From contig CAUJIB010000090.1 of the NCBI GenBank assembly GCA_963205245.1, positions 1-60,004 on the forward strand: DNA of 60,004 bases. The letters run 5' to 3'. The notes beneath the pieces were generated by a model that did not search any database, was not told where the DNA came from, and saw only the letters and a program-made list of their open reading frames with translations. The stretch is from Pseudomonadota bacterium. GTDB lineage: Bacteria > Pseudomonadota > Alphaproteobacteria > Rickettsiales > SXRF01. Position 1 is the stretch's first letter, and the number at the start of each line of letters is the position of its first letter. The position numbers and the translations under genes are program-made. Positions 1 through 60,004 of the stretch are shown here, in pieces.

Positions 1-29
1 AACCAGAGCATTTAACGACAAATGCCAGT

Positions 30-320
30 GTGGCTTCTAAACAAAAAAAAGTAGAAAAATTTTTAATGATGTTGAAAGCTATAGGTCTTTCCGATCCTGC
101 TTTGACAGAAGTTATATACACTGTAGAATCTCGGACTAAGAATGGCTATTTAATGTTACATCAGGAGGATATAGCAGATGGAGTATTATCACTTGGCTAT
201 AAATTACAACCTAAGATAGGAGCAAAACAACTTGAATTAAAATATACCCCTAAAGATTCAAATTTTGAATATAAAGCTCATACTAATTCTGTAATGCTTG
301 AATATAAAATGAAATTTTAA
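30..320 (+). CDS. hypothetical protein, possibly 5'-partial at the window edge
   Basis: 96-aa ORF from GTG at 30. The same frame stays open back to nt 3. No motif recognised. Confidence 0.35.
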   Translation: MASKQKKVEKFLMMLKAIGLSDPALTEVIYTVESRTKNGYLMLHQEDIADGVLSLGYKLQPKIGAKQLELKYTPKDSNFEYKAHTNSVMLEYKMKF

Positions 321-357
321 GTAGATTATACAATATTTACCGTATAAATCTTAGCTT

Positions 358-660
358 ATGATTATACAAAATAAAATAAAAGAAAAATTAACTGCCGAAT
401 TCACGCCAGTATATCTTGAAGTGTTTGATGAAAGCTATAAACATGCAGGTCATGCAGGTGCACCAGAAGGTAGTAGTGAAACACATATAGGTATTATTAT
501 AGTTTCAGATTTTTTTCTAAATCTTTCCCGTATAGAACGGGCTCGGGCAGTACATAAATCTATAGCTGAAGAAATAAAAAAAATACATGCAATAACTATT
601 CTGAAAACTTTAACACAAGCGGAATATTCTAAAATTAATTCTGAGATAAAAACTTTTTAA
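358..660 (+). CDS. BolA family protein
   Basis: 100 aa. The VFDESYKHAGHAG ... HIGIIIVSDFF pattern is typical of BolA/IbaG-type proteins. Confidence 0.8.
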   Translation: MIIQNKIKEKLTAEFTPVYLEVFDESYKHAGHAGAPEGSSETHIGIIIVSDFFLNLSRIERARAVHKSIAEEIKKIHAITILKTLTQAEYSKINSEIKTF

Positions 661-1510
661 TCGCTACAATCTCATAATCATTCATTAATGCTGGGGCATG
701 ACCAACATTATCAATTTCTAACAAAGTACAATTGGGATGGGTTTTTTGCATTTCTATAGCGGTGTCATGTCTTAATATATCTGATTCATTACCGCGAAGA
801 ATTAGTGTAGGAATTGGCTTTATAGCTTCCCATAAAGGCCAGAGGTTTGCATCTTCTATTTCTTTATCGGGATTACTTAAATTTTTTGAAATACCAGAAT
901 CGTAAGCCAAAGAAAAACTACCATCCGGATTCTCTATAATTCCATGCCTAAATAAATTTTGCCAATGTTCATAGTTTTTTATTCCGTATGCAGAGCAGCG
1001 GTTTTGTAATTCATTCTCTGCATCTATACGGGAAGTGAAATTAGAATTTATTCCAACATATGAAATTATGCGTTTCAATCCTTCTTTAGGTACTAAACAA
1101 CCTATATCATTCAAAATAAGGGTTTTAAGCAATTTAGGAAAACTATTGGCTACCATCATACCGATAATCCCTCCCATGGAAGTACCTACCCAATTTATAT
1201 TGTTAATGGAAAGGCTGTTTATGATATACTCAATATCTGAAACATATTCAGCATAATTATAATGTGCCGGATCGCTATGATATTCACTTCTGCCGCGTCC
1301 TGCCATATCTACGGAATAAACGTGATAATCCATGGAAATATCGCTTGCTAAAACATCAAAATCCCGCCCATTGCGGGTTAATCCATGGACACAAAAGACA
1401 GTTCCTTTTGGACTATGGATATTTCCCCATTCATAAATTGCCATCTTATGAGTGGTGTTTCTTCCAAAAACCGGAACATCAATAGAAATTACGCGAGGTT
1501 CAATTAGCAT
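635..1510 (-). CDS. alpha/beta-fold hydrolase
   Basis: 291 aa. HGLTRNGRDF oxyanion region, GTSMGG nucleophile elbow and C-terminal VGH. Convergent 26-nt overlap with the BolA-like gene. Confidence 0.75.
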   Translation of the reverse strand: MLIEPRVISIDVPVFGRNTTHKMAIYEWGNIHSPKGTVFCVHGLTRNGRDFDVLASDISMDYHVYSVDMAGRGRSEYHSDPAHYNYAEYVSDIEYIINSLSINNINWVGTSMGGIIGMMVANSFPKLLKTLILNDIGCLVPKEGLKRIISYVGINSNFTSRIDAENELQNRCSAYGIKNYEHWQNLFRHGIIENPDGSFSLAYDSGISKNLSNPDKEIEDANLWPLWEAIKPIPTLILRGNESDILRHDTAIEMQKTHPNCTLLEIDNVGHAPALMNDYEIVAIKKFLSQN

Positions 1511-1516
1511 GGTTTC

Positions 1517-2152
1517 TCATCGTAAGAATAATCTATTTGTTATGCTATAAAGTACATAGCGTATTAGTAGCATCTGGATAAGTGCTATAGTAAAACCAGA
1601 AACTACGTCCATGGGGAAATGTACTCCTAGTGCTATTCGTGACCAAGCTACTGAGGATATCGCAAATATACCGCTCCAACGGAAATTTTCATTAAGAGCA
1701 GGCCATAGTGCTGCTATTAAAACGGTAATAATAATTACATGTCCACTTGGGAAGCTTTGATATGCTTCTTTCGTCACCTGCCCTTCCAGTTGTATAACCT
1801 CAGAAGAAGAAAGCATGACATAAGGGCGTGGATAGGAAAAATACTCCTTAAGATAAGAAGTTGTGTATTTTGTAGAAACAAGACCAGCCCCTAGCATGAT
1901 AAAAATATTAATCCACATAAAGATATGATATTTTATTCCACCTTTTCTGGTAGAGAGTTTGAATAATAGGGAAAGTACAGCATAAACACCTATCGCCCCT
2001 AAATAATATGGTAATAAATCAACCTGTCCGAGCAGGGTGATTTTTTTCATTATACCAGCGTATATATGTTCATTACTTAAAGAATTTATTTTCTTAAAAA
2101 GCCAAGTATTTATACCAAGCCAATCATACCATAAATCCCTAAGATTGCTCAT
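1517..2152 (-). CDS. PAP2-family phosphatase (membrane)
   Basis: 211 aa, multi-TM. PAP2 motifs PSGH and SRIALGVHFPMDV are present. Confidence 0.7.
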   Translation of the reverse strand: MSNLRDLWYDWLGINTWLFKKINSLSNEHIYAGIMKKITLLGQVDLLPYYLGAIGVYAVLSLLFKLSTRKGGIKYHIFMWINIFIMLGAGLVSTKYTTSYLKEYFSYPRPYVMLSSSEVIQLEGQVTKEAYQSFPSGHVIIITVLIAALWPALNENFRWSGIFAISSVAWSRIALGVHFPMDVVSGFTIALIQMLLIRYVLYSITNRLFLR

Positions 2153-3402
2153 ACCTTATACCTATCTAAAGTTAGGCCATGAAGTATAATAGCTGGCGGT
2201 TTACTTTCCATAATGTCAGCGAGTAAAGCTGCGCTGCCAGCTGCTTGTGTCCAACCCAGTGTCCCATGTCCGGTATTGAGGAATAAATTATTATATGGAG
2301 TACGTCCCATAATTGGTGGACCATCAGGGGTTGATGGGCGCAGACATGCCCATTTTTTGATTTCTTGTGACCAGTCAGCCTTTGGAACCAAGCTGCTTGC
2401 CGCACGGATTATTGGTTCAATACGTTTTTCATTAATAGAGGTATCATAACCGGCAAATTCAGCAGTTCCAGCCACGCGGACACGTTTTCCTAATTTGCTG
2501 TAAACAATTTTATGAGAACCGTCAGTGATGCTTATGTTCGGACATAATTCATTTGCTTCTAAAGTTATGCTGTAGCCTTTCATCGGGTAAATAGGTACGT
2601 TAATTCCAATCTGGCGTAAATAGACTGAACTATAAGAACCAAGTGCCATAACAAAACCATCGGCCTGCATATCACCTTTATCAGTGCTTACAGCAATGAT
2701 TTTATTTTTTTCTTTTTTCAGTTCTTTTACCGTAACCCCATATTCAAATTTTACATTAAAACGCTGAGATGCACGTTCTGCTAATTTTACACAGAAAGTA
2801 TTGGCGTCACCACTTTCGTCATTATACGCATGTATTCCACCAACAATATTACGCTCACTATGAGAAAGCATGGGTTCTAAGGCATAAACTTCATCCCTAG
2901 ATAAAGTTTTTTCTTTACCACCAAATTTTTCCTGAAATTCAATCTGTTTTTTGCCATGCTCTAATTCTTCATGAGAGCCGTAGACATGCAATATGCCTTT
3001 GTCGTTATAATCAAAGTCAAATCCCTCATCATTTTTTATAACATGCATACGTTCACGGCTATAAAGCCCCAAGCGTAATAAATTTACTGTGGCAATATCA
3101 GCTCGGGTTTTTGTACAATTTCTTAAAAATGACAATCCCCATTTAATCATTTGCCAATCAGCGCGCGGATGAAACACTAAAGGAGAGTCGCTGCGAAGCA
3201 TCCAGCTTGGAAGTTTTGGTAAAATTGAAGCATTTGCCCAAGGTTCAGCATGGCTATAGCTAAGTTGTCCTCCATTGGCAAAACTGGTTTCTGCTGCCGC
3301 AGTTTTTTGTCTGTCTATTACGGTGACATCAAAGCCTCTTTTGCCTAACTCATAAGCTGTTGCAACACCTAATAAACCAGAACCAAGAACAAGAATTTTC
3401 AT
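2149..3402 (-). CDS. dadA: D-amino-acid dehydrogenase-type FAD oxidoreductase
   Basis: 417 aa. N-terminal FAD fold MKILVLGSGLLGVATAYELGKRGFDVTVIDR and DadA-like length. ATGA overlap with the downstream PAP2 gene. Confidence 0.8.
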   Translation of the reverse strand: MKILVLGSGLLGVATAYELGKRGFDVTVIDRQKTAAAETSFANGGQLSYSHAEPWANASILPKLPSWMLRSDSPLVFHPRADWQMIKWGLSFLRNCTKTRADIATVNLLRLGLYSRERMHVIKNDEGFDFDYNDKGILHVYGSHEELEHGKKQIEFQEKFGGKEKTLSRDEVYALEPMLSHSERNIVGGIHAYNDESGDANTFCVKLAERASQRFNVKFEYGVTVKELKKEKNKIIAVSTDKGDMQADGFVMALGSYSSVYLRQIGINVPIYPMKGYSITLEANELCPNISITDGSHKIVYSKLGKRVRVAGTAEFAGYDTSINEKRIEPIIRAASSLVPKADWSQEIKKWACLRPSTPDGPPIMGRTPYNNLFLNTGHGTLGWTQAAGSAALLADIMESKPPAIILHGLTLDRYKV

Positions 3403-3563
3403 GAATAAATACGCTAATTTTTATAGTTATAATAAATATATTATATAAATTATTTTTCTAATATAGAAGAAATCATTATTCAATTTTTTTTCCAATGATT
3501 TATACAGTTTTATCTTTATAAAAATTTATTTAACCAAAAATAATTGTGTGATATAGCCTAACC

Positions 3564-4562
3564 ATGACGAATTTTAATCCTGCTTTCCCTAATATTAGAT
3601 TAAGACGTACACGCATGAATGAGTGGTCACGTAAACTGCTCGCAGAGAACCATCTGCGTGCATCGGATCTGATTTTACCAATATTTATACAAGAAGGCAC
3701 AAACATTAAAACGCCAATAGAATCCCTACCTGATGTTTATCGCGTAACACTGGATATTTTAGTTGAGCAGGTAAAAGAGGCGCGGGATTTTGGTATACGT
3801 GCCGTATCATTATTTCCCTATATAGAGCCATCATTGAAAAGCCCATATGGAGATGAAGGGCTATTTAATGAAAATCTGGTTTGTCGTGCTATTGCTGCTA
3901 TAAAAGAAAATGTACCTGATATTGGTGTGATAGCTGATATAGCTCTTGATCCATATACTACCCACGGGCAGGATGGAATTATTGAAAATGGTAAGATAGA
4001 TAACGACCTAACTATAAAACAGCTTTGTAAACAGGCTTTGGTAATGGCTCAGGCCGGTTGCGATATTGTTGCTCCTTCAGATATGATGGATGGGCGCGTT
4101 GGCGCAATTCGTAAAAATCTGGAACGCCACAGTTTTGCAGATACAATTATCCTTTCTTATAGTGCAAAATACTCATCTTCTATGTATGCACCATTCCGTG
4201 ATGCAGTTGGTTCTAAAGCACAATTAGGAAAAGCTGATAAAAGCAGTTACCAGATGGATTGTGCTAACAGTATTGAAGCAATGCGCGAAATAGAGCTGGA
4301 TATAGCAGAAGGTGCAGATATTGTTATGGTGAAACCAGCCATTAGTTATTTAGATATTATAAGCAAAGCTTCTTCCAATTTTACTGTTCCTATATTTGCT
4401 TATCAGGTAAGCGGTGAGTATTCTATGATAAAAGCAGCACATGAACGTGGTTTTATAGATGGCGATGCGGTCATGTTAGAGCAGTTATTAGCTATAAAAC
4501 GTGCTGGTGCGCGGGCGATTTTTACTTATGCGGCATTGGAAGTGGCAAAGAAGATAATTTAA
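3564..4562 (+). CDS. hemB: porphobilinogen synthase (delta-aminolevulinate dehydratase)
   Basis: 332 aa with full-length HemB pattern (VMVKPA, FAYQVSGEY). The Asp-rich DIALDPYTTHGQDG replaces the Cys-rich Zn site, which suggests an Mg-type enzyme. Confidence 0.95.
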   Translation: MTNFNPAFPNIRLRRTRMNEWSRKLLAENHLRASDLILPIFIQEGTNIKTPIESLPDVYRVTLDILVEQVKEARDFGIRAVSLFPYIEPSLKSPYGDEGLFNENLVCRAIAAIKENVPDIGVIADIALDPYTTHGQDGIIENGKIDNDLTIKQLCKQALVMAQAGCDIVAPSDMMDGRVGAIRKNLERHSFADTIILSYSAKYSSSMYAPFRDAVGSKAQLGKADKSSYQMDCANSIEAMREIELDIAEGADIVMVKPAISYLDIISKASSNFTVPIFAYQVSGEYSMIKAAHERGFIDGDAVMLEQLLAIKRAGARAIFTYAALEVAKKII

Positions 4563-4576
4563 TTATGCAATTTGGT

Positions 4577-6064
4577 TTAACTTAAATAACCTTGCTTATT
4601 GCTTGGTATACTAAGAGCTGTGCTAAGCGGTGATCTGAATGAACCTAAAGATCCATCATTATAGTCCATCATTTCACCTTTTATATCATGCTTAAAATTA
4701 ATCTGATTCCTCAATCTTGAAAAGATATGTGCATTTTTAGGGTTTTGCAAATCAATATAGCGGTCATTACCAACTACTGTGATTTCAAATTTTTCATTAC
4801 GGTGTGCAACGTTTATTTTATTGCCTTCGTGAAAATCACCATTTTTATCTGGGATAGATATAGTAAGGACTTTTCCATTATTTCCATCTATTCTGATTTT
4901 TAACGCACCAATCGCTTCCTTTGTTTCATAAGGCTTGGGGTCAATCCATTTGTTTTCATCATTAATTACAAACTCGTTACGTTTATTGATATTAATCTGA
5001 GAAGGACTATTGGATTGTGGTTCAGATTTATCATGAGTTATATCGTTGTTTGGCTGAGATGTAGGGGGTTGTATTGTTGAAGGTGGTACTGTTAATTTTA
5101 TCCTTCTCAAATCATTATTTTCTTGAGCGTTTAATTGGTCATTGTTTTTTAGTGGAGTTTCTATTGATAAACTGTTAAGTGCAGTACCAACTTTCAAAAC
5201 ATTTGGATCTTCTTGTTCTTTATGAGTAGTTGTTGTCTTGCTTTTTTGTGCATTCCAATCATAGCTATTCCAATTTCTTCTTAGTAAATTCAATTTTTCT
5301 TTAACTTCTGGAGATTCTAAATCTATATAGCCAACCTTTTTCCCATCAATATCATTGTATGTTACTGGTAGAGAGGTATCTTTATGGGAAAGATAATATA
5401 ATGTATCAGTATCCTTAAATGTACTTTTGGCATTTTCGTCAAATATCGTATAATTTCTAAGGCGACCATCCAAATAAACACTTAACCGTATAGAATTTGG
5501 TTTCACTACATCAAAATCTAGAGCTTTTGCATTTTCAAACTTAGTATTTTCGCCTTTAACGGAAATTTTGGCAGATTTTCCCATATCATTGGTTCCTAAG
5601 CTACCATCTTCATTTATAGTAAAGATCACATATCTTTCTTTATTATTTTTCTTTTCATCTTCATATTTTTTTAGCTGATCATCACTATTAGTTAAAATAA
5701 TACGTTTTTCTTTATCAGTTTGTTTTTCAATTTGTTGGGAGACATCATTTGGCGGGATAATTGTTTGTGTTGGTTCTTTTTCATCAGTAAATTTTTTATA
5801 GATATTACCAAAAGCACCGTTTTCTTTATCGTAGCTAACGCCCGCTATTATGGACAATAGGGCAATGATAACGCCAAACCCTCCGCCCATTCCTAACGCA
5901 CCAATTAGCGCAATAGCTCCACCTGCGATTAAACCGGTATTATTAGAGAAAAAATTATCTTTTTTATCTGTGGTATCGGTTTTAGGTTCTGGAGAAGCCG
6001 TGCTTACAGTTTTATTCTCTGCTTCTTTATCATGCTCCTGTTTTTTATCTTCTGCTGCGGTCAT
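4577..6064 (-). CDS. orphan membrane-anchored protein (Gly-zipper TM, duplicated C-terminal module)
   Basis: 495 aa. Charged N-terminus, then the TM segment GLIAGGAIALIGALGMGGGFGVIIALL. Two related modules end in ..GYIDLESPEVKEKLNLLRRNWN and ..RYIDLQNPKNAHIFSRLRNQINF. Confidence 0.6.
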   Translation of the reverse strand: MTAAEDKKQEHDKEAENKTVSTASPEPKTDTTDKKDNFFSNNTGLIAGGAIALIGALGMGGGFGVIIALLSIIAGVSYDKENGAFGNIYKKFTDEKEPTQTIIPPNDVSQQIEKQTDKEKRIILTNSDDQLKKYEDEKKNNKERYVIFTINEDGSLGTNDMGKSAKISVKGENTKFENAKALDFDVVKPNSIRLSVYLDGRLRNYTIFDENAKSTFKDTDTLYYLSHKDTSLPVTYNDIDGKKVGYIDLESPEVKEKLNLLRRNWNSYDWNAQKSKTTTTHKEQEDPNVLKVGTALNSLSIETPLKNNDQLNAQENNDLRRIKLTVPPSTIQPPTSQPNNDITHDKSEPQSNSPSQININKRNEFVINDENKWIDPKPYETKEAIGALKIRIDGNNGKVLTISIPDKNGDFHEGNKINVAHRNEKFEITVVGNDRYIDLQNPKNAHIFSRLRNQINFKHDIKGEMMDYNDGSLGSFRSPLSTALSIPSNKQGYLS

Positions 6065-6077
6065 ACAAATTTACTAT

Positions 6078-7223
6078 TTATCTTTTAGAAGATGCAGAAT
6101 TCTGGGTATGTTCACTTTTACCTAGGCTTGCCATTGCTATTGGCGGAGGTGTAATGCTCTCAGCTTCTTGGCTTTGCAGAGGTGTGTATTTTCTATCTAA
6201 TTGAACGGTGCTAACATTTTTTTGTTCAGTTTGCGCTTTAGCAACATCCTCTACCCCTTGCTCAATAACTTTTCCTTGGGTTTGTTCAGGCTGTTTTGCC
6301 GCAGTATTAGAATTGCCTTTTAATGATTCATAAGTGTTTTTTGATTTAATATTATCAACAATTGCATTTCCGGCATATGCTCCGATGCCAACAAAAGCAA
6401 GTTTTAGCAGATTTCCTAGCCAGCCTGCATCAGTAACGAAAGTAGAAGCCATCACAAAACCAAGCAAAGCACCACCGATACCGCCTACTTGAACTCCGCC
6501 TTTGTCTTCATCATGGAAGGCACTGGTTATTTTTTTTAATATCCCGCCTTTGCTCGGAGAGTATTTAGAAACTGCATCAAAAGTTAGGTCAACTTCTTTA
6601 TCCAAAATATCTTTAGATATATTAGGGTTATTACTATGATGTTGCGCTCTGACCCTGTTTGCTACTTCCTTGTCAAGATCCCTATAAATTCTATCTGCTT
6701 CACGGGTTACAAATTCTCTATCTACCGGAACTGGGTCGCCATTTTTATTGGCGTATTGAAAAGCATCAACAGTTTGCTTAATGCGCTCATCCAGCAACTC
6801 TCTTCTGGTGCTTATGATAAGGTCAAAAGTATCGTGTGGTGGGTAGTTGCCATCACGCTTCATGGTGTCGGCATTTTGTGCTGTCCAAGCTCTAGCTCTT
6901 ATGATTGAAGCTTCATAGTCCATTTCCCTGCGGATGACTTTATCACGTATGAATGTATCAATATTTTTATTGAGTTCATCCATGTATTTAGAAGGAGGCA
7001 CTTTAGGTTCGGTTTTTTCATCTTTGGTTGGTTGATGATGATCAGGAGTATTAGCTTGGGCTAAGTTGACGGTAGATGTCTTCAATTCTTCAGGAGGTCT
7101 TTCATGAAGAGGACGCTCTACAAGTGGGGCATTGGGATTGACCGTACTGCCAGTGCCAAACCATCTAGCTGCAAGCAGCCTTGAAGATAGTCTTATATCA
7201 AATGGGTCAGACCAGAAAGACAC
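6078..7223 (-). CDS. orphan protein with Gly-rich double TM segment
   Basis: 381 aa, GTG start. Soluble N-terminal part, then GGIGGALLGFVMASTF and LAFVGIGAYAGNAIV, then a Q/E/K-rich tail. Lies 13 nt upstream of the next orphan gene. Confidence 0.6.
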   Translation of the reverse strand: MSFWSDPFDIRLSSRLLAARWFGTGSTVNPNAPLVERPLHERPPEELKTSTVNLAQANTPDHHQPTKDEKTEPKVPPSKYMDELNKNIDTFIRDKVIRREMDYEASIIRARAWTAQNADTMKRDGNYPPHDTFDLIISTRRELLDERIKQTVDAFQYANKNGDPVPVDREFVTREADRIYRDLDKEVANRVRAQHHSNNPNISKDILDKEVDLTFDAVSKYSPSKGGILKKITSAFHDEDKGGVQVGGIGGALLGFVMASTFVTDAGWLGNLLKLAFVGIGAYAGNAIVDNIKSKNTYESLKGNSNTAAKQPEQTQGKVIEQGVEDVAKAQTEQKNVSTVQLDRKYTPLQSQEAESITPPPIAMASLGKSEHTQNSASSKR

Positions 7224-7374
7224 GGCACACTACCTATTGTTAAAAATAAATTTTTCCTACCCTAACTCTATATAAATACATGATATTTCTCAAGTGAAGG
7301 TTTTGTTACAGGTTTTTTACAATGATGCACTTTGTATATCATATTGAAATATAATGTATTTATATAAAAATTAA

Positions 7375-9306
7375 TTAATGTGTAAAGGCTACAATCCCTC
7401 CGGTGCTGCCAGTGAGAATCTGGTCAAAAGCTTGGGTTGGGGTGGCTTGCGGTATGCCGGTACTATCAAAAGCTAAACTTTCAGTGAAGCTATAGATAGA
7501 GCCTAATTTCATGTAAATTCTTGGTACGGCACTGTTTGATAGAGAATAAACTACATAATTGTTAGAATTCTTGGAAAATGAAAAGGAAGCAGTTGGGCTA
7601 CCGGTTACTGCTGGAGTTGAAGTAAGGTAGTTTTGATCTACTGCAACAGTGTCGGCTCCCGAAATAAATGTCCCATTGCAAAATATATCATTGGGATCAA
7701 TTTTGCAGATAAATGGAGCAGAAGATACTATATTTGATACAAAATATTTATTATCTTGGGAAAATAACAGGCTGTTATTGGTGCTGGCAATAGAATCTGT
7801 AAAGTCCGTGCTTAGTTTTACAAAGCTTGGGGTACTGCCGCCTAATACCCGCCAAATTTTGAAATAATATGAAGATGTTGCAAAACGCTCGGTTTCTATC
7901 AAATATTTTCCGTCAGGGGAAAATACTAATGATTCTGGGGAGTTAACAGTCCCTATGGTCGGGGTGGGTTGGGTTATATCAGTAGCGGATGCGCTAAAAC
8001 TATCACCTTTACGTTTATATATTCTAGAGGTCGTTCCGGTACTGCGTACCGCCAGTAATGTAGCGTCTATGGAGAATGAAAGCTCTTGTACTGTTCCCCC
8101 GTGAGGGGTAGGAGAAATTGGTGTACTGGAAAGTTTTACAAATTTGTCACCCGCCTGTTTCCATAAATTTATAGTTGCGGAATTGCTTATAGCTAGATAT
8201 CCGTTATTGGAAAGATCCATTACTCCATTGGCATCATATACACATTCTTCACCTGTGGCAAAAGCAGTGGATAAATTAGTAAGCGTGCCGTTAGCATTTA
8301 TTTTGTATAAATTGCAGCCTGCGAAAGAATAAACCAATAAATGCTGGTTCTTTGCAGTAAATGCAACCCCGCGTACCTTATCAGTTGGGAGCGGGCTTAA
8401 ATCTGCCTGTTTTATAAATGCCCCGCATTGATTTTTATAGGTGTAAACGGTACCCCCTGCAGCTTTAATATATCCTATAGCTAGGTCTGGACCTCTATAA
8501 CCATCGTCATTAAGGGCATCTTGAGGGGACGTCATTTGCCAGCGTTCTTTATAACGCACAATATCATCAAAATAATTGGTTGCTGATGAAGAATTTGGGT
8601 TAGGGTTTCTTTGTATATAATTGCCTAGTACGGTCGTATTAACTGCTGAGCTCGTACAGTGGCAATTAGCAAGTTCATCAACATTAGTACTGCCTGCATT
8701 GTAAAGCGTTCCGGTATTAGTGTGGGCTCCATGGCCATTTTTCCCAAAACTAATTAACGCATAAATAGCACTGTTAGAGCGATCATTGCCGCTTGCATCC
8801 ATGATCCTGATGGCGGTGTCGTTAACTGTACAAGCACTGCTTTTTGCTGGGATACGTGAGCTTGCATAAGGCAAAGCAAAATTTGGCTTTACAGCATATC
8901 TTATTTTTTTTCCCCAAGCGTCATATATAAAATCTTTCGGTAAGTCCAATGTTGTTATCGGTACAGCCCCTTCTGCTGCCTTATAAAGAAAATTCAAACT
9001 GGTATTGGCATTTGCTGATGGAGTTCCTCCTGAACATGTAAGATTTACATTGCTTGCTTCTACTCCATAATTAGTACTTGTTGAGGCTAAGGTTGCATCT
9101 GCCGGACAAGGAAGCCGCCCGTTTTTTTGCCAGAAAGTAAGTAAAGCCTTTTCTATTGTGTCTAGGCGGTTATTAGTGGCTACTATATTGGCTGACTCGA
9201 TCATCTCTAGAGATGATGAAATGCTGAAAGAGCCTATTAAAGCTATAATAACTATAACAATAGTTAGTTCTATTAAAGTAAAGGCCTGTTTTGTAAGTAA
9301 ATTCAT
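7375..9306 (-). CDS. prepilin-type N-terminal domain protein with large propeller-like body
   Basis: 643 aa. The N-terminus MNLLTKQA|FTLIELTIVIVIIALIG is a class III signal with Glu at +5. The body has repeated strands such as LVFSPDGKYLIE, LLFSQDNKYFVS, GVAFTAKNQHLLVYS and ELSFSIDATLLAV. Confidence 0.75.
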   Translation of the reverse strand: MNLLTKQAFTLIELTIVIVIIALIGSFSISSSLEMIESANIVATNNRLDTIEKALLTFWQKNGRLPCPADATLASTSTNYGVEASNVNLTCSGGTPSANANTSLNFLYKAAEGAVPITTLDLPKDFIYDAWGKKIRYAVKPNFALPYASSRIPAKSSACTVNDTAIRIMDASGNDRSNSAIYALISFGKNGHGAHTNTGTLYNAGSTNVDELANCHCTSSAVNTTVLGNYIQRNPNPNSSSATNYFDDIVRYKERWQMTSPQDALNDDGYRGPDLAIGYIKAAGGTVYTYKNQCGAFIKQADLSPLPTDKVRGVAFTAKNQHLLVYSFAGCNLYKINANGTLTNLSTAFATGEECVYDANGVMDLSNNGYLAISNSATINLWKQAGDKFVKLSSTPISPTPHGGTVQELSFSIDATLLAVRSTGTTSRIYKRKGDSFSASATDITQPTPTIGTVNSPESLVFSPDGKYLIETERFATSSYYFKIWRVLGGSTPSFVKLSTDFTDSIASTNNSLLFSQDNKYFVSNIVSSAPFICKIDPNDIFCNGTFISGADTVAVDQNYLTSTPAVTGSPTASFSFSKNSNNYVVYSLSNSAVPRIYMKLGSIYSFTESLAFDSTGIPQATPTQAFDQILTGSTGGIVAFTH

Positions 9307-9372
9307 AGGGGCATTTATCTATTGATAATAAAAAATATATGAAATGATAATTATTACAAAGTGGCGTTAATA

Positions 9373-10200
9373 TTATGTTAATATATCATATTCTTTAAGT
9401 GGCAATTTAGAATTTTTCATAACGTTTATAGCGGCTTCCAGATCGTTTGGGAATCTTTCTAAATTATATATTTTTAAGCTGGCATCACCATATATTTGCG
9501 AATTTGGTTCACACTGATTTTTTATACCATAATAGATAGCAGAAAGAATAGCGAGTATTACTTGCCGGACATCGGCATCAGCACCAGCTACCCTGTGTTC
9601 TATACGTTTGTTGTCATGTGCGGAATCTGGCAGGCGTAAAGCTACCGTTCGGTTATTCGCTCCCCAACTTACAGTAAGTGGAGCGTTACCCCCTTCTGTA
9701 AATCGTGAATATGATTCCTCATTGGGTGCGAATACTGGCATAGTTTCAGGCAACCATAGAAGAAGTCCTCCCAGTGAGTATTTTAGAGTATCACTTATTA
9801 TTTTATCATGCTTAAAAAACTGGTTTTTTCCTTGTTCATTTTCCAGATGGATATTGATGTGTAATCCGCTGCCAAAATCATTTTCTACAGGTTTTGCGGT
9901 AAAATTTGCCTGCATGGAATATTTGCCAGCTAAATCTGTAACGATAGTTTTTAATTCATTGCTATCAGATGCGGTTTTTTCCGGATCATTGCAAGTTGAT
10001 AGAGATATTTCATACTGTTCATTGCCACGCTCTTTTTCTATTTTGAAAATATCTATATTTTTATCTTTACAAATTTTCCTTATTCCATCCCAGAAAAAGG
10101 ATAAATCCTGTCCATGTGAACCAAATAGGTAGAATTCTATTTCACTGGCAGTTATTGCCCTCAGCCCAAAATCACGTAACAATCTATTAGATATCTCCAA
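9373..10200 (-). CDS. glutamine synthetase catalytic-domain-only protein (N-terminal domain absent; possibly a relic)
   Basis: 275 aa, TTG start abutting the stop of the upstream SPOR gene. GS landmarks EIEFYLF, AKPVENDFGSGLHINIHL, NRTVALRLP and RIEHRVAGADAD are present. The ~100-aa beta-grasp domain is missing and the protein is internally shorter. Confidence 0.6.
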   Translation of the reverse strand: MEISNRLLRDFGLRAITASEIEFYLFGSHGQDLSFFWDGIRKICKDKNIDIFKIEKERGNEQYEISLSTCNDPEKTASDSNELKTIVTDLAGKYSMQANFTAKPVENDFGSGLHINIHLENEQGKNQFFKHDKIISDTLKYSLGGLLLWLPETMPVFAPNEESYSRFTEGGNAPLTVSWGANNRTVALRLPDSAHDNKRIEHRVAGADADVRQVILAILSAIYYGIKNQCEPNSQIYGDASLKIYNLERFPNDLEAAINVMKNSKLPLKEYDILT

Positions 10201-10983
10201 TTATTCACTCACCAAGATACAAGCTTGTCCTTTAGATGATAAGGTTTTGCATAGTGACTTAGCTGAATCTTTGCCAGAAAAGCCACCTACTCTCAAACGA
10301 TAAAAAGTACCCTTTCCTACTATATCGGCTCTTACAATAATTGGTGATTTTACAGATAATTCAGGAAATTTTTTCTGAATTTTTACCCAAACATCACGTG
10401 CTTCTTTATCAGAGCCATATGCTCCCAGCTGTATTTTTTGTCCGCTGGATTTTGCTTGTATTTTATCTTTTGCGGGTTCTATTTTTTTCTCTGTTTTAGT
10501 TTCTTTTAATTCTTTTTGTTCTACAGGTTTTTCTGCGGTTTTTATTTCAGCAGTTTTTTTATCATCAATCCCTGATGCTTCTATCTTTTGTACGTCAATA
10601 GTCTCTTCAGAGATTGCTTTATTTTCTATTTGGCTAGTTTTGTTTTTTTCAATGGTTTTTTCTGTTTCGGTATTGGTAACAATAGGTTCTTCAGGAGCAG
10701 GAAGTACGCGCTCAACTTTAGCTGGTTGCTGGTTGTTTGAGAATGTTTCAAAAATAGTTTTATCCTGATTTGGGAATTTCATTCCACCCGGATCTAGCGG
10801 TTTTTCTTTTACCGGAGTATCTTCAGCTTCAACTACTAGCAAATCTTCTTCTTTGACTGATTCTTTTCCTACTTGATATGAATACCAAGCTAGAGATACG
10901 AAGCCAGCTACTGCCACTAATAATAATATAGTTGGAAACCATTTTGACATTCCGCGTGAATCATCATCATTTTCACTAGTCAT
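10201..10983 (-). CDS. SPOR domain-containing protein
   Basis: 260 aa. N-terminal TM, E/K-rich linker and a C-terminal SPOR-like QLGAYGSDKEARDVW...YRLRVGGFSGKDSAKSLC. Confidence 0.8.
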   Translation of the reverse strand: MTSENDDDSRGMSKWFPTILLLVAVAGFVSLAWYSYQVGKESVKEEDLLVVEAEDTPVKEKPLDPGGMKFPNQDKTIFETFSNNQQPAKVERVLPAPEEPIVTNTETEKTIEKNKTSQIENKAISEETIDVQKIEASGIDDKKTAEIKTAEKPVEQKELKETKTEKKIEPAKDKIQAKSSGQKIQLGAYGSDKEARDVWVKIQKKFPELSVKSPIIVRADIVGKGTFYRLRVGGFSGKDSAKSLCKTLSSKGQACILVSE

Positions 10984-12737
10984 TACCGCATCTCCTCTGC
11001 TGGTTCTACTCCAAGTACCATAAGTCCGGAAGCTAACACAAATGATAGTGCATTTGCAAGTGCAACCCGTGCTGCGGTTAATTCAATATCATCTTTAATT
11101 ATAAAACGCAAATCTGTATCCCCATTCCCTTGATTCCAGAAGCTATGAAAAGCGGCGGCAAGATCTTGTAAATAAAAAGCGATGCGGTGCGGCTCAAGGG
11201 CAATTGCCGCTGATTCCACCATGCGCGGCCAGTTGCACATCAGGCGGATAAGTGCCAGTTCCTGCGGATGGGAAAGCTTTGCCAAAAGCTCTTTGCTGGG
11301 GTTGCCTGCGAGCCTTATCGCTTCCGGCATTTCTGCATTTACATTACGGCGGATAGAGCGGGTGCGGGCATGGGCGTATTGTACATAAAAAACAGGGTTA
11401 TCTTTAGACTGTTCGGTAACTTTAGTAAAATCAAAATCCAATGGCGCATCATTCTTGCGGGTAAGCATGATGAAACGGAATACGTCTTTCCCAACCTCGT
11501 CCACTACTTCACGAACAGTTACGAATGTCCCTGCCCGTTTTGACATTTTTGCCGGTTCGCCATTCCTTAGGAATTTTACCAGTTGGCACAGTTTTATATC
11601 AATCGCTACCTTATTATCAGAAAGTGCTCCTACGGCTGCTTTTAAGCGTTTCACATAACCACCGTGATCTGCGCCGAATACGTTAATCAACCAATCAAAT
11701 CCACGTTTGCACTTATCAAAGTGATAGGCAATGTCTGGTGCAAAATATGTCCAGCTGCCATCGGATTTTTTTACTGGCCTGTCGCAGTCATCACCAAATT
11801 GTGAAGACTTAAATAAAGTTTGCGGACGTGGCTCCCAATCATCGGGGGTTTTACCTTTCGGCGGTTCAAGAATGCCTTCATATAACATTCCTTTTTGGGC
11901 AAGAGCTGCTATTGCTTCATCTACTTTTCCTGCTTCGGTTAGTGCGCGCTCAGAAGTGAATACATCATGGGTAATGCCAATTACCGCGAGATCTTCTTTC
12001 ACCATTTCCATCACGGCTTCAATAGTGTAGCTACGAACTACTGGCAGCCATTCTTCACGGTCATAGCCAAGCAAAGCCCGATCATGGATGCTATGTAATG
12101 CTTCAGCGATAGGTATTAAATATTCTCCGGGATATAGACCTTCCGGAATAGCGGTTATTTCCTCGCCGCAAATTTGCCTATAACGGAGGAACACTGAGTC
12201 AGCGAGTTTATCTACCTGCGCGCCAGCATCATTGATGTAATATTCACGGGTAACATCATACCCGCTTTTAATGAGTAAAGTCGCCAGAGCGTCACCGAAC
12301 ACTGCCCCTCTCCCATGACCAACATGCATAGGACCCGTAGGGTTGGCGGATACATATTCCACATCTACTTTTTTGCCATGCCCGATATTGGAATTTCCAT
12401 AACCGCGTTCTTCTCTGATTATGTCATGTATGGCAGATTGCCAGACTCTGGGTGCAAGCGTCATATTGATAAAGCCCGCACCTGCGATTTCCACTTTGGA
12501 AATATCTTCCATCTTTTGTAATTTTTCTACGAATAAAGCAGCAATCTCTTTTGGGTTTTTACCGGTTTGTGCTGCAAGTACCATGCCCACGTTGGTTGCA
12601 ACATCGCCATGCGCTGTATCACGTGGTGGTGTTGCATCAATTTTATCTGTATTTAACGATTCAGGTAGTAATTTTTCATTTTGTAACTGCGTAAGAATAG
12701 TTCTTACGTCATTTTCAATGTTTCTAAATATATTCAT
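10983..12737 (-). CDS. argS: arginine--tRNA ligase
   Basis: 584 aa. Class I motifs SANPTGPMHVGHGR and KMSKR, with an ArgS-type C-terminal anticodon-binding region. Confidence 0.97.
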   Translation of the reverse strand: MNIFRNIENDVRTILTQLQNEKLLPESLNTDKIDATPPRDTAHGDVATNVGMVLAAQTGKNPKEIAALFVEKLQKMEDISKVEIAGAGFINMTLAPRVWQSAIHDIIREERGYGNSNIGHGKKVDVEYVSANPTGPMHVGHGRGAVFGDALATLLIKSGYDVTREYYINDAGAQVDKLADSVFLRYRQICGEEITAIPEGLYPGEYLIPIAEALHSIHDRALLGYDREEWLPVVRSYTIEAVMEMVKEDLAVIGITHDVFTSERALTEAGKVDEAIAALAQKGMLYEGILEPPKGKTPDDWEPRPQTLFKSSQFGDDCDRPVKKSDGSWTYFAPDIAYHFDKCKRGFDWLINVFGADHGGYVKRLKAAVGALSDNKVAIDIKLCQLVKFLRNGEPAKMSKRAGTFVTVREVVDEVGKDVFRFIMLTRKNDAPLDFDFTKVTEQSKDNPVFYVQYAHARTRSIRRNVNAEMPEAIRLAGNPSKELLAKLSHPQELALIRLMCNWPRMVESAAIALEPHRIAFYLQDLAAAFHSFWNQGNGDTDLRFIIKDDIELTAARVALANALSFVLASGLMVLGVEPAEEMR

Positions 12738-12776
12738 TTTATTTCCAGAATTAATTATTAAAATACGCCAAGTATA

Positions 12777-13262
12777 CTACAGATATTCTTTACGAATAAA
12801 ACCGATTTTTTGTAGGAACCATTCCAGTATTTTTACCATTACCACATAAAAATAGCCAACAGGTATAGAAAGTAGGGATAAAACCAGTGCCATGGCTATT
12901 AAATCTACACTAGGCAATAAAAAATTAGCCATCATATGTGCTAATATAAAGCCAATTCCATAGAAAGGAGCAAAAGATATAGGGGTGGTAAAGCTTATTT
13001 TTCCAAGCATCAGTGTGTTTACTCCCCTGTATTTATAGAGAGTCCAAAGGGCAAAAACTATATATTGTAAAACACCAAATAATACCAAATATAAAAATAC
13101 AGGAAACTTAGTATTTCCCATGAATTTCCTGTCAACTGGATATATACCTAAACCCCAAAGAAACAGCGGTATAATTACGGGAAGCCATAGTGCAACATAG
13201 TAGAATTGCATCAGGCTGATGGTGTAGTTTTTGGGAAAAATATTTTTTTTCTTATTTTTCAT
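12777..13262 (-). CDS. hypothetical integral membrane protein
   Basis: 161 aa with four to five hydrophobic helices. No motif recognised. Confidence 0.5.
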   Translation of the reverse strand: MKNKKKNIFPKNYTISLMQFYYVALWLPVIIPLFLWGLGIYPVDRKFMGNTKFPVFLYLVLFGVLQYIVFALWTLYKYRGVNTLMLGKISFTTPISFAPFYGIGFILAHMMANFLLPSVDLIAMALVLSLLSIPVGYFYVVMVKILEWFLQKIGFIRKEYL

Positions 13263-13267
13263 AATTT

Positions 13268-13699
13268 TTATTGTCCGGAGTTTTCTTTGTTTTTTCTTTG
13301 GAACTGTTGGGTGGCAATTTCGTCCAGCATCAAGGTTTCCTTACGGTTGGCGGCATCTCTTGCTCTTATTTTAGCGTTCTCTTTAGCTATTTCATATTTT
13401 TTTAATTCCGTGAAAGCTTCAAAAATTTCTTTGTTTAGTTCTGCAATTTTATGGTCTATAGTCCCAATTTCATGCTGTATATTTTCCTGACGGATTTTAA
13501 TGCGTTTGGCGAATTCTCCAAAAAAATTAGCCATTTCCGGCTGTTTTGCAGCCAGTTTTACTTCGTTATCCAACTCAATTTGTAAATTTTTTATTGCCTG
13601 TTGTAATTGAGCTTTCTGATTTTCCAGCTCACCCATCCGGCGGCGCAGCCCATCAAGGGTACGTTTATGCAGGCGAATGAGTGTGTCTAAGGTTTTCAT
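13268..13699 (-). CDS. fliJ: flagellar export protein FliJ
   Basis: 143-aa coiled-coil protein directly downstream of fliI. The FliJ-like ending is ..KKYEIAKEN...DEIATQQF. Confidence 0.75.
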   Translation of the reverse strand: MKTLDTLIRLHKRTLDGLRRRMGELENQKAQLQQAIKNLQIELDNEVKLAAKQPEMANFFGEFAKRIKIRQENIQHEIGTIDHKIAELNKEIFEAFTELKKYEIAKENAKIRARDAANRKETLMLDEIATQQFQRKNKENSGQ

Positions 13700-13706
13700 T
13701 GGTTAT

Positions 13707-15053
13707 TTATTTTTTAGTTTCACGCCAGTTATTGATGCCAAGGAGTTTTGCCAGTTGATCATATCCTTCATCTAGGGTGGTTTTTTCATCTTTGCGCTGG
13801 CGCAAAAACTCTTCTAATGCCGGATAATATTTTATAGCTTGGTCAACTTCAGGGTCTGATCCTTTGCGGTAAGCACCCAGCCTTATCATTTCTGCCATAT
13901 CATCATAAGTAGAAAGCAGACGGCGGGCGACCTGCACCAGTGCATTTTCCTGTTCGCTATTACAATCCGGCATGGTACGAGATACGCTTTTTAAGATACT
14001 TATAGCGGGAAAACGCCCGCGTTGGGCAATGGTACGATCCAAAATAATATGGCCGTCCAAAATCCCGCGTACTGTGTCAGAGACAGGCTCGTTAGTGTCA
14101 TCGCCTTCTACTAACACTGTGAATAGCCCTGTAATGCTGCCCTGCCCAGCCTTTCCCGGCCCTGCCCGCTCTAGAAGTTTTGGCAGTTCGGCAAATACTG
14201 TTGGTGTATAGCCCTTGCTGGTTGGTGGTTCTCCTGCGGATAGCCCGATTTCGCGCTGTGCCATAGCAAAGCGGGTAACGCTATCCATCAGGCATAAAAC
14301 ATCCCTTCCGGTATCGCGGAAATATTCGGAAACTGACATGGTAAGATAGGCAGATTGCCTGCGTAAAAGCGCATATTCGCTGGAAGTGGCGCAGATTATA
14401 ACCGAACGTTTTAGTCCCTCTTCCCCTAAATCATCTTCAATAAATTCCTGTAATTCTCTGGAACGTTCGCCGATTAAGCCGATTACGTTAATATCTGCCT
14501 GCGAGTTACGTGCCAGCATGGACATTAGAATAGATTTTCCTACGCCTGAACCTGCGAAAATCCCCATTCTTTGCCCGCGACAACAGGAAAGAAAAGTATT
14601 CATGGCGCGTACACCCATATTTAATTTGCCTTTTACCCGAACCCTTTCATGTGCAGAAGGGGCTTCGGCGCGCAACTGGTAAGGTTTTAACCCTCTTGCC
14701 AGAGGGCCTTTACCATCCATCGGTTCACCCATGGCGTTTATAACCCGTCCTAACCAAGCATCGCTGGGGTAACAGACGTTAGCATTTTCCTCTATTACAA
14801 CTTTTGCGCCTGGACCAATGCCTTCAATGCTGCCGAAAGGCATTAATAATACTCTGTTGTCTCGGAATCCGACTGCTTCTGCAGCAATCATGGGTTGTGC
14901 TCCTGCCAGTCCTTTTACACCTATTATACTACAGCGTGCGCCAACGCTAAGTAGGCGTTCAATGCCGGAGCATTCTATCAGCATACCAAGTACCGCGACG
15001 ACTGTACCTGTAACAGTAACTTCCTGTATATTTTCTATTTCTTCAAGTTGCAT
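13707..15053 (-). CDS. fliI: flagellum-specific ATPase FliI
   Basis: 448 aa. Walker A GSGVGKS and T3SS/F1-type ATPase core (LMDSVTRFAMAQREI). Confidence 0.95.
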   Translation of the reverse strand: MQLEEIENIQEVTVTGTVVAVLGMLIECSGIERLLSVGARCSIIGVKGLAGAQPMIAAEAVGFRDNRVLLMPFGSIEGIGPGAKVVIEENANVCYPSDAWLGRVINAMGEPMDGKGPLARGLKPYQLRAEAPSAHERVRVKGKLNMGVRAMNTFLSCCRGQRMGIFAGSGVGKSILMSMLARNSQADINVIGLIGERSRELQEFIEDDLGEEGLKRSVIICATSSEYALLRRQSAYLTMSVSEYFRDTGRDVLCLMDSVTRFAMAQREIGLSAGEPPTSKGYTPTVFAELPKLLERAGPGKAGQGSITGLFTVLVEGDDTNEPVSDTVRGILDGHIILDRTIAQRGRFPAISILKSVSRTMPDCNSEQENALVQVARRLLSTYDDMAEMIRLGAYRKGSDPEVDQAIKYYPALEEFLRQRKDEKTTLDEGYDQLAKLLGINNWRETKK

Positions 15054-15194
15054 ATTGTTTTATTAATCTTTCCTAATTGACATGGTGATTTTATTATCAT
15101 ACAAAAAGATTCGTTATATTTTGATTATATAGCTTATACAGAATTTTTGTTAAAAAGTTACAGAATAAATATTGTGTAAATGTTTTTTTTGTGC

Positions 15195-15209
15195 TTAACT
15201 AAAAGTTAA
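15195..15209. promoter_or_regulatory. candidate CtrA box (TTAA-N7-TTAA) upstream of ctrA
   Basis: ttaactaaaagttaa is a perfect half-site pair 48 bp upstream of the ctrA ATG, in the fliI/ctrA divergent region. Confidence 0.4.
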
Positions 15210-15256
15210 TTAATTAACAATTATTAATTCATATCTTTATTAAGGGGATCCATAAA

Positions 15257-15973
15257 ATGCGTGTATTATTGGTAGAAGATGACTCCTCAACAGCTAAAGC
15301 GATAGAGCTATCTTTAGCTTCTGAAGGCATTATTTGCGACACTACCCAGCTTGGCGAAGAAGGGTTGGAAATTGGCAAACTGTATGATTATGACATCATA
15401 ATCTTAGATCTTATGTTGCCGGATATTGATGGTTATGAAGTGCTTCGTCGTTTCCGTGCCGCCCGCGTTACCACCCCTATTCTAATTCTTTCAGGTCTTT
15501 CTGGTCCTGACCAAAAGATTAAAGGTCTTGGTTATGGTGCTGATGACTATCTTACCAAACCTTTTAACAAAGGTGAGCTTATTGCGCGTATTCAAGCAAT
15601 TGTCCGCCGTTCTAAAGGTCATTCCGAATCAATTATCCGCACTGGTAAACTATCAGTTAACCTTGATACACGTTCAATTGAGGTTGATGGTAAGCCACTT
15701 CATTTAACCAGCAAAGAATACAGCATCCTTGAGCTCCTTTCCCTGCGTAAAGGCACTACCCTTACCAAAGAAATGTTCTTAAACCATCTTTACGGTGGAA
15801 TTGATGAGCCGGAGCTTAAAATTATAGATGTATTTGTGTGCAAACTCCGTAAAAAGTTAGCAACTGCTGCTGGCGGTGAAAACTATATTGAAACCGTTTG
15901 GGGACGTGGCTATGTTCTAAAAGACCCAGAGCAAATGAGTGATTCTCAGCTCCATGCTAATGAAATGGCTTAA
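15257..15973 (+). CDS. ctrA: cell-cycle response regulator CtrA (OmpR family)
   Basis: 238 aa. MRVLLVEDD...[20 protein letters not shown] receiver domain plus a winged-helix output domain. The overall pattern matches alphaproteobacterial CtrA. Confidence 0.9.
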
Positions 15974-15999
15974 TAACCATTAAATCGGTGATTAAAAAA

Positions 16000-16033
16000 G
16001 CCAGCCTATTAATAGGCTGGCTTTTTGTTTTTT
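16000..16033 (+). terminator. rho-independent terminator after ctrA (A-tract upstream makes it potentially bidirectional)
   Basis: gccagcct-attaat-aggctggc is a perfect 8-bp stem followed by tttttgtttttt. Confidence 0.8.
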
Positions 16034-16142
16034 ATCAAATGGATATATGTGTGAGTAGTATCCCAATTTACTAATATATGTTTTGTAATAAAAGTATAAT
16101 ATTTAATATATTGTTAAAATTACAGCAAAATAAAGAGATTTT

Positions 16143-16685
16143 ATGGCTGAACTAGCGGAAAACAATCTACAACATAGTATAGAGCGGCTAAATACCAATA
16201 TTGAGCAATTAACAAAAGTGGTTGCTGAAGGTAAAGGCCTATCTGAAAAAAATAACGAGCATAAAGATGATGCTGGGAAAAATACCTTCCGTGTTGCAGT
16301 AACTGGTGCTCTTGCCCTTATGGGCTTTAAGCTTGGTGGTCTTATTGGGGCGAAGTTAGGTTTTCTCTATAATATAATGAAAGATTCTCCTTTTAGTAAA
16401 GTTGAAGATGTGAGTGCCAAGTCTTTAGAGTCATCATTATCAGGGCAGATGAAGCATATCGGTATTGGTGGATTAATAGGCGGTGCAATGGGAGCTGTTG
16501 TACTAGGTATAATCGGTTGGACAAGAGGGAACAGGATTAAAGACCCAGGTGATTTACTAAAGCATCCATTTGAATCTTTAGGAAAAATTTTTGGTGAAGA
16601 ACCAAAGAAAGATAATAATATAAAATCAGGCAGACTCTTCACAAAATGCGAAAGAAAATACCCCTGTAAAAAGTCAAGGCAATAG
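16143..16685 (+). CDS. orphan Gly-zipper membrane protein
   Basis: 180 aa. GALALMGFKLGGLIGAKLG and IGIGGLIGGAMGAVVLGIIG. The 3' end may be frameshifted (see findings). Confidence 0.55.
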   Translation: MAELAENNLQHSIERLNTNIEQLTKVVAEGKGLSEKNNEHKDDAGKNTFRVAVTGALALMGFKLGGLIGAKLGFLYNIMKDSPFSKVEDVSAKSLESSLSGQMKHIGIGGLIGGAMGAVVLGIIGWTRGNRIKDPGDLLKHPFESLGKIFGEEPKKDNNIKSGRLFTKCERKYPCKKSRQ

Positions 16686-16800
16686 AGAAAATAGCTATGT
16701 CAGAAAATTAGACGCAGAAAAGAATCAGCAAAAAGCAATGCAGCCGTAGTGTATCCATAACATATGCGATGTCCCTGCCATCTGCCATCCGCGTCCAGAG

Positions 16801-19800
16801 TTAGCCATGTATTTTATGGTGTAGTTTTGTACCTTTTCTGTATTTAATAAAATTGCGTAACCCAACATAAAATACAGGTGTCAGGAATAAACCAAAAAAT
16901 GTAACTCCTAGCATCCCTGAAAATACGGCAACCCCCATAGCATAACGCATTTCTGCACCTGCTCCATGGGATGTAACAAGCGGCATTACCCCCATTATGA
17001 AAGCGAATGATGTCATAAGGATTGGGCGTAGCCGCAGGTGAGTTGCCTCAACTGCTGCTTCAAATGGGGTTTTGCCACTATGTTCTAATTCTTTGGCAAA
17101 TTCTACGATCAGGATAGCGTTTTTACAGGCGAGTCCGACCAACACTATCAGCCCGATTTGTGTAAATATATTATTGTCACTACCGGTTAACCATACACCA
17201 GCAATAGCGCATAATAAGCACATTGGAACAATAAGTATAATAGCTAATGGTAGAACTAAGCTTTCATATTGCGCTGCTAAAACTAAGAACACTAAAAGTA
17301 CGCATAATGGGAATATTAATATAGAAGTATTTCCCGCCAGAATTTGCTGATAACTTAGATCTGTCCATTCATAACCCATACCTTTAGGTAGAGTGTTTTC
17401 AATAATTTTCTTAATTTCTTCTTGTGCTTGCCCATTAGAAAACCCTTTGGCTGGTGCGCTATTTATATCTGCCGAGCGGTAGGAATTATAGCGCATTGAC
17501 CTCTCGGGTCCGTAGCTCTGTTTTACAGTAAGTACACTACCTAATGGAACCATTTCTCCGGCAAGGTTACGTACCTTAAGTTTTGCTATATCTTCTGCAT
17601 GTGAACGAAACGGAGCATCTGCTTGCGCTATCACCTGATAGGTGCGTCCAAATTTGTTGAAATCATTGATATAAAGTGATCCGAGGTAAATCTGCATAGT
17701 ACTGAAAATATCAGTGATAGGTATGCCGAGCTGTTTAGCTTTCGTACGGTCTAGTTCTACGGCGAGCTGAGGAACATTTATCTGGTAACCGCTATAAGTT
17801 TGATGAGGGTCAAGAACGTGGTTCTGGTAGGCTTGACCTAAAATAGCATCTTTTATGTTAGCCAAGGCTTCTTCGCCCAAATCAACGCGATCCTCAAGTT
17901 GTAATTTGAACCCTCCTGAAGTACCTAGCCCACGCACTGGAGGCGGTGGTAAAACCAGCACGAACGCGTCTTTAATCGCACCAAATTGCATATTAACAGA
18001 TTGTGATATATTCGCTGCAGATAATTCTTTACTGCGCCTTTCTTCAAAAGGTTTTAACGGTAAAAATACAATTCCTGCGCTAGAGCTGTTGGTAAAACCA
18101 TTGATTGATAACCCTGGAAAAGAAACCGCATGAGCAATACCTTCATTTTTTAATGCGATTTCTGTCATTTGTTTTAGCACTTCTTCGGTACGGTTTAATG
18201 ATGATCCATCAGGAAGCTGAGCAAAACCAATCAGATATTGTTTATCTTGTGCCGGAATATAACCGGTAGGAACTTTATAAAAACCAAATAAGGTAAGTGC
18301 TACAAGTAGTAAATATATAGAAAATGCTAGTTTTTTATGTCCTAATATTTTACGAACTTGTCCTGAATAACTTTCAGAGCTTTTTTTGAAAAAGCGGTTA
18401 AACCCATCAAAAAACCATCCTAATTTCGTTTCCATGGTTCTGGTTAGCCAATCTTGCGGTTCATCATGGCCTTTTAGCAAGATGGCCGCCATGGCAGGCG
18501 AAAGTGTAAGGGAATTGAAAGCGGAAATGATTGTAGAAATAGCTATAGTAAGAGCAAATTGTCGGTAAAATTCTCCTGTCAGGCCGCTAATAAAAGCAAT
18601 TGGTACAAACACAGCTGTAAGAGTAAGGGCGATTGCTATAATCGGCTCACTAACTTCTTGCATGGCTTGGTAGGTAGCTTCTTTAGGAGAAAGACCTGAC
18701 TCTATGTTGCGTTCTACATTTTCTACTACAACAATAGCATCATCTACTACAATACCAATAGCAAGTACTAACCCAAATAAAGTAAGTGCATTTATGGAAA
18801 ACCCGATAAACATTAAAAAAGCAAATGTTCCTACTATAGAAACTGGAACTGCTAATAGTGGAATAATAGAAGCCCGCCAAGTTTGTAGAAATAATATTAC
18901 TACTAATACTACCAGTGCTACGGCTTCCAGTAATGTATAAATTACGGCTTTGATAGAGCTGCGTACGAATATGGTTGGGTCATAAACAATTGTATAATCA
19001 AGACCTTCTGGAAAATCTTTTTTTAGCTCTTCCATGGTTTTACGTACATTATCTGATATTTCAAGGGCATTAGAATTAGGAGCTTGAAAAACTGCAAGTG
19101 CAACAGCAGATTTATTATTCAAAAAAGATTTCATGGAGTATTGAGCACTGCCTAGTTCAATTCTTGCGACATCTTTAAGGCGGGTTATAGCCCCGTTTGG
19201 ATCAGTTTTGATAATTATATCGGAAAACTCTTCTTCGCTCTGCAAACGACCTTGGGTGTTGATATTTAATTGCAGGTCAATTCCTTCAGGTGTGGGAGAA
19301 GAGCCGATTACCCCTGCCGCCACCTGTACGTTTTGTTCGCGTATCGCATTAACAACCGTTTGTGCGCTCAAGCCGCGGGCAGCTATTTTATCGGGATCAA
19401 GCCAAACTCGCATAGCATAATCACTACTACCGAAAACTCTAACCGTACCAATGCCAGATAGGCGTTGAAGATGGTCTTTGATATTGATGGTGGCATAGTT
19501 ACTCAGATATAAATCGTCATATTTATTTTCAGGGGATATGACATGCACAACCATTGTTAAGTCGGCAGAGCTTTTAACGGTGGTAACACCAAATTGTTTA
19601 ACAATATCAGGAAGTCGTGGCAGTGCTTGGTTTACGCGGTTTTGTACCAATTGTTGAGCTTTATCCGGATCAGAGCCTATTTTGAATGTTATAGTAAGTG
19701 CAAGGCGTCCATCTGCCGTACTTTGCGAAGCCATATAAATCATGTCTTCAACACCGTTGATCTGCTCTTCAAGCGGGGCAGCTACAGTTTCTGCTATAAC

Positions 19801-19971
19801 TTTTGGGTTAGCTCCGGGATATTGGGCACTTACTATTATGGATGGCGGTGTTACTTCTGGATATTCAGAAATAGGCAAATTCCAAAGTGATATAAAACCG
19901 GCAATGAATATAAGTATAGAAAGTACTGCAGCAAAAATCGGTCTATCAATGAAAAAACGTGAAATATTCAT
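16801..19971 (-). CDS. RND (HAE1/AcrB-type) multidrug efflux permease
   Basis: 1056 aa. N-terminus MNISRFFIDRPIFAAVLSI and 12-TM AcrB architecture. Confidence 0.95.
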   Translation of the reverse strand: MNISRFFIDRPIFAAVLSILIFIAGFISLWNLPISEYPEVTPPSIIVSAQYPGANPKVIAETVAAPLEEQINGVEDMIYMASQSTADGRLALTITFKIGSDPDKAQQLVQNRVNQALPRLPDIVKQFGVTTVKSSADLTMVVHVISPENKYDDLYLSNYATINIKDHLQRLSGIGTVRVFGSSDYAMRVWLDPDKIAARGLSAQTVVNAIREQNVQVAAGVIGSSPTPEGIDLQLNINTQGRLQSEEEFSDIIIKTDPNGAITRLKDVARIELGSAQYSMKSFLNNKSAVALAVFQAPNSNALEISDNVRKTMEELKKDFPEGLDYTIVYDPTIFVRSSIKAVIYTLLEAVALVVLVVILFLQTWRASIIPLLAVPVSIVGTFAFLMFIGFSINALTLFGLVLAIGIVVDDAIVVVENVERNIESGLSPKEATYQAMQEVSEPIIAIALTLTAVFVPIAFISGLTGEFYRQFALTIAISTIISAFNSLTLSPAMAAILLKGHDEPQDWLTRTMETKLGWFFDGFNRFFKKSSESYSGQVRKILGHKKLAFSIYLLLVALTLFGFYKVPTGYIPAQDKQYLIGFAQLPDGSSLNRTEEVLKQMTEIALKNEGIAHAVSFPGLSINGFTNSSSAGIVFLPLKPFEERRSKELSAANISQSVNMQFGAIKDAFVLVLPPPPVRGLGTSGGFKLQLEDRVDLGEEALANIKDAILGQAYQNHVLDPHQTYSGYQINVPQLAVELDRTKAKQLGIPITDIFSTMQIYLGSLYINDFNKFGRTYQVIAQADAPFRSHAEDIAKLKVRNLAGEMVPLGSVLTVKQSYGPERSMRYNSYRSADINSAPAKGFSNGQAQEEIKKIIENTLPKGMGYEWTDLSYQQILAGNTSILIFPLCVLLVFLVLAAQYESLVLPLAIILIVPMCLLCAIAGVWLTGSDNNIFTQIGLIVLVGLACKNAILIVEFAKELEHSGKTPFEAAVEATHLRLRPILMTSFAFIMGVMPLVTSHGAGAEMRYAMGVAVFSGMLGVTFFGLFLTPVFYVGLRNFIKYRKGTKLHHKIHG

Positions 19972-19973
19972 AT

Positions 19974-21119
19974 CTATTCCTTAGTAGTTTCTGGTGCAGA
20001 CTCTTGTGCTGATTCGTGTGATTCCATAGGAACTATTTCAGGAGTCACTATTTGATTCGGCATCATAACTCTCTGTAAGCCGCTTACTATAATTTTTTCT
20101 CCGGCTTTTAACCCGTCTTCTACTATTCTAAGCCCATCTGCTATTCCGCCTAATTTTATATAACGACGTTCTACTTTATTTTCTGCTCCTACTACGAGTA
20201 CAAATTTCTTATTCTGGTCTGTGCCGATGGCACGGTCAGTAACTAATATTGACTTTGTATTTTCTGGACTACCCATTTTTATTCTGGCAAATAAACCTGA
20301 TACTAAGGCACCGTCTTCATTATCAAAAATTGCCCTCACCCTTACAGTTCCTGAAGCAGGGTTTAGGCGGTTGTCAAATGATTCAACATGCCCTTGTTTG
20401 GATAACCCGTCTAAAACTAATGTTACTGGGATATTTTTAGCAGATTCATTGCTTGTAACGTTGGCGCGTACATACTTAAGGAAATTTGCTTCATCTATTT
20501 CAAAATCTGTATATATCGGTGTGCTGGAAACTACAGATGTAAGAATAGGCGCAGAAGAACCTGCGTCAACTAAATTACCAACCGTGATTTCCGCTCGGCT
20601 GGCACGACCAGAAATCGGGGATTTTATTTTAGTATATTCAAGATCCAGTTTAGCTTTTGTAAGATTAGCCTTCGCAACTTCTGCAGCATTGCGTCTTTGC
20701 TCATATTCACGTTGCGGGATCGCTTTTGATGAAATTAATGATTGGGCGCGTTTTAAGTCAGCATCAGCGAGTATCCATAAAGCGTTAGCAGATTGTAGCG
20801 ATGCTTCATAAGGGCGTGGGTCAATAATAAACAGTAAATCGCCTTTTTTTACCATTGCCCCATCAGAAAAATGTATTGATTCTATAGTGCCAGAAATACG
20901 AGGACGCACATCAACCTGTTCAACAGCCACTATTTTACCAGAAAATTCATTCCATCCTCTAGCTTCACGCTCAATTACTTCAGCAGTATCGACTGGAGAT
21001 GCGCCACCATTTTGACCTATAGCACTATGGGATGAAGAAAAATATCCGTAAGAATAATAGGTAACAGCGAGAACAAATATTATTATAATGATATTTTTTA
21101 TATTGTATTTCAATGACAT
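19974..21119 (-). CDS. RND efflux periplasmic adaptor (membrane fusion protein)
   Basis: 381 aa. Signal-anchor plus lipoyl/barrel segments (VKKGDLLFIIDPRPY). Ends 2 nt upstream of the pump gene. Confidence 0.9.
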   Translation of the reverse strand: MSLKYNIKNIIIIIFVLAVTYYSYGYFSSSHSAIGQNGGASPVDTAEVIEREARGWNEFSGKIVAVEQVDVRPRISGTIESIHFSDGAMVKKGDLLFIIDPRPYEASLQSANALWILADADLKRAQSLISSKAIPQREYEQRRNAAEVAKANLTKAKLDLEYTKIKSPISGRASRAEITVGNLVDAGSSAPILTSVVSSTPIYTDFEIDEANFLKYVRANVTSNESAKNIPVTLVLDGLSKQGHVESFDNRLNPASGTVRVRAIFDNEDGALVSGLFARIKMGSPENTKSILVTDRAIGTDQNKKFVLVVGAENKVERRYIKLGGIADGLRIVEDGLKAGEKIIVSGLQRVMMPNQIVTPEIVPMESHESAQESAPETTKE

Positions 21120-21227
21120 GGCTAGCCTATAGATTTATAATAGATAACAATGAGCTAATTTATAAGGCTTTTTAGTAGATCAGTCACTTGGAAATTAAAT
21201 TTTAAAGCAAAAAATCTATAAGAAAAA

Positions 21228-24149
21228 TTATAAAGCAGCACATTTTTTATCCGGCGTGTTTCTAGTTATATCATAGGAAATTGATATTTCTGGGGAAGGA
21301 ATGTTAATATGAGCTTTATTATACTGTTTTGCTATTTGCGGATTCTCATTTAATACTTTTTCACGCGCCGAGTTTACATCCACCAAGAAAGGTTTATCAT
21401 CCTTCTGTTCAAGTTTTTTTGCAGCCATTGCCATTGCAAATTTACCGGCATCATCATGGCTTAATCCGCGTAATTCAGCATCAAGAAAGGCTGCCATGGC
21501 AACATCGCCAACACCGTTGATGTTGGTAATTTTTTCCTTAGCAGTAACAGGATAAGCCGGTATCACTTTATTCTTGGTAACTATAACCGCGCCTTTATCG
21601 CCGCGGGTAATAAAGGCAACAGGGTCAGAAGTATGACAAGTATCAATATTGTTTTTAAGCACACCTATATTAAAGGCCTTCTGAATTTTCTTTGTTAAAA
21701 TATCTATAGTTTCATCGTTAACTGGGCGATCCCCATTTATTCCGAAAACCCGACAAAATTCGCTATCATTGCCAACTACCATATTTGAGCTGCGTATCAA
21801 TTTTTTGAATTTTTGCGGATCACTAGGCCCAAAAGTTGCGTGGTTAGGGAGTGCAAGAATCATTTCCTTGCCATATCGCCAACGCAAATGGAGAATATCA
21901 TTTGTAAGGCTATCGCCTAATTTTTCGGTAATGGATCCGGGTAAATATATTACATCTGACGTTGCAATGCTTTTTTCCAGAAGGTTTTTATCTTTACTTA
22001 GTAGTTCTCCCAGTGCTGATGCCTCATTCCCAGCATAAGTTACTATTATATCTTGTGAGCCATTTTTTATAAAATGGGAAACAGCAGTTTTTACTGGTAT
22101 TTCTAATGATAAATGGGAAGTAAGTAAATCTATACCGGAATCTTTTAAGTGGTTTTTTATAACCTTTCCATACTCATCATCGCCAACCGCACCTAAATAA
22201 GAAACATGGAGATGATCAGCAGGCTGCAGCTTTTTAAGAGCACTCAATGTATCTAAAGTCGCTCCGCTGACATCAATATTATTTTTATCACTGCCCTCAA
22301 GTAATTTATTATGGGTTTCCTCTCCAATGCTTATTTTTGAGCCTTCTCTTGCAAGCTGATTTTGGTCAATATAGGAAATTTTATCGTGGGGATGGTGAGT
22401 GGCGGCAATTAGCAGGTCAGCGGTAAGTATTTTTGTTCCCCTATGTCCATTCTGGAGATCTTTTTCTGTAAGCCGTACTTCTTCATCAACTCCTTTAAGC
22501 CCTCTTCTGGTATATTCAAAAGGCCCCATAATAATTTCTTTTTCCGCGCCTATTTTTTTGCGGGTTTCCTGATCCATGGTTTTTGTAAGGTCTAATATAA
22601 TATTATTATTGCCCATGTTATAAGCGCATAATACAGTTTGTTCATCGGTATGACGCAGAAAGGCAAAAACATCATTTGGTGTATTCTCCAAAACAGTAAT
22701 CTTCCCAGTGCGTAATGCGGGATTATCCTGCCTTTGTTTGATGAGGCTACGGGTAAAATTCAACATAGAGGTATCTTGGGATTCCTGAAGGTTTACCGCC
22801 AAAGGCCCGTAGCTTTGTGGTAGAGGCAGGTAATGTTTTTTGGATTCAGAAAAATCTTCATGATCCCATGGTATTCCAGCTCTGGCGATGTCGCGCCCGC
22901 CAAGTGTATCACGTATTTTATGATGGGGAATGTCTTCAGGTATACGTGCATCCGGAAGTCCCAATTCTTCCCCCTGATACATGCAAACCGATCCGGGCAG
23001 GGAAAAATTAAGGGTCATTATCTGCTTTAATACAGTAGTCCGTAACTCTTCTGGCAGGTTTGCCGGAAGCATCCTGCTTGCGGCTCTGGAAAAATCATGG
23101 TTACTTAGGGAGTTGCACATTGCCCCGCCCGGAAAATGATTTTCTATGTCTTTTACATGGTCTTTTAATTCCTGTGCTGATGGGTAACCGGTGGTTTTTT
23201 CGCTGCTATAATTCGGCCAGAATTTCATTTCTGTATAGCAGGTATGGATACCGGTTTCGGGATGCACATAATCCCGCGCCACCTCCATAGATTGGAATCC
23301 ACCATTTCTACCGGCAACTGCTTCGCCTATGGCAATTTTTTTATCTGGGTAATTATCAAGCATTTTACGAATTTTAGCGACATATTCTATAGTTTGCGGC
23401 TGGCACATACTATGGTCAAATCTTTGCGAATCCCATGTGTTTCCACCGGGATTATCCCTAAGCTGCGGGTCATAATTTGCAAAAGGCAGGGCATCGAGAC
23501 GTAGGCCATCCACCCCTTTATCCAGCCAGAATTTCATTTCATTTATAATTGCATCCTGTACATGCGGTTCGTTTGCATTTAATGATGGCTGGCTGGAGGC
23601 AAAATGATGCATGTAAAACTGGTTGCGTTTCTTATCAAAAGTCCATGCGGGTTCATCTTTTCCCTTAAAAACTGACTTCCAGTTATTTGGCGGTATCGGG
23701 TAGCCTTTTTCATCCTTTTTCCCATCATTCCATACATAACGGTCTGTAAAACCATTTTTTCTCTCGCGGCTATTTTGAAACCATTCATGATCATCAGCAG
23801 TATGGCACATCACAAAATCGGTATATACCCGTAACCCTTTTTTGTGCGCAGTTTCAAGCAGCTTGTCAAAATCTTCCATAGTACCGAATTTTTCACCGAT
23901 TTTGCGGTAATCGGTTACAGCGTAGCCACCATCACCTTTTTCACCCTCCGGTGATAAGAAAAATGGGGATATCCAGATAGCATCAACATTAAGGCTTTTG
24001 ATATAATCCAGCTTTTCGGTTATGCCTTTCAGATCACCATGACCACTTCCTTGAGAATCCTTGAAGGATGCTGGATAAATCTGGTAAATAACCTCCGATT
24101 GCCGATTAGGTGCTATCTTTTCTTTTGTTATTTCCAATGATTGGTTCAT
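21228..24149 (-). CDS. fusion protein: GH13 alpha-glucosidase-like domain plus PfkB-family sugar kinase domain
   Basis: 973 aa. GH13 regions are DFVMCHT, DGLRLDALPF, IGEAV and LSNHDFSRA in the first ~560 aa. The C-terminal ~370 aa carry PfkB marks (GAVGDDEYGK.. and NINGVGDVAMAAFLDA). Confidence 0.85.
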   Translation of the reverse strand: MNQSLEITKEKIAPNRQSEVIYQIYPASFKDSQGSGHGDLKGITEKLDYIKSLNVDAIWISPFFLSPEGEKGDGGYAVTDYRKIGEKFGTMEDFDKLLETAHKKGLRVYTDFVMCHTADDHEWFQNSRERKNGFTDRYVWNDGKKDEKGYPIPPNNWKSVFKGKDEPAWTFDKKRNQFYMHHFASSQPSLNANEPHVQDAIINEMKFWLDKGVDGLRLDALPFANYDPQLRDNPGGNTWDSQRFDHSMCQPQTIEYVAKIRKMLDNYPDKKIAIGEAVAGRNGGFQSMEVARDYVHPETGIHTCYTEMKFWPNYSSEKTTGYPSAQELKDHVKDIENHFPGGAMCNSLSNHDFSRAASRMLPANLPEELRTTVLKQIMTLNFSLPGSVCMYQGEELGLPDARIPEDIPHHKIRDTLGGRDIARAGIPWDHEDFSESKKHYLPLPQSYGPLAVNLQESQDTSMLNFTRSLIKQRQDNPALRTGKITVLENTPNDVFAFLRHTDEQTVLCAYNMGNNNIILDLTKTMDQETRKKIGAEKEIIMGPFEYTRRGLKGVDEEVRLTEKDLQNGHRGTKILTADLLIAATHHPHDKISYIDQNQLAREGSKISIGEETHNKLLEGSDKNNIDVSGATLDTLSALKKLQPADHLHVSYLGAVGDDEYGKVIKNHLKDSGIDLLTSHLSLEIPVKTAVSHFIKNGSQDIIVTYAGNEASALGELLSKDKNLLEKSIATSDVIYLPGSITEKLGDSLTNDILHLRWRYGKEMILALPNHATFGPSDPQKFKKLIRSSNMVVGNDSEFCRVFGINGDRPVNDETIDILTKKIQKAFNIGVLKNNIDTCHTSDPVAFITRGDKGAVIVTKNKVIPAYPVTAKEKITNINGVGDVAMAAFLDAELRGLSHDDAGKFAMAMAAKKLEQKDDKPFLVDVNSAREKVLNENPQIAKQYNKAHINIPSPEISISYDITRNTPDKKCAAL

Positions 24150-24312
24150 AATTTGCTTCTGGAGTTATATCCTTGCTAGGATTGTAACACAGTAAGCATG
24201 CGGATAAAGTTAAGGTTTTGTTACAAATAAGCTTGTAAAGCTAAGCATTTATATTTAGCTAAACAAATGAATAAAGTTCTCTTGGAGATGAGGTTGTCAT
24301 ACTTGTTTTAAG

Positions 24313-24358
24313 TGGTGGCTCGGGGGTGATTTGAACACCCGACCAAGGGATTATGATT
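24313..24358 (-). repeat. displaced 3' half of tRNA(CAU) (att junction, host-derived copy)
   Basis: 46 nt matching 33714-33759 with 4 substitutions. The 21-bp identical core cccgaccaagggattatgatt is at 24338-24358. Confidence 0.85.
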
Positions 24359-24452
24359 TACTTGTTACCATACAATATAATGTAAAATATCACTTAGCCT
24401 TGATAAAATACCCCTTGATTATTATATATAATAGTATAACTAATAGTAAGCT

Positions 24453-24507
24453 AGATAACATAATGAAATATGCAGAGAGGCTATTTTTTGTTATCTAGCA
24501 GTTATCT
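24453..24507. promoter_or_regulatory. arm-type repeat cluster (AGATAAC / GTTATCT x2, 11-bp phased) next to int
   Basis: agataac at 24453, gttatct at 24490 and 24501. A 26-bp near-copy of attttttgttatct..gttatcta lies at 33642-33667. Confidence 0.6.
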
Positions 24508-24519
24508 AGGAGGGGTATT

Positions 24520-25764
24520 ATGCCAAAAGCAAAATTGACAGATTTTTTTGTTAAAAATTCAAAATGCTCGCCTGATAAAATCAGAGAAGAAATTTTTGAT
24601 ACCGAGCTTCCAGCGTTTGCTTTACGGGTGACTTCTAAGGGGTTGCGTAGCTTTGTTTTGTATTACAGGGCAGGAAAGAAACAACGCTGTATTACTATAG
24701 GTAATTATCCAACCAAAACACTCAAAGATGCTAAAGACGAAGCAAAAGAAATACTAGTTAATCTAAAAAAGGGGAAAGACCCTCTGGTTGATCGCGCTGA
24801 TACCAAATACAAACTACATATTGCCGCTACTAGCGTTCCAAATACCTATGAAACCATGATTGATTCATTTGTGGAAAAATATCTGAAAGCAAAAGGCAGG
24901 CGCACTTGGCACGAAATAGAAGTAAAACTAAAGGGCGCACCACTTAAAAAATGGAAGGGCTGGGAGGTTGAAAAAATCACAAGGCAGCACGTTCGCGAGT
25001 TAATAGAAGAAGTATTTGATAACGGTAATAAGCCCATTGCTGCTAACCGCTTGTTGGCACATTTAAAAAGATTTTTCGGATGGTTATGTGAAAAAGATAT
25101 TATAGAATCATCACCAGCCCAGCACATTAAAATGATGGGCGAAGAAACAAAACGCGAGCGTTTCTTAAAACGCGAAGAAATAAAAAAGTTCTGGGAAGTT
25201 TGCGAATCGTTAGAATATCCTTGGAAACAACGCTTTCAGCTTGCATTAGCAACTGGTATGCGCGGGCAAGAAATTATGCGTATGCGTTGGAGCGATATAA
25301 ATACCAAGGAAAATATATGGACTATACCAGCCGAAGATTCAAAGAATGGTATGGCTCATGACGTGCCTCTATCAGACCTTGTGCTGGATATTATAGAATC
25401 AATTCCCCCTATGTCAGACACGTATGTTTTTACCACTATGCTAGATAAGCATATTACCCATAATAATAAACAAACAAAAAAATTATATAACCTATGTAAG
25501 TTTGATACCCTTTGGACATTACACGATCTACGCCGTACTGTTGCAACCTTTCTAGGTGAACTTGGATATGAAAAAGACATAATAGGTCGTGTGCTGAACC
25601 ACAAAGGAGCATTTTCACAAACTGACACATACCTACGACATAAATACTTAAAAGAAAAAGCAGTTGCACTAAAAGCATGGGCGAAAGAATTAGAGAATAT
25701 TGTATCAGGCGAACCACACAAAATATTAACCCTGCATCGTCATCCAACTACGCAAAAGAAATAA
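24520..25764 (+). CDS. int: tyrosine site-specific integrase (P4-like, with N-terminal arm-binding domain)
   Basis: 414 aa. N-terminus LTDFFVKN...FALRVTSKGLRSFVLYYR. Catalytic set ATGMRGQEI (R), HDLRRT (HxxR), VLNH and DTYLRH (Y). Confidence 0.95.
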   Translation: MPKAKLTDFFVKNSKCSPDKIREEIFDTELPAFALRVTSKGLRSFVLYYRAGKKQRCITIGNYPTKTLKDAKDEAKEILVNLKKGKDPLVDRADTKYKLHIAATSVPNTYETMIDSFVEKYLKAKGRRTWHEIEVKLKGAPLKKWKGWEVEKITRQHVRELIEEVFDNGNKPIAANRLLAHLKRFFGWLCEKDIIESSPAQHIKMMGEETKRERFLKREEIKKFWEVCESLEYPWKQRFQLALATGMRGQEIMRMRWSDINTKENIWTIPAEDSKNGMAHDVPLSDLVLDIIESIPPMSDTYVFTTMLDKHITHNNKQTKKLYNLCKFDTLWTLHDLRRTVATFLGELGYEKDIIGRVLNHKGAFSQTDTYLRHKYLKEKAVALKAWAKELENIVSGEPHKILTLHRHPTTQKK

Positions 25765-25780
25765 CAGTCAAAAACTAATG

Positions 25781-25803
25781 ACAAGTGATATATAGTCACT
25801 TGT
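25781..25803 (+). terminator. hairpin after int (weak terminator or binding site)
   Basis: acaagtga-tatatag-tcacttgt is a perfect 8-bp stem, but no U-tract follows. Confidence 0.3.
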
Positions 25804-25869
25804 TCCAGCAATAAAATCATATTGAATTACCTGTATATTATCTGTATATTCTGTGTCATTATTATACCC

Positions 25870-25898
25870 AGATAACCACTAGATAACAGCAAGGTAAC
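25870..25898. promoter_or_regulatory. three 11-bp-phased AGATAAC/AGGTAAC repeats abutting the start codon of the putative terS
   Basis: agataac at 25870, agataac at 25881 and aggtaac at 25892, with the ATG at 25899. Confidence 0.5.
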
Positions 25899-26267
25899 AT
25901 GCCAGAACAAAAGCGGATACGCAAACATCGCAAGCGGATAGGTGTTTATAGTAGTGATACCACCCTCAAGAACATAGACGAGCGTACTGTTGAAGGTAAA
26001 CTGATAAGCACTATTACTCAGGAACTCTATACACACGTTGGTGGCAATCCTACCGTTGCCGAGCAGCTTCTTATTCAAATCATCAGCCTCAAGGCAATGA
26101 GAGTGTCTTTATATGCAAAACTACTGATAGAGGGTAGCGCACAAGACACAGAAGATAGGTTTTTAACACTAAGTAATTCACTACGTAATGATCTCAACCT
26201 TCTTGGTATAAAGGCAACCAAACAGGAAGCCCCTGCCCTTCACCAATATATCGAGGGCAAGGCATGA
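25899..26267 (+). CDS. putative small terminase subunit (call based on position)
   Basis: 122 aa with basic N-terminus MPEQKRIRKHRKR. 4-nt overlap with the large terminase gene. Confidence 0.4.
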   Translation: MPEQKRIRKHRKRIGVYSSDTTLKNIDERTVEGKLISTITQELYTHVGGNPTVAEQLLIQIISLKAMRVSLYAKLLIEGSAQDTEDRFLTLSNSLRNDLNLLGIKATKQEAPALHQYIEGKA

Positions 26268-27664
26268 ACATCATTCAAGCTATAGATGATCCAAAGCTGT
26301 TAAAACCCTGCCTAAAGGGTGAATCATGGCATGAATGGCGGATGGTGCTTAAAGCCCTGTTTGCTCTTCCTATGGATGATAATGAACTAGAAATGTTTAA
26401 GGCTATTACTGGAAGAAATACACCACCTCAGAAGCCTGTAAAAGAGGGCTGGTTTATTGCTGGTAGAAGAAGTGGTAAAAGTAATGTATCGGCACTCATT
26501 GCCGTATATCTTGCTGCTTTCGTAGATTATCGCCAACACCTTGCCAGCGGCGAATATGCAACCGTCATGCTGCTTGCTGCTGACCGTGACCAAGCCAGAA
26601 CACTAATTCGCTATGTTAAAGGCATATTGCATGACGTTCCTATGCTAAGTTCACTTATAGAGGCAGAATCGAAAGAAAGTATAACATTGAAGGGACGTGT
26701 AGTTATAGAAATACACACAGCTGGATTTCGTGCTGTGCGTGGCTACACCGTTGTTGCTGCAATATGTGATGAGGCTGCATTCTGGCGCAGTGATGATACC
26801 GCAAACCCTGATTTAGAAGTGCTTGCTGCGCTTCGCCCTGCCATGCTAACAATACCAAACTCTATGCTGCTAGGGATTAGCTCTCCTTATCGCCGAGCAG
26901 GAGCACTCTGGGAAGCATATCGTGATCATTACGGCAAAGATGATAGTGACGTGCTAGTGCTAAAAGCTAGCAGTAGAATAATGAATCCATCGCTACCGCA
27001 AGCAGATATAGATGCTGCTTATGCGCGCGACCCTGCCTCTGCCTCTGCTGAATATGGCGCAGAATTCCGTAGTGACATATCAGGATTTCTTGATAGCAAC
27101 TGGATAGACAGAGCCGCCAATCTTCCCGATGGTGAGTTACCACCAATAAATGGAATACGTTATTTTGGCTTTATTGATCCTTCTGGTGGTCGTAAGGATA
27201 GCATGACAATAGGTATTGCACATGTTGAAGAATCAGGGCAAGTGGTACTGGATGTTATACGTGGACGCAAACCACCATTTGAACCATCAAGTGTCGTATA
27301 TGAATTTACTGATATTCTGAAACGATATGGACTTACTCGAGCAACTGCTGATAGATATGGTGCGGAATGGGTGAGTGCAGAATTTAGAAAAGTAGGAATA
27401 ACGCTGGAAGCGTCATCAAAAAGCAAAAGCGACATATACCTTGAAATAGAACCACTGTTTGCCCAAGGCGGTTTACAGATGCCAGATAATCATAAATTAC
27501 TATCTGAATTCCGCCAATTGGAACGTCGCACTACTCGCAGCGGAAAGGATAGTGTAGACCATCCGCCACATGCACATGATGATTTTGCCAACTCTGCTGC
27601 TGGTGCCTTGTGGCTTGCCTCTCAACCCAAAATACAGTGTTTGCCAAGCGTGCGCCAGCTATAA
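26264..27664 (+). CDS. terL: phage terminase large subunit
   Basis: 466 aa. Walker A GRRSGKS, Walker B/coupling AAICDEAAFW, and a C-terminal RNaseH-like nuclease (GFIDPSGG ... HDDFANS). Confidence 0.9.
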   Translation: MNIIQAIDDPKLLKPCLKGESWHEWRMVLKALFALPMDDNELEMFKAITGRNTPPQKPVKEGWFIAGRRSGKSNVSALIAVYLAAFVDYRQHLASGEYATVMLLAADRDQARTLIRYVKGILHDVPMLSSLIEAESKESITLKGRVVIEIHTAGFRAVRGYTVVAAICDEAAFWRSDDTANPDLEVLAALRPAMLTIPNSMLLGISSPYRRAGALWEAYRDHYGKDDSDVLVLKASSRIMNPSLPQADIDAAYARDPASASAEYGAEFRSDISGFLDSNWIDRAANLPDGELPPINGIRYFGFIDPSGGRKDSMTIGIAHVEESGQVVLDVIRGRKPPFEPSSVVYEFTDILKRYGLTRATADRYGAEWVSAEFRKVGITLEASSKSKSDIYLEIEPLFAQGGLQMPDNHKLLSEFRQLERRTTRSGKDSVDHPPHAHDDFANSAAGALWLASQPKIQCLPSVRQL

Positions 27665-27756
27665 CATATTGATTTATATATAAGTGAACATAGATGAACA
27701 TTAAGTGAACATTAAGTGCATATATAACATATTGATTTATATATAAGTGAACATAG
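27661..27756. repeat. iteron cluster A: 33-bp direct repeat x2 enclosing AGTGAACAT-type 9-mers
   Basis: ataacatattgatttatatataagtgaacatag occurs at 27661-27693 and 27724-27756. agtgaacat is at 27683, 27704 and 27746, and gatgaacat at 27693. Confidence 0.85.
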
Positions 27757-27766
27757 TGACAGGTGC

Positions 27767-28738
27767 TTAAAAGATAATAGGTTCATCTTGTGGTATTAAA
27801 TTATAATATCCATTTTGTTCTCTGATAAGTTTCTTCATGCTAGAAAGTGCACGTTGAGTACCGCGCAAACTTTTCTTTAATTCTTTGGCAATTTCTTTTG
27901 AGCGCATAGGCTTTTCTTTCAACAAGCTTATAATCTCTCTTTGCTTGTCAGAAACATTTTCATACTCATCAGCTTCGCCTTCATATTTCCAGCAAAGTGT
28001 TTCATTATTGAATCTAACCTTAAATTTTCGATCACCGTCAAATTTATCGGTGATAAAAACCAAACCCTCAGCGTTTCTTTTTTCTCTTTTTAAAGAGATG
28101 ATGCAATCTGCAGCCGCCACAATTGCCTGACTGCCTAAAGCATCCTCAAGATGATTATCATCAACTGATGCACCTTTGCGGTCATGGTGAATTAGCAAAA
28201 TTACAATCTTTTGTTCATGTGCAAGGTTTTTTAATGCGCCGAGGAATTGGTAATTTTCACTAAAATCATCACGCTTTCTACCTTTAATGGCTTTTCCATA
28301 AGTATCTATGATAACAAGTTTGATTCCCTTTTGCTCAAACAGACAAGCTCTTAAATCTTCTGCGCCACCGTCATCTATTGCCTTCCAACTCATATGCCAA
28401 TCTAACAAAGGCGGAAAATGCTCACCGTTGCATTGTTTATTCATCCTATATTTTACTAATCGTTCTTTATCTTCGTAGGATAGATATAGCACCCGCATTT
28501 TTTCAGCTTGCGCATCGAATATTTCAGACTCAGAAGCAACAGCGATGGCAAACTGCATTGCTAAAATACTTTTTCCTTCCTTCGGCTTCCCTTTAAGCAA
28601 CACCAAACCTTCATCTGGCAACAATCCATGTATTAGATATTTTGGGTCAGGTATCTGCATTATTTCAAGTTGTGAGCTTGAAAGATAACCATCACGCCAT
28701 GTTCTTTTTATATCTGCCTGTTTGCTAATTGCTTGCAC
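27767..28738 (-). CDS. RepA/DnaB-like (RecA-fold) ATPase with C-terminal winged-helix domain
   Basis: 323 aa. Walker A GKPKEGKS, Walker B KLVIIDTYG and IVILLIHHDRK. The C-terminal ..REIISLLKEKPMRSKEIAKEL.. looks like a wHTH. Confidence 0.75.
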   Translation of the reverse strand: MQAISKQADIKRTWRDGYLSSSQLEIMQIPDPKYLIHGLLPDEGLVLLKGKPKEGKSILAMQFAIAVASESEIFDAQAEKMRVLYLSYEDKERLVKYRMNKQCNGEHFPPLLDWHMSWKAIDDGGAEDLRACLFEQKGIKLVIIDTYGKAIKGRKRDDFSENYQFLGALKNLAHEQKIVILLIHHDRKGASVDDNHLEDALGSQAIVAAADCIISLKREKRNAEGLVFITDKFDGDRKFKVRFNNETLCWKYEGEADEYENVSDKQREIISLLKEKPMRSKEIAKELKKSLRGTQRALSSMKKLIREQNGYYNLIPQDEPIIF

Positions 28739-29043
28739 ATTTCCTCACTTACTTTTGATGTTAATTTATCTATAAATTCTGGCTTACATAAAGATATAAG
28801 TGCCATCTCTAGAATTGAGTTTTTTAGTTCCAAGGAGTAAAACCGCTTCTGGTAATCAGCAGCGCATAACTCTGCTTCGTGAAATTTACCCTCCAACAAT
28901 TTTAGATCTCGCTGGAGGGTAAGAACATCAAGACGCGTGGTTTGATAGCGAAACATCTTTGATTCTGGACATATCTGGTCGCGAACCATTTCAATTTCGC
29001 TATCAAGCGCATGTATTTCTTGGTTGAGTTGCTCAATGCTCAT
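28708..29043 (-). CDS. hypothetical coiled-coil protein (island)
   Basis: The start is moved to the ATG at 29043, one nt after the upstream TGA, giving 111 aa. The end overlaps the repA-like start. Confidence 0.5.
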   Translation of the reverse strand: MSIEQLNQEIHALDSEIEMVRDQICPESKMFRYQTTRLDVLTLQRDLKLLEGKFHEAELCAADYQKRFYSLELKNSILEMALISLCKPEFIDKLTSKVSEEMCKQLANRQI

Positions 29044-29044
29044 G

Positions 29045-29302
29045 TCAGTTCTTAGTAGCTCCCTCAACACTGATCATAAGAGCTTTCTCTAACCTAGCCT
29101 TTGCACCACGAAAAAACTCCAATTCCTGAGCAGTACTTTCCAAAGCTAAATCCATGCTTTGAATCATAAGCTCAAACCCAATAGGATTTTGCTTCATTGT
29201 TTCGATAAGATTATTATCGCTGGTAGCTAGAAGTTTCTGCGCTTCATAATAAAACCTAATCCTACCGCTTATGATTGTTTCTAGGGTTTCTGGTTTTATC
29301 AT
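29045..29302 (-). CDS. hypothetical protein (island)
   Basis: 85 aa. 4-nt start/stop overlap with the upstream ORF. Confidence 0.5.
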   Translation of the reverse strand: MIKPETLETIISGRIRFYYEAQKLLATSDNNLIETMKQNPIGFELMIQSMDLALESTAQELEFFRGAKARLEKALMISVEGATKN

Positions 29303-29523
29303 GCAGCCTCCCTTTTGATAGTTTCGTATCTATTTTTATCCAAGCATATCGATTTTAATTTACCTGTTGCTTTATCGTAAAAGCAGGCGTGAACTTGTTT
29401 AAAAAAAGGGTAATCGTCAAAAACCACATACTGGTCCTTGTAAGATTTAAGGTTTGGAGTGGCAGTATCGATACAAAAAGGATATTCATTATCGGCGTAG
29501 TCTAATCTAGTGCTAGTGTTCAT
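29299..29523 (-). CDS. hypothetical protein (island)
   Basis: 74 aa. Overlaps the upstream ORF by 11 nt. Confidence 0.5.
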   Translation of the reverse strand: MNTSTRLDYADNEYPFCIDTATPNLKSYKDQYVVFDDYPFFKQVHACFYDKATGKLKSICLDKNRYETIKREAA

Positions 29524-29743
29524 AAAAAACTCCTTTGCTTTGATTGTTGAATGTTGGTAGGAAAGGCACGGGCAATTTTATATGCCTGTGATACGTGGGT
29601 TTCTGCATTGTTACATTTGCATTAACCATGGTATTTGCTTGCTTTGTGGTGATGCTGACCGTCTCCCCAGACTCTGCCTGCATCACCGCGTTGCCCCGCT
29701 CTAGAATTGCTTGAAGCGGTGAAGATATATGTTGCCAGCTCAT
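29513..29743 (-). CDS. hypothetical protein (island)
   Basis: 76 aa. 4-nt overlap with the end of alpA. Confidence 0.45.
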   Translation of the reverse strand: MSWQHISSPLQAILERGNAVMQAESGETVSITTKQANTMVNANVTMQKPTYHRHIKLPVPFLPTFNNQSKGVFYEH

Positions 29744-29934
29744 GCGCCCCTCGCCGCCTTCCGACCTTCAAGAAAAGCATCAACCTCACCTTCGTCCCAT
29801 GACACAAATCTCTTTCCTTGACGGATGCGTTTTGGAAATTCCCCTTTATTTTCCAGTTCCATCAAATATGGATTACTGAAAGTAATGCCCTTCTCTTTTA
29901 GCTGTTTTCTATTAATTAACCGTAGCTTAGTCAT
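29740..29934 (-). CDS. alpA: AlpA-family phage transcriptional regulator / excisionase-like HTH protein
   Basis: 64 aa. LINRKQLKEKGITFSNPYLMELENKGEFPKRIRQGKRFVSWDEGEVDAFL matches the AlpA pattern. Confidence 0.8.
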   Translation of the reverse strand: MTKLRLINRKQLKEKGITFSNPYLMELENKGEFPKRIRQGKRFVSWDEGEVDAFLEGRKAARGA

Positions 29935-29985
29935 AAAAAAACCCCTTGTAATTATTGAATTAAAATGGTACTGTATATAAATAAT

Positions 29986-30037
29986 GCAGTATTTTATATA
30001 ATACTGCTAAACTAAATATAAATGCAATGACATTGCA
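29986..30037. promoter_or_regulatory. operator-like palindromes in the divergent alpA / orf177 control region
   Basis: gcagta-N10-tactgc at 29986-30007 and tgcaat-gac-attgca at 30023-30037. Extra TACTG(C/T) half-sites at 29968 and 30052. Confidence 0.4.
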
Positions 30038-30071
30038 AGTCAATACAATTTTACTGCGATAAAGGGAATAT

Positions 30072-30605
30072 ATGATTAACAGAGATAATTTAAGGGGTTA
30101 TTGGTTTACTGGTGCGGACATTGAAGCCGCTTGCAACTCTCTAGTGCCTGAAGTTGTAATTAGGGACTGGGTACAAAAGGGAAAATTCAATGAAACCTTA
30201 CCTGAAGGAGCGCGCGGCAAGCCTCGTAAATACCCATTAAATGCTGTTTATGAAGCAGTTATTATGTCGCACCTTTCTAAGCTAGGAGTGTCTTTGGATG
30301 ATGCAAAGGAAGTTAATTTACAAGTTCTTGATAAAATTACCCTCACTCAAAGAGAGGGGCATATTGGATGGATTGTCTTTGGTTCTGATAATTTAAAACC
30401 CATCTATACCCGTGATAATTTAGAAAGCAGAACTTTTGGTGAATTTGCTAAAATATTGTGGGTTGATAAAAAACTTTATTACGGAGCATCACAGACAGTT
30501 ATAAATGTGCAAGCCATTATAGACTATACAGACGAAATACTTTTAGAGCGCATCAAAGAACGCATGAGAAAATTGCTTAATGACCCATCAGTCACTGGCG
30601 AATAA
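30072..30605 (+). CDS. hypothetical protein, possible HTH regulator (island)
   Basis: 177 aa. The N-terminal ..ADIEAACNSLVPEVVIRDWVQKGKF.. resembles a MerR/excisionase-type HTH. Transcribed divergently from alpA. Confidence 0.45.
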   Translation: MINRDNLRGYWFTGADIEAACNSLVPEVVIRDWVQKGKFNETLPEGARGKPRKYPLNAVYEAVIMSHLSKLGVSLDDAKEVNLQVLDKITLTQREGHIGWIVFGSDNLKPIYTRDNLESRTFGEFAKILWVDKKLYYGASQTVINVQAIIDYTDEILLERIKERMRKLLNDPSVTGE

Positions 30606-30629
30606 AAGAAAAGGCAGGATTATAAATAT

Positions 30630-31748
30630 ATGGAACAAGCCACTATACAACAAGCAGTTGAGCATTTAACTGCTGAAGCAATGAATTTTAAAGATAGATA
30701 CGAGCAGCGCATAGATTTGCTGGAAAAAGCAGCAGCTCGCCCTCCGTCAGGCGCAGATTTCAATAATATACACGTACTTGAAAATCCACAAATGAAAGCC
30801 TTTGGTAAGTATCTACGAAGCGGCGATGACGGCGAGTTAAAATCATTACAATCCAAAGCAATGTCTGTAGGTTCTGATCCTGATGGTGGTTATTTAGTTT
30901 TACCTACACAATCCAGCAGGATGATTGAGCGACTGTTTGATACATCACCAATGCGTGCCGTTGCCACCGTGGAAACTATCAGTACAGATTCACTGGAAAT
31001 GTTTAACGATGTAACAGAGCTTGAAGCATCATGGACTAGCGAACAGGGTACTCGCTCTAACACTAGCACTTCTACGCTCGGCAAATATAATATTCCAGTG
31101 CATGAGGTATATGCTAGCCCGAAAGCCACACAAAAACTTATCGATGATTCAAGTATAAACATTGAAAGCTGGCTATTAGGCAAAGTTAATAAGGTTTTTA
31201 CCCGTAAGGAAAATGATGCCTTCATCAATGGTAATGGCGTAGGTAAACCAAGAGGATTTTTAACTTACACAAACAGCACTGGCGGAGATTCCACTCGCAC
31301 ATGGGGAGAAATTCAATACGTACCCAGTGGCACATCAGCTGTTGTTGAGCCAGATTCATTATTTGATTTGATGTATGCATTAAAAAGCGAATACCGCCCT
31401 GGTGCATCTTGGTTAGCACCGCGTGCGCTTATAAACTCTATACGCAAGAAAAAAACAGGAACAGGTGATTATATATGGCAACCTGCATTAACCGCAGGTG
31501 AACCAGATAGATTGCTTGGCTTTCCGCTGATGTATGCCGAAGATATGCCTGCGGCGGGCGCAAGTAGCCTTTCAGTAGCTTTCGGGAATTTTCGTGAAGC
31601 CTATACTATCGTTGATCGTCAAGGCATTCGAGTTCTTCGTGATCCATTCACTGACAAGCCAAATGTAATTTTCTATTCGACAAAACGAGTTGGCGGCGCA
31701 GTAGTTAATTTTGATGCAATTAAATTGCTAAAGCTGAGTGTATCGTAG
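30630..31748 (+). CDS. phage major capsid protein, HK97 family
   Basis: 372 aa. Coiled-coil N-terminal delta-like region, then DPDGGYLVLP and AFINGNGVGKPRGFL, both typical of HK97-fold capsid proteins. Confidence 0.9.
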   Translation: MEQATIQQAVEHLTAEAMNFKDRYEQRIDLLEKAAARPPSGADFNNIHVLENPQMKAFGKYLRSGDDGELKSLQSKAMSVGSDPDGGYLVLPTQSSRMIERLFDTSPMRAVATVETISTDSLEMFNDVTELEASWTSEQGTRSNTSTSTLGKYNIPVHEVYASPKATQKLIDDSSINIESWLLGKVNKVFTRKENDAFINGNGVGKPRGFLTYTNSTGGDSTRTWGEIQYVPSGTSAVVEPDSLFDLMYALKSEYRPGASWLAPRALINSIRKKKTGTGDYIWQPALTAGEPDRLLGFPLMYAEDMPAAGASSLSVAFGNFREAYTIVDRQGIRVLRDPFTDKPNVIFYSTKRVGGAVVNFDAIKLLKLSVS

Positions 31749-31773
31749 AATTAATTTAGGTGTTGATTGTTTT

Positions 31774-31810
31774 ATCCCCGCCTTTCCTTTCAAGGGGCGG
31801 GGATTTTTTT
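31774..31810 (+). terminator. rho-independent terminator after the capsid gene
   Basis: atccccgcc ... ggcggggat is a 9-bp GC-rich stem followed by ttttttt. Confidence 0.8.
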
Positions 31811-31820
31811 AGGGGGATAA

Positions 31821-33512
31821 ATGGCTGATATTGCAGAGCTGACCGTACGCATTAAAGCAGATGCGGCGCAGCTTTCTGCTGAGATGAAAAAAGTTAACGC
31901 CATTGTTCAGCAAAGCAGCGGGAGTATGTCATCATCTCTAGGTGGACTTAAAAGCCAGATGCTATCGCTTGCGCCTGCGCTTTCCGCCGTAGCTTTTGTG
32001 AATTTTGCTAAGGGTGCATTTGAAGCTGCTGACAGGCTTAATGATTTATCACAGCGCACCGGAGTTGCAGCGACTACATTATCGGCTCTGAATATCCCCC
32101 TATTGCAGGGCGGCTCTAATGTTGAGGAGTTTTCCGCCTCTATCAATAAAATGAATAATATGATTGGCGAGGCTGCAAAGGGCGGAAGTCAGGATTTATA
32201 CGACACCTTTAACAAGCTGGGCTTGTCAGTAAAAACACTGATGCAGCTTTCTCCGGAAGAGCAATTTTATGCTATTTCTAAATCACTGAACGAGATAAAA
32301 AACCAAGCCGAATTCACCAACACCGGCATGGCTATATTTGGACGCAGTTTTTCGTCGCTTGCGCCGCTGATTCGTGGAGCAAACGGCAATTTAGCAGATT
32401 TTGTGGATACGGCAAAAAAGGCTGGGAATGCAATTACCGACGAAAACCTACAAAAAATCGATGATTTTGGCGATAAATGGACAGAAGTTATAGAGAAAAT
32501 AAAGAAGGAAATAGTAGAATTTACACCGCTTTTAGATAAAATAATAAAAGCAGTAGACCTTTTTAATACTAGTAAAAGGGCTTTAGGAGTTACCGGTATC
32601 GCTGTTGGTGCTGATTTGGGGCTGATAGACCCAGAGACGGCTGCTTTCGCTTATGAAGAAGCGGCCGCAAAGGCTACTGGCGTAGGAGCTATAAATTTGG
32701 ATTCGCATACTGATAAGCCTAAAACCAAGGCTAAATCAGCTTCCGGCTCTAACCCCAACGTCAAGGCGATGAATGATCAGAAAAAAGCCATTGACGATGC
32801 AAAAAAATCACTTGATGACTATACCAAATCTCTAGAACGCCAACAAATGATGGCGGGTAAAACTCCACAACAGCAAGCTGGTATGGAGGCTTATTTCAAG
32901 ACCATAGACCTTGCGGAAAAAGCCGGAATAAAGAATGCGGAACAATTAGCTCGTGGCAGATATGAAGTTGCCGCCGCCACCTTTGAAATGAAAGAAAAGC
33001 AGGATGAGGCAATAAGATCAGCCACTCTGATGCGCGATACGCTGTCAACCTCAATCACCAGCGCAATAATGGATTTTAACAATGCCAGTGATGCAGTTAA
33101 TAACTTTGCGAAAGCGATAGCTAATACAATTATCCAGAAGAAAATAGCCGACCCGCTGGCTATGGCAATTGTAGGCAATGGAAGCAAGGGCAGCGGCATG
33201 ATTGATGGTTTGCTTCACTCTATTGGTATTCCTGGATATGCAGTAGGCACAGATTACGTTCCTAATGACATGATAGCAAAAATCCACAAAGGGGAAATGA
33301 TTATTCCGGCAGCCGAAGCGCAGGCAATTCGTAGCGGTGGTAGTAGTGGCGGAAGCGGTGTTACCGTGGTGCAGAATATTAGTTTCGCATCCGGCGTTAC
33401 AAGGGCAGAAGTGGCAAATATGTTACCATCCGTAGCGCAAGCTGCTCATGATGCGGTATTTGCCAGCATTCAGCGCGGAGGCAGCGCGGCTAAGATAGTT
33501 GGCATAAGGTAA
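31821..33512 (+). CDS. phage tail tape measure-like protein
   Basis: 563 aa, alpha-helical and Ala/Lys/Gln-rich. N-terminus MADIAELTVRIKADAAQL.., C-terminus ..YVPNDMIAKIHKGEMIIPAAEA, typical of tape measure proteins. Confidence 0.8.
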   Translation: MADIAELTVRIKADAAQLSAEMKKVNAIVQQSSGSMSSSLGGLKSQMLSLAPALSAVAFVNFAKGAFEAADRLNDLSQRTGVAATTLSALNIPLLQGGSNVEEFSASINKMNNMIGEAAKGGSQDLYDTFNKLGLSVKTLMQLSPEEQFYAISKSLNEIKNQAEFTNTGMAIFGRSFSSLAPLIRGANGNLADFVDTAKKAGNAITDENLQKIDDFGDKWTEVIEKIKKEIVEFTPLLDKIIKAVDLFNTSKRALGVTGIAVGADLGLIDPETAAFAYEEAAAKATGVGAINLDSHTDKPKTKAKSASGSNPNVKAMNDQKKAIDDAKKSLDDYTKSLERQQMMAGKTPQQQAGMEAYFKTIDLAEKAGIKNAEQLARGRYEVAAATFEMKEKQDEAIRSATLMRDTLSTSITSAIMDFNNASDAVNNFAKAIANTIIQKKIADPLAMAIVGNGSKGSGMIDGLLHSIGIPGYAVGTDYVPNDMIAKIHKGEMIIPAAEAQAIRSGGSSGGSGVTVVQNISFASGVTRAEVANMLPSVAQAAHDAVFASIQRGGSAAKIVGIR

Positions 33513-33515
33513 AAG

Positions 33516-33608
33516 ATGTTCACTATGTTCACTTGCTAGGGTTTCTGCGGTGTTGACATGTTCACTTACATGTTCACTACTAATTCACCTACTGCCGTAG
33601 GTTCATCT
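33516..33608. repeat. iteron cluster B: ATGTTCACT x4 plus two degenerate copies, inverted relative to cluster A
   Basis: atgttcact at 33516, 33525, 33558 and 33570. Degenerate aattcacct and aggttcatct follow. The 15-mer tcactatgttcactt (33520-33534) is the reverse complement of 27745-27759. Confidence 0.85.
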
Positions 33609-33641
33609 TAAACATAATATAATAACAACTGACAAAAGCTA

Positions 33642-33700
33642 ATTTTTTGTTATCTCAGCGTTATCTAATACACTGTTATCCAGCTTCATAAAAAGATAAC
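33642..33700. promoter_or_regulatory. arm-type repeat cluster (GTTATCT x2 11-bp phased, GTTATCC, AGATAAC) next to the tRNA junction
   Basis: gttatct at 33649 and 33660, gttatcc at 33675, agataac at 33694. This mirrors the cluster at 24453-24507. Confidence 0.6.
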
Positions 33701-33713
33701 CTACTGTAAAATA

Positions 33714-33788
33714 TGGTGGCTCGAGAGGGATTTGAACCCCCGACCAAGGGATTATGATTCCCCTGCTCTACCACTGAGCTACCGAGCC
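33714..33788 (-). tRNA. tRNA with anticodon CAU (elongator Met, or Ile2 if lysidine-modified), CCA encoded
   Basis: 75-nt cloverleaf GGCTCGG-TA-GCTC-AGTGGTA-GAGC-A-GGGGA-ATCATAA-TCCCT-TGGTC-GGGGG-TTCAAAT-CCCTC-TCGAGCC-A-CCA. The G1-C72 pair argues against an initiator tRNA. Confidence 0.93.
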
Positions 33789-33909
33789 AATTCAGAAGCT
33801 GAGGAGATAGGAATTAAGGACTGTCAGAGAAAAAAGCAAGCAAAAGTTGCATATAATGCTAAAATATTGTAACTAGCGCGGGTTTAATCAAGTAATTAAT
33901 GGAGTTTTT

Positions 33910-34791
33910 ATGGCTAATCAACCGTTTAAAGTTGCCCTTATTCAAATGCAATGCTCCCAGAAACCTGAGGAAAGCTTGGCAAAAGCAGAAAAAATGCTAC
34001 TGCAAGCGGCAAAGGATGGTGCAAAAGTGGCCTGCCTACCGGAATTATTTCTGACTGATTATTTTTGTCAAAAACTAGACATCAATAAATTTAATATAGC
34101 TGAGCAGATTCCAGGAAAAACTTCAGATGCTTTAGGAAAAATCGCCAAAGAAACCGGCATGGTTATTGTTGGCTCTATTTTTGAGAAAGCTGCGGCTGGC
34201 CTGCACTATAATAGTGCCACAATTACTGACAGTGATGGGAAATTGGTTGGAAAATACCGCAAAATGCATATTCCGCATGATCCGATGTTTGAGGAAAAAT
34301 ATTACTTCGCGCAAGGTGATATTGGTTTTAAGGCTCATGATACCAGTGTGGGGAAAATCGGCACGCTTATTTGCTGGGATCAGTGGTATCCAGAGGGTGC
34401 GCGCCTGACTTCCATACAAGGAGCGCAGATATTATTTTACCCAACGGCAATTGGCTGGCATCCGGCAGAAAAAGCTGAATATGGTCAGTCGCAAGTGGAA
34501 GCATGGGAAACAATCCAGCGCAGCCATGCTATTGCTAACGGCGTATTTGTTGCGGCAGTAAACCGTATAGGACATGAAATAACGGTTGGTGACGGTTTGG
34601 AATTTTTCGGACATTCTTTTATTGCTGATCCGTTCGGGCGTATTCTAGCTATGGGCAGTCATGATAAAGAGGAAATCGTAAGTGCGGTTATAGATCCTGC
34701 CCTTATTGAAGAAACCCGCCGCAATTGGCCTTTCCTACGTGACCGCAGGATAGATGCTTATGGTGCTATAACGCAGAGATGGAACGGATAA
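33910..34791 (+). CDS. aguB: N-carbamoylputrescine amidase (carbon-nitrogen hydrolase)
   Basis: 293 aa. CN-hydrolase triad contexts CLPELF, YRKMHIP and LICWDQWYPE. Adjacent to aguA. Confidence 0.9.
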   Translation: MANQPFKVALIQMQCSQKPEESLAKAEKMLLQAAKDGAKVACLPELFLTDYFCQKLDINKFNIAEQIPGKTSDALGKIAKETGMVIVGSIFEKAAAGLHYNSATITDSDGKLVGKYRKMHIPHDPMFEEKYYFAQGDIGFKAHDTSVGKIGTLICWDQWYPEGARLTSIQGAQILFYPTAIGWHPAEKAEYGQSQVEAWETIQRSHAIANGVFVAAVNRIGHEITVGDGLEFFGHSFIADPFGRILAMGSHDKEEIVSAVIDPALIEETRRNWPFLRDRRIDAYGAITQRWNG

Positions 34792-35825
34792 TGACAAACT
34801 ACATAATGCCCGCCGAATGGGAACGCCACTCAGCCACATTGCTTGCATGGCCGCATAACAAAGAAGATTGGCCAGATAAATTTGCCCCAATTCCGTGGGT
34901 TTATGGAGAAATTATCCGCTATCTTACGCAAGTGGAGCGCGTAGCATTGCTGGTGCGCAATGAAAAGGAAAAAGCGCAAGCGATAGATGTATGTGAGAGA
35001 GCTGGCGCGGATACTGCAAGAATTGATTTTCATATTATTCCAACCAATAGAATATGGATGCGCGATAGTGGGCCTATTATAGTTAAGGATGCTTATGGTA
35101 AGAAATCAATGCTGGATTGGAAATTTACCGCTTGGGCAAAATATTCCAACCATAAACTTGATGATAAAGTTCCTTCATCACTGAATGAATCTTGGAATTT
35201 GCCGCGTGTACAACCTATGCACAATGGCAAACGTGTGGTGTTGGAAGGTGGTTCAATTGATGTAAACGGCAAAGGTACATTGCTTACTACTGAAGAGTGC
35301 CTGCTTGCGGATGTTCAGGTTCGTAATCCAAGTTTTACGCGCGAGGATTACGAGGAAGTTTTTGCTAAATATCTGGGAATTTCTCAAGTTATCTGGTTGG
35401 AAAATGGCATATTGGGTGATGACACGCATGGGCATGTTGATGATATAACCCGCTTTGTAAAGGTTGATACTATTGTAACGGTAGTTGAAAAAGATAAAGG
35501 TGACGCTAATTACGATTTGTTGAAAGATAATGTGAAACGCTTGAAAACTGCACGCGATCAAAACAGTAGACAATTAAATATTATAGAGCTGCCGATGCCA
35601 CGCCCAGTGGTTTTTGAAGGACAACGCCTTCCGGCTTCTTATGCTAATTTCCTTATCGCAAATGATCTGGTATTGGTGCCGACCTTCAACGATCCAGCGG
35701 ATAGGATAGCATTGAATATTCTTGCTGAACTGTTCCCTAAGAGTCAAATTGTAGGTATTCACGCTGTGGATCTAGTGTGGGGATTGGGTACAATCCATTG
35801 CATGAGTCAGCAGATTCCCTATTAA
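34779..35825 (+). CDS. aguA: agmatine deiminase
   Basis: 348 aa. MPAEWERHSATLLAWPH and C-terminal GLGTIHCMSQQIP (catalytic Cys). An alternative TAATG-coupled start exists at 34791. Confidence 0.92.
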   Translation: MERIMTNYIMPAEWERHSATLLAWPHNKEDWPDKFAPIPWVYGEIIRYLTQVERVALLVRNEKEKAQAIDVCERAGADTARIDFHIIPTNRIWMRDSGPIIVKDAYGKKSMLDWKFTAWAKYSNHKLDDKVPSSLNESWNLPRVQPMHNGKRVVLEGGSIDVNGKGTLLTTEECLLADVQVRNPSFTREDYEEVFAKYLGISQVIWLENGILGDDTHGHVDDITRFVKVDTIVTVVEKDKGDANYDLLKDNVKRLKTARDQNSRQLNIIELPMPRPVVFEGQRLPASYANFLIANDLVLVPTFNDPADRIALNILAELFPKSQIVGIHAVDLVWGLGTIHCMSQQIPY

Positions 35826-35834
35826 TACAGGCTA

Positions 35835-44638: not shown

Positions 44639-45106
44639 ATGAAAAAAATTATTGTTCTTATATTATTATTTTTTCCTGTGCTGGCTGTAGCAGAAGAGAA
44701 ATCTATCAATCCAGCCAAGGAGCTTACTGGAAATCAGCGTGAATATTATGTAAAGATCTTTAATTATGTTATGGAGCATGTAAAACCTCCTGAAGCATTT
44801 AACTGGAATTCTAGCGTAGCAAAAGGCAATATTAAGGCTGGAGAAGAATATCTCAGTAAATCAAAAGCACAGTGTAGAGATTTTACAGAAACATTTGAAA
44901 TAAGTGGACAGCTTGGTAGAAGTGAAGGGACAGCTTGCAAGCGTGATGGTAATAATGGTTGGTGTCGGATAAGTGGTGAAAATCCACGCACTTGTGCTTT
45001 AGAAAATCCTGAAGGGATCACTGATAAAATTATGAATGATGTTGATTCTGTCTTGGGGAAAAGTTCGGAAATGATGCGTAATGCCAAGGATTGGTGGGGT
45101 AGGTAA
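44639..45106 (+). CDS. secreted protein with a 17-kDa-surface-antigen-like C-terminal domain
   Basis: 155 aa with a signal peptide. QCRDFTETFEISGQLGRSEGTACKRDGNNGWC resembles the C-terminal Cys-containing domain of rickettsial 17-kDa antigens (from memory). Confidence 0.5.
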   Translation: MKKIIVLILLFFPVLAVAEEKSINPAKELTGNQREYYVKIFNYVMEHVKPPEAFNWNSSVAKGNIKAGEEYLSKSKAQCRDFTETFEISGQLGRSEGTACKRDGNNGWCRISGENPRTCALENPEGITDKIMNDVDSVLGKSSEMMRNAKDWWGR

Positions 45107-45115
45107 GAATGCTTG

Positions 45116-46174
45116 TTATGCGGTAGTCAGCAAAAACTCTTCTGAATTTGCCAAAGAATGAAAAAAAGTTAAGGCTACTTGTTTATAATCAAGATGCAGG
45201 CGTTTAGCGATAGTAAATTGTTCTGCCGTTTCCTGCCATTTTCTTGCCCATATTTCCGTACCATGTAATTTTGAAAGTGTATTCAGTGCAGTCTCCTCTT
45301 CTGCGCTAATTGGCACTATATCTAAGCCAGAAGAGTGTTTAGCAATACGTTCTAAGATGCATAGTGTGGTATGCGTAAAGAGTTGCCAGCTGCCATGCGC
45401 TTTTTTCCCGCTGCCAATCTGTTCACAAAATCGTAAAACACCGTGATTATCAAGATTTGCTGCAGATGCCATCAGTGATATTATCTCATTATACAATGTC
45501 ACAGCACCTTGCGCTCGCAGTTCAAGTGCAATACCTACGCTATTGCTTGATATAATGGCAAGTGCCGCAAGTTCATCGCCGTATATTTCCGGTGCGACAT
45601 GGCGCATTGCCTTTGAAAAACTTTCTTTGTTTAGGGGTTTGAGCGCAACCATACGGCAGCGTGAACGGATAGTAGGGAGAAGTTGTCCGGCATTATGGGC
45701 TATTAACATTAACACCGTTTGTGGTGGCGGTTCTTCCAGAATTTTTAGGATTGAATTAGCGGATTTTGTATTCAAATTATCGGCACTATCAATGATGACG
45801 ACCCGCCACTCTCCTTCCGCCGGAGTAAGTGATAAATTCTGTGATATGGTGCGTGACTGTTCTATACTGATCTCGGAGGCATATTCATCTTTTTTAGGGT
45901 CATACAATGGCTCAATAACTAGTAAATCAGAATGTGAACCTGCTGTAATACGGCGGAATACAGAATGGCCATCGCTCATTTCCATATCATCATTACCAGC
46001 AAGCAAGGCGCGGGCAAAGCGGTAAGCAAGGGTTGCTTTGCCGATTCCGCGGCCACCGGAAAATATTAGGCCATGTGCCAGTTTACCTGCGGTAAGATCG
46101 CGAAGGAGCATCGCCTCAATTTCTTCATGCCCAAAAAGCTTGGTATTAATTCGTGGAGTTATTTGTTCGCTCAC
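45116..46174 (-). CDS. holB: DNA polymerase III subunit delta'
   Basis: 352 aa. HGLIFSGGRGIGKATLAYRFARALL, VVIIDSADNL and SRC motif TIRSRC. Confidence 0.85.
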   Translation of the reverse strand: MSEQITPRINTKLFGHEEIEAMLLRDLTAGKLAHGLIFSGGRGIGKATLAYRFARALLAGNDDMEMSDGHSVFRRITAGSHSDLLVIEPLYDPKKDEYASEISIEQSRTISQNLSLTPAEGEWRVVIIDSADNLNTKSANSILKILEEPPPQTVLMLIAHNAGQLLPTIRSRCRMVALKPLNKESFSKAMRHVAPEIYGDELAALAIISSNSVGIALELRAQGAVTLYNEIISLMASAANLDNHGVLRFCEQIGSGKKAHGSWQLFTHTTLCILERIAKHSSGLDIVPISAEEETALNTLSKLHGTEIWARKWQETAEQFTIAKRLHLDYKQVALTFFHSLANSEEFLLTTA

Positions 46175-46803
46175 AATTTAATTCCGCAACGGATAGCAAT
46201 AGTTTCAATTATCTGTTTATGTAAAATATCAAGATTTTGTGTTGCGTCCAATACTACACAACGTTCACTTTCACGTTTGGCAATATTCAAAAAACCATCT
46301 CGGATTTTTCTATGGAATTCAATATCCAGTTTTTCAAAACGATTCTCATTGTCACCCCGTCCGCCTGCACGCATTAGCCCTTTTTCTGGTGATATATCCA
46401 GAATAATGGTTAGGTCAGGCATAAAATTGCCAAAAATTATATGGTGTAGGCTCTTAATATAAGCCTCGTTTAAGCCCTTCCCTATTCCCTGATAAACAAT
46501 GGTTGAGTCCAGAAATCGGTCGCAAATTACAGTTTTATTCTCTTTCAGTGCGGGCAGAACTAGTTTGTTTAGATGGTCAGCTCGTGCTGCATTAAAAAGT
46601 AATGTTTCGGTAAGGCTGTCCCAAGAGTCGGTATCACCGGAAACCAGCAATGATCTGATTTTTTCTGCTCCTTTAGAGCCCCCCGGTTCACGGGTAGAAA
46701 TAAAAGGTAAAGCTGATTTTTCAAAAGCAGAGGCCAGTAATTTTAGTTGGGTGGATTTACCGCTTCCTTCCCCGCCTTCGAAACTGATGAATTTTCCATC
46801 CAT
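46171..46803 (-). CDS. tmk: dTMP kinase
   Basis: 210 aa. FISFEGGEGSGKSTQ and DRFLDSTIVYQG. Confidence 0.93.
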   Translation of the reverse strand: MDGKFISFEGGEGSGKSTQLKLLASAFEKSALPFISTREPGGSKGAEKIRSLLVSGDTDSWDSLTETLLFNAARADHLNKLVLPALKENKTVICDRFLDSTIVYQGIGKGLNEAYIKSLHHIIFGNFMPDLTIILDISPEKGLMRAGGRGDNENRFEKLDIEFHRKIRDGFLNIAKRESERCVVLDATQNLDILHKQIIETIAIRCGIKL

Positions 46804-46807
46804 AAAT

Positions 46808-47950
46808 TTATTTTGATTTTAGAATAGCGTCTTTTACACCAGCATTTTGTACAATATCTAGAATTTTTTCTGCTTTTGCTTTATCTGCGAACGTGCCGAT
46901 ATGCACACGCCACCAATCTTTGCCGCCGCTATTTACTTTATCTACAGAAATAAGTTTTTTGTGATCAGGAATAGAGCTAAGTGATTTGACTAGTTTATCA
47001 GCATTTTCTTTTGCCGCAAAAGAACCCGCCAGTATAATATATTTGCCTTTAGATTTATTATCTTTAGGTAAAGTTTTTTCTGCTGTGGTTTTTGCATTTG
47101 TCGCTTCTGTTTTAACTTGTTTTAATGGAGCTGCTTTGCTGTTATTAGCAGTAACTTTTTGTTCTGATATCTCTACTGTTTCCGGCGAATCATCGCTTGT
47201 AAGATGTACTTCTTCCCCTATACGAGCTTGTCTGATTATAGCATTTTTTGACGATGAAATGATCTTTTCCGGTTTTGTAGGTTGTTCCAAGTCATTAATG
47301 GCTACGGATTGCAATGGAGCTGAATCTTCTATTTCTTCGCTTCTTGCGCTGGTTGTATTGTAATTAGTTGCAGACATCGTATAACCGCCGGCAATCTGTT
47401 CGGCAACAGCATCATTTTTTTCCTTAATTTTTTTATTATATTCTTCATTATAAGCCACCATATCTATTTTAGGAGATTTGCCCATAACCGAATTAATATA
47501 TTCGTCTGTTTCTTCTTTTAGAAATTGTACCCTAACTGGCTTGGTGCTTTTCATATCTATTGCCTGCGCACTTCCTTTTGACAAATCAATGATACGGTTT
47601 TTATGGAATGGACCTCTGTCATTTACACGCACTACAACACTTTTATTGTTACTTAAATTAGTCACACGTACTAAAGAAGGTAATGGTAATGTAGGATGTG
47701 CAGCGGTCAGGTCATCTTCATTAAAAATTTCTCCGCTGGCAGTTTTTCTTCCATGAAAGCCGGGACCATACCATGATCCGTCACCTATTTTATCATATGA
47801 AGATTCAGGGGTAGGAACATAAGTCTTACCGTTTATTTCATAAGGTTTGCCGATTTTTACGCCGGTAAAAGGTTTTTCAGATGGAGCACAAGCCGCAACA
47901 ACAAATAATAAAATATACGCAGCGAGCTTCTTGAAATTTGATGTTTGCAT
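46808..47950 (-). CDS. rlpA: septal ring lytic transglycosylase RlpA-family protein with C-terminal SPOR domain
   Basis: 380 aa. DPBB core [19 protein letters not shown]...[26 protein letters not shown]-like end ..[17 protein letters not shown]...WWRVHIGTF. Confidence 0.88.
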
Positions 47951-47951
47951 A

Positions 47952-48767
47952 TTATTTCCCTATTGCATTTGCTAATTTACCAACGGCTGTGGCAAAGTAA
48001 CGTGAACGATTCCATTTTAGCAAGACATTAAAATTATTATTACCTTCGCTAATTCCTTCGTCATTGTTCCAGCCTTCAGAATGTAAATAATTAGCTATAG
48101 AAGCGAATATATCGCCCTGCGTGTACCATATGTCGCGCTTACCATCCCCATCAAAATCTATGGCATATTTAAGGTAGCTGCTGGGCATGAATTGGCATTG
48201 ACCGAATGCGCCTGCCCATGAGCCGTCAAAATTATCATTTGATAATTTTTCTACTTCCATAATTTTTAGAGCGTTAATAAGTTCTTTGCGGAAGAATTCA
48301 CTTCTGCGGCCGTCATAAGCAAGGGTGGCAAGAGATTCTATGATACCAAAATAACCGGTATTCTCGCCATAGCTGGTTTCCATACCCCACAGGGCAACTA
48401 TAACATTCTCAGGTACAGAATATCTCTCTGATACTTTTGACAGTAAATCTTTATTGGTTTCTAATTCATTCCTACCATTTTGGATTCTGCTTTGAGTGAT
48501 AGTTTTTGCCAGATATTCTTCTAAGGTTATAGTTCCTTCCGGTTGCTTCCTATCTAATTCAATAATATCTTCACGGGGATAAATCCCTTCAAAAGCGTTA
48601 TCTATTACCTTCACAGAAATTCCCTGCGCCATAGCTTCACTGCGGAATTTTTTCAGCCATTGTTCAAAACTTTGTGGGTTATGTTGTTGTGATTTAACAG
48701 GAAACGGCATTATAACAGCCGTAATAATGAAAAAAACAAAGATTGCTTTGATAATATAAAATTTCAT
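47952..48767 (-). CDS. lytic murein transglycosylase (MltB/SLT_2 type)
   Basis: 271 aa. [10 protein letters not shown] and [13 protein letters not shown]. Confidence 0.85.
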
Positions 48768-48979
48768 GCCATCATGCCTATCTCAAGAAATAAAAAAAAT
48801 AAAGCGGCAACTGTAAAATTATTTGTATTTTTATAAAAATTAAATAAAAACAGCATATTAAGATGGGTGTCATATTACTTTGAAATTGCAAATTTATTGT
48901 AATAAAAACTTAATGTTAATAAATGAGGTTATATGTTATATTTCATAGCTATATAGCAGAAAATATAGCAGGAATAAAA

Positions 48980-49606
48980 ATGTCTTCTCTAAATGAAATG
49001 GAAAAAAGGGAATACCAGCAGTTAATTGCTGCAGCAAAGAATCGTTCTTCTGAAGATCGCGAGTTAGCTTATAAAGTTGCAGGTTCTATAGGTTCTGTTG
49101 GTTTTATTGCTGGTCTTGAAGGTGTGGTTACAACAGGTGCAGCCTTAGCTGCTGCTGGCGATTTTATGGATAATGATTATGCTCCTTCTAAAATTCATGA
49201 AAGAGGAAAATTATCGGAAAGAGAACATTATAATATTCTAAAAAAATCAAAAGATAATAGAGAAAATGAAGATATAGAGTTGGGTGGCAGGGTTGGTGAA
49301 AAACTTGGAAGCGTTGTTGGTCAGGATAAGGATGTGTCAACACAGGTCGCCAAATCTGCTGGTAGTATGGCTGGAAAGAAGGTGGTTTCTCTTATGTATA
49401 AACATGAAGAAACACCAGTAAGAGCTTTGATTCAGGCTGAATCATTTTCTGATAGGGTTAAAAAGATGTTTGAAGAATTTATAGAGGAGCAAGGTAGAAA
49501 AGCTTGCGCAACAGGACGTCTTTCCGCGGATTATTGTGCTATAAATTTTCCTGCTTCTGCACATACTCCCCCTGTTCTACGTGATGAAAAATATAGAGAT
49601 CGTTAA
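48980..49606 (+). CDS. orphan protein with Gly/Ala-rich hydrophobic segment
   Basis: The start is trimmed to the ATG at 48980, preceded by AGGA. Contains GSIGSVGFIAGLEGVVTTGAALAAAG. No family recognised. Confidence 0.5.
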   Translation: MSSLNEMEKREYQQLIAAAKNRSSEDRELAYKVAGSIGSVGFIAGLEGVVTTGAALAAAGDFMDNDYAPSKIHERGKLSEREHYNILKKSKDNRENEDIELGGRVGEKLGSVVGQDKDVSTQVAKSAGSMAGKKVVSLMYKHEETPVRALIQAESFSDRVKKMFEEFIEEQGRKACATGRLSADYCAINFPASAHTPPVLRDEKYRDR

Positions 49607-49630
49607 AAATTAGGAACTCTAATAAAGATT

Positions 49631-49717
49631 ATCATTGCGAGTGCAACGAAGCGATCCAGTATTTTGGTATACTTTATGTGTTGCTGGGTTTCCATTTCGC
49701 TGTTCCCATTATTAATG
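49631..49717. repeat. second, more degenerate REP/RPE-like element between convergent genes
   Basis: tcattgcgagtgcaacgaagcgatccag shares the tcat-YSCGA...GA(R)GSGATC pattern with the arm at 42313-42338. The partner arm ctgggtttccatttcgct...aatga is weak. Confidence 0.35.
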
Positions 49718-49724
49718 ATAGGAA

Positions 49725-50654
49725 TTATCTTTGAATGTTATTAGCTCTGTTACCTGATCCGTTACCAACAGGATTGCCATCTGGCATGTCTTTCCCGCCG
49801 GTTATTCCTTGTTCTGTAGCTAGTTGGCGTATCCTATCTAGGATATTTTTCTCGTTATGGGCATCAGAATGGCTGCCTATTCCTATTTTTTCTATTAAGC
49901 TCGGATCAATTGTTACTTTTCCATTTTCGTTAATTATAATTTGTCTGTTAACGCTATATCGGTGCGGCGGTGGCGTAACGAAAGATAAATCATTTTTATT
50001 GGTTATCTCTACACATTCTATTTGATGTTTTTCACACATTTCCTTGTATTTTTTCCTGAATTCATCATTACCTGGCGGTAATGATGCAAATGTAAGAATG
50101 GTTTTTATATTTTTAGAAAATGGATATTCATCTGGGCGAGCTTTTATCTCTGCCAGCATCACAGATGAAATTGCGCCTCCCATAGAATGCGATGCAAAGT
50201 TTATATTGGCCTTTCCTTCATATTGATTATCAAGTTCCTGAATAGCAGATGAAATTTTTGCCAGAAGTTGCTTGTTGTTTTTATTTAAGGCATCTAAGTA
50301 ACCAAATCCTACCCTTCCGCCAATAGCAGAGTCAGTTTTTGTATCTACAATATATCCCCGTATACCTACAGTATAATCATCTTTTTGGCTATCTTTGCCG
50401 CGTACTGATACTACAATATCTTTTCCGTTTCCGGCTACAATTACAACAGAATCAGTTTCAGCATCAGTGATATATTTAATATCCTTATAGCCTTTATTTT
50501 TTAGAAATTCTATTGCTTCCGGTTCTGTTCTTTGCACGGCATGCAGAGCCACGTTTCCAAATTCTTCTACACGGAGAAAATTTATATTGTCTGTTTTGTT
50601 TGGATCAGTAGATTTTATAATTATATGGTTATTTTCCATTATATTTTTTACCAA
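49725..50654 (-). CDS. class 3 lipase-like alpha/beta hydrolase
   Basis: 309 aa. DIVVSVRGKDS, GFGYLDA and nucleophile elbow FASHSMGGAIS, in Lipase_3 order. Confidence 0.7.
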   Translation of the reverse strand: MVKNIMENNHIIIKSTDPNKTDNINFLRVEEFGNVALHAVQRTEPEAIEFLKNKGYKDIKYITDAETDSVVIVAGNGKDIVVSVRGKDSQKDDYTVGIRGYIVDTKTDSAIGGRVGFGYLDALNKNNKQLLAKISSAIQELDNQYEGKANINFASHSMGGAISSVMLAEIKARPDEYPFSKNIKTILTFASLPPGNDEFRKKYKEMCEKHQIECVEITNKNDLSFVTPPPHRYSVNRQIIINENGKVTIDPSLIEKIGIGSHSDAHNEKNILDRIRQLATEQGITGGKDMPDGNPVGNGSGNRANNIQR

Positions 50655-50731
50655 TAAATTTATATAAATTTTTATCTGTAAATCCTAATTAATTATATAA
50701 AATAATAACATAAAAAGATATTTGGAGCTAT

Positions 50732-50756
50732 AAAAAAAGGGCAGCCGAAGCCACCC
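50732..50756 (-). terminator. rho-independent terminator of groESL
   Basis: The minus-strand RNA GGGUGGC-UUCG-GCUGCCC (7-bp stem, UUCG tetraloop) is followed by U7. Confidence 0.85.
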
Positions 50757-50780
50757 TTTTCTTTGAAATAAGTAGAAAAA

Positions 50781-52457
<1,677 letters not shown>

Positions 52458-52535
52458 TTAAGTTTAATAAATCGTAGTTTGTAGTTTGTAAATTATAGCG
52501 TAATTTCTTACGAGGTACTATTTACTAAGTACGAA

Positions 52536-52850
52536 TTACGCAGCTTTCTTACCAGCTTTTTCATCTTCTATGATGCCGATAACATCAGATTCTTTAAGAA
52601 CCAGATATTCTTTGCCATCTAATTTGATTTCACTGCCTGCCCATTGTGTGAACAGAACAATATCATTCACAGCAACATCTATAGGAATGCGCTTGCCGCT
52701 TTCATCTTTAGCGCCTGCGCCAACGGCAAGGACTTTACCTTGCTTTGGTTTTTCCTTAGCGTTATCAGGGATAATAATTCCGCCAGCAGTTTTTGATTCC
52801 TGCTCAATACGCTCAACAACTAGACGGTCGCCTAATGGTTTAATCTTCAT
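52536..52850 (-). CDS. groES: co-chaperonin GroES
   Basis: The start is trimmed to the ATG at 52850 ([12 protein letters not shown]..), preceded by GAGGAG 7 nt upstream. 104 aa. Confidence 0.95.
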
Positions 52851-52931
52851 GAGATTACTCCTCAAATTGGTTAAAAGTTAAATGTAATGTGAACATTAAG
52901 CAGTAAATACACTGCCAATTGTTGTGACTGT

Positions 52932-52960
52932 GATATAGGTTTTAGCTATAGTCTTTCAAG
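52932..52960 (-). promoter_or_regulatory. RpoH (sigma32)-type heat-shock promoter of groESL
   Basis: The minus strand reads cCCTCTTGAAA-N14-CCTATATC, which matches the CTTGAAA / CCCCATNT consensus and spacing. Confidence 0.6.
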
Positions 52961-53037
52961 AGGGAAAATCAGTTTTTTTATGCTTATTTTATTTGTTATT
53001 ATTTTATAAGTATAATCAACAAGTTAATGATTTACTG

Positions 53038-53808
53038 CTAAACATTAACAGATGTGACCCTAGTATTCCTGTCAGATTTTATGCGTTCTGACCAGTCAAC
53101 ATTATTTTTGTTAAGATAATAATCTTTATCATCATGTTTGATTTTAAGTACATCCTGAATTGTATCTTCTATAGGAAGTATGATATTTTTACTTGTCCAT
53201 TTGTCAAATCTTTCTGCCTTGCGGGGAAACATTGACCGCCCGCCTAATGTAAGGATTGCCGATAATACAGAGCCGCCTATTTTTCCGGCGGCGATATGAT
53301 GAATAGGGGCTTTGTTGCCCATACCCCTTTGGGCGGCAACATTTAATCCGACTGCTGATACAGTCCAGACAAAAGCCTGCGGCAAATGGCTCATCTCATA
53401 TTCATAAATTCTATGGACTTTTTGTTTATATTCTTCTGAGTCAGCCTTATATCCGTGTTCTTTAGCCCAACCCTGAGCGTTGCGCTCAGCACTGCTTAAA
53501 AACACCCCTTTTAGCATTGGTTCCGCCGCTTTTCTTATAAACGTCATCGCTGTTGGGAAAAAACGCTGAGCGGCGATTGTAACAGGTATTGAGCCAAAAT
53601 CACCAATAAATTCAGCAGCATAAGCATTGGGTAGTTGGCTTTTGTTGCCCAGTTTTTTTTGTATAAAATTGCCAAGGTAAGGATCAATCCAGTCAGTCGC
53701 TGTGCAAATTAATGTATGGTTTAACGTATAGGCAACATCCTCTGCCTTTTGTTTGGGTGTTTTATTCCTTTCAATTTCTGCCGGATTAATGTGGTTTATA
53801 TCGTTCAT
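53038..53808 (-). CDS. hypothetical membrane-associated protein
   Basis: 256 aa with several hydrophobic segments. No motif recognised. Confidence 0.5.
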   Translation of the reverse strand: MNDINHINPAEIERNKTPKQKAEDVAYTLNHTLICTATDWIDPYLGNFIQKKLGNKSQLPNAYAAEFIGDFGSIPVTIAAQRFFPTAMTFIRKAAEPMLKGVFLSSAERNAQGWAKEHGYKADSEEYKQKVHRIYEYEMSHLPQAFVWTVSAVGLNVAAQRGMGNKAPIHHIAAGKIGGSVLSAILTLGGRSMFPRKAERFDKWTSKNIILPIEDTIQDVLKIKHDDKDYYLNKNNVDWSERIKSDRNTRVTSVNV

Positions 53809-53864
53809 GATTTACTAAAAATAATTAATATAGAATAATTTACTTGACTTTTTTAACAAAATAT

Positions 53865-53889
53865 GCAATTGAGAATCATTATCAATGAT
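53865..53889. promoter_or_regulatory. Fur-box-like AT palindrome in a divergent promoter region
   Basis: gcaattgagaatcattatc matches the 19-bp E. coli Fur consensus at 15/19 positions. It overlaps the palindrome atcatt-atc-aatgat. A TTGTTT-N17-TATAAT promoter for the + gene follows. Confidence 0.25.
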
Positions 53890-53978
53890 ATATTGTTTGT
53901 AGTTGTTAATCAAGCTATAATAGAGTAAAAATACAGCAAAATATACAAAAATGCAAACTGGATTGGCTTAGATAATTT

Positions 53979-54443
53979 ATGAATCAAGACCGTATAGAAG
54001 AAAATAACGCTGCAGCTGCCCTTATATCCCATCTTTCTGGTAAGCCTATTATAACTACCAGCGGTGATGAAAATCACGTAATCAAGCCGGTTTCCGTGGA
54101 TTTTAAGGTTGGAATTACCAAGCAAGGCGAAGAGCTAGCTGTTTCAATAACTCAGTCTGACAGGCATCACCCTCATTTGGTTTATGATACTATTAAAAAT
54201 GGTTTAAACGAACTGGAAGAGTTTCGTCCACACAAAATTAAAGAACTTAAACCGGATTGTGATTATAACCAGCAAACTGGGACAATGACCTTCCGTTATG
54301 AAATACCAAGTGGTGCGGCTGATTCCATCATCCATTCGCTTTCAGAAAAAGGTCAGCAAATAAAATCCTCCCAGCAAAGTGATAGCATAGGAAAAGTTAT
54401 AGAGTATTTTTCCGCCGGAAGGAATGTCGGGGTTCAATTCTAA
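53979..54443 (+). CDS. hypothetical protein
   Basis: 154 aa. No motif recognised. Confidence 0.5.
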   Translation: MNQDRIEENNAAAALISHLSGKPIITTSGDENHVIKPVSVDFKVGITKQGEELAVSITQSDRHHPHLVYDTIKNGLNELEEFRPHKIKELKPDCDYNQQTGTMTFRYEIPSGAADSIIHSLSEKGQQIKSSQQSDSIGKVIEYFSAGRNVGVQF

Positions 54444-54512
54444 AACTTATTGCTTCTTCTTTATCTCATAGTACAAATATCACTTAGATCGCTATGAAAT
54501 TAAAGGAGAAAT

Positions 54513-55337
54513 ATGCCGGAATTACCAGAGGTGGAAACCGTAAAACGCGGGCTGGAAAGTGCTATTGTTGGGGCGGTAATTTCTAAAGTTACTTTGCGCC
54601 GGAGAAATTTACGTGCGCCATTTCCTGAAAACTTTGAAAAATTACTGGCTGGGCAAAAAATTACTAAAATTGCCCGCCGCGCTAAATATCTGCTGTTTCA
54701 TTTTGATAGTGATGTGGTGTTAATTGCTCATCTGGGGATGACTGGGCGGTTTTCGGTAGTTGTCAAAGGCAAAAAGGAAGAATTGGAAACGCACGACCAT
54801 GTGGTTTTTGATTTTAGTGATGGTCGTAAGCTTGTTTATAACGACACGCGACGTTTCGGGGTTATGGATATATGTGATAAGTCGGAAGTCGCAACTCATA
54901 AACTGCTGGAAAATCTTGCGCCAGAGCCGTTGGGAGAAGAATTTACCGTAAACTATCTGGAGAAAGCTTTAAGTAAGCGGGAAACACCAATTAAGCCAAC
55001 CATTATGGAGCAAAAAATTGTGGTTGGTGTGGGTAATATCTATGCAAGTGAAGCTTTGTTTATGGCAGGAATATCGCCACTAAAACCGGCAAATACAATT
55101 GGCAAAAAAATCCCCCTGCTTATTTCCTGCATCCATGATGTGCTGAATGCTGCTATAAAAGCAGGTGGCTCAACTATCAGCGATTTTGCCGATGTTTCCG
55201 GCGATTCTGGCTATTTCCAGCATAGTTTCCATGTGTATGGGCGGGCGGGAAAGTTGTGCAGTAAATGCGGCAACCCAATAATTTCTATCCGCCAAGCTGG
55301 ACGCGCCACTTTTTATTGTGAAAAATGCCAAAAATAA
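54513..55337 (+). CDS. mutM: formamidopyrimidine-DNA glycosylase
   Basis: 274 aa. MPELPEVETVKRGL and a C-terminal zinc finger CSKCGNPI...YCEKCQ. Confidence 0.95.
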   Translation: MPELPEVETVKRGLESAIVGAVISKVTLRRRNLRAPFPENFEKLLAGQKITKIARRAKYLLFHFDSDVVLIAHLGMTGRFSVVVKGKKEELETHDHVVFDFSDGRKLVYNDTRRFGVMDICDKSEVATHKLLENLAPEPLGEEFTVNYLEKALSKRETPIKPTIMEQKIVVGVGNIYASEALFMAGISPLKPANTIGKKIPLLISCIHDVLNAAIKAGGSTISDFADVSGDSGYFQHSFHVYGRAGKLCSKCGNPIISIRQAGRATFYCEKCQK

Positions 55338-55345
55338 TCGTCTAA

Positions 55346-56107
55346 TTAATTATTGTTTCTGCTAACTGCAAATGGCGAGAAAGCCTGTTGGGTTGGCATG
55401 ATTTCTACACGGTTTATATTTACATGTGGTGGGCGGCATATAGTCCAGAAAATGGTTTCGGCTATATCTTCTGAAGTTAAAGGCTGCATTCCTGCATATA
55501 CATTATCTGCTTTTTGCTTGTCGCCTTTGAAACGGACAGTGGAAAATTCCGTATCGCACATTCCGGGTTCTATATTTGTGATGCGAATATTTTTGCCTAG
55601 GACATCTGCCCGTAAATTCAGGGAAAACTGGGTAACAAAAGCTTTGGTTGCACCATAAACATTACCGCCCGGATAAGGGTAAGTTCCGGCAATGGAACTG
55701 ACATTTACGATATGCCCGTTATTTCTTTCAATCATGGTTGGTAATAAAGCGTGGGTGCAGTGTATAACACCCATGATATTGGTTTGTACCATTTGTTCCA
55801 AGTCATCCTCTGATTGCTGGTCAAAGTTAGACAAACCAAGGGCAAGTCCGGCATTGTTTAGCAATATATCAACTTGTGAAAGGTTTTTTGGCAGGGTTGC
55901 TATAGCAGACTTAACCGCATTCTTATCACGCACATCCAAAGCCGCTATATGAACTTTTTCACCCAATTCTTTTTGCAGTTCTTCCAGCTTTTCTTTCCTG
56001 CGTCCTGTGGCGATTACTTTTGCGCCATTTTTTACAAACAACCTAGCGCAAGCAAGTCCAAAGCCAGAAGTTGCACCTGTAATGAAAATAGTTTTGTTGG
56101 TAAGCAT
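55346..56107 (-). CDS. SDR-family NAD(P)-dependent oxidoreductase (YdfG-like)
   Basis: The start is trimmed to the ATG at 56107 (MLTNKTIFITGATSGFGLA). NNAG and YGATKAF motifs. 253 aa. Confidence 0.88.
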   Translation of the reverse strand: MLTNKTIFITGATSGFGLACARLFVKNGAKVIATGRRKEKLEELQKELGEKVHIAALDVRDKNAVKSAIATLPKNLSQVDILLNNAGLALGLSNFDQQSEDDLEQMVQTNIMGVIHCTHALLPTMIERNNGHIVNVSSIAGTYPYPGGNVYGATKAFVTQFSLNLRADVLGKNIRITNIEPGMCDTEFSTVRFKGDKQKADNVYAGMQPLTSEDIAETIFWTICRPPHVNINRVEIMPTQQAFSPFAVSRNNN

Positions 56108-56195
56108 TTTATGGTCTTTTATTATGTTGATGAGCGGTAGAAAAATTTGTACAACATCAACTATTAACTGACAACATCTAACTAAATAGCCGACC

Positions 56196-56903
56196 ATGCA
56201 CCGCTTTGCCAATCCAGCTAAATTTATGAGTCTTGCAGATAAAATCCTGCCTTGGCTAGCTGCGGTTAGCATTGTTTTCCTTATATTTGGTTTGGCTGAA
56301 GCGTTGTTTATCTCACCGCCGGATTATCAGCAAGGTGACAGTGTACGGATTATGTATGTACATGTGCCGTCAGCTTGGATGTCCATGATGATTTACATGA
56401 TAATTGCAGCCTCTTCTGCCAGTTTTCTAATATGGCGGCATCCGCTGGCGGATATTGCCGCCCGTGCCAGCGCGCCACTGGGAGCTGGTTTTACTCTTAT
56501 TACCCTTATAACCGGCTCACTATGGGGTAAGCCCATGTGGGGAACATGGTGGGAATGGGATGCGCGCCTGACCTCGGTGCTGATATTATTTTTTATGTAT
56601 ATCGGCTATATTGCCCTTTCCGATAGTTATGCTGGACAGGAACGTGGTAAAAAAATCTGTGCTATTATGGCGTTGGTTGGGGTTGTTAATATTCCTGTAA
56701 TCCGTTTTTCAGTGGAATGGTGGAACACCCTGCACCAGCCAGCAAGTGTTATCCGCAGCGGTGGGATAGCAATTGCTAGTGAAATGCTTATACCGCTGTT
56801 CTCTATGGGGTTTGCTTTTACCATGATTTATTTGATTTTATTGCTTTTGCGTATAAAAACTATGCTTTTACAACAAAAAATCCGCAGGTTCAGGCAGCTA
56901 TAA
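56196..56903 (+). CDS. ccmC: heme exporter protein CcmC (cytochrome c maturation)
   Basis: 235 aa, 6 TM helices. WWD motif WGKPMWGTWWEWDARLTS. Confidence 0.92.
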   Translation: MHRFANPAKFMSLADKILPWLAAVSIVFLIFGLAEALFISPPDYQQGDSVRIMYVHVPSAWMSMMIYMIIAASSASFLIWRHPLADIAARASAPLGAGFTLITLITGSLWGKPMWGTWWEWDARLTSVLILFFMYIGYIALSDSYAGQERGKKICAIMALVGVVNIPVIRFSVEWWNTLHQPASVIRSGGIAIASEMLIPLFSMGFAFTMIYLILLLLRIKTMLLQQKIRRFRQL

Positions 56904-56975
56904 TACTAGACAAAAGCTGTTTTTTGCTTTAATCATTTACATCATCTTATTATTCTTTATCTATTGAGGCAAAAA

Positions 56976-57314
56976 ATGACTTTTGTTGTTACAGACGCTT
57001 GTATTAAATGCAAATATACCGATTGTGTTGAGGTATGTCCGGTTGATTGCTTTTATGAAGGCGAGAATATGCTGGTTATCAATCCGGATGAATGTATTGA
57101 TTGCGGTGTTTGTGAGCCTGAATGCCCTGCCGAGGCTATACATCCTGAATCTGACGAGCTGCTTAAATGGGTGGAAGTAAACCGTGAGTATGCTAGCCAA
57201 TGGGCAAATCTTACCGTTAAAAAATCCCCTCCTGATGATGCTGATGAATTCAAGGGGGTGGAAGGTAAATTTGAAAAATTCTTTAGCCCTAATTCCGGCA
57301 GCGGCAATAAATAA
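56976..57314 (+). CDS. fdxA: ferredoxin (7Fe FdxA type)
   Basis: The ATG at 56976 gives [26 protein letters not shown] plus [12 protein letters not shown]. Confidence 0.9.
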
Positions 57315-57319
57315 CTCTA

Positions 57320-58096
57320 ATGTCACAAAGCACCGACAGAAATTTTCTGGATTTTGCTAATAAACTGGCAAATGCAAGCGGTGATGTGTTGCTGTATTAT
57401 TTTCAAAGCAATATAACTACCACGAAAAAAACTGACCTGAGTCCGGTAACCGAGGCTGATATTGCGGTGGAAACAAAAATTCGTGCGATGATTGCGGAAT
57501 TTTTTCCTGACCATGGCATAGTTGGCGAAGAATTTGGCAATATCAACCCTTCATCACCATACCAATGGGTAATTGATCCTATTGATGGTACTCGTTCTTT
57601 CATTGCCGGTTATCCGATTTTCACTACTTTAATTGCCCTGTTGCATAATGGAAAACCTCTAGTCGGGGTGATAGACCAGCCTGTTTTGAATAACCGCTGG
57701 GCGGCAATAGCTGGTGAGAAGACTTTTTATAATGACTCCCTACTTGCATCATATAATAATAAAATTAATATAGAAAATTCTAATATCGCAACTACGTCAC
57801 TTTCTTATTTTTCTGAAAATGAATTATTCAGGTTCAATATTCTGAAAGAAAAATCTGCGTCGGTAGTTTATGGTGGTGACGGGTATGCTTATGCTATGCT
57901 TGCAAGCGGCAGGTTGGATATTGTGTTGGATGCCAGTATGAAGCCTTATGATTTTTGCGCGCTGATACCCATTATAGAGGGCGCAGGCGGGGCTATAACG
58001 GATTGGCAGGGAAAGGAATTGAACCTTGATTCTGACGGTAGTGTGGTTGCGGCTGCCAATAAGGAATTGCACAGTAAGGTTATAAAATTTTTATAA
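57320..58096 (+). CDS. inositol monophosphatase family protein (possibly histidinol-phosphatase)
   Basis: 258 aa. GEE metal site and WVIDPIDGTRSF. Confidence 0.85.
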   Translation: MSQSTDRNFLDFANKLANASGDVLLYYFQSNITTTKKTDLSPVTEADIAVETKIRAMIAEFFPDHGIVGEEFGNINPSSPYQWVIDPIDGTRSFIAGYPIFTTLIALLHNGKPLVGVIDQPVLNNRWAAIAGEKTFYNDSLLASYNNKINIENSNIATTSLSYFSENELFRFNILKEKSASVVYGGDGYAYAMLASGRLDIVLDASMKPYDFCALIPIIEGAGGAITDWQGKELNLDSDGSVVAAANKELHSKVIKFL

Positions 58097-59083
58097 GTAC
58101 TGGTCTTCTTTAAGCAGGTAATTCTGGACATAATCTTTTACGCCGTCCTGCAATGACATAAACGGGGTTGTATAACCGGCAGCGTGAAGTTTATCTATTT
58201 TTGCTTCCGTGAAATACTGGTATTTTTTTACAAGGTTGGTTGGCATATCAATATAGGTAATGCGTGCATCATGCCCAAGAGCCATAAAAATGGCTTTGGC
58301 CATTTCATTAAAGCTGCTGGCCTTGCCGCTGCCGATGTTAAATAAACCGGAAACCTGTGGGTTATCTAAAAGCCACAACATCACCCGTGATATATCTTTT
58401 ATGTAAATCATATCCCGTTTTTGTCCGCCATCTGGATATTTGCTATTATAAGAACGGAATAGTTTTATGCTGCTATGTTCAATTGCATGCGGCGCAATTT
58501 GTGAAATAACGCTGCGCTGGCTGTCTTTATGATATTCATTGGGGCCGTAAGCATTAAAGAATTTTAGCCCAACCCACTGCGGAGTAGAAATTTGTGAATT
58601 ATGGGCAGCATTTGCTACATGAACGTCAAATAAATGTTTGCTCCAGCCATATCCTGAAAGCGGGTTGAGTGAGCGGAGGTAGAAAATATCCATACTGTCA
58701 TTAAAGCCATTTTCACCACTACCGTAAGTGGCAGCGGCAGAAGCATATATAATCCTTGTAGAATGCTCATTGCACCACTGCCATAATTTTAAGGATAAGC
58801 TGAAATTATTTTTAAGGAGTATATCAACCCTGTCATCCATGGTGGAAGATACAGAACCAAGATGATAGATAATTTCTAGGTTGTTTTTATTTTTTTCTAG
58901 CCAATCAAACAATTCACTAGGCGGTACAATCTCATGTACCGGATGTTTGCTCAGGTTACGCCATTTGTCGCCGATTCCGAATTCATCGCAAACAACAATA
59001 TAATGAGAGCCACGTTTAATTAATTCTGCTACTAAATTAGAGCCTATAAATCCGCCGCCGCCAGTAACAAGAATAGTTTTCAT
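58091..59083 (-). CDS. hldD: ADP-glyceromanno-heptose 6-epimerase-like NAD-dependent epimerase
   Basis: The ATG at 59083 gives MKTILVTGGGGFIGSNL. YGWSKHLFD (YxxxK). Length and pattern are HldD-like. Confidence 0.7.
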   Translation of the reverse strand: MKTILVTGGGGFIGSNLVAELIKRGSHYIVVCDEFGIGDKWRNLSKHPVHEIVPPSELFDWLEKNKNNLEIIYHLGSVSSTMDDRVDILLKNNFSLSLKLWQWCNEHSTRIIYASAAATYGSGENGFNDSMDIFYLRSLNPLSGYGWSKHLFDVHVANAAHNSQISTPQWVGLKFFNAYGPNEYHKDSQRSVISQIAPHAIEHSSIKLFRSYNSKYPDGGQKRDMIYIKDISRVMLWLLDNPQVSGLFNIGSGKASSFNEMAKAIFMALGHDARITYIDMPTNLVKKYQYFTEAKIDKLHAAGYTTPFMSLQDGVKDYVQNYLLKEDQYL

Positions 59084-59161
59084 AAATATAGTCAATAGCT
59101 TGTACAGTTATATACTTTAATTGATTATATATTAAAAACATTAATTAATGGTAAAAAATAC

Positions 59162-60004
59162 TTAAAGTAATTTTTTTCCTAAATCCTCACCTATTTTTAT
59201 ATAATCCGTAGCATTACCGCGTAATTCAGCCTGTTTAAAGCTGCTGCCGTCTGGCTTGGCGATCAGGCCGCGCATAAAAATATTATCATTTTCAATAATC
59301 GCGTATCCTGAAATCGGAGTACGGCATGATCCGTCTAAAATCCGAAGAAAAGCACGCTCGCAATCTACTGCTATTTGTGTGTCTTGATGAGCAAGCGGAG
59401 CAAGTAACTCAAGTATTTTAATATCACGTTTCCTGCATTCAATACCAATTGCCCCTTGTGCTATTGCTGGCAGAAATTCTTCTACCGACAGCACTGCGCC
59501 TTCTATGTCTTTCATAGCAAGGCGGTTAAGCCCAGCTTTTGCTAGCATAGTTGCCTGCACCTCACCTCTTTCAAGTTTAGCAAGGCGGCTTTGTACATTG
59601 CCACGGAAAGGTACAATCTGCACATCAGGTCTGCGGATTTTTATCTGCGCGCCACGGCGCAGTGAAGAAGTGCCAAAAACTGCCCCTTGCGGCAGGTCGG
59701 AAATTCCTTTGATTCCCTTACCTAATAACATATCGCGTGGATCTTCGCGTTCTAACATTGCGCCAATTATCAGTCCGTCAGGAAGTTTGGTCGGCATATC
59801 CTTCATGGAATGAACCGCTATATCAAGCGAACCATCCAGAAGCCCCTCTTCTATTTCCTTGGTAAATAGTCCTTTTCCACCAATATCAGAAAGGGGGTTA
59901 CTTACAAATTTATCCCCACTGGTTATAATATGGACAATTTCTACGCTGATATTTTTCCAGACAGAAAGAAGATGTGACTTTACCTGTTCTGCTTGCGCCA
60001 AAGC
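59162..60004 (-). CDS. hemC: hydroxymethylbilane synthase (porphobilinogen deaminase), N-terminus beyond the window
   Basis: IAVHSMKDMP, GTSSLRR, FRGNVQSRLAKL and DGSCRTPI. The ORF runs off the right edge. Confidence 0.93.
   Translation of the reverse strand, partial: ALAQAEQVKSHLLSVWKNISVEIVHIITSGDKFVSNPLSDIGGKGLFTKEIEEGLLDGSLDIAVHSMKDMPTKLPDGLIIGAMLEREDPRDMLLGKGIKGISDLPQGAVFGTSSLRRGAQIKIRRPDVQIVPFRGNVQSRLAKLERGEVQATMLAKAGLNRLAMKDIEGAVLSVEEFLPAIAQGAIGIECRKRDIKILELLAPLAHQDTQIAVDCERAFLRILDGSCRTPISGYAIIENDNIFMRGLIAKPDGSSFKQAELRGNATDYIKIGEDLGKKLL

Follow-up and report, generated by a model that had tools for sequence, protein, structure and literature searches.

The DNA analysed here, referred to below as the window, is a 60,004-nt stretch of the genome of an uncultured alphaproteobacterium. 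The FliI of this host shares 90% identity or more with proteins labelled 'Rickettsiales bacterium' and 'Pseudomonadota bacterium'. The window carries an integrated element of 9,401 bp, measured core to core between two copies of a tRNA-derived repeat. The element holds 12 tightly packed genes that make up about 91% of its length, and the non-coding remainder in the ORF map amounts to 832 bases. As an earlier sequence-only reading had stated, the flanks are chromosomal: a GH13 and PfkB fusion gene (21228-24149) lies on the left, and the CN_hydrolase gene aguB and the PAD_porph gene aguA (33910-35825) lie on the right. Every coordinate given in that reading was confirmed.

ARAGORN identified the complete 75-nt tRNA claimed previously as a tRNA-Met with anticodon CAT at 33714-33788 on the minus strand (68 bits with the Rfam tRNA model), and it is the sole tRNA of the window. 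Part of it recurs in the same orientation at the other end of the element, with 42 of 46 positions (91%) identical between 24313-24358 and 33714-33759. Both repeats contain the 21-bp core CCCGACCAAGGGATTATGATT, of which the 60 kb hold two exact copies (24338-24358 and 33739-33759), against a chance expectation of 0 in 100 shuffles with up to two mismatches tolerated. The core corresponds to tRNA positions 30-50, running from the anticodon stem and loop through the variable loop into the first part of the T stem. The objection that it might be a dispersed repeat fails, as elsewhere the core occurs only inside tRNA-Met genes (80 of the 80 JGI loci that were read).

The two att sites differ in origin. 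The right one, attR, is embedded in the functional tRNA-Met(CAU) gene (33714-33788, minus strand), the 3' part of which (33714-33738) is supplied by the element. On the left, attL (24313-24358, minus strand) is the displaced, host-derived 3' half of a tRNA-Met. Joining the 24313-24337 fragment to the 5' half of the tRNA yields a tRNA-Met that matches intact genes elsewhere letter for letter; the rebuilt gene (with 33760-33788) is complete in three loci (L108, L115 and L124), and a fourth, L155, ends two bases beyond the matched pattern. The element's copy took over the 3' half of the tRNA, and the host's copy was displaced to the far end. Arm-type repeats are found at both ends on the plus strand: GTTATCTAGCAGTTATCT in the P arm (24490-24507), 131 bp inside the core and 5' of the integrase gene, and GTTATCTCAGCGTTATCT in the P' arm (33649-33666), at a distance of 73 bp from the core. 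Between the integrase gene and the gene that follows it, GTTATCT-N4-GTTATCT is present in two overlapping inverted copies (25870-25898, minus strand). This paired motif has four matches in the window, all within the island, against 0.05 expected, and paired repeats flank both core copies.

A relative whose aguB is 68.5% identical (L144) shares the tRNA-aguB arrangement but lacks the island behind the tRNA. Of the two excision products named by the sequence-only reading, the empty site is matched in the assembly graphs of two source runs by a 39-nt contig, ATTTGAACACCCGACCAAGGGATTATGATT joined to CCCCTGCTC, which is the exact empty-site junction (depth 4.7 in X1 and 2 in X2), but none of the assembly graphs shows a branch for attP. 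The left-flank contig of X1 is unbranched at the tRNA end. A further run of the same study, X7, contains an identical A-type tRNA in a different setting, which means that the 39-nt empty-site words could come from a second organism. The attP sequence has no match in IMG/VR; no excised circle, particle or helper was seen in Logan contigs, assembly graphs or IMG/VR; and the depth of the island equals that of its flanks in the Logan contigs. The rebuilt attB, the island-free relative, the arm repeats, the empty-site junction and the intact ORFs together support the site-specific tRNA integration proposed earlier. The element entered the tRNA-Met gene by tyrosine-integrase recombination within the 21-bp core.

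A gene just inside the left repeat encodes the P4-type tyrosine integrase that had been predicted there (24520-25764, plus strand; 414 aa, intact), with Pfam matches to Phage_integrase (8.8e-21) and Arm-DNA-bind_3 (5.6e-16) and a PHROG_1 integrase match (6e-60). Its R, HxxR and Y motifs can be read in ATGMRGQE, HDLRRT and TDTYLRH. The integrase gene adjoins the displaced tRNA fragment, far from the intact tRNA, unlike the classical P4 layout. It is followed by p122 (25899-26267, plus strand), whose stop overlaps the start of the gene for the large terminase subunit, TerL. The p122 protein has no Pfam, PHROG, NCBIfam or PDB match. In 48 of about 86 loci with TerL, a homolog is encoded immediately 5' of it, and this position and co-conservation make p122 a candidate small terminase subunit (TerS). 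TerL itself (26264-27664, plus strand; 466 aa) matches PHROG_2 TerL (2e-26) and, weakly, Pfam Terminase_6N. Its invariant columns include the Walker A motif (GRRSGKS), the Walker B motif (DE) and the acidic residues of the nuclease. It has more than 1800 homologs, the best 120 of which share 50-60% identity, save a sister protein at 95% (P0001), and members of the family occur across Gammaproteobacteria, Nitrospira and Methylobacterium.

An origin-like region (27660-27756, plus strand) contains a 34-nt perfect direct repeat (27660 and 27723), an AT-rich palindrome and four RTGAACAT iterons. Beside it, on the minus strand, lies the gene for a 323-aa AAA_25 (RepA/DnaB-like) ATPase with a C-terminal winged HTH (27767-28738), annotated as a replication initiator/helicase from its Pfam matches (AAA_25 at 2.4e-26, DnaB_C, and HTH_5 at residues 265-290) and its PHROG matches to primase/helicase families. 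A second iteron cluster of four GTGAACAT copies (33516-33577, minus strand) is inverted relative to the first and may be a further Rep site or serve in packaging.

The alpA operon occupies the minus strand beyond the ATPase gene. It comprises four small ORFs, p120 (28708-29070), p85 (29045-29302), p74 (29299-29523) and p76 (29513-29743), that have no significant family match in scans including Pfam and PHROG, and a gene for a 64-aa AlpA-family excisionase/regulator (29740-29934; Pfam Phage_AlpA 3.3e-7, PHROG_2790 excisionase 5.7e-6) with a promoter-like site at 30043-30015. Across a 137-bp control region, alpA diverges from p177 (30072-30605, plus strand), an orphan with a MerR-like HTH (Pfam MerR_1, 1.5e-4) that has no homolog among 5.8 billion proteins and whose AF2 model has a pLDDT of 35. 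A 177-aa MerR protein is encoded in locus L008 on the same strand, two genes 5' of the capsid gene and adjoining a divergent alpA-side operon. We consider p177 a candidate master regulator or, alternatively, a candidate DNA-recognition (packaging) protein.

Two virion genes complete the element. The first encodes an HK97-fold major capsid protein, MCP (30630-31748, plus strand; 372 aa; Pfam Phage_capsid 1.5e-77, TIGR01554 3e-105). Its N-terminus is 26-48 aa shorter than those of four phage homologs, with a shortened N-terminal delta domain; speculatively, this may favour a smaller shell fitted to a 9.4-kb genome. An intrinsic terminator with a 12-bp stem and T run (31774-31804, plus strand) separates it from the gene for a full-length tape measure protein, TMP (31821-33512, plus strand; 563 aa; PHROG TMP families, 1e-25). 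The TMP has about 60 full-length homologs, and we regard it as genuine because its closest relatives (52-61% identity) are located in siphovirus tail modules, after a major tail protein and two chaperone-sized ORFs. Beside the element's own TMP there is no tail assembly chaperone. In the siphovirus L095, the MCP is 53% and the TMP 58.5% identical to those of the element, and in this 38-kb-class lineage about ten genes separate the two. From these sequence similarities, a siphovirus of the L095 type is the likely helper.

Beyond these genes, the nine longest ORFs gave no match to portal, protease, connector, tail tube, baseplate or lysis families in Pfam, PHROG and NCBIfam; the scans spanned all ORFs except the three smallest for NCBIfam and a 55-aa ORF (24331-24498) for Pfam. 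No ORF matches a portal family, and the remaining ORFs are all too short to encode one. Neither Peptidase_S78 nor any other protease was matched in Pfam or PHROG. No head-tail adaptor or connector was matched, although by sequence alone the four small ORFs could still encode one. Sid, Psu, Delta and alpha primase had no match in Pfam, PHROG or NCBIfam, and neither Rpp nor Ppi was found in the element. The ORF map and the 832 non-coding bases leave no space for the missing virion genes. A complete temperate prophage is ruled out by the 9.4-kb size, the 12 genes and the lack of full head, tail and lysis modules. The earlier description of a phage-like island is borne out insofar as phage-type genes are integrated at this locus, but it stops short, as the gene set resembles that of a helper-dependent satellite and not a whole prophage. 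The element combines an integrase and att sites of precise insertion with the absence of the essentials of an autonomous virion, as is generic for phage satellites, and its small size and selective gene complement are not those of a prophage. It is unusual for a capsid protein to be encoded with neither portal nor protease, since portal and MCP normally co-evolve. With no match to portal, protease, adaptor, connector or HNH genes, the element would have to share the helper's head machinery as well and to obtain the portal and all remaining virion parts from it.

A sister element in a soil metagenome (L005) has an identical gene order from the integrase gene through the start of the TMP gene, and it retains both the MCP-TMP adjacency, also seen in an aquifer variant, and the terminator. 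At a dS of 0.33-0.56, the dN/dS values are 0.063 for the integrase, 0.077 for p122, 0.072 for TerL, 0.040 for alpA and 0.034 for MCP. Values in this range (0.03-0.08) argue that the element is no decaying remnant, and the long ORFs, described earlier as undisrupted, are indeed all intact and under purifying selection. The small operon genes p120, p85 and p76 are 84-89% identical in the sister (dN/dS 0.26-0.32), and p74 gives a partial match at 56%. Module swaps are limited to two places: the AAA_25 gene together with the origin-like region, which has different iterons in the sister, and p177 together with its upstream intergenic region, where identity drops to 28% between neighbours that are 95-98% identical. 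Among 20 integrase-bearing TerL loci, four carry a capsid gene, at least four a TMP gene, two an S78 protease gene and only one or two a portal gene. In one relative (L065), the MCP gene is directly followed by that of an unrelated TMP_2 protein. Another (L038), a viral contig of 9,422 bp with terminal redundancy, encodes TerS, TerL, TMP, MCP and protease but no portal, and no integrase was detected in it. A protease is present in both of these and in L028.

These comparisons bear on the possibility that the island is a cryptic remnant, that is, the immobile debris of a siphovirus prophage of about 38 kb at the tRNA-Met gene, mostly deleted and with its surviving ORFs intact by chance. Such an origin would fit the match of both MCP and TMP to one 38-kb-class phage lineage, and the fact that neither circle nor particle was seen. 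Deletions alone, however, cannot produce the observed order, with an inverted replication module between TerL and the capsid gene, and the TerL family differs from that of the TMP-donor phages. Moreover, the sister has the same reduced order in another biome under the selection described above, the element is 91% coding without pseudogene fragments, and reduced gene sets recur with unrelated TMPs, once as the 9.4-kb viral contig. We therefore consider a remnant quite unlikely. A GTA-like or otherwise domesticated head-tail remnant is far less probable still: the host is an alphaproteobacterium and the combination of HK97 capsid, TerL and TMP resembles GTA clusters, but the element is bounded by att repeats, carries an integrase, AlpA and its own replication module, is missing at the tRNA-aguB site of a relative, has a TerL family extending to Gammaproteobacteria, Nitrospira and Methylobacterium, and lacks the portal that GTAs have.

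A further reading is that the island acts mainly against phages, with decoy capsid, TMP and terminase poisoning siphovirus assembly and with movement that is rare or achieved otherwise. In its favour, the head, packaging and tail pathways are each represented in the element by just a single key protein. Satellites do block helpers through assembly proteins, PLE11 targeting the helper TMP (PMC12987554), and the Tai systems of PICIs are described as targeting tail assembly (PMC11364771). Against this, PADLOC identified no defence protein in the element, and the TerS-TerL pair, the replication module with its origin, and the integrase with its arm sites are under purifying selection, as an element that is packaged and transferred needs; in known satellites, interference and transfer do not exclude each other. 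Interference as the main role thus appears unlikely to us.

We conclude that the island is probably an intact, integrated, helper-dependent satellite that builds chimeric heads and tails. A helper siphovirus of the L095 type would derepress the element, with p177 and AlpA across the control region as the likely switch, and AlpA and the integrase would excise it. The AAA_25 protein would replicate it from the iteron origin at 27660-27756, and the element's own TerS-TerL would package its DNA into heads whose capsid protein comes entirely or in part from the element, using the helper's portal and protease for assembly. Its TMP would enter helper tail parts to form a chimeric tail, as in PLEs, and the particle would carry the DNA to a new cell, where the integrase would insert it into tRNA-Met. 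More tentatively, the island could be one representative of a widespread and undescribed class of phage satellites that lack a portal. If so, the class would be defined by a p122-family TerS-TerL pair that occurs together with an integrase and a replication module. Different members would acquire different single pieces of the helper virion (capsid protein, protease, tape measure or tail fibre), and their particles would be chimeric in head and tail alike. Satellite-finding tools for which tail genes are forbidden may reject such elements.

Among known systems, cf-PICIs, reportedly introduced by Alqurainy and colleagues in 2023, are likewise small, helper-dependent integrative islands with a tyrosine integrase, AlpA, their own replication module, HK97 MCP and TerL, and no lysis genes. 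They encode a whole head (portal, protease, head-tail adaptor, connector, TerS, TerL and HNH) and steal only tails, whereas no portal, protease, adaptor, connector or HNH gene was matched in the element. The cf-PICI model of SatelliteFinder has 11 core components, at least nine of which are required (de Sousa et al. 2023, PMC10085698), and the gene number of the element is below what this core needs. Some cf-PICIs carry predicted tmp genes (PMC12987554, Extended Data Fig. 10). In the PLEs of V. cholerae, the satellite's own TMP has been shown experimentally in otherwise helper-made chimeric tails (Nature 2026, PMC12987554); the element likewise encodes a full-length TMP, which may enter tails. 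PLEs belong to an unrelated lineage and host, have a size of about 18 kb and exploit a lytic myovirus. Their genes include a tail assembly chaperone and a baseplate hub, and they remodel helper capsids instead of supplying an MCP, whereas the element's TMP stands alone; it is 52-61% identical to its closest siphovirus TMPs, compared with about 20% for PLE against ICP1. Membership among PLEs, which have a large serine recombinase and reside in Vibrio, is rejected given the tyrosine integrase, the alphaproteobacterial host and the lack of any PLE-like match.

Capsid-encoding satellites are also known from actinobacteria, namely the EPIPs of Mycolicibacterium (bioRxiv 2025, PMC12822802), which also encode a TMP, and MiniFlayer and MulchRoom (PMC10690885). 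They have a serine integrase or none and differing genes (adaptor, stopper, scaffold and portal), and no sequence relationship to the element was seen. P4-like satellites and Gram-negative PICIs resemble the element in their P4-type integrase (Arm-DNA-bind_3 and catalytic domain), AlpA, insertion in the 3' part of a tRNA gene and size of about 10 kb, but they use the capsid protein and terminase of the helper, whereas the element brings its own MCP and TerL. On the best reading, it is closest to cf-PICIs and TMP-encoding PLEs while being a member of neither.

The island occupies a tRNA-Met gene (anticodon CAT) at 33714-33788 on the minus strand, the single tRNA that ARAGORN called in the 60-kb window. 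Rfam corroborated it and returned nothing else in the window. The 1:72 pair of this tRNA is G-C, and it is therefore not an initiator. A second copy of its 3' 46 nt, identical at 42 positions and equally oriented, lies at 24313-24358, and both copies contain a 21-bp core, CCCGACCAAGGGATTATGATT, which occurs exactly twice in the window (24338-24358 and 33739-33759; chance expectation 0), at a core-to-core distance of 9,401 bp. ARAGORN, Rfam and the repeat comparison thus reproduced every coordinate that the sequence-only reading had assigned to the tRNA, the 46-nt copy and the core. Elements that integrate into tRNA genes usually supply a new 3' part and shift that of the host to the far end; under this model, 33714-33738 would be the element-supplied 3' part and 24313-24337 the displaced host part. 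A valid cloverleaf forms with either half: pairing to the 5' acceptor strand is perfect for the displaced copy and includes one G-U pair for the current one. The paired repeat GTTATCT-N4-GTTATCT is found four times in the window, all four in the island (0.05 expected by chance): one copy lies 131 bp inward of the left core, another 73 bp inward of the right core, and two inverted copies come just after int. Arm-type sites recognised by an integrase through an arm-binding domain are laid out in this way, and the island integrase carries such a domain, Arm-DNA-bind_3.

Scanning JGI metagenomes with a degenerate pattern able to match attB (the empty site), attP (the junction of the excised circle), attL or attR returned 80 loci, all 80 of them tRNA genes, with no attP or attL among them. 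Three loci (L108, L115 and L124) hold intact tRNA-Met genes identical to the tRNA reconstructed for attB, so that the proposed integration into a tRNA is matched by real uninterrupted genes. A fourth, L155, agrees with the reconstruction to its contig end, 2 bases past the matched pattern, and received no ARAGORN call. An empty attB was also sought in related genomes and was recovered on one side. In a relative (L144) with 68.5% identity in aguB, tRNA and aguB are arranged as in the window, and behind the tRNA lie a terminator and ordinary genes, with no island; L144 counts as a one-sided empty site because synteny with the window does not extend to its other flank. No attB with both flanks was found: searching species-representative genomes with the GH13 flank protein gave a sole match, at 29%, from Lachnospiraceae. 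An exact search of IMG/VR for the attP sequence gave no match.

The window sequence is present in four runs of one biofilm metagenome study, where it was followed in Logan contigs. The depth of the island equals that of its flanks, at about 7x. In runs X1 and X2, contigs are interrupted at 30-mers on either side of the core, and a 39-nt contig, ATTTGAACACCCGACCAAGGGATTATGATTCCCCTGCTC, connects the 5' half of the tRNA with the node of the left flank, forming the exact attB junction (depth 4.7 in X1 and 2 in X2). A 2.9-kb left-flank contig in X1 passes unbranched through the end of the tRNA fragment, and the molecules carrying the attB word therefore share the window's left flank. In X3, one contig spans attL unbroken, so attB was not detected in that run. 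The anticipated junctions of a repaired tRNA and an excised circle were thus recovered in part: the former is present in X1 and X2, but no attP branch appears in the assembly graph of any run. These contigs are suggestive of a part of the population that lacks the island at the precise junction, with the caveat of X7, where the same A-type tRNA lies on a contig that departs from the right flank of the window; the biofilm study therefore includes a second organism that has this tRNA. The empty-site contigs are not evidence of active replication. A joint of 24344 to 33765 in X6 was considered as an empty site and rejected, as 19 of its letters are foreign and the tRNA involved is a different one. 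Runs X1-X4 also contain a much more abundant tRNA (depth 30-35) that departs from the window's tRNA by one extra A in the D-loop region (window 33772) and has another flank; the high tRNA depth is thus due to other organisms and does not reflect the island. Separately, in the aquifer metagenome run X8, a 156-nt contig has 47 nt identical to window 24313-24359, covering the displaced tRNA half and the core, and then continues into unrelated sequence (TGGGCTAGAAATGTCAATT...); this tRNA-Met site seems to be taken there by another element.

GroEL, FliI (clade 3) and HolB all have alphaproteobacterial models as their best NCBIfam matches, and the 90% cluster of FliI includes proteins labeled "MAG: Rickettsiales bacterium" and "Pseudomonadota bacterium". 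These assignments place the satellite in a Rickettsiales-like environmental alphaproteobacterium. The left-flank gene (21228-24149, minus strand) encodes a fusion protein of 973 aa in which a GH13 alpha-amylase-family domain is joined to a PfkB sugar kinase domain. On the right, a 314-aa ORF without family match (35835-36779, minus strand) lies between aguA and a BrkB-family gene, and G+C around it (36000-37000) is 29%, compared with 36-45% in the surroundings.

The island comprises 12 ORFs and is about 91% coding, with 832 non-coding bases. The integrase (24520-25764), p122 (25899-26267; no family match) and the large terminase TerL (26264-27664; PHROG_2, 2e-26) lie on the plus strand. They are followed on the minus strand by an AAA_25/DnaB-like ATPase with a C-terminal HTH (27767-28738; domain matches), four small ORFs without family match (28708-29743) and AlpA (29740-29934; family match). 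The plus strand then carries p177 (30072-30605; weak MerR HTH), an HK97 capsid protein, MCP (30630-31748; Pfam 1.5e-77, TIGR01554 3e-105), and a 563-aa protein that matches tape measure families (TMP; 31821-33512), with a strong terminator (31774-31804) between the last two genes. The island lacks genes for a portal, a protease, a tail tube, a baseplate and lysis and has no space for them; no match to a connector was recognised, and PADLOC recognised no defence genes in it. The gap between TerL and the ATPase gene (27660-27756) contains a 34-nt perfect direct repeat, an AT-rich palindrome and four RTGAACAT iterons, and four further, inverted iterons follow the TMP stop (33516-33577); these two clusters hold 8 of the 13 iteron matches in the window. 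We take the first cluster as the putative origin, while the second may be another initiator site or a packaging site. For p177, we found no homolog among 5.8 billion proteins and no PDB match, and an AF2 model built without an alignment was useless (pLDDT 35). Neither the single sequence of p122 nor a 30-sequence profile matched a solved small terminase (TerS); we call p122 a candidate small terminase because in 48 of about 86 TerL loci a homolog of it is found immediately before TerL. The N-terminal delta region of the island MCP is 26-48 aa shorter than in four phage relatives, a shortening that, speculatively, could bias shell size.

The nearest relative of TerL, at 95% identity, lies on a 7.8-kb soil metagenome contig (L005) with the gene order of the island: int, p122, TerL, AAA_25, small ORFs, alpA, a 174-aa protein and MCP, behind which come the terminator seen in the island and the beginning of a TMP gene, MTDVAELTVRIKADA. 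In a third variant, from an aquifer metagenome, the 3' end of MCP is likewise joined to the beginning of a TMP (MVDVAELT). Comparing the window with L005 gives a dS of 0.33-0.56, and dN/dS is 0.063 for int, 0.077 for p122, 0.072 for TerL, 0.040 for alpA and 0.034 for MCP; three of the four small ORFs, p120, p85 and p76, have values of 0.26-0.32. By these comparisons, the island appears not to be a decaying remnant. Only two blocks have been replaced between the two elements. One is the AAA_25 gene with its adjoining repeats, where L005 has other iterons; the other is p177 with its upstream control region, the two versions being 28% identical and their neighbors 95-98%. Such swaps would fit the pattern expected of cognate initiator-origin and regulator-operator pairs.

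TerL has more than 1,800 homologs, of which the best 120, apart from the 95% sister, are 50-60% identical; their sources are gammaproteobacterial MAGs, Candidatus Nitrospira bockiana, Methylobacterium and numerous unnamed contigs, of which several measure 9-11 kb. Related loci were recovered with a TerL alignment as query; of the single-protein locus searches, the capsid query led to one ordinary phage and TerL to nothing. Five loci (L006-L010) are islands with an integrase, an AlpA or HTH protein, a primase or AAA_25 protein, a small ORF and TerL, and L008 additionally encodes a 177-aa MerR protein and a capsid protein. This 10.5-kb Logan contig has an identical, tRNA-T-loop-like 18 nt at 1-18 and 10532-10549 (TCGGGAGTTCGAATCTCT) and three copies of GGGGACCAAGTGGGGACCA, next to int (87-115), before TerS (6709-6737) and at the other end (10367-10395); this element probably runs from att to att and has arm or operator sites of its own. 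In 20 loci with an integrase, the 83 ORFs near TerL that reach 200 aa or more were scanned with Pfam, which found Phage_capsid in 4, TMP_2 and S78 protease in 2 each, and Phage_portal and DUF4055 in 1 each. By PHROGs, the place of the capsid gene is taken by an 809-aa TMP with an endolysin-like domain in L028 (10662-13091) and by a tail fibre protein in L057 (7870-10023); HMM searches added a TMP in L023, and in L065 the MCP is directly followed by a 921-aa TMP_2 protein. The IMG/VR contig L038 (1-9545) is terminally redundant by an exact 123-nt repeat, leaving a 9,422-bp unit that encodes TerS, TerL, a 769-aa lambda-type TMP, MCP, S78 protease, an HTH_36 protein and a 177-aa ORF; a portal is absent and no integrase was detected in it. 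It is a complete mini-genome of nearly the same size as the island.

We considered whether the TerL clade is satellite-specific and rejected this, since its distant members without integrase are followed by portals of several families and belong to ordinary phages. Some phages with related TerL have unusual portal fusions: Phage_portal_3 with a type IB topoisomerase (L041:13156-15900), Phage_portal_3 with an inorganic pyrophosphatase domain (L072:1863-4061), and a Mu-type portal, an intein and Mu F in one 1,179-aa ORF (L037:2865-6404). The integrase-bearing members, as judged from gene content, represent a recurrent portal-poor design, often with an MCP or TMP of whatever family the local phages use. 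Together with the island, these loci point to a large, mostly uncultured pool of TerS-TerL elements in Proteobacteria, Nitrospira and others.

The 563-aa TMP has about 60 full-length homologs of 490-620 aa, several on contigs 38-39 kb long. The closest, at 52-61% identity, lie in siphovirus contigs (L091-L096) with the order major tail protein (Phage_tail_2), two chaperone-sized ORFs, TMP, and distal tail and tip genes. By homology and this context, the island protein is a real tape measure. One of these siphoviruses, L095, shares 58.5% identity with the island in TMP and 53% in the capsid protein, and its lineage encodes a portal, Mu F, S78 protease, HK97 MCP and a lambda-like tail. Proteins about 55% identical, from other samples, thus make this lineage the likely helper type. 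About 10 genes separate MCP from TMP in L095-type phages, compared with 72 bp in the island. Among 50,697 deposited phage genomes, TMP matched in N-terminal pieces only and TerL had no relative above 27% identity; for this reason, no cultured helper can be named.

Known satellites either remodel helper capsids, as P4 and SaPIs do, or build a complete head of their own and steal only tails, as cf-PICIs do. To our knowledge, it was not until 2026 that tape measures encoded by a satellite, and chimeric tails, were demonstrated, in PLEs. PLE satellites build their own TMP into tails otherwise made of ICP1 parts, and predicted tmp genes have been noted in PLE-like elements and some cf-PICIs (PMC12987554); EPIP satellites of Mycolicibacterium also carry a TMP (PMC12822802). 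SatelliteFinder forbids tail and holin profiles for PICI and cf-PICI (PMC10085698), and if the forbidden tail profiles include tape measures, elements like the island would be rejected. Because of the published PLE precedent, we propose that the island TMP would be built into helper tail parts to give a chimeric tail. At the other end of the particle, the island MCP would work on the helper portal with the helper protease, a combination for which we found no exact precedent among satellite capsid proteins.

Having no portal and no protease, the island falls outside the cf-PICI definition; no match to an adaptor or connector, another cf-PICI feature, was recognised in it, and its four small ORFs are without family match. 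Hallmark genes of P4 and PLE are likewise absent. If this reading is true, the island is an intermediate design, with a single key protein for each of packaging, head and tail but without a portal, which implies mixed assembly with helper parts at both particle ends. It raises the questions of whether an MCP can nucleate on a foreign portal, whether a shortened delta domain sets capsid size, and what a satellite gains from its own TMP. As known here from its genes, the island would work like a cross between a cf-PICI, with which it shares its own MCP and TerL, and a PLE, with which it shares its own TMP.

Follow-up and report, generated by a model that had tools for sequence, protein, structure and literature searches.

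The P4 genome of 11.6 kb is carried in a T=4 shell. P4-like satellites combine an integrase and AlpA with autonomous replication and integration at tRNA genes. They encode no capsid protein, TerL or tape measure; the helper capsid is redirected by the external scaffold Sid, and the replication protein is a primase-helicase. In the Gram-positive PICI SaPIbov5, small capsids are made with Ccm, an HK97-fold capsid homologue that works together with the helper capsid protein. Classical Gram-negative PICIs carry int, alpA and pri-rep together with a redirection gene of the TerS or Rpp type and have no virion structural genes. The gene transfer agent RcGTA is encoded by a head-tail cluster of about 15 genes, including terminase, portal, protease and tail genes, without an integrase, att sites or a replicon. 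The capacity of its head is about 4 kb.

The cf-PICIs, for example EcCIEDL933 (10.1101/2022.09.08.507074, PMC10085698), are about 15 kb long and have an int-alpA-rep backbone, their own capsid and TerL, and the whole head set (protease, portal, head-tail connectors, HNH, TerS), but no tail gene. For the detection of cf-PICIs with SatelliteFinder, at least 9 of 11 core genes are required and tail genes are forbidden (10.1101/2022.09.08.507074, PMC10085698). The PLEs of Vibrio cholerae possess a large serine recombinase, a RepA_N initiator and the external scaffold TcaP, and encode neither a capsid protein nor TerL. Their virions have chimeric tails in which a PLE-encoded tape measure is combined with parts of the helper, the lytic myovirus ICP1 (PMC11838301). 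A tail assembly chaperone is also encoded by PLEs, often along with a baseplate hub. The EPIPs of the actinobacterial genus Mycolicibacterium, which were isolated as particles, encode a capsid, a scaffold protein, a tape measure, a serine integrase, TerS and a head-tail adaptor and stopper; they lack most of the genes for the tail and for lysis, and TerL has not been reported (PMC12822802). Marine VEIMEs, small integrative satellites that carry AlpA, primase/helicase and TerS-like genes, are found in Pelagibacter and further Alphaproteobacteria. The vast majority of them lack capsid-like structural genes and are apparently packaged as concatemers in full-size heads (10.1101/2022.07.26.501625).

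Here we describe a tRNA-integrated island which is probably a helper-dependent phage satellite equipped with a packaging motor, a capsid shell and a tape measure of its own. Its helper and every function assigned to it are inferred.

Extent and gene content of the island

The island at the tRNA-Met(CAU) gene spans positions 24313-33759 of the window, that is, of the whole 60,004-nt stretch of DNA analysed (Table 1), and thus extends further than the limits set in the first-pass annotation. The genes named there were all found where it had placed them. The start-to-start spacing of the 46-nt att repeat gives an element size of 9,401 bp. The att repeat is flanked on both sides by GTTATCT arm-type repeats, with copies matching those of the left end at 25867-25888 (inverted) and 33645-33667.

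Table 1. Features of the island, with positions in the window.
Feature	Position	Strand	Basis or remark
attL, displaced tRNA-Met 3′ half	24313-24358	.	46-nt direct repeat, 91% identical to 33714-33759
Arm-type integrase-binding repeats, GTTATCT x2 (inferred)	24487-24508	+	repeat families D1 and I4
int, tyrosine integrase	24520-25764	+	Phage_integrase PF00589 E 9e-21; Arm-DNA-binding PF13356 E 6e-16
orf122, small TerL partner	25899-26267	+	TerS candidate by position only
TerL, large terminase subunit	26264-27664	+	PHROG terminase large subunit (PHROG_2), E 2e-26
Replication origin (inferred)	27660-27756	.	two exact 34-nt repeats
RepA-like AAA_25/DnaB-type ATPase, 323 aa	27767-28738	-	Pfam PF13481 E 2e-26
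Four small overlapping ORFs (120/85/74/76 aa), alpA-rep operon	28708-29743	-	
AlpA-family regulator/excisionase, first gene of replication operon	29740-29934	-	Pfam PF05930 E 3e-7
orf177, MerR-type DNA-binding regulator, variable C-terminal domain	30072-30605	+	model + Foldseek
HK97-fold major capsid protein	30630-31748	+	Pfam E 1.5e-77; TIGR01554 E 3e-105
Intrinsic terminator/attenuator, capsid/tape-measure gap	31774-31804	+	12-bp stem, 7 G-C pairs, T7 run
Tail tape-measure protein, 563 aa, full length	31821-33512	+	PHROG tape-measure families E 1e-25
Second iteron cluster, four ATGTTCACT	33516-33578	+	orientation opposite to origin cluster
attR, 3′ half of tRNA-Met(CAU)	33714-33759		att repeat
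tRNA-Met(CAU) gene	33714-33788	-	ARAGORN; Rfam 68 bits; att repeat

The island contains int, orf122, terL, the AlpA-to-RepA operon with an iteron origin, orf177, the HK97 capsid gene and the tape-measure gene. The absence of portal, protease, connector, tail tube and lysis genes, first noted from the open reading frames alone, holds in searches with Pfam, PHROGs and NCBIfam, and no baseplate gene was found in the island either. When seven related phage modules were compared with the whole window by tblastn, only the capsid and tape-measure genes were matched. The intergenic gaps do not exceed about 200 bp and the largest unassigned ORFs, of 122 and 120 aa, are too small for a portal, so that there is no room for the missing genes. 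The island thus has its own integration and replication functions (integrase, att sites, AlpA, RepA and co-varying iterons) and an incomplete virion and lysis set, in which only capsid, tape measure and TerL are present; these are two of the generic features of a satellite.

Replication module and regulator

Each 34-nt repeat of the inferred origin consists of an A+T-rich stretch and a AGTGAACAT iteron, and more iterons are located between the two. The sequence ATGTTCACT occurs exactly eight times in the window, seven copies being within the two clusters inside the island. In L019, a second copy of the island with about 90% identity, the Rep allele is swapped and the corresponding spacer bears other repeats (GGAAAC); the iterons therefore co-vary with the Rep allele. 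The RepA-like ATPase also matches PHROG primase/helicase families and has a C-terminal winged HTH, with a weak HTH_5 match at residues 265-290 (Pfam). A promoter-like site is found upstream of alpA at 30043-30015. None of the four small ORFs of the operon could be assigned with Pfam or PADLOC. For orf120, orf85 and orf76, which are conserved in L019, dN/dS is 0.26-0.32; orf74 shares only about 56% identity with the L019 version, and weak homologues of orf120 and orf74 are present in L002, a more distant complete island. The module was initially regarded as inverted; in the excised circle it is just one of two divergent operons.

The AF2 model of the orf177 product, built from 27 sequences (pLDDT 86), has the MerR-type regulator CvkR as its best Foldseek match (7xn2; E 1.6e-5, TM 0.58/0.68). 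The product is a regulator and not a structural protein that had escaped notice; Rpp (6hn7) gave only a weak fold match (E 0.08, TM 0.30). Relatives of orf177 are located between the divergent alpA and the capsid gene in all six other loci examined. The allele is swapped in L019, with 28% amino acid identity against about 90% for the rest of the copy. The orf177 gene is a hallmark of the island lineage.

The orf122-TerL packaging pair

The Walker A (GRRSGKS) and Walker B (CDE) motifs and the nuclease aspartates of TerL are invariant across 52%-identical homologues, and the protein matches PDB terminase nuclease domains with E 7e-4. Judged by these conserved motifs TerL is catalytically intact; its activity is inferred. 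The orf122 family comprises 46 loci, in which the gene is immediately upstream of TerL. It is present in 20 portal-less loci and in none of the 19 portal-bearing ones. The product of orf122 has no match in Pfam, PHROG or PDB, and its comparison with phage TerS candidates by hhalign was negative. The earlier designation of this gene as TerS is thus consistent with its position but is not backed by any detectable TerS homology.

Where a metagenome locus extends 3 kb or more beyond TerL on its downstream side, a portal is absent in 23 of 24 cases. The TerL of the window falls into a crown group of about 55 TerLs, none of which is linked to a portal, and the orf122-TerL pair is also found on non-mobilizable plasmids. 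The pair marks a large group, made up of islands without a portal and of non-mobilizable plasmids. No BLAST similarity was detected between the island TerL and the TerLs of two phages of the type that donated the capsid and tape measure (one complete, L001, and one partial, L017). As the TerL is unlike those of the donor phage type, its fit to a donor-type portal remains unproven.

Capsid protein

The closest solved structure to the island capsid is that of the RcGTA capsid Rcc01687 (6tb9; E 6e-83). The N-terminal delta (scaffold) domain of the protein is shortened to about 76 aa. Capsid proteins of the islands group in a clade of their own, in which the delta domain measures 72-80 aa; it measures 98-143 aa in related phages and 96-212 aa in 58 of 60 IMG/VR phage relatives. 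As a control, 80 IMG/VR relatives of the capsid were mapped; none showed integrase, AlpA or MerR-regulator matches, and most were flanked by portal, protease and/or connector genes. The strong terminator described after the capsid gene could be confirmed and lies within a block conserved with L019.

The cleavage context of the island capsid, LQSK↓A[M/L]SVGSD, is identical to that of phage capsid proteins. This bears on the idea of an autonomous minimal virus with portal-less HK97 shells, a "mini viral" entity of about 9 kb. Elements of similar size with int, RepA and capsid and without a portal have been described from gut metagenomes (10.1101/2025.06.18.659913). We regard this explanation as extremely improbable, as the retained protease cleavage context speaks against it, the TerL of the island needs a portal, the tape measure needs a tail, and lysis genes are absent from the island.

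Tape-measure protein

The 563-aa protein, previously called only tape-measure-like, has 62 full-length homologues. In six complete phage loci, the genes for homologues with 45-61% identity have the tail chaperone genes on one side and that for the distal tail protein on the other. This position and the PHROG matches establish the assignment. No tail assembly chaperone accompanies the tape measure in the island. The protein is 61-64% identical to the tape measure of the complete phage L014 and 58.5% identical to that of L016. The tape measure of the L002 island is 60% identical to that of phage L145, whereas the window and L002 tape measures share only 41-46% identity. The tape measure is therefore at odds with the island backbone and tracks different phages, which suggests that the gene is matched to a local helper.

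The similarity of the capsid to Rcc01687 might also mean that the island belongs to a gene transfer agent or parasitizes an RcGTA-like particle of the host instead of a phage. The tail genes of the donor phages are indeed RcGTA-like (Phage_tail_2, Tail_completion_gp17, DUF6950, Phage-tail_3, GTA_holin_3TM), and the host looks alphaproteobacterial (FliI clade 3; relatives from Alphaproteobacteria MAGs). However, similarity to the RcGTA capsid is common to related ordinary phages, and the length of the tape measure fits the range of 542-590 aa in complete phages. With three morphogenesis genes accompanied by an integrase, att sites and its own replicon, all three of which are absent from GTAs, the island also differs from the RcGTA cluster. 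Its genome of 9.4 kb exceeds the RcGTA head capacity, and no other GTA genes were detected in the window by tblastn. A relation of this kind is thus quite unlikely.

Related islands and selection

A complete relative, L002, has tRNA-Lys att repeats 9,119 bp apart and shares 62%, 69% and 52% identity with the window in int, the capsid protein and alpA, respectively. The partial relatives L143/L144, L142 and L021 have the same compact plan, and a tRNA gene is found at the end of L002, L143 and L021. The searches yielded only about seven islands of this lineage with capsid genes; in diverged relatives alpA is still divergent from the MerR regulator, and the capsid gene comes next. The accessory set varies: L002 is without TerL, L143 and L021 are without a tape measure, and the genes that differ between islands encode a tape measure, a gp10-like protein or a protease. 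Hence no single extra gene is essential to the lineage.

Comparison of the window with L019 gave dN/dS values of 0.034 for the capsid, 0.074 for terL, 0.077 for orf122, 0.063 for int and 0.04 for alpA. These values derive from two copies with dS of 0.33-0.56, and the tape measure was excluded because the L019 contig ends 44 nt into the gene. The retained genes other than the tape measure are under strong purifying selection.

These data are difficult to reconcile with a recently decayed temperate prophage of the L016 type in which terL, the capsid and the tape-measure genes were kept by chance. The capsid and tape-measure proteins are 53-61% identical to homologues of complete phages, and a truly degraded region does exist in L020, where a related capsid gene lies among transposases. 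The island, however, is compact and without pseudogene fragments, and its backbone of int, AlpA and RepA with iterons is of the satellite type and not a phage lysogeny and replication module. The same plan and size recur in islands just 52-69% identical, the TerL lineage differs from that of the donor phages, and the island capsids, whose short delta domain is derived, stand apart as a clade. Together with the low dN/dS, this makes the decay scenario very improbable; it is already largely refuted. Of the three options offered in the first-pass annotation (satellite, GTA-like element or just-decayed prophage), the satellite is the one supported. Two outcomes had been named that would have refuted it. 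Profile searches, Foldseek and tblastn revealed neither a portal nor a protease among the small ORFs, and the island is not a unique deletion derivative of longer prophages under relaxed selection, its relatives being equally compact.

Another reading, which the variable accessory genes would fit, is a defence or interference island in which capsid, tape measure and TerL serve mainly as dominant-negative decoys against the assembly of an invading phage and transfer of the island itself is minor or absent. Blocking of helper assembly is known for satellites and prophages (PMC11364771, PMC11838301), and the island genes are near-copies of phage parts under selection. Against this, the two complete elements are similar in size (9.1 and 9.4 kb), and the intact TerL with its dedicated partner and the full integration and replication apparatus point to packaging and transfer. 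PADLOC models gave no meaningful match (best E 1e-4 to 8e-3, for orf76 and the RepA C-terminal HTH). We consider interference without transfer unlikely, and the two are compatible in known satellites.

Comparison with known satellites

Like P4-like satellites, the island carries int and AlpA, has functions for autonomous replication and is integrated at a tRNA gene; its size, about 10 kb as in that group, by analogy suggests a reduced capsid. Its replication protein is an AAA_25 RepA, and no match to a P4-like alpha-type primase-helicase, sid, psu or delta was found among the small ORFs with Pfam and PHROG, so that it does not qualify as P4-like. The island capsid resembles Ccm of SaPIbov5 in being a satellite HK97-fold protein; to our knowledge, the two are not related in sequence, and SaPIbov5 has neither TerL nor a tape measure. 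The backbone of classical Gram-negative PICIs is present, whereas the capsid, tape measure and TerL break the rest of that definition.

The backbone, capsid and TerL are shared with the cf-PICIs. The gene order of the excised circle, with the packaging genes after the morphogenetic ones, is likewise that of proteobacterial cf-PICIs. Unlike these, the island has a head part reduced to the capsid, TerL with a small partner, an additional tape measure and a size of only 9.4 kb. The requirements for a complete capsid module and for the absence of tail genes are therefore not met, and of the packaging genes TerL is intact, orf122 is a TerS candidate by position only and no HNH gene was found in the island. 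SatelliteFinder would reject the island under its rules. PLEs and the island both encode an alternative tape measure and manipulate the capsid (PMC11838301). The tape measure of PLEs is about 20% identical to that of the helper, compared with about 60% to the nearest phage for the island, which also differs from PLEs in its tyrosine integrase, AAA_25 Rep and island-encoded capsid protein and does not fulfil the PLE criteria. With EPIPs (PMC12822802) the island has in common the capsid, the tape measure and the lack of most tail and lysis genes; it has a tyrosine recombinase and no adaptor or stopper, and is known from sequence only. VEIMEs are likewise small and integrative and carry AlpA.

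The element is novel within satellites, yet satellite tape measures are already known, with PLEs and EPIPs as recent precedents. The combination of TerL and a tape measure, at first described as unfamiliar, is so only in part, as satellite tape measures were reported in 2025 in PLEs (PMC11838301) and EPIPs (PMC12822802). Likewise, a helper-dependent element in an alphaproteobacterium cannot be considered new as such, since VEIMEs are known there (10.1101/2022.07.26.501625).

Proposed life cycle

No helper phage is present within the 60-kb window, and transfer of the proposed satellite has no experimental or virome support, evidence for encapsidation being absent. We propose that the helper would be a resident or infecting siphophage of the L016/L014 type with an HK97-like head and an RcGTA-like tail, which would trigger the switch formed by AlpA and the MerR regulator. 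The 9.4-kb circle would be excised by Int and AlpA and replicated by RepA from the iterons; in it orf177, the capsid gene, the tape-measure gene, int, orf122 and terL would follow each other in one direction. The island capsid with its helper-type maturation site, together with the portal and protease of the helper, may form a shell sized for about 9 kb, into which the island DNA would be packaged by orf122 and TerL. The island tape measure would substitute for that of the helper in otherwise helper-made tails, and connectors, tube, tip and lysis functions would be provided by the helper.

More tentatively, and with somewhat less than even confidence in the two parts taken together, orf122-TerL may represent a large unannotated portal-less superfamily that brings its own motor to a helper procapsid, and within it the alphaproteobacterial lineage with divergent alpA and MerR-regulator genes and a short-delta capsid may swap the shell, too. 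If this is true, the superfamily spans islands at tRNA genes as well as non-mobilizable plasmids, in Alphaproteobacteria and in many bacteria of soil, sediment and freshwater. In one variant of this reading, the RcGTA-like agent of the host itself would be the helper. Some members of the lineage would also replace the tape measure, gp10-like connector or protease of the helper, and the virions would be mosaics of satellite and helper parts.

Gene content and boundaries of the island

From the sequence alone, the first-pass annotation had left three origins open for the island: a phage satellite, a GTA-like element or a just-decayed prophage. Our analysis supports the satellite interpretation; no helper has been identified, and the mechanism rests on inference from anatomy and comparison alone. 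The gene set initially described was recovered in full: int, orf122, terL, the alpA-to-repA operon of inverted appearance, the HK97 capsid gene and the tape-measure gene. The int gene encodes a 414-aa product and is accompanied by orf122, which overlaps the start of terL. The 466-aa TerL carries Walker A (GRRSGKS) and Walker B (CDE) motifs and the nuclease residues D305 and D439/D440, all of them invariant in 52%-identical homologues, and matches terminase nuclease domains in the PDB. A tightly overlapping operon on the opposite strand runs from alpA through four small ORFs to the gene of a RepA-like AAA_25 ATPase bearing a winged HTH at its C terminus. Divergently from alpA are arranged orf177, the HK97 capsid gene, a strong terminator and the gene of the 563-aa tape measure. 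The replication module is inverted as seen on the linear sequence, but this is an effect of the linear map and not a true inversion. The excised circle consists of two divergent operons, with orf177, the capsid and tape-measure genes, int, orf122 and terL co-directional.

No portal, protease, connector, tube, baseplate or lysis gene was found by any profile library in any island ORF. The earlier observation that portal and protease are missing from the ORF track therefore held when the small ORFs were searched by profile. A hidden portal or protease was excluded by Pfam, PHROGs, NCBIfam and PADLOC searches of all ORFs and by tblastn of phage modules against the window. When seven complete phage modules were compared with the whole 60 kb by tblastn, the capsid and tape-measure genes were the only matches. 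The intergenic gaps of the island do not exceed about 200 bp and leave no room for further genes.

The 3′ half of the tRNA-Met gene is repeated with 91% identity at the far end of the island, and the element is therefore delimited at 9,401 bp. Pairs of GTTATCT on either side of the att core are placed like arm-type integrase sites, a function that is inferred. The G+C content of the window is about 39%. The genes around the island are ordinary chromosomal ones, for an RND efflux pump, a glycosidase, FliI clade 3 and aguBA; among 15 billion proteins, none is related to their products at 90% identity or above.

Positions of island features and of related or associated loci
Feature	Sequence	Position	Strand	Remark
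tRNA-Met(CAU)	window	33714-33788	-	only tRNA gene of the window
att repeat	window	33714-33759		3′ half of tRNA-Met
att repeat	window	24313-24358		
GTTATCT pair	window	24487-24508		
GTTATCT pair	window	25867-25888		inverted
GTTATCT pair	window	33645-33667		
Terminator	window	31774-31804		
Rep and iteron cassette	window	27665-28738		
First ATGTTCACT cluster	window	27683-27754		inside two exact 34-nt repeats adjoining the end of repA
orf177 cassette	window	30072-30605		
Second ATGTTCACT cluster	window	33516-33578		four Rep-type iterons directly behind the stop codon of the tape-measure gene; opposite in orientation to the origin cluster and 5.8 kb away from it
Second island copy	L019	1-7825		whole contig
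Rep and repeat cassette	L019	3336-4458		
orf177 cassette	L019	6041-6565		
HK97-gp10-like gene	L143	3240-3713		after the capsid gene
Toxin-antitoxin-like pair	L143	3780-4375		Gp49/HTH_3
83-aa ORF	L021	9772-10023		just 5′ of the capsid gene
Capsid and S78 protease genes	L020	7729-11786		amid IS630 and DDE transposases
orf122-TerL element	L121	3917-11527		
orf122-TerL element	L068	9594-16197		
orf122-TerL element	L106	5840-11407		
orf122-type and TerL pair	L146 (pKNA06)	8648-10440		adjoins VapE, recombinase and DUF2213 genes
orf122-type and TerL pair	L147 (pM44601)	1343-3132		
Portal-topoisomerase fusion	L113	13156-15900		914 aa

Related islands and purifying selection

A second copy of the island (L019) was obtained from a different sequencing run, SRR34294545. 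Its DNA is about 90% identical to the window over int-orf122-terL and again through the capsid gene as far as the beginning of the tape-measure gene. With dS between the two copies at 0.33-0.56, the dN/dS ratios are 0.034 for the capsid gene, 0.040 for alpA, 0.063 for int, 0.074 for terL and 0.077 for orf122. The tape-measure gene is not included, since the L019 contig, which starts inside the att repeat, ends 44 nt into this gene. Such an assembly break would be expected if the sample contained another similar tape-measure gene, for example that of a helper phage, but this is speculation.

More distant islands preserve the plan. L002, from an Alphaproteobacteria MAG, shares 62% identity with the window in the int product, 69% in the capsid protein and 52% in the alpA product. 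It encodes int, a DUF3631 rep, small ORFs and alpA, and divergently a 183-aa orf177 homologue, the capsid protein, two ORFs and a tape measure. L002 is bounded by a tRNA-Lys att repeat, 9,119 bp apart. The two complete elements, of 9.4 kb and 9.1 kb, are thus nearly equal in size despite unlike cargo. L143/L144 comprises an AAA_25 rep and alpA, followed divergently by the genes of a 187-aa orf177 homologue, the capsid protein and an HK97-gp10-like protein, a toxin-antitoxin pair and tRNA-Lys. The gp10-like head-tail gene takes the place of the tape-measure gene, and its product is 43-47% identical to the helper-type phage family; the toxin-antitoxin-like pair lies behind it. The single helper parts chosen seem to differ between islands. 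In L142, alpA is divergent from the genes of a 170-aa orf177 homologue, an 83-aa ORF, an S78 protease and the capsid protein. L021 bears alpA, Toprim, DUF3987, an orf122 homologue and a TerL gene (52% identical product) on one strand; its other strand bears a 205-aa ORF, two small ORFs, the capsid gene and tRNA-Phe. An 83-aa ORF just upstream of this capsid gene shares 33-41% identity with the C-terminal approximately 50 residues of S78 prohead proteases. It could be what is left of a protease tail, or else a small peptide of scaffold- or targeting-like function.

The incomplete morphogenesis set had also been considered compatible with a just-decayed prophage. This reading is largely refuted by the dN/dS ratios of 0.034-0.077 against L019 and by the plan kept in the distant islands. 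A truly degraded relative, in contrast to the intact window island, appears to be present in a 6-Mb genome (L020), whose capsid gene groups with those of the islands (373 aa; short N-terminal scaffold region, or delta domain) and lies with an S78 protease gene among transposases.

Origin of the capsid protein and the tape measure

The capsid protein and the tape measure come from one definite phage type. Complete phages of this type were seen at L001, L003, L014, L015/L016, L017 and L145. In all of them the tape-measure gene is canonically placed: the tail tube gene (Phage_tail_2) and two genes of chaperone size precede it, and the distal tail, DUF6950 and Phage-tail_3 genes follow it; a head module of portal, MuF, S78 protease and capsid genes lies upstream. 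The 563-aa tape measure has 62 full-length homologues. Searching the genome contigs with a tape-measure profile gave ten loci, seven with upstream sequence; phage capsid genes stand beside the tape-measure gene in six of these and are absent from L012. Deposited phage genomes contain no close relative of TerL or the tape measure: identities are mostly below 30% (up to 38% in short fragments), and the tape-measure matches span at most 39% of the query.

The best phage match of the window capsid protein is that of L016, a phage of the supposed helper type, with 53% identity. In a neighbour-joining tree the capsid proteins of the islands (window, L019, L002, L143/L144 and L021, with the degraded L020 and L068) are separate from the phage ones; the island capsid protein is a derived lineage. 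Its N-terminal region, up to a conserved K|A-M-S-V-G-S-D-P-D-G-G-Y motif, spans 72-80 residues in islands, 98-143 in phage relatives and 96-212 (median 133) in 58 of 60 IMG/VR relatives. The NCBIfam HK97 capsid model matches the window protein only from model position 52 on. We take the motif to correspond to the HK97 maturation cleavage site K103|SLGSDADSAGS. The cleavage context LQSKA[M/L]SVGSD is identical in L016, and on this identity we infer that a helper S78 protease could process the island protein. A smaller shell, suited to a genome of 9 kb, would be in keeping with the short internal scaffold domain, again by inference. The GTA option found little support. The closest solved structure is the RcGTA capsid, a trait common to the whole phage group. 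Searches of viral contigs with the capsid protein gave canonical phage modules only, which were taken as a control: integrase, AlpA and orf177-like matches are absent from all 80 IMG/VR loci that encode related capsid proteins, and most of these loci have flanking portal, protease and/or connector genes.

The tape measure of the window shares 61% identity with its L014 counterpart and 58.5% with the one from L016. The tape measures of the window and L002 are 41-46% identical to each other, and each is 60-64% identical to that of another complete phage, L014 and L145, respectively. The capsid proteins of these two phages are only 42-44% identical to the island ones. The tape-measure genes track different phages, from which it follows that this gene was acquired or exchanged on its own, apart from the island backbone. 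Such an exchange would be expected if the tape measure must fit the chaperones, tube and tip of the local helper.

Replication and control

The sequence ATGTTCACT occurs exactly eight times in the window, seven of them in two island clusters. The second cluster could function in handcuffing or copy control, act as another origin or be situated close to a packaging site. L019 has a different Rep allele (about 32% identity over a fragment), with GGAAAC/GTTTCC repeats instead in the corresponding spacer. The repeats thus co-vary with Rep, as for an iteron origin. The orf177 gene is likewise represented in L019 by a 28%-identical allele within 90%-identical flanks. Taken together, the Rep and iteron cassette and the orf177 cassette are swapped at about 28-32% protein identity while the rest is about 90% identical, which looks like modular exchange of specificity determinants.

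A word-based homologue search gave no match for orf177. An exhaustive HMMER search among 1.84 billion sequences identified 27 representatives; an N-terminal domain of roughly 90 residues is common to all of them, and the C-terminal half varies. An AF2 model built from the alignment (pLDDT 86; 35 from the single sequence) resembles MerR-type regulators, best CvkR. The candidate roles of TerS, Rpp or structural protein were rejected given this fold; Rpp was only a weak match. We read orf177, by inference, as a specificity or switch regulator of the island, with a role like that of the divergently transcribed master repressors of SaPIs.

Comparison with known satellites

The backbone of the island is that of a PICI/P4-type satellite. 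Like the island, cf-PICIs encode a capsid protein and TerL, but they are defined by a complete head set and the lack of tail genes (10.1101/2022.09.08.507074; PMC10085698), and the island fails both. The PLE tape measure was shown in 2025 to enter chimeric tails, and predicted tmp genes were noted in other satellites (PMC11838301). EPIPs of Mycolicibacterium have both a capsid gene and a tape-measure gene (PMC12822802). Marine VEIMEs are satellites in Alphaproteobacteria, mostly without capsid genes (10.1101/2022.07.26.501625), and elements of about 9 kb from gut metagenomes carry int, RepA and a capsid protein without portal or terminase (10.1101/2025.06.18.659913). The combination of TerL, capsid protein and tape measure without portal is found in none of these.

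We propose, by inference, that the island would supply its own motor (TerL), shell subunit and tape measure and would rely on the portal, protease, connectors and remaining tail of a helper. Among known satellites, P4, PICIs and PLEs take every capsid part from the helper, and cf-PICIs contribute a complete head; the island would represent an intermediate route. If this is true, satellite and helper would have to co-assemble at three separate interfaces: the capsid with portal and protease, TerL with the portal, and the tape measure with chaperone, tube and tip. The compatibility of TerL with the portal is an open problem, and the TerS role of orf122 is unproven. The island would then add a third, independent case to the 2025 finding of tail manipulation by satellites and extend capsid-encoding satellites to uncultured Alphaproteobacteria. 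SatelliteFinder, which treats tail genes as forbidden (PMC10085698), would exclude the island.

The orf122-TerL module in other genomes

Relatives of TerL at 46-54% identity number at least 289 in metagenomes, and IMG/VR contributes a further 40. The neighbour genes of the TerL loci were clustered and representatives annotated. In true phages a portal gene (Phage_portal_3, DUF4055 or PF04860) directly follows terL, and the upstream gene is a different one, with a weak Terminase_2 match in one group. The orf122 family, present at 46 loci, is restricted to portal-less TerLs: where the flanks are long enough, 20 loci have orf122 and no portal, none has both, 19 have a portal without orf122 and 6 have neither. 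One exception was seen on a short contig outside this count (L109). As a TerS by homology orf122 was rejected: no match came from a PDB profile search, from PHROGs run on 29 members or from hhalign against two families that occupy the TerS position in phages. Neighbour joining places the window TerL in a crown group of about 55 without a portal-linked member, but the tree is star-like and this evidence is weak.

The recombinases of the portal-less loci are of the tyrosine or serine type and are accompanied by AlpA/HTH genes and by genes for replication (AAA_25, DUF3631, D5_N primase, VapE/DUF5906 or Toprim); several of these loci abut tRNA genes. Extra parts (capsid gene, protease or tape measure) are present in L121, L068, L048, L106 and L118. 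The int/rep element L121 combines orf122-TerL with an S78 protease, a capsid gene and a 921-aa tape measure of the TMP_2 family, L068 has a capsid gene, protease and tape measure, and L106 has a 797-aa tape measure alone. From these sets it follows that the capsid-to-tape-measure juxtaposition recurs with unrelated tape-measure families.

The pair was also observed on two non-mobilizable plasmids, pKNA06 of Komagataeibacter nataicola and pM44601 of Methylobacterium sp. 4-46, annotated in both as hypothetical proteins. These may be phage-hitchhiking plasmids. If the satellite reading is true, the orf122-TerL module, known in RefSeq plasmids only as "hypothetical protein", may explain the travel of some non-mobilizable plasmids and islands. 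An unusual fusion was observed in the phage locus L113 and also in L112, L114-L116 and L119, where a Phage_portal_3 domain (E 2e-75) is joined to a C-terminal type IB topoisomerase core (PF01028, E 9e-21).
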